Source: Paracoccaceae bacterium (GTDB taxonomy: Bacteria; Pseudomonadota; Alphaproteobacteria; Rhodobacterales; Rhodobacteraceae). From it: a DNA stretch of 32,000 nucleotides. A program made the translations under genes and the position numbers. This document shows positions 1-32,000 of the stretch, in pieces (position 1 is the stretch's first letter; each line of letters opens with the position of its first letter). The notes beneath the pieces were generated by a model. It worked only from the letters and a program-made list of their open reading frames with translations. It made no database searches and was not told the origin of the DNA. The stretch spans positions 293,856 through 325,855 of the forward strand of contig CBDBBY010000001.1 in NCBI GenBank assembly GCA_965203215.1. The letters are read 5' to 3'.

Positions 1-332
1 CGGAACGAATTCGCAGCCCCCTGACTGGGGAATTCTGCTTCGGCGCTTTTGGGGAGTTTTAACCCGGTAGTTACACCGCGCAGCGCCGCGAGGACGGCGG
101 CGGCGTTCCCGTGCTGCAGCGACCGGGAGATTGTGAATGCGTCTTCAAGCTTGACGGGCGCATCGGCGGGGTCGGCGCCGCGCAGGATCTTGCGGATCTT
201 CTCGACCGCATCCGGGGGAAGCTTGGTGATGTTGGCGAGGGTGCGCTTCCTGGCCTTTCCGCCCTCGCGGTAGGCTTGGCGGATCAGGATCGTGGGCCGC
301 GAGTTGCGGTTGGGGACGACATCGACGAACAT
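1..332 (-). CDS. DDE transposase, N-terminal fragment (IS1634/IS4-like); continues beyond the left window edge
   Basis: It is missing from the ORF track because no stop lies in-window. The reverse complement from the ATG (332-330) reads MFVDVVPNRNSRPTILIRQAYREGGKARKRTLANITKLPPDAVEKIRKILRGADPADAPVKLEDAF... I recognise this N-terminus from IS1634/IS4-type transposases; the family assignment is from memory and was not searched. The IS end must lie within 333-537, but no partner repeat is available in-window. Confidence 0.55.
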   Translation of the reverse strand, partial: MFVDVVPNRNSRPTILIRQAYREGGKARKRTLANITKLPPDAVEKIRKILRGADPADAPVKLEDAFTISRSLQHGNAAAVLAALRGVTTGLKLPKSAEAEFPSQGAANSF

Positions 333-537
333 GGATACCATGTATCATATGAACAATCATCAATGCAAGGAAAAATATCACAATATGGTGAAGAATGCAT
401 GGATACATCCTGCAGCCGGAAAAACGGCCCGGAACCGCCGCAACCCGTTGCCGGGGAAGGAAAAAATGCGAGGCGAAGCTTCAAAATCGCACGGAACTTC
501 CGCTTAAGCAATTGCAAGCAAGAAAATCACTTGAAGA

Positions 538-3500
538 ATGACCAGCGAAATCAGCTTTTTTACACAGCCAATTATTAACTCACCCTACGAGTATCCCAGT
601 CGCCATTGGGAACTCGACGCGCAGGGGCAGCCGACAAACAGGTTTATCGACCGCAGACGCCGAGCGGAATTCGTGACACCTGTTCCAAAGCCGCAAAAAG
701 GCGCGTCAAACCAGATGGAATTTGAGTTCAAGGATTCCGCCAGAGTTTCTACTGAAAAGCAAAAGTATGATCCGATACCGATCATCAACGAACTGCGCGC
801 CCAAGTGGATCAATGGCGGGAGTTGCCGAACACGAGGGATTGGAACGTCACGCCGGAAACGGCGCGGTTACTCCAGCATTGGCGCAGTCATCGATACGGC
901 GGCATACGTCCATTTTTTTGCCAAGTTGAGGCTATCGAAACGCTTATTTGGTTGACCGAAGTTGCGCCTCGGTTCGGTCGGCGCGGCAAAGCGTTCTTGG
1001 ATCACTTGGACAAGGCGAACAGCGGCAGCGAACTTTCACGGCTGGCACTTAAACTTGCGACTGGTGCTGGCAAAACAACCGTGATGGCGATGATTGTTGC
1101 TTGGCAGACGATTAATGCGGTCCGCCATCCACAAGGCCGATACACCCGAGGTTTTCTCGTAGTCGCACCAGGCCTCACGATAAGAGATAGGCTACGGGTT
1201 CTGCAACCGAGCGATCCAGACAGCTATTTTCGAAACCGTCAGTTGGTTCCGACCGATTTGCTTGCAGACATAGATCGCGCCCGGATTGTCATCACCAACT
1301 ATCATGCATTCAAGCGACGCGAAACCCTTGAACTTTCCAAGGGGCTTTCCAAGGGCGGACGCGCACTGCTGCAAGGACGCAGCGATGATAGGATTCAATC
1401 ACTTGAAACCGACGGGCAAATGCTTCGGCGAGTGATACCTGAGTTGATGGGCATGAAGAACCTTATGGTTCTGAACGACGAAGCGCATCACTGCTACCGC
1501 GAGAAGCCGCAGGGTGACGAAGATTCACTTGTCGGGGACGAAAGGAAGGAAGCGGAGCGTAACCGAGAAGTGGCCCGAGTCTGGATGTCTGGTCTTGAAA
1601 CGGTCGCCGCAACGCTCGGCTTACGGCGGGTCGTTGACCTTTCAGCCACTCCCTTTTTCCTTCGTGGATCTGGCTACGTTGAAGGAACTCTCTTTCCGTG
1701 GACGATGAGCGACTTTTCGCTCATGGACGCTATAGAGTGTGGCATCGTCAAATTGCCTCGCGTTCCTGTCGCCGACAATGTTCCGGGCGGAGAAACCCCC
1801 ATGTTTCGGAACCTCTGGGACCGGATCGGCAGGAAGATGCCAAAGAAGGGACGTGTCAACGCTGGGCCACTTGATCCGCTTAGGATCCCGACGGAACTGC
1901 AGACCGCGCTTGAGGCGCTCTATGGACACTATGAAAAAACGTTCGAAAACTGGAGCGAAGCGGATGTCGAGGTTCCGCCGTGTTTCATCGTTGTGTGCAA
2001 CAACACCTCCACGTCAAAACTTATCTTCGACTACATTTCGGGTTGGAAGAACGAAAACGGGACCGTAAATCAAGGACGACTCGAGCTATTTCGTAACTTC
2101 GACGAAGTCGGCGATCCCCTTCCACGTCCGAACACGTTGCTCATCGACAGCAAACAACTCGAATCGGGCGAGACGTTGGATACAAAGTTCCGGGAGTTTG
2201 CCGCAGACGAGATCGAACGTTTTCGACGCGAGGTTGTCGTTCGAACCGGGGATCCTCGCAAGGCAGAAAACCTTACCGACGAGGAACTGCTTCGTGAGGC
2301 GATGAACACCGTCGGCAAAGCAGGGCAGCTGGGAGGATCAATCCGATGCGTCGTTTCGGTCTCAATGCTAACTGAAGGATGGGACGCAAACACGGTAACG
2401 CACATCCTGGGCGTCCGTGCATTCGGGACCCAGCTTCTTTGCGAGCAGGTGATCGGGCGGGCGTTGAGGCGCCAGTCTTACGATCTCAATGACAACGGAA
2501 GGTTCAACGCCGAGTATGCCGACGTGTTCGGCATTCCTTTCGACTTTACCGCGAAACCCGTGGTCGTTCCACCGCAACCGCCTCGCCAAACCACACATGT
2601 ACACGCGATCATACCTGATCGCGATGCCTGCGAAATTCGGTTTCCACGCGTCGAAGGTTACAGAGTTGAATTGTCGGATGATCGCCTATCTGCCGAATTC
2701 AATGAAGACTCAACTCTTGTATTGACTCCTGAGCTGACCGGGCCGGCAAAAACCGTAAACCAAGGCATCGTAGGAGAAGGAAGTGAACTGACATTAGCTC
2801 ACACAAAGGACGTCAGAAGCCAAGAGATCGTCTATGAGCTCACTAAGCGTTTGCTTGAAACGAAGTGGCATGACGAGGAAGGAGAACCGAAGCTTCACAT
2901 GTTCGGCCAGCTTAAGCGGATAACTCGGAAGTGGCTTGATTCTCATTTGGAATGCAAGGGCGGAACCTATCCGGCGCAGATCCTGTATCAAGAACTTAAG
3001 GAAATTGCCTGTGAACGCATTGCCCGCGGAATCATAAAGAAATCGAGAGAAGATGGGTTGATCAAAGTATTGCTGGATCCATTCAATCCCGTTGGGTCTA
3101 CAAGTGAAGTAAACTTCAGAACATCAAATGAACTTAAGTGGAGAACAAAACCTGCTCGCAGCCACGTAAACTTTGCGATATGCGACAGCACTTGGGAAAT
3201 AGAGTTCTGCCGTGTAGCTGAAGCGCATCCGCTCGTCCGTGCATATGTAAAGAACGACAACTTGGGGTTCGAAGTGCCTTATCATCTTGGATCGCAAACA
3301 CGGCGATACATACCCGACTTCATCGTTCTTGTTGACGATGGGCGCGGCAAGAATGACTTGTTGCATCTTGTCGTCGAGATAAAGGGCTACCGGGGCGAAG
3401 ATGCCAAGGAAAAGAAGGCAACTATGGAAACCTGTTGGGTGCCGGGCGTAAACCAACTCAATGCATACGGCCGGTGGGCATTCGCCGAGTTCTGCGACGT

Positions 3501-3612
3501 GCATAGCATGGAGGCAGAATTTGGTGCCAAGATCGAAAAAGAATTTCATAAGTTCGTCAAAAGCGCGACGCATCTTGGTGAGGCGGTTGCCAACGGAGCG
3601 GGAGCGGAATGA
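538..3612 (+). CDS. res: Type III restriction enzyme Res subunit (SF2 helicase/ATPase with C-terminal PD-(D/E)xK-like nuclease)
   Basis: 1024-aa ORF. Motifs: Walker A LATGAGKTTVMA, DEAH box LNDEAHHCY, late helicase motif SVSMLTEGWDANTVTHILGVRAF, and C-terminal nuclease-like PDFIVLV...LVVEIKGY. Its stop overlaps the mod start (ATGA at 3609-3612). Confidence 0.9.
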   Translation: MTSEISFFTQPIINSPYEYPSRHWELDAQGQPTNRFIDRRRRAEFVTPVPKPQKGASNQMEFEFKDSARVSTEKQKYDPIPIINELRAQVDQWRELPNTRDWNVTPETARLLQHWRSHRYGGIRPFFCQVEAIETLIWLTEVAPRFGRRGKAFLDHLDKANSGSELSRLALKLATGAGKTTVMAMIVAWQTINAVRHPQGRYTRGFLVVAPGLTIRDRLRVLQPSDPDSYFRNRQLVPTDLLADIDRARIVITNYHAFKRRETLELSKGLSKGGRALLQGRSDDRIQSLETDGQMLRRVIPELMGMKNLMVLNDEAHHCYREKPQGDEDSLVGDERKEAERNREVARVWMSGLETVAATLGLRRVVDLSATPFFLRGSGYVEGTLFPWTMSDFSLMDAIECGIVKLPRVPVADNVPGGETPMFRNLWDRIGRKMPKKGRVNAGPLDPLRIPTELQTALEALYGHYEKTFENWSEADVEVPPCFIVVCNNTSTSKLIFDYISGWKNENGTVNQGRLELFRNFDEVGDPLPRPNTLLIDSKQLESGETLDTKFREFAADEIERFRREVVVRTGDPRKAENLTDEELLREAMNTVGKAGQLGGSIRCVVSVSMLTEGWDANTVTHILGVRAFGTQLLCEQVIGRALRRQSYDLNDNGRFNAEYADVFGIPFDFTAKPVVVPPQPPRQTTHVHAIIPDRDACEIRFPRVEGYRVELSDDRLSAEFNEDSTLVLTPELTGPAKTVNQGIVGEGSELTLAHTKDVRSQEIVYELTKRLLETKWHDEEGEPKLHMFGQLKRITRKWLDSHLECKGGTYPAQILYQELKEIACERIARGIIKKSREDGLIKVLLDPFNPVGSTSEVNFRTSNELKWRTKPARSHVNFAICDSTWEIEFCRVAEAHPLVRAYVKNDNLGFEVPYHLGSQTRRYIPDFIVLVDDGRGKNDLLHLVVEIKGYRGEDAKEKKATMETCWVPGVNQLNAYGRWAFAEFCDVHSMEAEFGAKIEKEFHKFVKSATHLGEAVANGAGAE

Positions 3613-5624
3613 TGGCACGCAAAGCGCCAAAGCAAGTCGAGGCGTTGACCCACGAGGACGCATCACGAAAGAACATTCCTACTGCGGAATATCAGTCATT
3701 GATGGCGACGGATGATAGAGAACCGTTGGAAGTTGCCTACGAGCACTGCAATCGTGATTTGGATCCTCAGTTGGTTTGGCGTGGTAAGAACCCGAAGGAT
3801 TGGTCAGACCTAGTGGTTCAAGCACCGCCGTTGTTTATCCAAGAAAAGGTCCATCCCAAGGTATTGATCGACGACCTGATGAAGCGAGGAGACAATCAGT
3901 CGGACAGCGAGCCTTTGAATCTATTTTCGGATTTCAATGGGTTGCCGGACGAAAATGCTCGGACTGAATTCTATCGTCATGATGCCAACTGGACAAACCG
4001 AATGATTCTTGGAGACAGTCTGCAGGTAATGGCATCACTTGCAGAACGGGAGGGGCTGCGTGGCAAAGTTCAATGCATCTACGTCGACCCGCCATACGGA
4101 ATCAAGTTCAATTCAAACTTCCAGTGGTCCACCAAAAGCCGGGATGTAAAGGATGGCAAGGTCGATCACATTACTCGGGAACCAGAGCAGGTAAAGGCCT
4201 TTAGAGACACGTGGAAAGACGGAATTCACTCCTACTTGACGTACCTACGCGACCGATTGACGGTTGCAAGGGATCTGTTAACGGACAGTGGATCGATATT
4301 CGTACAAATTGGTGACGAGAATGTGCATCGAGTGCGGGTGTTGATGGACGAGGTTTTTGGTGCGGAGAATTTCGTTTGTAGCATTCCATTTGTCCGTACT
4401 ACGGGGCAAACTGCCAAGTATGTGAGTATAGTAAATGATTATATTCTTTTCTATTCCAAAGATTTGGAAAAATTAAAATATAGAAAACTATTTTCAAAAA
4501 AAGAACTGATAAAGACTCGATGGTTCAGATTTCCAAGCGGAGAAACAGCATCAGCAAGTAAAATTCAAAAAACAGAAGGCTTAAGCTCGTATAAGCCGGA
4601 CAATATAACTGCGCAGAGTGGCGGCAATACAACACGTTTTATCGTTAATTTTCGTGGACGTAAATTCGAACGAAACGTCGGTGGATGGAAAACAAATCAA
4701 GAAGGAATGAATCGTTTGATTCGATCTTGCCGTATTCACGAAGCAAGAAATAGTATTCAGTATATTCGACTTATGACCGATTTCGTATATCGAGAGATAA
4801 ATAATTTTTGGACAGATACAAGAACTGGAAATTTTACGGAGACCAAAACCTATGTTGTTCAAACAGCTCAGAAAATCGTCGAGCGCTGCATTCTGATGGC
4901 AACCGATCCTGGCGATCTCGTTCTCGATCCTACATGCGGTTCGGGGACTACCGCCTATGTTGCTGAACATTGGGGGCGTCGCTGGATCACCATCGATACT
5001 TCGCGCGTTGCCCTTGCTCTAACTCGCGCTCGTGTCATGGGCGCTCGCTATCCGTATTTTCTTCTGGCGGACAGTCCGGAAGGGCGCAAAAAGGAAGTCG
5101 AAGTTTATCGCGTGCCTTTTTCTGAATTCCCAACGCACGGTGACATTAGACAGGGCTTCGTGTATGAACGTGCGTCGCACATCACACTGAAATCAATTGC
5201 CAACAACGCCGAGATTGATGTGATCTGGGAGAAGTACCAGGGGAAGTTGGAACCTCTACGCAAACGTCTTAACCAAGAGACAGGAGAAAATTGGTCGGAA
5301 TGGGAAATTCCTCGTGAGCCCGATGAAGCATGGCCGGAAATAGCAACCGAATTGCACGAGAAATGGTGGGAACAACGCGTTGCTCGCCAACGAGAAATCG
5401 ACGCTTCTATTGCAGAGAAGGCCGATCACGAATACCTTTACGACAAACCGTACAGCGAAAGTAAAACTGTTCGGGTCGCAGGACCCTTCACCGTTGAGAG
5501 CATATCGCCGCATCGTGTTTTGTCGATCAATGAAAACGACGAGCCGATTGATCCGCAACGAAATCTACGCGAGAGTCACTGGAAAGGGAAACGACTTTGC
5601 GGAAACAATCATCGAACAACTTAG
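3609..5624 (+). CDS. mod: Type III-like Mod DNA methyltransferase, N-terminal ~650 aa with all catalytic motifs; the frame ends prematurely because of a frameshift
   Basis: 671-aa ORF. Motif IV DPPYG (4086-4100) precedes motif I DPTCGSGTT (4926-4952), the beta-class order typical of Mod subunits. An AT-rich putative target-recognition segment lies between them. The last ~20 codons (RNLRESHWKGKRLCGNNHRTT) look like out-of-frame read-through. Confidence 0.85.
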   Translation: MMARKAPKQVEALTHEDASRKNIPTAEYQSLMATDDREPLEVAYEHCNRDLDPQLVWRGKNPKDWSDLVVQAPPLFIQEKVHPKVLIDDLMKRGDNQSDSEPLNLFSDFNGLPDENARTEFYRHDANWTNRMILGDSLQVMASLAEREGLRGKVQCIYVDPPYGIKFNSNFQWSTKSRDVKDGKVDHITREPEQVKAFRDTWKDGIHSYLTYLRDRLTVARDLLTDSGSIFVQIGDENVHRVRVLMDEVFGAENFVCSIPFVRTTGQTAKYVSIVNDYILFYSKDLEKLKYRKLFSKKELIKTRWFRFPSGETASASKIQKTEGLSSYKPDNITAQSGGNTTRFIVNFRGRKFERNVGGWKTNQEGMNRLIRSCRIHEARNSIQYIRLMTDFVYREINNFWTDTRTGNFTETKTYVVQTAQKIVERCILMATDPGDLVLDPTCGSGTTAYVAEHWGRRWITIDTSRVALALTRARVMGARYPYFLLADSPEGRKKEVEVYRVPFSEFPTHGDIRQGFVYERASHITLKSIANNAEIDVIWEKYQGKLEPLRKRLNQETGENWSEWEIPREPDEAWPEIATELHEKWWEQRVARQREIDASIAEKADHEYLYDKPYSESKTVRVAGPFTVESISPHRVLSINENDEPIDPQRNLRESHWKGKRLCGNNHRTT

Positions 5625-6354
5625 GATGGCCGGAGTACAGCAAGCGCACAAGGAGGACAGGATCGCCTTGACTGCGCTGACACGATGGCCTGGAAAAATG
5701 ATCTGCGCCGAGGGCCGGTATTTTCAGAACGACCAAGAACGGCACGCAGCAATCTTCATCGGTCCAGAGTTCGGCACCGTATCTAGATCGGATCTTGTCG
5801 AGGCTGCCCGCGAGGCTGCAGATGCCAATTTCGACGTGCTGATCTCTTGCGCGTTCAATTACGACGCCCACTCCTCGGAGTTTAATAGCATAGGCAAGGT
5901 TCCAGTTCTTAAGGCCCGAATGAACGCCGATCTCCACATGGCGGAAGATCTCAAGAATACCGGAAAAGGGAATCTCTTCGTTATCTTTGGCGAACCGGAT
6001 ATAGACGTTTTGCCTGCGGACAGAGGAAGAATAAAGGTCAAGATCAATGGTGTGGACGTTTTCCATCCTAACTCAGGTGAGGTGCGGAGTCATGATTCGG
6101 ACGGGATAGCCTGTTGGTTTATTGACACAGATTACAATGAGGAGAGTTTCTTTGTTCGCCATGCGTATTTTCTAGGGGCAAACGACCCCTACAAGGCTCT
6201 CAAAACCACACTCAAAGCCGAAATCAACAAAGAAGCTTGGGAAACTCTGAACAGCGATGTTTCGTATCCATTCAACAAACCTGCTTCCGGTCGCATCGCG
6301 GTAAAGGTCATTAACCATCTCGGTGATGAAGTTATGAAAGTGTTCCGGGTATAA
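5557..6354 (+). pseudogene. mod: C-terminal ~265 codons of the same mod gene, displaced into the +1 frame
   Basis: ORF 5380..6354 is in frame +1 relative to 3609..5624. From about NEIYARVTGKGNDFAETIIEQLRMAGVQQAHKEDRIALTALTRWPG...VLKARMNADLHMAEDLKNTGKGNLFVIFGEPDI it reads like the conserved C-terminal domain of long (~900 aa) Mod-type methyltransferases that pair with ~1000-aa Res proteins (recognised from memory). There is no convincing RBS or start of its own at the junction. Confidence 0.7.
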
Positions 6355-6412
6355 AATTGAAGCGAAGTTGCGGTGGCGGCGCAAGACGCGCTACTTATAG
6401 CAGGATACTTGA

Positions 6413-6910
6413 TTACAGTGTGGGATTTCCCCATATTGTTTGTTGTAATTCATGATGCATACTAACGAAGGCAGCAGATTTCTTGACTTCGACAGTGTGG
6501 TTCGGTTTTTGCGCCGTTCCGGCTTGACGGACCCCCACGAGCAAGGGGATAACGGCTCTGGACTGCTTCGACATCGGATTCAGTGCTAATTTCAACTTCA
6601 CGGCACAAAAACACAAATTTCCCTTTTCAGGAACGCGATTTGTAGATTCCATTAGCTCGCAGAGCATTTGATGAATCGTTGGAGTCAGTTGAAATGGGGT
6701 GTGTGGAGGGCTCGAATCCGGTCCGAATTCGGCGAGTTCTGCCCCTTCCGGCGGAGGATGCCCAGTTTTAAGCGCAGCTTCGAGACCAAGCCCAGAGAGT
6801 AGTCCTAAACTGACGTCGCCTGCGATCCCGGCTTGCATAACCTGCGCGCCAAAAGAAATCACAACCTCGACTATATCGGAGCCAACTCGTAAACGCAGAA
6901 GTTGTTTCAT
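6413..6910 (-). CDS. Hypothetical 165-aa protein, translationally coupled to the upstream TPR gene
   Basis: It is the longest ORF in the region, and its ATG overlaps the TPR stop (ATGA, 6907-6910). The N-terminus has a Gly/Ala/Leu-rich hydrophobic stretch with glycine-zipper-like spacing (ISFGAQVMQAGIAGDVSLGLLSGLGLEAAL). A Pro-rich linker follows (GHPPPEG...SSPPHTPF), then a Cys-containing C-terminal half. I recognise no family. Confidence 0.5.
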   Translation of the reverse strand: MKQLLRLRVGSDIVEVVISFGAQVMQAGIAGDVSLGLLSGLGLEAALKTGHPPPEGAELAEFGPDSSPPHTPFQLTPTIHQMLCELMESTNRVPEKGNLCFCAVKLKLALNPMSKQSRAVIPLLVGVRQAGTAQKPNHTVEVKKSAAFVSMHHELQQTIWGNPTL

Positions 6911-8249
6911 GATTCGTCGCTACCAAATAAATTTTCGTAGACTTGGTTTACCATATCATCCATCAATTCGTCGCCCGCCGCACGAGCCAAATTACTGGCC
7001 GTATCAAGATCTTGCCGAGCTTGATCTAAATGCCCCAATGCAAAATGCGCTTTAGCAAGTTGCAATCGAGCCAAGGCAAAACCAGCATTCAGTCGGATCG
7101 CTTCATTGTAGTCGGAAATGGCGTCTTCATGCCTACCGAGTTCGAGATTCGCGCTGCCCCGGTTGTAAAAGGCTTTCATGTGTTTGGGTTGCAGACGGAT
7201 TGCCTCGTCGAAATCGGCAAGGGCAGCTTCATGCCTATTTAGGTCGGTTTTTACGGTGCCCCTATTGTTAAATGCTTCCGCAAAGTTCGGTTTCAGACGT
7301 ACCGCCTCGTCATAGTCGGCAAGGGCAGCCTCATGCCGACCCAAGTTGTACTTCGCAAAACCTCGGGTGTAGAAGGCTTCCGCGAGATCTGGCTCCAGAC
7401 GGATCGCCTCGTCGAAATCGTCAATAGCAGCCTCATGCCGACCCAAGCCACTCTTGATTTGGCCTCGATTGACGAATGCTTCCGCAAAGTCCGGCTTCAG
7501 ACGGATTGCCTCATCGTAGTCGGCAAGGGCAGCTTTATGCCGACCCAAGTTGTACTTCGCAACACCCCGGTTGTAAAAGGCTTCCGCGAGATCTTGCTTC
7601 AGACGGATCGCCTCGTCGAAATCGTCAATAGCAGCCACTTGCCGACCCAAGTCGGTTTTTACAGCACCTCGATTGACGAATGCGTCTGCATAATCCGGTT
7701 TCAGTCGGATTGCTTCGTCGTAGTCCGCAAGCGCATCTTCATACCGCCCGAGGCCGCTCTTTGTGGTGCCCCGATTACAGAAGATGTCCGCATAATCCGG
7801 TTTCAGTCGGATCGCTTCGTCGTAGTCGGCAAGGGCAGCTTCGCGAAGGCCTAAACGGCTATTTGCAGCCCCTCGGTTGTTTAAGGCTTCCACATAATCT
7901 GATTTCAGTCGGATCGCCTTATCATAGCCGTCGATAGCCTCTCGAAAGCGATCTTCTGCAGCATGCAGGTAGCCGACGGAGAACCACGCGCGAGATCCGA
8001 GTTCGTTGTCAATTCCACCTGCAATTTCGGCAACAGCAAGCCATTTCTCGATAGCTCCCTCAATATCTCCTCGCCGTTGAATCAGAATGGCAGCGGAGAT
8101 CGCTCGGTCGATCAGGGACGTCGACGGATTTTCTATTGCATTTTGTGCGGCCTCTCCTGCTTTGGCTGGTTCCTCTTTTACGGTCATTGAGGTTAGTTGC
8201 TCAGTATGCAAAATGGCCTCATCGCGTTTTGACTTGATTTCTCCAACTA
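6907..8249 (-). pseudogene. C-terminal 446 codons of an IS-interrupted membrane-anchored TPR-repeat protein
   Basis: ORF track 6907..8211 (434 aa) carries 10 or more consecutive 34-aa TPR units (consensus A.ADYDEAIRLKPDYAEAF.NRG..K..LGRHE). The frame stays open upstream to the IS boundary at 8249. It joins in-frame with 9124..9591 once the IS is removed. Confidence 0.85.
7313..7720 (-). repeat. Two ~90%-identical 204-bp tandem units (each equals two TPR repeats) inside the TPR array
   Basis: The anchor tagtcggc recurs at 7313 and 7517, and a 7/8 variant tagtccgc follows at 7721, so the offsets are exactly 204. Long stretches are near-identical between the units, e.g. atgccgacccaagttgtacttcgcaa...aaggcttccgcgagatct.gct.cagacggatcgcctcgtcgaaatcgtcaatagcagcc. 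The whole array shows 102-bp periodicity from about 6960 to 8000. Confidence 0.85.
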
Positions 8250-9123
8250 GGGCCTGTCTACGCTAGAATTTTTGCTTGAGTTTTGCTTGGATCCATGCTT
8301 AAGTGACTGTCAACAATGACATAAAAATCGAGCGGTACACAGTCATGAAACAGATCACGGCAAAACAGTACGCCAAAATCCGCCCCTTCCTGCCGGTTCA
8401 GCGCGGGAACGTGCGGATTCCCAACATCGTATTTATCAACGCGGTCCTGTACGTTCTAGAGAACGGCTGCAAGTGGCGCGCGCTGCCGGAGCGCTTCGGA
8501 AAATGGTACACGGTCTACGCCCGGTTCCGCCGCTGGTCGCGCAGCGGCGTGCTCGAGCGGCTGTTCGCCGCGCTTCAGGAACTGCATGCGCCCGGCGGGG
8601 ACGCGGAGTGCTTCGGCCTCGACAGCACCAGCGTCAAGGTGCATCCCGACGGCACTGGAGCGCGGAAGACGAACGGGCCGCAAAGCATCGGCAAATCGCG
8701 CGGCGGATGGAACACGAAGATCCACATGATCTCCGCAAGTGACCGGCAGGCAATGATTTTTCGCCTGTCCGGCGGCCAGGCCAACGACGCGCCCGAAGGC
8801 CGCGCCCTGCTGAAGAGCTGGGCCGATCCGGTCGCGGGCGCGCCTCTGGCGATGGACCGCGCCTACGAGGGCGACGAGACCCGCCAGCTCGTCCGCGACC
8901 TTGGAATGACGCCGGTCGTGCCGCCGAAGGCGAACCGGAAAGTCAAATGGGAGTATGACCGGGAAACCTACAAGATGCGGAACGAGATCGAACGTCTGTT
9001 CCGGAGATTCAAGGGCTACCGGCGCCTCTTCACGCGGTTCGACAAGCTCGACGCGACCTATCGGGGCTTCCTGAACCTCGCCGCCGCCTTCGAAATGACG
9101 CATGATTTAGCATAGACAGGCCC
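8250..9123 (+). mobile_element. Complete IS5-family insertion sequence (~874 bp, IS427/IS1031-like size class)
   Basis: Terminal inverted repeats GGGCCTGTCTACGCTA (8250-8265) and TAGCATAGACAGGCCC (9108-9123) match at 15/16. Both ends sit in a palindromic CTAG (8247-8250 and 9123-9126), so the duplication may be TA, TAG or CTAG. A single transposase ORF lies inside. The GC content is visibly higher than in the flanks. Confidence 0.9.
8345..9115 (+). CDS. IS5-family DDE transposase
   Basis: ORF 8303..9115; the likely start is MKQITAKQY at 8345. Typical IS5-family signatures are present: N-terminal PNIVFINAVLYVLENGCKWRALPERFGKWYTVYARFRRW and C-terminal DRAYEGDETRQL...NEIERLFRRFKGYRRLFTRFDKL. 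Confidence 0.9.
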   Translation: MKQITAKQYAKIRPFLPVQRGNVRIPNIVFINAVLYVLENGCKWRALPERFGKWYTVYARFRRWSRSGVLERLFAALQELHAPGGDAECFGLDSTSVKVHPDGTGARKTNGPQSIGKSRGGWNTKIHMISASDRQAMIFRLSGGQANDAPEGRALLKSWADPVAGAPLAMDRAYEGDETRQLVRDLGMTPVVPPKANRKVKWEYDRETYKMRNEIERLFRRFKGYRRLFTRFDKLDATYRGFLNLAAAFEMTHDLA

Positions 9124-9591
9124 TAGCGATTTAGCTTCTTCGACATTAAATTTTGCTTGTTCAGTGGCAGCTTTTGTAATCTCTACACTCTTACGTGCTT
9201 CAATTTCGATTTCACGAAACCGCTTAAAACCAAAAATACTTGCGATTGGAGCGACAACCGCAATCAGGGTCAGGACGATTGCCATCACTGCAAGCCACCA
9301 GTCAACAGCTTTCATTCGGTGATCAAGAAGTTCACGTCGCAATTCGTTGAAGTCGCTGCGAATTTCGATTTCAACTGTCGTATCCAAGACGGTATCGCTT
9401 GGTTTCGGTATCGGCTTTTCTTGCGTGGAAACGGCGGACGGAGCGGCTTGAGGAGTGCCCGCTGGAACGGTCTGTTCTACCGGAATTGGCGAGGCCGACA
9501 CCACAACATCAAGCGGGAAGCCCGAAGCAACGAATGCGGCGAATCCCAGATAAAAAATTCTGCGGCCAATAGACTTAAGAATTTGTTGCAT
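9124..9591 (-). pseudogene. N-terminal 156 codons of the IS-interrupted TPR protein (N-terminal anchor/signal, second TM helix, coiled-coil)
   Basis: ORF track 9058..9591. After codon 156 (cta, 9126-9124) it reads into the IS (GPVYAKSCVISKAAARFRKPR*). There is a hydrophobic N-terminus (RRIFYLGFAAFVASGF) and a second hydrophobic helix (WWLAVMAIVLTLIAVVAPIASIFGF). A purine-rich GGGGAGG sits directly upstream of the ATG at 9591. Confidence 0.8.
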
Positions 9592-9601
9592 GCCTCCCCT
9601 G

Positions 9602-9830
9602 TGAATCGCCCCGGGTTTTCCAGAGAGTGTTTGTTCAACACCTGCGCTGCTTTTTCAAGTTCGATCTGTTGTTGGTAGGACGCATCTTTCTTTTCGTTCG
9701 GGGTTTGGCAGTTGACCGCCCCGTGCAGCCGGCCATTGTTGTACCCGTGGATCCATTTCATGGATTCCTCCATCGAGCTTCCGGCTCGTATGTTTAGCCG
9801 ATTGCTCTCTGGAACCCCCGGGGCGATTCA
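9602..9830 (-). mobile_element. 229-bp MITE-like internal-deletion derivative of an IS with rve-type (IS3/IS481-like) transposase
   Basis: It has 26-bp terminal inverted repeats: TGAATCGCCCCGGGTTTTCCAGAGAG (9602-9627) and CTCTCTGGAACCCCCGGGGCGATTCA (9805-9830), matching at 24/26 with TG...CA termini. Only the last ~45 codons of an integrase-core transposase remain inside (SMKWIHGYNNGRLHGAVNCQTPNEK, minus strand). No target duplication is evident. Confidence 0.7.
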
Positions 9831-10024
9831 GAAAATGATGCCTGCGCTTCGAGATCTCGAGATCCTATCGTGACCTTTCGGAAACTCGGAATCCGACCAA
9901 ATCAACAGAATCGGCAAGCTGAAACCCGTTCTGGCGTCAATCAAAATCCAGTACCGGCGCAACCGAAGGAATAAGCGCTTTGGCTCGGATGCGCCGATTG
10001 ATTATCTGCGAGCGATGATTTCGG

Positions 10025-10789
10025 CTAAATGTGGCCGCCTGCAATCGGAATGGCCAATCCGTTCAAGCTTCCCGATTCCGGGCTGCAGAGCCAAAGCGCC
10101 GCAACCGCGACTTCGTCGGGTGTAACGAGGCGCTTGTGAGGATTGACCCGGGTCATGTTGCCGAGGATTTCTTCCTGCGACCGTTGGGTTTGCTTGGCGA
10201 TGTCAGATACGTTCCTCGCGACGAGAGGCGTATCGACATAACCGGGGCACAGCGCATTTACGGTTATTTCGGAACCGGCGACCTCCTCCGACAGCGCCCG
10301 AACCAGCCCGACCAAAGCGTGCTTGGACGCGGTGTATGCAGAAGCGTTTTTCAACCCGCGAATTCCGGCGATGGACGATACAGCAATTATTCGTCCCCAG
10401 TCCGTCGACCGCATTGAAGCCAAAGACTCTCGGATGGACAAGAAAGCGCCGTCCAGATTGGTCGCCATTATTTTCCGCCAGAAATCGAAATCCATTTTGG
10501 CGAACGGCATTCCTTCGGCAATACCGGCGTTGGCCACATGGATGCGGATCGGTCCGCCTGCCGACACGGCGGCCTCGGTCCCGCGCCTGACGCTTTCCGG
10601 GTCTGTCACGTCCATCGCGACTGGACGCATTCCACAAGAACTCGCGGTCGAGCTGAGCGTATCGAAGTTTCGGCCGCAAATCGTCACGTCAGCCCCAGCC
10701 GCGGCGAATTTTCTCGCGATCGCCGCGCCTATTCCGGTACCGCCGCCAGTTACCAAGACATGAATTCCCTTTAAATTATTGCAACTCAT
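10025..10789 (-). CDS. Short-chain dehydrogenase/reductase (SDR) family oxidoreductase
   Basis: 254-aa ORF with the cofactor motif VTGGGTGIGAAIA and the catalytic YTASKHAL (Y..xK). Confidence 0.9.
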   Translation of the reverse strand: MSCNNLKGIHVLVTGGGTGIGAAIARKFAAAGADVTICGRNFDTLSSTASSCGMRPVAMDVTDPESVRRGTEAAVSAGGPIRIHVANAGIAEGMPFAKMDFDFWRKIMATNLDGAFLSIRESLASMRSTDWGRIIAVSSIAGIRGLKNASAYTASKHALVGLVRALSEEVAGSEITVNALCPGYVDTPLVARNVSDIAKQTQRSQEEILGNMTRVNPHKRLVTPDEVAVAALWLCSPESGSLNGLAIPIAGGHI

Positions 10790-11060
10790 CCGTTTGACTC
10801 TTTTTTGCTGCGCTGCTTGCCCAAGATAGATCGGACGTGCCAGTTGCGCTATTCCAAAGGCACATTGAGGGCAAAGCCTCGCAAAAACGGCGTGTCGGCA
10901 TGCACATAAGGGATGCCCATTTGGAGAAGGATTCTTTAGCTTGTTTGAATCTTCGCTGCTGACACCATTTGTGCATATGCCGCTTGCAAGATCAAATTTG
11001 CCGCAATAAGCAGGGCATCCCGCTTAGCGAGAGGCGGGTTCGTACCGGATGCTTGCGAAA

Positions 11061-12626
11061 ATGAAGATCGGCGCGCCAAAAGAGATTGCCCATGGTGAAG
11101 CCCGCGTTGCGATGACGCCGGACTCCGTGAAGAGAATTTCCAAGCTGGGCTTGGATTGCGTTGTCGAATCCGGCGCCGGCGTTCTATCCGGCTTTTCCGA
11201 CAATTCTTACATTGAGGCGGGGGCGGAAATCGCTGACTCGCGAGAAGCGCTTTGGAACGCGGCCGATATTGTCGCGAAAGTGAACCCGCCAGATGCGGAC
11301 GAAGTTGAAGTGCTTCGGGAAGGGCAGACTTTGATTTCGTTCTTTTGGCCTGCCCAGAACTCCGAACTGCTTGCCCGCGCCAACGAAAAACGCGCCACCG
11401 TGATCGCGATGGACATGGTGCCGCGGATTTCGCGCGCCCAGAAAATGGACGCATTGTCCTCGATGTCGAACATTGCGGGCTACCGGGCGGTCATAGAGGC
11501 AGGAAACGCGTTCGACCGTTTCTTCACCGGCCAGATCACCGCAGCGGGCAAAATTCCGCCGGCCAATGTTCTTGTCATCGGCGCAGGTGTCGCCGGCCTG
11601 TCGGCCATAGGATCCGCGACCTCGCTCGGCGCGGTCGTTCGAGCGTTCGACGTCAGGCCAGAGGTCGCCGAGCAGATCCAGTCGATGGGCGCAGAGTTTC
11701 TGTTCCTCGACTTTGAGGAAGATGCAAGCGGGGAGGGAGGCTACGCCAAGCCGTCGTCTCCGGAGTTCCGGACGAAACAACTCGAGCTTTTCCGCGCGGA
11801 GGCGCCGAGAACCGATATCGTCATCACGACGGCTTTGATCCCTGGACGGGACGCGCCGAAACTCTGGCTCAAGGATATGGTCGAGGCCATGAAGCCGGGC
11901 TCGGTCATCGTGGATTTGGCAGCCGAGCGCGGCGGAAACTGCGATCTGACCGTTCCCGGCGAAAAAATCACGACCGAAAATGGCGTTACGATCGTCGGCT
12001 ATACCGACCTGCCGAGCCGGATGGCTGCGCAGTCCTCGATGCTGTACGCCACGAATATCGCGCATTTGCTTTCCGATCTTACCCCCGGCAAAGACGGAGC
12101 AATCGTCCAGAACATGGAAGACGACGTCATTCGCGGCGCAACGGCCGCGCATGCCGGCACCGTGACCTTCCCTCCGCCACCGCCGAAGACTCCTGCGATC
12201 GCGCAAAAAACAACCGCAAAAGAACACAAAGAACTGACGCCTGAAGAAAAGCGCGAACAAGAGCTTGCTGCGTTCGCGAAGGCGACAAGGAACCAGATCG
12301 CAATGATTGCCGTCGGGGCGGCTTTCACTCTGTTTCTGGGCTATTTCGCGCCTGCGAGCTTCATGCAGCATTTCATCGTGTTCGTGCTCAGTTGCTTCGT
12401 TGGATTCCAAGTGATCTGGAAGGTGACGCATGCTCTGCATACGCCGCTGATGTCCGTCACCAACGCGATTTCAGGGATCATCATCCTGGGCGCTCTCCTG
12501 CAGATCGGATCCGGCGAGAACTTGGTGTTGTGGCTGGCGGCGATTTCAATCTTCATCGCCTCCATCAACATCGTCGGCGGCTTCCTCGTGACGCGCCGGA
12601 TGCTGGCGATGTTCAGAAAGAGTTGA
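11061..12626 (+). CDS. pntA: NAD(P) transhydrogenase subunit alpha (fused dI + membrane dII-alpha part)
   Basis: ORF 11049..12626; the likely start is [20 protein letters not shown] at 11061, parallel to E. coli PntA MRIGIPRE. It has the Rossmann motif [15 protein letters not shown] and C-terminal TM helices. pntB follows after 1 nt. Confidence 0.9.
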
Positions 12627-12627
12627 C

Positions 12628-14061
12628 ATGAGCGGCGAACTGCCGGGCGGCGTCCTCACAGCGGCATACATCGCCGCATCCGTCTTGTTCATTCTGGCGC
12701 TTGGCGGGCTTTCGAACCAAGAGAGCGCGAAACGCGCCATATGGTACGGAATTGTCGGCATGGCCCTTGCGGTCGGGTCGACGGTCTTCGCGCCGGGCAT
12801 CGGCAATTTCAGCATTCTGGCGGCCATGGTGCTGGCTGGTGCGGTCATAGGCACGATCGTCGCGATGCGCGTGGAAATGACCGGAATGCCGCAACTTGTC
12901 GCGGCGCTGCACTCGTTCGTCGGCTTGGCGGCGGTGTTCATCGGCATCAATGCGGAATTGGAGCTTGCGTCGATCTCGGATCCCGATTCTTCGCTGGCGG
13001 GTTTCGCGAAGCAGCTTGTTGAAAAGGACGCGCTTGAGATCGGCATCCTCAAGGTGGAAGTGTTCCTAGGGATTTTCGTTGGCGCAATCACATTCACCGG
13101 TTCAGTGATCGCTTTCGGAAAACTGGCCGGTCGGATCGACGGGAAGCCGCGCAAGCTTCCGGGCGGCCATTTCTGGAATGCCGCTGCGACGATTGCCTGC
13201 GTGATTCTCGGCGTCATGTACGTGCAAGGCGCCGACGTCTGGACCATCATCGCTGTCGCGGTGCTTGCTGGGTTGATCGGCTGGCATTTGATTTCCGGCA
13301 TCGGCGGCGCCGACATGCCTGTCGTCGTATCGATGCTGAACTCGTATTCCGGCTGGGCTGCCGCTGCGGTCGGCTTCACGCTCGGAAACGATTTGCTGAT
13401 CGTCACAGGAGCGTTGGTCGGATCGTCGGGCGCCATACTGTCCTACATCATGTGCAGGGCGATGAACCGCCACTTCATAAGCGTGATTCTCGGAGGGTTC
13501 GGCGGGTCCGGGGAGCCGGCATCCGAAATTTCCGGGGAGCAGACGGCCATTGACGCGGACGGGGTTTCGTCCGCTCTCGACGACGCCGACAGCATCATTA
13601 TCGTGCCAGGTTACGGATTGGCCGTCGCGCAGGCTCAGGGCGCTGTCAGCGAGTTGACCGAACGGCTTCGAGCGAATGGCAAGACCGTCAGATTCGGCAT
13701 TCATCCGGTTGCAGGACGGCTTCCGGGCCATATGAATGTCTTGCTGGCGGAAGCGAAGGTGCCGTACGACATCGTGCTGGAAATGGACGAGATCAATGAA
13801 GATTTTCCGGACACCGACGTGGCTGTCGTCATAGGGTCAAACGACATCGTGAATCCATCGGCTCAAGAAGATCCGAATTCGCCGATCGCTGGGATGCCCG
13901 TGCTCGAGGTCTGGAAAGCGAAGCAGGTTTTCATCTTCAAGCGAGGGCAGGGCACTGGTTACTCCGGCATTGAAAATCCGCTGTTCTACAAAGACAACGC
14001 GAGAATGTTCTTCGGCGATGCCAAAGCGTCCTTGAACAAGCTGTTGGCTCTGCTCAACTGA
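12628..14061 (+). CDS. pntB: NAD(P) transhydrogenase subunit beta
   Basis: 477-aa ORF with a polytopic membrane N-terminal part and a C-terminal NADP(H) domain ([14 protein letters not shown]...[18 protein letters not shown]...IGSNDIVNP). Confidence 0.92.
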
Positions 14062-14480
14062 TCGCTTTCACCAACTGCATATCTCGCGATTAGATGCTTG
14101 ATGAGTGCCGAAACTCGAACGAAACACTTTATCACGTCGCAAACCGGGTGCACCTTGGCCGCGTCCATCGGTTCTTTCTGGATCCGAAGCACCGATAAAG
14201 GAATTCATGTCCCCGGCCTCGCCTGAGAGCTGCGGGCCGTGAAACCGCTCTTTGGTCTACGGTGCCAAAAGAGTTCCAAAGAGCGTCTCGGGTCGCCTCC
14301 TCAACTTCGTCTGCAAAATGATCGAAACCGTACACATTTTTTTTCGACCAAGAAAGACGGTCGAAAGGTACCTCTGAACTCCGGGAATCGCTTGACGTTA
14401 GGCTGCATGTCCTTCCGTTCAGCCTTTTGCTCTCCGGAATCCTCGGGCAGCTAGCGCCTCAGCGTGACGCAGTAGTATGA

Positions 14481-17400
14481 CTACAAGGTGAATGTCGAAG
14501 TTCGCTCCTGTCGTCGAGGATCTCCGGAATAGGTGGCTTTGAATACCGTCGCTGACAACCAATCCTTGAAAGACGGGTTGTCACTAAACTGCTTGAACAG
14601 TTCGGTGTGATCCGAGAGAAGCTCAATGACTGCACGCTCGAGTGCTCTGTCGTGCTCGACCCGCGCGTTGTCGCTGTCCGAATTGCGGATGGCGTTCTTG
14701 TAGGCCCGATCAGCCGAAACCTTATAGGGAAGTTCTTCCGCGATCACTTTGCCGATCTTGTCGGAGTCCTTCCAGTCAATATCACCAAACATCGAGTTGA
14801 ACTCTGCAAGTATGCTGCTCAGCGGGTCGGTATCTGGCTCCAGCGCCGTGACTTTGCTGCCAACCGGCACTGGACCAATCTCCGCATCAGAGTCATTGAG
14901 CGCAATCGACATTGAAGCTTGGGCTTCGACCCGATAACTATCCATGTCGATAGTCTCCAGAATACCCTTGCTAAGGTCTTCCTCTCGCGGAGCGGGTAGT
15001 TTGGGAGTCAGGAAACCCAAAAAGATCGATAGTTTCTCCCACTCGGGATTGCCGTAGGGGAGTAACGCAGCCAAGAAGCTGTACATGCGCATGAATGCCT
15101 TAGCCTTGCCCTTGAAGTCTACCTGTCCGTCTTCGTCAAGTTCCAAAAGATAGATTGCGACGCAATTGTCGAGGATCGGATCGAGTTCGTCCCGTGCTCG
15201 TCCGCCAAGATAGTGCGATGTGAGTGCTTCGATTTTTTCAGGAGAATAGACAGGGTAACCGTCAAGAGTCGCTTTCAGGTCGTGAAGTTTGTCCGGGTCA
15301 GTCTCCTCGCCGAGGATGGTCGTGCGGTAATAGTCATCAAACGCTTCAGTGATCATTTGCGCGTCGTTCGCAAAGTCGAGAACAAAAGTGTCGTACTTGT
15401 ATGGGTGGGCCCGGTTGAGTCGAGAAAGCGTCTGCACCGCCTTGATGCCGGATAGGACTTTATCGACGTACATTGTGTGCAAAAGCGGCTCGTCGTAGCC
15501 GGTCTGAAACTTGTCGGCGACAATCAGGAAGCGGTAAGGGTCCTCACGGATCTTCTTTTTAATATCGCTGCTCGGAAATCCATTGAGAGAAGCTTCGCTC
15601 ACGATCCTGCCGCCATATTCGTGCTCGCCCGAAAATGCGACTATCGGCTTCCATGGACTCCGGCGTTCCTTCAAGTAGTCCCCAAAAGCGCAAAAGTAAT
15701 CGATTGCCCGCCGAATGCCGCTGGTGGCTACCATAGCCCGCGCCTGCCCCTTGATCTTATATCTTGTCATTACCCGGTCGTGGAAATGGTCGATCATGAT
15801 TTCGGCCTTTTGGCGGATGGCATGTTCATGGGACTCGACGTAGCCCCGCAACTTCCGGAGCGCCTTATCTGTGTCGAATACGGGGTCGCCCTCAACTGTC
15901 TTGGTAAGCCGGTAGTAGCTCTTGATCGGAGTGTAGTTCTTCACAACGTCAAGTATAAAGCCTTCCTCGATAGCCTGTTTCATCGTATAGGCGTGAAAGG
16001 GCACATGGCGGATTTTGTCGCCCTCCGCCATTCTATTTCCAAATATTTCCAGCGTCTTGTTTTTGGGTGTGGCAGTGAACGCAAAATAGCTTGCGTTGGG
16101 CAGAATCCGACGTGCCTCAATCAGCCGATTGATCGTGTCTTCGATGCTGTCCTCATCTTCTGGAGTGGCGTCCGCCAACGCCATGTGCATTGTCGCCGTA
16201 GCTCGACCGCCTTGGCTCGAATGTGCCTCGTCTATGACAATAGCGAATCGACGCCCCCGATGCTCGTCTCCAATCTTGTCCAGAATGAATGGAAATTTTT
16301 GCACCGTCGTAATGATGATTTTCTTGCCACCCGAAAGAAACTCACGGAGCCTCTCGGATTGCTCAGCATGCCCCACTATGGACGACACCTGCGTGAACTG
16401 CTTGATGGTATCTTTGATCTGCTGATCAAGAACCCGTCGATCAGTTACCACAATGACTGAATCGAATATTGGCTTGCGATCAGTTTCCAAACCAATGAGT
16501 CGATGCACAAGCCAAGCAATGGAGTTGCTTTTTCCCGATCCCGCGGAATGTTGGATCAGGTACCGCTTACCCGCGCCGCACGACCCGGCGTCAGCTAAGA
16601 GCTTGCGTACGACCTCGAGTTGGTGGAATCGCGGGAAAATCTGTTTCCGAGATTTCCGGTGGCCTTGACCATTGTCTTCCACCACGATCTGGGCGTAGTT
16701 CTCAAGAATGTCGGTAAGCCCCGTTCTGGCCAGGACTTCCTTCCAGAGGTAATCGGTCTTGATGCCGATGGGGTTTGGTGGGTTACCCGCGCCGCCGTTC
16801 CAACCCTTGTTGAAGGGCAGAAACCAAGAGTCCTTTCCCCGCAAATGGGTGCACATCCGCACCTCGGAGTCATCTACCGCAAAATGAACGACGCAACGGC
16901 CGAACCGGAATAACATTTCTTTCGGATCGCGATCTCGTCGATACTGTGCAACGGCGTCCTCCACCGTCTGATTGGTAAAGCTGTTCTTGATCTCAAAGGT
17001 AGCAATCGGCAACCCGTTGACGAAGAGAGCTAGATCAAGAGCACGTCGAGGTTCTTTAAGCGAATAATGGAGTTGCCGCGTAACGCTGAAAATGTTCTCT
17101 GCAAACATCGCTTCCGACTTGGCATTACCGGGAGTCGGCTCCCCATAGAACAATTCTAATGAAGCTGGGCCGTGCTTCATGCCCTTGCGCAGCACATCTA
17201 TAGTACCACGTTTATCGATTTCATTTTTTAGCCGGCGCAGGAATTTGGAGCGTGAGGGTCCGTCCGTGCCAACTCCAAGTGCTTCGACAGCTTCCTGCTG
17301 CGTTTCGCTCAGGAACGCAAACAGCTTGGCGGTATCAATGGCATTTTCGCGGCTATAATCCTCAGAATAGCCAGCGACATAGCCACCTTCAGTGACAAGA

Positions 17401-17486
17401 GATTTGAAGATGAGCGCTTCAAAGCCACTCTCTCTGGTTTCCGTCGGCTTTGACGGTTTACCGCCGAGTGATGAATAGGCAATCAT
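14481..17486 (-). CDS. hsdR: Type I restriction endonuclease subunit R
   Basis: 1001-aa ORF. It has an N-terminal nuclease region (DLALFVNGLPIATFEIKN), Walker A HSAGSGKSNSIAW, DEAH-type VIDEAHSSQG and a late helicase motif (QTGYDEP). Its start overlaps the PIN stop (ATGA, 17483-17486). Confidence 0.92.
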   Translation of the reverse strand: MIAYSSLGGKPSKPTETRESGFEALIFKSLVTEGGYVAGYSEDYSRENAIDTAKLFAFLSETQQEAVEALGVGTDGPSRSKFLRRLKNEIDKRGTIDVLRKGMKHGPASLELFYGEPTPGNAKSEAMFAENIFSVTRQLHYSLKEPRRALDLALFVNGLPIATFEIKNSFTNQTVEDAVAQYRRDRDPKEMLFRFGRCVVHFAVDDSEVRMCTHLRGKDSWFLPFNKGWNGGAGNPPNPIGIKTDYLWKEVLARTGLTDILENYAQIVVEDNGQGHRKSRKQIFPRFHQLEVVRKLLADAGSCGAGKRYLIQHSAGSGKSNSIAWLVHRLIGLETDRKPIFDSVIVVTDRRVLDQQIKDTIKQFTQVSSIVGHAEQSERLREFLSGGKKIIITTVQKFPFILDKIGDEHRGRRFAIVIDEAHSSQGGRATATMHMALADATPEDEDSIEDTINRLIEARRILPNASYFAFTATPKNKTLEIFGNRMAEGDKIRHVPFHAYTMKQAIEEGFILDVVKNYTPIKSYYRLTKTVEGDPVFDTDKALRKLRGYVESHEHAIRQKAEIMIDHFHDRVMTRYKIKGQARAMVATSGIRRAIDYFCAFGDYLKERRSPWKPIVAFSGEHEYGGRIVSEASLNGFPSSDIKKKIREDPYRFLIVADKFQTGYDEPLLHTMYVDKVLSGIKAVQTLSRLNRAHPYKYDTFVLDFANDAQMITEAFDDYYRTTILGEETDPDKLHDLKATLDGYPVYSPEKIEALTSHYLGGRARDELDPILDNCVAIYLLELDEDGQVDFKGKAKAFMRMYSFLAALLPYGNPEWEKLSIFLGFLTPKLPAPREEDLSKGILETIDMDSYRVEAQASMSIALNDSDAEIGPVPVGSKVTALEPDTDPLSSILAEFNSMFGDIDWKDSDKIGKVIAEELPYKVSADRAYKNAIRNSDSDNARVEHDRALERAVIELLSDHTELFKQFSDNPSFKDWLSATVFKATYSGDPRRQERTSTFTL

Positions 17487-17914
17487 GGCTCATCTACTGG
17501 GTCGGCGAACGGATTGATCACGAAAATTCCACCATAATCCTGCGTGGCGCTCATGTCTTCGGAATACACCGCATCGCAGCACATAATGCGGGCGGCGGCA
17601 AGTATTGCGCTATCCCAATAAGACAACCTGAACCGTTGCATTATCGAAACTGCAGTATGAAACACTTCGAGCGTAACCGCCTGAACTGGAAAAGTAGATA
17701 GAGTCTTCAGAAATTCTTGGGCATCTTCGTGCGTGAGCCGCTCAGATTCGGGGCGGTGGAAGTGTGTCGCTTGATTGTAAAACTCCTGCAACACCTGCAC
17801 GGACAGCCCAAGGCCGGGCTTGCCCAAAAGCAACCTCGCGCGGCGGCGCTTTTGAGCATCTTTCGGCGAAGCGCTGACCGCATAGAGCAAGATATTGGTA
17901 TCAACTAGACGCAT
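17483..17914 (-). CDS. PIN-domain (VapC-like) ribonuclease, no cognate antitoxin ORF
   Basis: 143-aa ORF with the four acidic PIN signature positions in the usual order: MRLVDTNILLY, VLQEF, YWDSAILAAA, VYSEDM. It overlaps the hsdS stop by 14 nt and the hsdR start by 4 nt. Confidence 0.85.
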   Translation of the reverse strand: MRLVDTNILLYAVSASPKDAQKRRRARLLLGKPGLGLSVQVLQEFYNQATHFHRPESERLTHEDAQEFLKTLSTFPVQAVTLEVFHTAVSIMQRFRLSYWDSAILAAARIMCCDAVYSEDMSATQDYGGIFVINPFADPVDEP

Positions 17915-19349
17915 TGCGGCGATATAGTGCTTCCCGAGACAGGTTGTCTGCCATGTTCAACCCCACCCCTCGTGCGTCGAAATCCGCGAGCAACTGGCTT
18001 AACCTGCTATTTTGATTTTCGCTGTCCATTGCGAAATCAACTTGAACTTCGCGCACGTCCAGCTTGCCGGTGACAACGTCATTTGTCAGTCGCTCGTAGT
18101 ATTCGCGAACAAGCTTGATTTGACGTTGAGCACCATTGATCACGACTTGGATATCCGAAACAAAAGTATTAAGGTAATCAGAGATAGCACTCTGTTCGGA
18201 GAGCGGTGGCAGCGGGAACTCCATGTTTCCGATAAATTGCCATTCGGCTCGAGGCATCTTTGCGCCGTATGTCGACGCATTTATTGCATCAATTACCGAT
18301 TTTGTGCGAAGCCAGCTCTCAAGATAACTAGGTAAGAGATTATTCTCCTTCAAACGCAGTACAAGAAACTCTCCGGAGCAGACACCCACACGGTCAGGGC
18401 GCGTCGCCTTCGCCAAATATGGCCGGAGCTTACCGAAAAGCACATCGTTGTTCTGAAAGCGCTTTACTTGGCTTTCGAACTCCGTATCGAAATCAACGTT
18501 TAAGACCTCGCCCGTCCAGCTTTCGACATGTTCCAGCGCGATGTACACTTCTTCTGGACAACGCCCTGTTGCCACTTCGACAACATTTTTCACGCAAGAC
18601 TTCAGCCGTCGCACTTCCCAATGCGCTGGAACCTCAGGCATCCAGTCGATGCCTGTAGCCTTGAAAGTCGTGTTGGGATTAAGGCCGCGCATCACCGCTC
18701 TGTCTATGGTCGTTTGTCTCCCCTCGTTCAGTAGTGCGACCAGTCGCTCTTTGGCATCGACAAAAGACTCGACGTGGCTACCGACATGATCAAGAAATCG
18801 GGCTATAGCACTTTGTTCCGTGAGAGGAGGATACGGGAGTATTAGGTGCTTAAGTTGACTTCCATAGATGTGCATCACGGTAATTCCTCGACCCATGGTC
18901 GCTTTCTGTGCGGTCGATGAGGGGCAATCCATCACATATCCCATATAGCGGGCCACAATTTCACTATGGGGTCTGAACAGTATTATATCGCCACCGCAAC
19001 ATGCATTTGTTTCGATAAGGTTTACGGCCGACTTCCCAATATCGTCGATTGTTTCCCCCGATGCTGCAAAAAGAACGTCTCCAAAAAAAATAGGCGTATA
19101 ATTTTTCGAGGACTCTCTGCTCACAAAAGCCCGTGTTTTCTCTATAAAGAAAGAATGAGTTGTATATAAATCACCGTACCGTACGCAAGGAATTCCTTCT
19201 GAAGCTTCATCCTCCTTACTTCCTCCTCTACCTTTCGACAATTTTCCTAACTGACCTAGTTGCCGCACTTCCCAATGCGCAGGAATCTCGCCGATCCATC
19301 GCGAACCGCTGTCGTAATAGGTTCGGTAGGGCTTGATCACGGTTTTCAT
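17901..19349 (-). CDS. hsdS: Type I R-M specificity subunit with ~45-aa C-terminal extension
   Basis: 482-aa ORF. Each of its two variable TRDs is followed by a conserved helix: LPYPPLTEQSAIARFLD... and FPLPPLSEQSAISDYLN...VTGKLDVREV. An extra tail (VQVDFAMDSENQNSRLSQLLADFDARGVGLNMADNLSREALYRRNASS) overlaps the PIN start. Confidence 0.9.
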   Translation of the reverse strand: MKTVIKPYRTYYDSGSRWIGEIPAHWEVRQLGQLGKLSKGRGGSKEDEASEGIPCVRYGDLYTTHSFFIEKTRAFVSRESSKNYTPIFFGDVLFAASGETIDDIGKSAVNLIETNACCGGDIILFRPHSEIVARYMGYVMDCPSSTAQKATMGRGITVMHIYGSQLKHLILPYPPLTEQSAIARFLDHVGSHVESFVDAKERLVALLNEGRQTTIDRAVMRGLNPNTTFKATGIDWMPEVPAHWEVRRLKSCVKNVVEVATGRCPEEVYIALEHVESWTGEVLNVDFDTEFESQVKRFQNNDVLFGKLRPYLAKATRPDRVGVCSGEFLVLRLKENNLLPSYLESWLRTKSVIDAINASTYGAKMPRAEWQFIGNMEFPLPPLSEQSAISDYLNTFVSDIQVVINGAQRQIKLVREYYERLTNDVVTGKLDVREVQVDFAMDSENQNSRLSQLLADFDARGVGLNMADNLSREALYRRNASS

Positions 19350-21460
19350 TAGGTTTCAGCCATTAAGATGTTGTCAAGAATCCCTTCAGTTTCTCGCTCC
19401 AGTACCCTTAATTCGGCCTCGATTTCTTTGAGAGGGCGCAGAGGTTTAGGTTTGTAGAAGTGTTGGGTGAATGAAACTTCATAACCTACTTCCGTTTTCG
19501 AAGCATCGATCCAAGCGTCGGGTGCATAAGGCATTACCTCGCGCTGGAAAAACGACTTGATCCCGCCGTCTTCCAGAAGGGGAACCCGTTCAGTGTCACG
19601 TAATTCCGGATCCGGTTCGTAATCTGCAACATCTATTCTATTTGCGCCTGTCTTCGCCGAATTGCATCGTTTTATGTCGGCATTGGCTATTGCAGACATC
19701 TTGAGCACAGGTTTTGCCTTTGGGTCTCGCTTACCGAGTTCTCCTTTAATTAGCTTGCGACGCTTCGACGTCATGTGAAGGTGGCTGGTTGCTGCAGATT
19801 CGACAGTCTCCAGAAATCCGTTGAAGTCCATATGTGGTCCTGCGCCGAGCTTTTTTGCGATGCCTTCAACTAAGTCGGCAAGCCGATTTTCTGATTCGTC
19901 ACTACATATCTTTCGAAACCGTCGCAGGGTTTCGGAATCGAGATCGACACTGAGCCGTAACGGTCGCTCAATGGTTATCCTTTTATACCCAAACGCCTTA
20001 TTTGGGACAATTTTCGAATGCTCACTTTTTTCCAGCGTCATGAATGATGAACAGATGCGCTCGATATCGCCGTCGCCGAGCGCGCAATTCTTCCGCCCCA
20101 AATTCTTTTGTAAAGGCGTGAACCAGCCAGTGGAGTCGATGAGTTGAACCTTGCCGCGCCGTTCAAGTGGCTTGCGGTTGCTCAATACCCAGATATATGT
20201 CGCGATGCCTGTGTTGTAAAATATATTTGAGGGCAGGGCGACCACGGCTTCAAGGTAGTCGTTTTCAATTATCCAGCGTCGAATGTTGCTTTCGCCCGAG
20301 CCGGCACCGCCGGTGAACAGCGAAGATCCGTTATGAACTTCGGCAATTCTACTGCCAAGCGGCGATGAAACTTTCATTTTACTCAACATGTTGACAAGAA
20401 ACAACATTTGGCCGTCACTGGAACGCGTAACCAAGCTGTATTCTGGATCATCACCATGTTGAATCGTAAAGCGTGGATCTCTAATTCCCTTCTTGCCGCC
20501 GAGCCGCTCAAGATCCAGCTTCCAAGATTTGCCGTAGGGCGGGTTCGAAAGCATGAAATCGAATTCACGCGCCGGGAAGGCATCGGCAGATAGCGTCGAC
20601 CCGTGTGCTAGATTATCAGCCTCTGCGCCTTCGCCTTTGAGGATCAAATCGGCCTTTGCGATGGCCCAAGTTTCCGCATTCACCTCTTGGCCGAAGAGAT
20701 GGACTGATACCTCTTTGTTGCGCGCGGCCGCTAACTCTAGCAGGGTCTCCTCGGCCACTGTCAGCATGCCTCCGGTGCCGCACGCGCCGTCGTAGATAAG
20801 GTAAGTGCCTGATTCGACGGCGTTGGCGACCGGCATGAACACCAAGCGAGTCATGAGCGAGATAACGTCTCGCGGAGTGAAGTGCTCGCCAGCTTCTTCA
20901 TTGTTCTCTTCGCTGAAGCGCCGGATCAATTCCTCAAAGATTGTTCCCATCGAGTGGTTGTCGAGGCCCGGTAAACGAATGCTTCCATCCGGGTTAAGCA
21001 CCGGCTTAGGGGAAAGATTGATCAACGGATCAAGAAATTTTTCGATGAGAAATCCAAGCGCATCCGCCTCAACGAGCGTCGAAATCTGGTTGCGAAACTT
21101 GAATTGGTCCAAAACTTCCTGAACGTTGGGCGAAAATCCATCCAGATACGCCTTGAAATCTGATTTAAGAGCCTGTGGCTTGGAGCGGGATGCAAGGTCG
21201 CGAAGTCGAAATAGTGACGTGTTGTAAAACGCTTCACCGGAAGTCTGGCACAATGCAGCATGCTGATTCGTGATTTTTTCCTTGTCTAGCCGTTCGCGCA
21301 ATTCGGTTACGGCTGCTTTGGTCGGCTCTAGCGCCGCGTCGAGGCGACGAATCACCGTCATCGGCAGGATGACGTCCCTGTACTTGCCACGCACATAGAC
21401 ATCCCGCAATACGTCGTCGGCGATAGACCAGATGAAGTTGCTGATGTTCAATGCGCTCAT
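19349..21460 (-). CDS. hsdM: Type I R-M N6-adenine DNA methyltransferase subunit (long form)
   Basis: ORF 19349..21478. The second ATG at 21460 (MSALNISNFIWSIADD) has better SD spacing. Motifs: AdoMet motif YDGACGTGGM and catalytic LSNPPYG. The stop overlaps the hsdS start by 1 nt (TAATG). Confidence 0.9.
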   Translation of the reverse strand: MSALNISNFIWSIADDVLRDVYVRGKYRDVILPMTVIRRLDAALEPTKAAVTELRERLDKEKITNQHAALCQTSGEAFYNTSLFRLRDLASRSKPQALKSDFKAYLDGFSPNVQEVLDQFKFRNQISTLVEADALGFLIEKFLDPLINLSPKPVLNPDGSIRLPGLDNHSMGTIFEELIRRFSEENNEEAGEHFTPRDVISLMTRLVFMPVANAVESGTYLIYDGACGTGGMLTVAEETLLELAAARNKEVSVHLFGQEVNAETWAIAKADLILKGEGAEADNLAHGSTLSADAFPAREFDFMLSNPPYGKSWKLDLERLGGKKGIRDPRFTIQHGDDPEYSLVTRSSDGQMLFLVNMLSKMKVSSPLGSRIAEVHNGSSLFTGGAGSGESNIRRWIIENDYLEAVVALPSNIFYNTGIATYIWVLSNRKPLERRGKVQLIDSTGWFTPLQKNLGRKNCALGDGDIERICSSFMTLEKSEHSKIVPNKAFGYKRITIERPLRLSVDLDSETLRRFRKICSDESENRLADLVEGIAKKLGAGPHMDFNGFLETVESAATSHLHMTSKRRKLIKGELGKRDPKAKPVLKMSAIANADIKRCNSAKTGANRIDVADYEPDPELRDTERVPLLEDGGIKSFFQREVMPYAPDAWIDASKTEVGYEVSFTQHFYKPKPLRPLKEIEAELRVLERETEGILDNILMAET

Positions 21461-21743
21461 GCGTTTCCCTTTCTTCATGCCTCGGTTTCAGTTACTTTCC
21501 GAAAACCCAAATCCTTTCCAAACGGATTGCCTGACACGACAGATGCAGTCAACACGAAAGCCCTATAGAACGGATACCATTGTAATCGAATAAAGAACTT
21601 ATCTGATTAAACTCGCGCGTATCGTTATCTTGTGAATTAAGGGGCGTTTATACATCAAGCTCGGATGCTCCCGCTTCGCAAATGGTGCATCCAGACGGCG
21701 TGTCCACCCCAGGAAATGATCGCTTCCGTTCAAATGCAATTCG

Positions 21744-22970
21744 CTAGAATTGTTCTTGCGAATGCTTTTTCAATTCCGCTCTCGCCACTTGCCTGCGGTG
21801 GACCGCATCCGGACCGTCTGCCAGCCGCAACGTCCTTAGACTTGCCCATTGCCGGGCAAGGGGTGTGTCCTGGCTTATTCCTTCCGCGCCGTGCATCTGC
21901 ATCGCCCGGTCCGTTATGCGCAACGCGACATCGGGAGCAACAAACTTGATCATGCTGATCCATGGCGCGGCGGCTCTCGCATTGCAGTGATCCATCATCC
22001 AAGCAGCCTTGAGGCAAAGCAGCCGCGCAGTTTCGATTTCCGCCCGCGACTTTGCAATCAAATCGTAGTTTTCACCGAGTTTCGCCAGCGACGAGCCGAA
22101 GGCGGTCCGCAAGACAGATCGCCTGCAAAGCATTTCCAAAGCCAATTCGGCTTGGCCGATTGCTCTCATGCAGTGATGGATCCGTCCCGGGCCGAGGCGC
22201 CCTTGAGCGATTTCGAAACCTGCGCCTTCGCGCAGGATCAAGTTTTCCGCCGGCACCCTCGCGTTTGCAAAACGAAAATGCATATGGCCGTGCGGCGCAT
22301 CGTCGTGGCCGAATACAGTCATCGGGCGGAGGATGTCCACGCCGTCGGTGTCAGCCGGAACCATGATCATGGAGTGGTTTTGGTGGCGCGGGCCATCTTC
22401 TGATGTTTGAACCATGACAATGTAAACACGGCAACGTGGGTCTCCCGCGCCGGTTGCCCACCATTTCTCGCCGTTCAGTATGTATTCGTCTCCGTCGCGT
22501 ACGCATGACATGGAGATGTTCGTCGCGTCGGATGAAGCAACATTCGGCTCTGTCATCAGAAAGGCGGACCTGATCTCGCCACGCATCAGCGGTCCGAGCC
22601 ATTTTTCCTTCATCCGCTCGGATCCGTAGCGAATCAGGAGCTCCATGTTTCCCGTGTCCGGCGCGTTGCAGTTGAACACTTCTGGCGCCAAGTGCGACTT
22701 GCCCATCTCTTCTGCCAAGTAGGCATATTCGACGGTTGTCAGGTTTGCGCCGCCGTGTTCGCCGGTCAGCCAAAGATTCCAGAGACCTTTGGATTTGGCG
22801 TCGTGTTTCAGCGTTCGGAGGATTTCGGACTGCCGGGCGGTGAGTGTCCAGCGGTCCCCATTTTCCACTTCCCGGAGAAACTCTTCGTCAAGCGGCACGA
22901 CGCGGTCGCGGATGAATTTTTTCAGGTTGCTCAGAATTGGATTCAGTCGATCTGAAATTCCTAAATCCAT
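21744..22970 (-). CDS. Acyl-CoA dehydrogenase family protein
   Basis: 408-aa ORF with the typical ACAD layout (SAFLMTEP...SSDATN..., GEKWWATG, C-terminal helical domain ...QMHGAEG). Confidence 0.88.
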   Translation of the reverse strand: MDLGISDRLNPILSNLKKFIRDRVVPLDEEFLREVENGDRWTLTARQSEILRTLKHDAKSKGLWNLWLTGEHGGANLTTVEYAYLAEEMGKSHLAPEVFNCNAPDTGNMELLIRYGSERMKEKWLGPLMRGEIRSAFLMTEPNVASSDATNISMSCVRDGDEYILNGEKWWATGAGDPRCRVYIVMVQTSEDGPRHQNHSMIMVPADTDGVDILRPMTVFGHDDAPHGHMHFRFANARVPAENLILREGAGFEIAQGRLGPGRIHHCMRAIGQAELALEMLCRRSVLRTAFGSSLAKLGENYDLIAKSRAEIETARLLCLKAAWMMDHCNARAAAPWISMIKFVAPDVALRITDRAMQMHGAEGISQDTPLARQWASLRTLRLADGPDAVHRRQVARAELKKHSQEQF

Positions 22971-22983
22971 TTAAGTTTCCTTC

Positions 22984-23130
22984 GGTTCTTCCGATCTGGC
23001 GCATCATGAAGCGTTACGCGGCCAGTTGCGCCCATGCAAGCGAGTTCGCCAAGCTTCGTTCGTAGTCCTTTGCGAGACGCATACAGCGCGACTCTCCATG
23101 CGGTCATCCGCTGCTCGCGGTCGCGGCCAT
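22984..23130 (-). pseudogene. Remnant A: last ~40 codons plus terminal end of an IS5-like transposase gene (5'-truncated, frameshifted)
   Basis: The minus strand reads ...EQRMTAW / (1-nt frameshift) / SRCMRLAKDYERSLANSLAWAQLAA*. This matches the conserved IS5-family C-terminus (VERTFAW..RCRRLAKDYE). It is ~80-85% identical at nucleotide level to 24825-24935. The outer end GGTTCTTCCGATCTGG starts at 22984, 13 nt from the ACAD ATG. Confidence 0.7.
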
Positions 23131-23155
23131 CCCACAAGAGAGAAAACGTATCTGG

Positions 23156-24076
23156 CTATGCTTCAGCACCGAATAATTCTCGCTGCAATCTTCCGAAAAG
23201 CTCAACCGTTGTGGAACTCAGGTATCCTGAGTAGTCGTCGCGCGCCAAGGTGGCGGCCACGACACTCTTCGGAAGAAAACGCTTGAGCTCTCCCCTGAAT
23301 TTGTCTGTCTTCACGATCTCGGGAATTCGCGGCAACGCAGTTCTCAATGCCGAATCGAAGTCGGAAATCGCATAATCCGCAATCTTTCTCTCAACGAGGT
23401 CGGAGCGAAGCGTGGCGTTCCGCTGATGCAGCCAAGCCAAGTCCCGGATATCGCGGTGGCGGATATGGGTAGCAAGGGCCATCGGGAAAGCGACAAGCTT
23501 GTCCGCCACGATTTCTTCCATTTTTTCCGCGCGCAGAAGGAGATTGTCATATCCGTAAGGGAGGAAATCGTAGTTCCGCCTCAGCGTGCGCAAATCAATT
23601 GTATGGGCTGGGACGTTGGCGACCTCGATCTTGATCCGCTGTCGTGGCAGATCCGGCCGTCCGGGTTTTGTGACGACGCTGACTTGCCACTTGTCGACGG
23701 AGACCATCGCCGATTCCGGGTCTCTCTTTCTGTCTTTCGGAGATTTGACCGTTGCCTTCAATCCGTATTTGCCATTGAGATGGTCCATCAGCGCTGAAGC
23801 GAGGTTTTTCAAATCGGCGGTGTCGAAATCTTTGCCCCCTGCGAAGTCGAGATCTTCGCTGAGTCGAGGTGCGCCGTAGCAAAGACGAAGGCAAGTTCCG
23901 CCGTGGAACACCAAGGATTTCAGACAGCCTTCCCGTTCCAGCGTAAAGAGTATATCGTAGTGCAACAACTCCTTCTCGACGACATGGCCGATTACTTGCA
24001 GACCCGGCCTTTCCATCGCACGCTCGACAAGTTCACCGAAGTTTAAGTCAGGCGTCGCGGACCGATCCCTCCTCAA
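23156..24076 (-). CDS. abiEii: AbiEii/AbiGii-family nucleotidyltransferase toxin (type IV TA, DUF1814)
   Basis: 306-aa ORF with the NTase signature LVFHGGTCLRLCYGAPRLSEDLDF. It lies directly downstream of, and overlaps, an AbiEi-type gene. Confidence 0.85.
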   Translation of the reverse strand: MRRDRSATPDLNFGELVERAMERPGLQVIGHVVEKELLHYDILFTLEREGCLKSLVFHGGTCLRLCYGAPRLSEDLDFAGGKDFDTADLKNLASALMDHLNGKYGLKATVKSPKDRKRDPESAMVSVDKWQVSVVTKPGRPDLPRQRIKIEVANVPAHTIDLRTLRRNYDFLPYGYDNLLLRAEKMEEIVADKLVAFPMALATHIRHRDIRDLAWLHQRNATLRSDLVERKIADYAISDFDSALRTALPRIPEIVKTDKFRGELKRFLPKSVVAATLARDDYSGYLSSTTVELFGRLQRELFGAEA

Positions 24077-24629
24077 TCAGAATCTCGTTGAGGTCTGATT
24101 CGGAAACCATATGCAAATTGCGTCCAACTCGCTTCAAGTCGCGATATGCAGTAGCCGCTGTAGCGAAGCGCAGTGGTCGATCGAAATCTCTCGTTCCGCG
24201 CAGAATGTCGCTAGCCTTGCGACTCGTGTGCGTGAACTCAATTGTGCCGTAGGGAGTCGTAATCTCCGCTTTCCGTCCAGTTGTCATGACAGTAATGCGG
24301 TCGATCAGAATCTGCGAGATTGCTCCATATTCCGAGAGTGCGCTTTCAAGACTGGTATAGTTGTAGCACCCGTGCCGAAATGCCACTGCGATCCGTTCGA
24401 TCAGGTAATCTCGCGGTTGCCGCGAAAAAGGGTTGAAGTAGACTCCGGTTGCAACGCGCTGAAGAAATCCGGCCCGAACGAGACGACGAAGACCTTCGGA
24501 AAAGGATTTCTCGTTTGACTCAGGAAAGATCTTCCGGAGATCGGAAGTCGTGAACAGGTCGTGTCCCCGCATATCCCATTCCAAGATAGTCTTTGCTGCC
24601 TCGATTGTTTTCATAGCATTTTTCTTCAT
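24048..24629 (-). CDS. abiEi: AbiEi-family antitoxin/transcriptional regulator
   Basis: 193-aa ORF; an alternative start is MKTIEAAK at 24614. The N-terminal winged-helix part (FTTSDLRKIFPESNEKSFSEGLRRLVRAGFLQRVATGVYF) is typical of AbiEi. The gene is paired with abiEii. Confidence 0.85.
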   Translation of the reverse strand: MKKNAMKTIEAAKTILEWDMRGHDLFTTSDLRKIFPESNEKSFSEGLRRLVRAGFLQRVATGVYFNPFSRQPRDYLIERIAVAFRHGCYNYTSLESALSEYGAISQILIDRITVMTTGRKAEITTPYGTIEFTHTSRKASDILRGTRDFDRPLRFATAATAYRDLKRVGRNLHMVSESDLNEILIEEGSVRDA

Positions 24630-24645
24630 TTCAACAGTTATAATG

Positions 24646-24674
24646 TCTTTCTATAGGTGATTTGTATAGAAAGA
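24646..24674. promoter_or_regulatory. Perfect 10-bp inverted repeat (TCTTTCTATA-n9-TATAGAAAGA), candidate AbiEi operator
   Basis: It lies 17-45 nt upstream of the abiEi ATG, in AT-rich DNA beside a minus-strand TATAAC hexamer. AbiEi proteins are known to autoregulate through inverted repeats in their promoters. Confidence 0.5.
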
Positions 24675-24824
24675 TAAGTACCTAACGAAAGAAACGTTCA
24701 AAATAAGCCGACCCCTTTTGGATTGTTGACTTGGCAGGACGCAAACACCCAACATTCAGGGTTCTTAAGAGTGCGCATCAATATTCAGAATTCGTATTTT
24801 ATCTTTTATTATCAGAATATTGCA

Positions 24825-25190
24825 GGTTTTCTGATTCGGCACGTCATGGAGCAGCACGCGGCCAGCTGTGCCCATGCAAGCGAGGTCGCCAAGCTTCGTT
24901 TGTAGTCCTTCGCGAAACGCCGACAGCGGTACATTCAGGAGAAGATCCGTTAAACGGTCCAGCATCGATACAGAAACAAGAACCCTTTGACGTCGGTAGG
25001 TTTGCTGACGATTTGAAGCTCGGGCTCGAGCCTGAGTTTCTTGAGCGCGGACGCCAGCTTTTTGTCCCCGATATCCGCCGTCCGCCCAGATTTTCCGGAC
25101 ATGCGGCGCCGTCTTCAGCACCCAGAGGGTCGCGGCCTGAGCACCGTCCCGATCCTATGTCGAGGCCTCGTAAGAGCTCTTTGCAAAACT
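24825..25190 (-). pseudogene. Remnant B: ~115 C-terminal codons of an IS5-like transposase (5'-truncated, decayed)
   Basis: The minus strand reads DRDGAQAATLWVLKTAPHVRKIWADGGYRG / (frameshift in an A-run) / KKLASALKKLRLEPELQIVSKPTDVKGFLFLYRCWTV*RIFS*MYRCRRFAKDYKRSLATSLAWAQLAA. In-frame stops sit at the conserved E and W of VERTFAW. The outer end GGTTTTCTGATTCGG starts at 24825. Confidence 0.75.
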
Positions 25191-25191
25191 T

Positions 25192-25386
25192 TTGAAACAT
25201 GATCTGGCTGACTTGACACAGCGAGAGTTGGCGGACCGTATGAAGATATCTCAAGCCTATATTGAGCGGCTTGAGGGCGGCAAAGGGAAACCCTCCGCGC
25301 GCACCCTAAACCGATTCGCAGAAGCCGCTAGACATCGTGCCGTCGTGAATTTTGAGCCGCTTGCGGCGGGATTGCACCGATTATGA
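25192..25386 (+). CDS. Small XRE-family helix-turn-helix protein (possibly 5'-truncated)
   Basis: 64-aa ORF with only a TTG start and no SD. The HTH LTQRELADRMKISQAYIERLEGGKGKPSARTLNRFAEA is typical of XRE/Cro-type domains. It abuts IS remnant B upstream and ends 9 nt before the kinase gene. Confidence 0.45.
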   Translation: MKHDLADLTQRELADRMKISQAYIERLEGGKGKPSARTLNRFAEAARHRAVVNFEPLAAGLHRL

Positions 25387-25395
25387 GCTTTTGAA

Positions 25396-26427
25396 ATGAG
25401 AAACCCTTCGTTCGATACTTTGGAGGCGTCGGCTATGCCGTTTCTGGAGCGGCATGCTCCCGGAACAGGTTCCGTCAAAATCTCCAAATTTGGCTCGGGT
25501 CAGTCGAATCCGACCTATCTGGTTGAGCGGGGCCGCGCGCGGAGCGTGCTGCGGACGAAACCGCCGGGCAAACTTTTGCGTTCGGCCCATCTCGTCGAGC
25601 GCGAATTCCGGGTCATGAAGGCGCTGGAGGGCTCGGGAGTTCCTGTTCCGAAGATGATTGCGCTCGTGGGAGACGAGCAATCGCCCATCGACCGGGCATT
25701 TTTCCTTATGGAGCACGTCGAAGGGCAGGTGTTTTACGATCCTCTGCTTTCCGGACTTGAGCGGGGCGTGCGCACGAAAATCTACGATCAGATGAATCGC
25801 GTGATCGCCGCGCTGCACGGATTGGACATTTCGGCATTGGGACTTTCCGACTTCGGAAAGCCGGGCAACTATTTTGATCGACAGATCCAACGGTGGACGC
25901 AGCAATATCTGGCGGCAAAGTTCAGATCTGACCCACACATGGATCGCCTGATCGAGTGGCTTGAACGAAATCTTCCGTCAGACGACGGAGAGGTCTCAAT
26001 TGTCCACGGAGATTTCCGATTGGACAACATGGTGTTTTCGGTCCCTGAATTCGAGGTGGCGGCGCTGATCGACTGGGAGTTGTCGACGCTGGGCCATCCA
26101 ATGGCAGACATCGCTTACCAGTGCATGCAGTGGCGGTTGCCGAGTGACGGAATGCCTCCGGGCTTGGGCGGCGCTAACCGAGTCGATTTAGGCTTGCCCA
26201 GCGAACAGGAATACGTGGAAAGATATTGCGAGCGTCGGTCCATGGATTTTCCGAAAGACTGGACCTTCTACCTGATTTTCGCTTTTTTCAGATTCGCGGC
26301 CATCCTTGAGGGAGTTGCGAGGCGCGGCATGGAGGGAAACGCTTCGAATCCCAAGTCGGCGGCGGCATATGGTCGTTCCGTACCGGTGCTGTCGCGGATG
26401 GCGGCAGACATTCTGGATGGTCAGTGA
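25396..26427 (+). CDS. APH/CHK-like phosphotransferase family protein (ACAD10/11- or LvaA-type kinase)
   Basis: 343-aa ORF with the Brenner motif VHGDFRLDNMVF and IDWELSTLGHPMADIAY. Confidence 0.85.
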   Translation: MRNPSFDTLEASAMPFLERHAPGTGSVKISKFGSGQSNPTYLVERGRARSVLRTKPPGKLLRSAHLVEREFRVMKALEGSGVPVPKMIALVGDEQSPIDRAFFLMEHVEGQVFYDPLLSGLERGVRTKIYDQMNRVIAALHGLDISALGLSDFGKPGNYFDRQIQRWTQQYLAAKFRSDPHMDRLIEWLERNLPSDDGEVSIVHGDFRLDNMVFSVPEFEVAALIDWELSTLGHPMADIAYQCMQWRLPSDGMPPGLGGANRVDLGLPSEQEYVERYCERRSMDFPKDWTFYLIFAFFRFAAILEGVARRGMEGNASNPKSAAAYGRSVPVLSRMAADILDGQ

Positions 26428-26478
26428 CAATCGAGAGCAACAGGTTCAGTGAATTTATTAGTGGCGTTTGCGGTTCAG

Positions 26479-26529
26479 ATGTTACAAAACCTATGATTAA
26501 TGATGAATTTATCTGATGTTTTGTAACAT
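26479..26529. promoter_or_regulatory. Perfect 12-bp inverted repeat (ATGTTACAAAAC-n27-GTTTTGTAACAT), candidate operator of the second abiEi
   Basis: The arms lie at 26479-26490 and 26518-26529, and the right arm overlaps both candidate start codons (26516, 26528). Two further short direct repeats occur upstream: GGTTCAG at 26443 and 26472, and TGAATTTAT at 26450 and 26503. Confidence 0.5.
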
Positions 26530-27151
26530 GCCGTCTGAGAAAGTCCCGACCCAACGAGATCGTCTGATTGACCATCTCACGCATCATGGGCTGGCGCGTG
26601 CCAACGAACTTGCGCGCAGTGGGGTTTCGGCGACAACTATTGCCCGCTCGTTGGCGAAAGGTGACATTGTCCGTGTGGGGCGCGGGCTTTATCAGCTTGC
26701 CGACGCAGAATTAGACGTCCATGGAACACTTGCCGAAGTTAGCAAACTGGCGCCGAAAGGCGTCATCTGTCTTGTTTCGGCGCTCGCCTTTCATGACCTT
26801 ACCGACCAGATACCTCGCCGGACTTGGATCGCGATCGGCACAAGTGATTGGGCTCCGAAGATCCGCCATCCGCCAATCCGCACGGTACGGTTTTGCGAAC
26901 GCTATTTCTCTGCAGCAAAGGAAACCCATAAAATTTGCGGTGTCGACGTGCCGATTTATTCGCCTGCCAAATCGATTGCAGACGCTTTCCGCAATCCGAA
27001 ACTCGTTGATAGGTCCGTAGCGATTGAATCCCTGAAATCAGCACTTTCGTATAGAAGAACGACCCCCGCTGCGGTGTTCCAGACGGCGCGTGAATTCGGT
27101 GCCGCGAATATAATCAAGCCTTATCTGGAGGCGCTGACAGCCAACGGCTAG
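26516..27151 (+). CDS. abiEi: AbiEi-family antitoxin/regulator, second and divergent copy, without intact toxin partner
   Basis: 211-aa ORF; an alternative start is MPSEKV at 26528. It has the N-terminal HTH ARANELARSGVSATTIARSLAKGDIVRVGRGLYQ, then the conserved middle VICLVSALAFHDLTDQIP and PVYSP-type motif (VPIYSPAKSIADAF). Confidence 0.8.
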   Translation: MFCNMPSEKVPTQRDRLIDHLTHHGLARANELARSGVSATTIARSLAKGDIVRVGRGLYQLADAELDVHGTLAEVSKLAPKGVICLVSALAFHDLTDQIPRRTWIAIGTSDWAPKIRHPPIRTVRFCERYFSAAKETHKICGVDVPIYSPAKSIADAFRNPKLVDRSVAIESLKSALSYRRTTPAAVFQTAREFGAANIIKPYLEALTANG

Positions 27152-27156
27152 AATTC

Positions 27157-27385
27157 AAGGGTATGTCGCTGCATCGGCAGGGTAGAAGCTATTTGTACAT
27201 GGCGCGACAACATATGCGCGATTGCCATGCTGCTCTGGTCGCATGCTGCCCGGATAGATTGATCTTTCGCTGGTGGGTTCGCCGCACAAAGTTTCTGCCG
27301 AAACCAAAGGCGCTAGGAGCCGTCCAAGTAATCGCTTCCGCTGAACCTGACCGCCGCACCGGGGTCGGCGTTGTCATAGGCTGCT
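27157..27385 (+). pseudogene. Probable decayed 5' stub (~75 codons) of the cognate abiEii toxin gene
   Basis: The frame starting at 27156 reads QGYVAASAG*KLFVHGATTYARLPCCSGRMLPG*IDLSLVGSPHKVSAETKGA. The spacing of the AAS..L, SPH and KGA elements matches my memory of AbiEii N-termini (..ASV.ARL...ERFLYRLS.S.H...F.LKGA). Two in-frame TAG stops occur (27183, 27255). A shift to another frame then gives GAVQVIASAEPDRRTGVGVVIG, where EP.R.T.D.D would be expected. No search was done, so this call is weak. Confidence 0.35.
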
Positions 27386-27399
27386 TATTCCGCCCGGCC

Positions 27400-28890
27400 C
27401 GGATTTAGCGATTTTGCTCGGACGGTTTTGGCGGATCTCCCGGTTCCGGCCTCGGTTTTCGCGTTCCATGCCTGCCCGGACAGGTCCCGGGACGGTCAAG
27501 CGCCGGCGGGCCGCGCGTTCGGCCACGCGGACACCAGCTTGTTCAAGTTGTGGGCGATGCAGACCAGCGTCCATTCCCGCCGCGCATTCTCGACGCCTCG
27601 CAGCAGGAACTGCCGGAACCGGCGCGCCTGCTTGATCTGTCCGAACACCGGCTCGACGGTGATCTTGCGCAATCGGTACCGGCCGTCCCGGCCTTCCCGC
27701 TTGAGCTTCCGGTCCATCTCCGCCCGGCAGGTTCCCTCGCGCGGCGGCCGGGCGCCGGTCGCCGTCTCCTTGCCGTGCTTCCGGCGTCCGGTGGCGACAT
27801 AGCCTTGGATGCCTTTTCTCTTCAGAAGCTTCAGATTCTCTTCGGAGCAATATCCGGCGTCGGCGGACAGCTCGTCCGGCAGTTCTCCCGCCGCCGCTTC
27901 GACGGCTTCGATCATCGGCTCCAGCTGCTTCTGGTCGCTGCCCTCGGCGGTCAGCCCGTGCGCGACGATGATCTGGTTGTCGGCGTCCACCACGATCTGG
28001 CCGTTGTAGCACTGGCCGAAACCGTCCTTGGTCTTCATCAGCCTGCTCTCGGGGTCGGTGAAGTTGCGCTGCGCCTTGTCCTCCGGCTTCGCCTCCGCCG
28101 GATCCTTGCCCGCCGCCTCGGCCGCCGCCGCGGCCTGCGCCTCAAGAGCGGCCATGTGCTCCTTGATCCGCTCCCGGCGCTGACGCTTGGTCGCCAGATG
28201 ATCAGGCAGCATCCCGCTGCCGCCGTCGACCCCGTGCTCGAGATCCTCCGCCGCGTCCGCAGCCTCCGCGCGGGACAGCATCTCCCGGATCTCCTCGCTC
28301 AGCTCGGCATCCGCCTTCACCATCCGACCGTAGCTCATCGCCTTGTGCTTCGACGCGTTCGCCTGAATCCGCGTGCCGTCGATCGACACATGGCCCAGTG
28401 ACGCGAGGCCCATCCCCCTGCAAAGAGCCAAAATCTGGTCGAACAAATCTCCGAGCGACGAAAGGTGGCGCTTCCGGAAGGCGTTCACGGTGCGGAAATC
28501 CGGGCGCTGGCACGCCGTCACCGCCATGAAGTCCATCCGGTCCTGGCAGCACCGCGCGATCTCCCGCGACGAATAGATCCCTTGGCTGTAGGCGTAAAAC
28601 AGCAAAGCCGCCATCATCCTCGGATGTAGGGCGGCTGTCCGCGGGCGTCCGAATAGGAGCGCATGATCGACGACAGATCCAACGCCTCCTCGACAAGCTC
28701 CCTGACGATCCGAGCCGGATGGTCCTCCGGAACAAAGTCGTCGAGCGAAGGTGGCAAGAGAAAAACCTGATCTGTGTGCCAGTCGCGAAAGGTCTTGCCG
28801 GTCATTCCGAATCATCCTGAAAGTTGCCCGGTATTTATAGCACTTAAGCCCTATTCCATCAACTGCATGAAACTCCCGAGCGAATATTTC
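27400..28890 (-). mobile_element. IS1182-family insertion sequence (boundaries approximate)
   Basis: It contains the IS1182-type transposase gene and has markedly higher GC than its flanks. I could not identify unambiguous terminal inverted repeats, so the ends are estimated from the ~100 bp flanking the ORF on each side. Confidence 0.6.
27496..28805 (-). pseudogene. IS1182-family transposase, reading frame broken once near codon 60
   Basis: The N-terminal 60 codons come from ORF 28614..28805 (MTGKTFRDWHTDQVFLLPPSLDDFVPEDHPARIVRELVEEALDL...RGQPPY). The gene continues in the -1 frame with HPRMMAALLFYAYSQGIYSSREIARCCQDRMDFMAV...DAGYCSEENL...VEPVFGQIKQARRFRQFLLRG (ORF 27496..28815). The junction is at about 28627-28630. 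Confidence 0.8.
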
Positions 28891-28902
28891 TCGGACAGGC
28901 TC

Positions 28903-29778
28903 CTAGGGCTGAATTCTGTAAAATTCGCAGACTGTTCCGCCGAATACCGCCGCGTGCTCGGAAGCGGGAACGATCTCGCAGTATGCGTCCACCACGGCTG
29001 CATAGTCGGACTGCAGCGAGTCGACTGGGAAATTCGAGCCGAACATGCATCGATCAGCACCGAAGAGCGAGAGGCAAGTTTCGACAACGGGACGAATGTC
29101 ATCGACGGTCCAGCCGTGACGGAACATCGCCAAGCCCGAAAGCTTGCATCGAACATTCGGCAGCTCTGAAAACTCTGCCATCCCTTTGGTCCACGAATTC
29201 ATGCCTTCATCGCTGCGGTCGTGCGGCGAGCCTGCGTGACAAAGCGCAACTCTCAATTCGGGAACGCGCCCGAACAATTCGGCGCATTTGGACATCAACT
29301 CCGGAGTCAATTGGAGGTCGAAAGCAAGTCCGGTCTCGGCCGCCAGCGCGAGTCCGCGTTCGAAAGCAGCATTTTCAAGCAAAGCGTTCGTTCCTGTGCG
29401 GGCGTCTTCGCCCGGCGCTCGTCCGACGATCTGCCTGACGCCCCTCACTGTTGGGATTTCGGCAAGCGCTGCAAGATTGCGTTCGACTTCCTGCGAGGCC
29501 AAGTCGCAAAAGGCCACTTGCGCTGTCGGCCATCCGCCGCTCGCATCGTGCACGCCTTGCACCCATTTCGCTTCCGCCATGCCGTCGGCGGCGCCGACCT
29601 GGATATGGATTGAACCTTCGAATCCGCAAGCGCGGGCGTCCGAACGGAATTCCTCGATCAGATAGTCGCGTTGAATCGGTGTCGGATCGCCGAAAAAGCG
29701 GCGTTCGCCCTTCGCCATCAGCCAAGGGTATTCGACTGCGTTCAAATCCCAGATGTGGTGGTGCGCATCGATCTTCAA
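28903..29778 (-). CDS. Amidohydro_2-family metal-dependent hydrolase (lactonase/decarboxylase-like)
   Basis: 291-aa ORF with the N-terminal MKIDAHHHIWD metal-binding motif and the typical length and layout of PF04909-type enzymes. Confidence 0.8.
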   Translation of the reverse strand: MKIDAHHHIWDLNAVEYPWLMAKGERRFFGDPTPIQRDYLIEEFRSDARACGFEGSIHIQVGAADGMAEAKWVQGVHDASGGWPTAQVAFCDLASQEVERNLAALAEIPTVRGVRQIVGRAPGEDARTGTNALLENAAFERGLALAAETGLAFDLQLTPELMSKCAELFGRVPELRVALCHAGSPHDRSDEGMNSWTKGMAEFSELPNVRCKLSGLAMFRHGWTVDDIRPVVETCLSLFGADRCMFGSNFPVDSLQSDYAAVVDAYCEIVPASEHAAVFGGTVCEFYRIQP

Positions 29779-29791
29779 TTCAGCGTTTCAT

Positions 29792-31075
29792 TCAAGTTGC
29801 GGCGGGACGCCACGGATCGACTGTTTGCGGTCTGCCGGGAAGCGAAAGTTCCGCCCGAGTTCGCGGCGTTTTCGCGACGATCTTCCCGTTTGAGACGACC
29901 GCAAGCCGATTTGGCTTCAGCCTGATAGCCTCGACGGGATCCGGAGCGTCGAGGACGACGAAGCTCGCGCGTTTGCCGGGCGCCAATCCGAGGTCTTCAA
30001 TGCACATGATTTCGGCGTTTGTCGACGTGACCATGTCGAAGCAGCGGCGCATTTCATCGCGGCTGGTCATTTGCGCCACGTGCAGTCCCATGTTCGCGAC
30101 CTCCAGCATGTCGGCGTTGCCGAGGGAATACCAGGGGTCGAGAACGCAGTCCTGCCCCCAGCCGACTCGTATGCCCGCGGCGATCATTTCAGGAACGCGC
30201 GTGAGGCCGCGACGTTTCGGGTAGGTGTCGTGGCGACCTTGGATCGTGATGTTGATGGCGGGATTGGAAATCGCCGAGACGCCGGCCTCCGCAATCAAAG
30301 GCAAAAGCTTCGACACGTAATAGTTGTCCATTGAATGCATGGAGGTGAGGTGCGAGCCCGCGACCCGTCCCGACAGCTGCAGACGCTGGGTCTCATGCGC
30401 AAGCTGTTCAATATGGCGCGACATCGGGTCATCGGTCTCGTCGCAATGCATATCCACAAGCAGCCCTCGCTCCGCCGCGATTTCGCATAATTCCGTTACC
30501 GATCTGCGCCCGTCTTCCATTGTCCGCTCGAAGTGGGGAATTCCGCCGACGACCTCCACGCCCAAATCAAGTGCGCGCAGAGTGTTTTCGCGAGCATTCG
30601 GGCTCCTGTAGAATCCGTCTTGGGGAAACGCGACGAGCTGCAGATCCAAGTATGGAGACACTTCTTTCTGCACTTCTTTCAGCGCATGGACAGCCAGCAG
30701 CCTGTCGTCGCATACGTCGACATGCGTGCGGATCGCCAGCAGCCCCATCGCGACCGCCCAATCGCAGTACTGCATTGCGCGGTCGCGAACGGCGTCGTGG
30801 GTGAGCAACGGCTTGAGCTCGCCCCACAATTCGATTCCTTCAAGCAGCGTGCCGGAGCGGTTGACCCTCGGGATGCCTTGGGAAAGCGTCGCGTCCATAT
30901 GGAAGTGGGGATCAACGAAGGGCGGCGAGACAAGACAGCCCGGAAACTCCAGCACCTCGATCGCATCCGCTTCGATGTCCGGCTCCATCGCAGCGATTTT
31001 TGCGTTCGCGACTCCGATGTCGGCTTTGCGGCCGTCCGGAAGGGAGCAACCTTTGATGAGGATTTCGAAAGTCAT
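29792..31075 (-). CDS. codA: Cytosine deaminase-like amidohydrolase
   Basis: 427-aa ORF, the same length as E. coli CodA. SPPFVDPHFHMDATLS...NRSGTLLEGIELW...LLTHDAVRDRA...IRTHVDVCD parallels CodA PPFVEPHIHLDTT...QSGTLFEGIERW...THVDVSD. Substrate specificity cannot be fixed from sequence alone. Confidence 0.75.
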   Translation of the reverse strand: MTFEILIKGCSLPDGRKADIGVANAKIAAMEPDIEADAIEVLEFPGCLVSPPFVDPHFHMDATLSQGIPRVNRSGTLLEGIELWGELKPLLTHDAVRDRAMQYCDWAVAMGLLAIRTHVDVCDDRLLAVHALKEVQKEVSPYLDLQLVAFPQDGFYRSPNARENTLRALDLGVEVVGGIPHFERTMEDGRRSVTELCEIAAERGLLVDMHCDETDDPMSRHIEQLAHETQRLQLSGRVAGSHLTSMHSMDNYYVSKLLPLIAEAGVSAISNPAINITIQGRHDTYPKRRGLTRVPEMIAAGIRVGWGQDCVLDPWYSLGNADMLEVANMGLHVAQMTSRDEMRRCFDMVTSTNAEIMCIEDLGLAPGKRASFVVLDAPDPVEAIRLKPNRLAVVSNGKIVAKTPRTRAELSLPGRPQTVDPWRPAAT

Positions 31076-32000
31076 CTCTCGCCCTTAATGTATGGAACCA
31101 TCAGCGCATTCGGGTAGCCCGCTCTCCGAGACATGACTATTAGCGCAAGGATTGAAAGCGCGAACGGGAGCATCAGGAATATCTGGTAGGGCACGACATC
31201 CCCCATGATCGGCTGAAGCCGCACTTGGTAGGCATCGAACGCAGCGAACAAAATCGCTCCGAGCACGGCCTTGCCCGGTCTCCACGATCCGAAGACCACG
31301 AGAGCGATGCAGATCCAGCCGCGACCGTTGATCATTTCGAAGAAAAACGAATTGAACGCAGACATGGTGAGGAACGCGCCGCCGACCGCCATCAGGGCGG
31401 AGCCCGCAGCCACTGCGGCCATGCGCACGGCCGTCACGCTGATGCCTTGGGCCTCCACGGCCGCCGGGTTTTCGCCGACGGCCCTGACCGCCAATCCCGC
31501 GGGGGTCCTGTACAAGAACCAAGCCAGCAGCGCGGCTGCGACGAATGCCAGATATGTCAATGGAGTCTGCGCGAACAGGGCAGGTCCGAAAATCGGGATT
31601 TCGGACAGAATCGGTATCGGCAGTGTTTCGAACGGTTCGATTTTCGGCGGCGAGTCAACTTCCGGCAGCAGGACGCGGTAGACGTAGTATGCGAGACTCG
31701 TGGCGAGCAGCGTAATGCCGATTCCGGTGACATGCTGCGACAGCGCGAGCGGAACCGTCAAAAATCCGTGCAGCAAACCGAACGCGACGCCGGTCAACGC
31801 GGCAACCCCGACCCCCAGCCACAATGAGCCGCCCAGAAAGACCGTATACCAGCCGGCGAATGCTCCCGCCGTCATGATTCCCTCGATTCCGAGGTTCAGC
31901 ACGCCCGCGCGCTCGCACAGCAATTCTCCGAGCGTCGCGAATATCAGCGGAGTCGCGATGCGTACCGCCGCGACCCAGAAGGTCGATGTGACGAATATTT
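31072..32000 (-). CDS. ABC transporter permease (BMP/nucleoside-type), partial; N-terminus lies beyond the right window edge
   Basis: The open frame extends to the window end (...ATPLIFATLGELLCERAGVLNLGIEGIMTAGAFAGWY...). The protein is polytopic and hydrophobic. Its stop overlaps the codA-like start (ATGA, 31072-31075). Confidence 0.8.
   Translation of the reverse strand, partial: IFVTSTFWVAAVRIATPLIFATLGELLCERAGVLNLGIEGIMTAGAFAGWYTVFLGGSLWLGVGVAALTGVAFGLLHGFLTVPLALSQHVTGIGITLLATSLAYYVYRVLLPEVDSPPKIEPFETLPIPILSEIPIFGPALFAQTPLTYLAFVAAALLAWFLYRTPAGLAVRAVGENPAAVEAQGISVTAVRMAAVAAGSALMAVGGAFLTMSAFNSFFFEMINGRGWICIALVVFGSWRPGKAVLGAILFAAFDAYQVRLQPIMGDVVPYQIFLMLPFALSILALIVMSRRAGYPNALMVPYIKGER

Follow-up and report, generated by a model that had tools for sequence, protein, structure and literature searches.

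Toxin-antitoxin (TA) modules of the RHH-VapBC type, such as VapBC26, rely on an antitoxin whose N-terminus binds DNA and whose flexible C-terminus sterically blocks the active site of the VapC toxin (PMC5737657). PIN-like nucleases and TA genes have already been reported within Type I R-M operons, some of them seemingly free of any antitoxin, and these PIN-R-M arrangements were described as poorly conserved, with no direct TA-RM interaction shown (Matelska et al. 2017, NAR, PMC5499597). Two other nucleases are close enough to be compared with the locus described here, namely, the anticodon nuclease PrrC (PMC12707154) and PcrIIC1, a PIN-domain accessory of type II-C CRISPR-Cas9 that boosts Cas9 (PMC12669027). 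Within the part of the literature covered, we came across no earlier account of an HsdS-antitoxin fusion.

The window, that is, the whole stretch of 32,000 nucleotides analyzed here, encodes a complete Type I system with full-length HsdM, an HsdS with two TRDs, and an HsdR with nuclease and SF2 motor (Pfam, PADLOC). Its features are the following:

19349-21478, minus strand: hsdM, Type I methyltransferase subunit of 709 aa (Pfam HsdM_N and N6_Mtase; PADLOC MTase_I, 6e-242)
17901-19349, minus strand: whole hsdS ORF, 482 aa (ORF reading)
18021-19349, minus strand: hsdS proper, about residues 1-443, with two TRDs and the conserved helices (Pfam Methylase_S)
17904-18020, minus strand: tail of HsdS, about residues 444-482, in frame and assigned to VapB (antitoxin-family HMM, BLASTP)
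17901-17914, minus strand: hsdS::vapB' stop and PIN start, which overlap by 14 nt (sequence reading)
17483-17914, minus strand: predicted PIN-domain VapC toxin, 143 aa (Pfam PIN PF01850 at 3e-10)
17483-17486, minus strand: ATGA, in which PIN stop and hsdR start overlap (sequence reading)
14481-17486, minus strand: hsdR, restriction/translocase subunit of 1001 aa (Pfam HSDR_N, SWI2_SNF2/ResIII, T1R_D3-like)

The hsdM stop and hsdS start have one base in common (TAATG, sequence reading), and the 14-nt and ATGA overlaps place the PIN gene in tight coupling between hsdS and hsdR, as the first-pass annotation of this DNA had stated. A promoter/terminator scan of the hsdM-hsdS-PIN-hsdR block detected no terminator-like site on the minus strand and no promoter-like site for a separate antitoxin peptide, and minus-strand ORFs of at least 30 aa in 17900-18120 were limited to the known genes.

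The PIN protein can be identified from its sequence as a VapC-type toxin of the canonical VapBC family with intact catalytic residues, in agreement with the earlier reading of it as VapC-like. Besides the PF01850 match, its active-site residues D5, E44, D101, E119, and D120 were invariant in 33 homologues, the acidic residues were complete in at least eight variants of the window's lineage, and its dN/dS was 0.15-0.16. Searched with Foldseek, an AF2 model of the protein (pLDDT 91) had as top matches the VapC chains of VapBC complexes (E 1e-6 to 1e-4) and PcrIIC1, with structure 5x3t among the top structural neighbors; PADLOC gave no match. The public record annotates the gene as a 114-aa ORF in which the first catalytic Asp is missing, and holds no hint of the origin of the tail.

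Comparison with related loci revealed the canonical state of this module. An antitoxin of ~95 aa adjoins the PIN gene in all 89 related loci and has its RHH half in 85 of them; the family consensus is 'MKNITVSVDEETHRLARIRAAELDTSVSALVRDYL...LLDEVLEDIDARGVGLRMADNLPREELYDRDAAR', the N-terminus of which matches Pfam RHH_1 and FitA-like RHH. The description of the PIN gene as "antitoxin-less" and as something other than a classical type II toxin is thus not supported by its relatives, which have just the conserved small antitoxin ORF next to PIN that the first-pass annotation had named as grounds for refutation. The 14-nt overlap of hsdS and PIN, previously taken for new wiring, proves to be an inherited vapB/vapC overlap that occurs in 57 of the 89 loci. 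The vapB-vapC pair lies immediately upstream of hsdR in 28 of 90 loci (window counted) from several phyla, with hsdR orthologues that are 60-75% identical directly downstream of PIN in 27 related loci, and no hsdR was found nearby in the other 62. Some loci have the order hsdS-vapB-vapC-hsdR, for example L051 with its 55-nt gap between hsdS and vapB, and in canonical loci such as L051 and L084 the PIN gene has the same coupling to hsdR as in the window. The closest unfused relative (L084/L085) has a complete vapB-vapC-hsdR arrangement and an HsdS without tail; its PIN is 69-71% and its HsdR 75% identical to those of the window, and the HsdS of L085, which shares the TRDs and 66% identity over residues 1-440, ends natively in '...VTGKLDVRESHVDVAPGG...'. 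The C-terminal antitoxin module can apparently also stand alone, as in L009, whose RHH-less antitoxin consists of two tandem copies of it.

The conserved vapBC-hsdR operon could also reflect a PIN-HsdR partnership instead of toxin-antitoxin biology, with the PIN protein serving HsdR as a nuclease or assembly factor, like PcrIIC1 with Cas9. PcrIIC1 is the best solved-structure match to PIN by sequence (E = 1.8e-4) and by fold, and the translational coupling of PIN and hsdR is conserved. However, the similarity is weak (25% identity), the module has the full anatomy of a type II TA system, and about two-thirds of the family loci (62 of 90) have no hsdR nearby. We consider both the accessory role and the partnership very unlikely.

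The missing antitoxin of the window was found within hsdS. Full-length PADLOC Specificity_I models span HsdS residues 5-437 of 482, so the C-terminal extension is real. Of the first-pass claim that a tail lies beyond the conserved end of HsdS, the extension past residue ~437 stands, but ~6-8 residues counted in it (VQVDFAM) still resemble native HsdS C-termini, and the position of the hsdS/vapB' junction is uncertain by ~3 codons. An antitoxin-family HMM of 94 positions, built from 69 loci, was run with filters off over all 744 open frames of at least 25 aa in the window. The tail, 'DSENQNSRLSQLLADFDARGVGLNMADNLSREALYRRNASS', matched this model at E = 6e-12, with the last 41 residues of HsdS scoring 41.4 bits in alignment to its C-terminal part, and we therefore identify the tail as the C-terminal toxin-binding module of VapB, fused to HsdS with its RHH half deleted. 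Only the hsdS frame matched (next best E-value, 4.5), which bears out the earlier statement that the window has no separate antitoxin gene, and the same search of all open frames detected neither an RHH domain nor a separate antitoxin ORF; the unfused HsdS of L085 gave E = 96 with this model. By BLASTP, the tail is 41-47% identical to the antitoxins P0121 and L084.

This homology is visible only against the family's own antitoxins, and scanning the 48-aa tail by itself against Pfam and NCBIfam returned no match. A homologue search with the 105-aa C-terminus of HsdS recovered only 11 free antitoxins, its own HsdS cluster being missed owing to a word-index limit, and metagenome contigs scanned with the same query yielded no relative. 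The window's toxin-binding antitoxin segment lies directly upstream of PIN and overlaps the toxin start, but is part of HsdS. Native HsdS homologues bear variable C-terminal tails of 20-30 aa; the HsdS C-terminus is apparently tolerant of extensions. A microhomology junction at 'LVREY', where the C-terminal helix of HsdS matches helix 2 of the RHH, was considered and rejected: the HsdS of L085 has this helix natively, and the full HMM score is already given by the tail alone.

A free small antitoxin might be made from the 3' end of hsdS, either by internal initiation (e.g., at M441, giving ~42 aa) or by proteolysis, and the fusion would then be only apparent; in favor of this, the window has an in-frame Met ahead of the module ('FAMDSEN'). 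Such a free peptide is extremely unlikely, and the internal start was rejected because this Met is not conserved: L081 has Leu and L090 has Pro in its place. The sole conserved Met, M466, would yield a 17-aa peptide that misses half of the module, and neither a promoter-like site nor a separate ORF was found.

The fusion is rare but has been retained. An exhaustive search of 1.84 billion representative proteins confined the HsdS-VapB' fusion to the window's lineage, and no tail was found in this set on an HsdS without an adjacent PIN, so the tie between tail and PIN proposed by the first-pass annotation was upheld. Six variants have kept the fusion (the window, L081, L082, L090, L091, and L093), despite TRD2 swapping among them. 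Across these variants, the pN/pS of the tail was 0.08-0.36, with a binomial P of ~1e-3 in the most divergent pairs, where each pair holds 9-15 substitutions and the pairs are not independent. Purifying selection acts on both the tail and PIN. The carriers of the fusion all come from a single lineage and share a single chromosomal site; persistence could therefore partly reflect that the tail cannot be lost while PIN is active, rather than a new function.

These data also bear on whether the fusion is a neutral relic, that is, a tolerated deletion scar in which the tail has no role and PIN is weak, inactive, or neutralized by a VapB paralogue acting in trans. The R-M genes are indeed decaying in the lineage members L090 and L093, and some genomes hold more than one copy of the family (L006 and L007 in OY762251.1, two PIN copies in L024). 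Nevertheless, the selection acting on both tail and PIN and the intact acidic residues of the lineage variants speak against a relic, as does L090, in which hsdM and hsdS are frameshifted although the tail-bearing ORF remains open downstream, together with PIN and hsdR. A neutral relic is thus quite unlikely.

Taken together, sequence comparison demonstrates that the tail is homologous to VapB, that relatives have the module in its canonical form, that the fusion is rare and monophyletic, and that purifying selection acts on tail and PIN alike. We consider it probable that a deletion fused the toxin-binding end of VapB to HsdS, which now would serve as the antitoxin and tether PIN to the R-M complex. 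The ancestor would have been an ordinary RHH-VapB/VapC type II module, translationally coupled and directly upstream of hsdR in a Type I locus. Since some relatives have the order hsdS-vapB-vapC-hsdR, a deletion of ~250 bp, if the ancestor was like L051, would explain the window. It would have begun near hsdS codon 443, ended near vapB codon 50-55, joined the C-terminal VapB module of ~37-40 aa in frame to the HsdS C-terminus, and removed the RHH half responsible for DNA binding and dimerization along with any promoter/operator in the hsdS-vapB gap.

The HsdS tail most likely neutralizes PIN in cis. The first-pass suggestion that the tail masks PIN gains direct support from homology, the tail corresponding to the C-terminal part with which the VapB of this family binds its toxin; it would still bind PIN and block its active site, with HsdS acting as antitoxin. 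PIN would be tethered to HsdS and hence to M2S1/R2M2S1 complexes. Since the toxin-binding end of VapB is welded onto HsdS, the toxin and the restriction enzyme are probably physically coupled. RHH autoregulation would be gone, and PIN and hsdR would be expressed from the hsdMS transcript. A stop of HsdS synthesis or clipping of the tail would then free the stable RNase and arrest the cell, rendering hsdS addictive, and the freed PIN could double as abortive infection during phage-induced shut-off.

Two further considerations weigh against the neutralization model. Each HsdS carries one tail, whereas PIN is probably dimeric, and PIN could be neutralized in trans if the 9.6-Mb genome encodes a paralogous VapB at another site.

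A more specialized role, that of a PrrC-like guard, is speculative. The HsdS-tethered PIN would be a latent RNase, freed when the R-M complex is perturbed to cause abortive infection, and we regard this as unlikely; the triggers that could be named, namely, phage anti-restriction factors (DNA mimics of the Ocr/ArdA type, peptides like Stp) or the proteolysis of restriction alleviation, are doubtful to the same degree. The PIN gene does lie between hsdS and hsdR, where prrC sits, the nuclease would be physically attached to the R-M core through the fused tail, and association with hsdR is recurrent in this VapBC subfamily. However, PIN has neither homology to PrrC nor a PADLOC match, and in the canonical loci a free RHH antitoxin, rather than the R-M complex, controls the same PIN. 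There is also no known trigger, and the fusion is both rare and derived. Moreover, a specific anti-restriction sensor and generic TA behavior are indistinguishable by the present evidence. It is likewise improbable, although conceivable, that a second-line abortive-infection guard was built from a TA module, with the VapC RNase riding the Type I complex and being freed upon attack or when HsdS synthesis stops; were this true, the widespread vapBC-hsdR operons would be the non-covalent form of the same partnership.

Returning to the fusion as a rewired antitoxin, one apparently missing antitoxin in an R-M operon is recognizable as a 40-residue peptide on HsdS. The fusion predicts a physical complex of a VapC toxin with an R-M specificity subunit. 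If this prediction holds, a TA module has been rewired and a defense-system subunit turned into an antitoxin, and the Type I system would be addictive and possibly phage-sensing. For annotation, "orphan" toxins beside defense genes call for a check of their neighbors for fused antitoxin remnants.

Among the known systems, PcrIIC1 resembles the window PIN in being a small PIN protein physically associated with a DNA-targeting immune effector, and is its best solved-structure match by sequence and by fold, but it is a Cas9 enhancer for which no role as a TA toxin is described, and it shares only ~25% identity. The prr locus of E. coli (EcoprrI) likewise has a latent RNase gene between hsdS and hsdR, and the idea of masking is common to both. 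However, PrrC is a large ABC-ATPase-like anticodon nuclease with no antitoxin ancestry, while the PIN is an unrelated protein of 143 aa in which Pfam, NCBIfam, and PADLOC detected no PrrC/RloC-like domain (ABC-ATPase-like N-domain, anticodon-nuclease C-domain); furthermore, the masking of PrrC is non-covalent and involves no fused peptide, in contrast to the HsdS-fused tail. With RHH-VapBC systems, including FitAB of Neisseria gonorrhoeae and VapBC26 of Mycobacterium tuberculosis, the window shares a PIN/VapC with four acidic residues. There, the antitoxin combines an N-terminal RHH with a C-terminal toxin-blocking segment, and its stop overlaps the toxin start. In the window, only the C-terminal module is left, carried by HsdS with no separate antitoxin gene, and both the DNA-binding/autoregulatory domain and a free labile antitoxin are gone. 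Compared with the cases of Matelska et al. (2017), the "missing" antitoxin here turns up fused to HsdS, and recurrent coupling to hsdR is seen across phyla in one VapBC subfamily.

The Type I restriction-modification operon is encoded on the minus strand of the window and comprises four genes:

19349-21478, minus strand: hsdM
17901-19349, minus strand: hsdS (482 aa)
17483-17914, minus strand: PIN ORF (143 aa; Pfam PIN PF01850, 3e-10)
14481-17486, minus strand: hsdR

The three hsd products matched their expected Pfam families. As read from the sequence, hsdM and hsdS meet at TAATG, hsdS and the PIN ORF overlap by 14 nt, and the PIN ORF and hsdR share ATGA. No further ORF of at least 30 aa was found on the minus strand in the hsdS 3' region, nor did a scan of the four-gene block reveal a terminator-like site on that strand. 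Layout, junctions, Pfam matches and both scans thus agree with the first-pass annotation, which had described a PIN ORF that lies between hsdS and hsdR, overlaps both, and has no separate small ORF beside it. Automated annotation obscures the PIN and its hsdS overlap: in the public ENA record of this genome (9.63-Mb contig; L094:4523-4867, equivalent to window 17483-17827, minus strand), the PIN is given an internal start and a length of 114 aa, a call that drops the first catalytic Asp and has no Pfam match.

The PIN, which has more than 2,000 homologues, looks like a live VapC. Across 33 aligned homologues, residues D5, E44, D101, E119 and D120 do not vary, and the AlphaFold2 model built on this alignment reached a mean pLDDT of 91. 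Its best solved-structure matches were PcrIIC1 (8wmm) and the VapC chains of VapBC complexes from Klebsiella (7by2) and M. tuberculosis (7vwo; 5x3t, VapBC26) and of FitAB (2bsq). In the window's own lineage, dN/dS of the PIN was 0.15-0.16.

We collected 80 genomic loci encoding relatives, mostly from MAGs of Chloroflexota, Latescibacterota, Acidobacteriota, Binatia, Gemmatimonadota and Proteobacteria, and nine metagenomic loci of closer relatives, for a total of 89. Almost every locus carries, directly upstream of the PIN, an ORF of ~95 aa with the consensus MKNITVSVDEETHRLARIRAAELDTSVSALVRDYL...(variable linker)...LLDEVLEDIDARGVGLRMADNLPREELYDRDAAR, whose N-terminus matches RHH_1 and FitA-like RHH. 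In 57 of the 89 loci, this ORF runs exactly 14 nt into the PIN gene before reaching its stop. An antitoxin HMM built from 69 of these proteins matched next to the PIN in 89/89 loci, with the RHH part covered in 85. When the 744 open frames of the window were searched with filters off, the sole match was the hsdS frame (E = 3.8e-12), the next best frame reaching only 4.5. The last 41 residues of HsdS in isolation (DSENQNSRLSQLLADFDARGVGLNMADNLSREALYRRNASS) scored 41.4 bits (E = 6e-12), against E = 96 for the unfused orthologous HsdS of locus L085. By homology, these results identify the HsdS tail as the VapB C-terminal module of this antitoxin family, fused in frame; the window lacks the RHH half. 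The overlap of 14 nt between hsdS and the PIN is the one inherited from vapB/vapC, and describing the PIN as antitoxin-less was wrong in substance. An independent RHH-less antitoxin of the same VapBC family, at L009:5585-5914 (plus strand), shows that the C-terminal toxin-binding module can stand alone: two tandem copies of it make up the protein, whose ORF has a GAAGGAG Shine-Dalgarno sequence in front of it and ends 84 nt before its PIN.

This VapBC subfamily lies directly upstream of hsdR, often translationally coupled, in 28 of 90 loci from several phyla, window included; in 27 of the other 89, the PIN stop coincides with or lies close to the start of an HsdR 60-75% identical to that of the window. 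These hsdR-linked loci (L001, L017, L020, L032, L033, L039, L046, L050-L052, L054, L055, L071, L074, L084-L087 and others), many from sponge-associated MAGs and with the PIN at about 6001-6420, do not form a single clade but are dispersed across the PIN tree. In such loci, RHH-VapB could regulate hsdR expression. One locus, L024, bears two paralogous family PIN genes (3733-4140 and 5998-6405), 2 kb apart, upstream of a single hsdR.

The closest unfused relative, L084/L085, has PIN, HsdR and HsdS 69-71%, 75% and 66% identical to those of the window, with the same TRDs, in the order hsdM-fic-hsdS-(reverse gene)-macro-vapB-vapC-hsdR. Its Fic/Fic_N gene (L084:277-1476) between hsdM and hsdS and its Macro-domain gene (L084:5130-5711) immediately upstream of vapB, both likewise in L085, are further accessory genes within the same Type I locus. 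The native end of this HsdS reads '...VTGKLDVRESHVDVAPGG...'. In the window protein, likeness to native HsdS C-termini reaches 'VQVDFA', full-length HsdS profiles stop at residue 437 and the antitoxin alignment runs from 'DSENQ' onward, placing the HsdS/VapB junction around residues 441-446. The minimal arrangement, in L051, is hsdS, a 55-nt gap, vapB (100 aa), vapC and hsdR, the last two overlapping at ATGA. A ~250-bp deletion in an L051-like ancestor, extending from roughly codon 443 of hsdS to around codon 50-55 of vapB, would reproduce the window arrangement. In a neighbour-joining tree, L083 and L084, both canonical, are the loci next to which the fusion clade nests, so the fusion is the derived state.

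Six lineage variants carry the fusion (window, L082, L093, L091, L090 and L081), with PINs 88-98% identical to that of the window, and it was retained even though TRD2 of HsdS has been swapped between some of them. Across the 32 tail codons outside the PIN overlap, pN/pS was 0.08-0.36; in the most divergent pairs, non-synonymous changes fell significantly below the neutral prediction (binomial P ~1e-3, from non-independent pairs and small counts). The invariant tail core is ADFDARGV-LNMADNL-REALY-RNAS. L090, with 93.7% nucleotide identity and the same pntAB flank, has frameshifts in hsdM and in hsdS towards its 5' end; the PIN and hsdR remain open there, as does an ORF of 246 aa that carries the tail at its end. 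The R-M genes of sister strains look decayed (assembly error being a possible, if less likely, cause) at L090:3245-6741 (hsdM, hsdS 5' part) and L093:1392-4549 (hsdR broken), with tail-bearing ORF and PIN intact in both. With the last 105 HsdS residues as query, phmmer was run exhaustively against 1.84 billion representative proteins and matched helix plus tail in one protein alone, P0132 from L090; the remaining top matches were ordinary HsdS, which aligned over the HsdS part only and bear unrelated, mostly acidic tails. The tail is thus no common HsdS feature and occurs solely beside a window-type PIN, in keeping with the proposed tie between the two, and the fusion is restricted to a single lineage of an uncultivated bacterium.

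In VapBC26, an RHH-VapB/VapC pair, the N-terminal RHH binds the operator and the flexible VapB C-terminal region folds onto VapC, sterically blocking its active site (PMC5737657); the window retains exactly this C-terminal module. An intact PIN toxin on which purifying selection acts has to be neutralised, and the HsdS tail, likewise under selection, is the sole candidate for this in the window; we therefore infer that HsdS is the present antitoxin. The predicted masking of the PIN by the tail gains support from homology. The PIN would be tethered to M2S1/R2M2S1 complexes, RHH autoregulation would be lost, and PIN and hsdR would be expressed off the hsdMS transcript. A halt in HsdS synthesis, or clipping of the tail, would free the RNase, making hsdS addictive, and abortive infection upon phage shut-off could result.

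Other defence and mobile genes of the window are:

538-3612, plus strand: Type III-like res gene (ResIII helicase and endonuclease domain), second restriction system
3609-5624, plus strand: DNA methylase (N6_N4_Mtase), overlapping res, same system
8303-9115, plus strand: IS4/IS5-family transposase
23156-24076 and 24048-24629, minus strand: AbiEii nucleotidyltransferase toxin and overlapping AbiEi antitoxin, a type IV TA/abortive-infection pair
26516-27151, plus strand: solitary second AbiEi-like regulator

The AbiEii and AbiEi genes place the Type I locus in a loosely knit defence region, in which housekeeping genes (pntAB, acyl-CoA dehydrogenase) intervene. Mobile elements cluster around this hsd locus, IS1595 and IS5 transposases adjoining hsdM at L090:552-2925.

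With PrrC, the window PIN shares the gene slot and the masked-nuclease concept. However, the two are not homologous and the PIN had no PADLOC match, so membership of the PrrC family fails; a PrrC-like role as guard, argued by analogy, is improbable. PcrIIC1 (PDB 8wmm chain G) was the best solved-structure match by both sequence (E = 1.8e-4) and fold, ahead of any VapC. As this nearest solved relative by sequence, a PIN accessory protein, binds type II-C Cas9 in a complex (PMC12669027), a pro-restriction role of the PIN is conceivable by analogy, although hsdR is absent from about two-thirds of the family's loci. Coupling of PIN-like nucleases to Type I R-M subunits, with some antitoxins missing, is already known from Matelska et al. 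2017 (PMC5499597), whereas an antitoxin module fused to HsdS appeared in no report found in the literature searched, whose coverage was incomplete. That study stated that direct TA-RM interaction had not been shown; the HsdS-VapB fusion, of moderate interest, makes such physical coupling directly testable.
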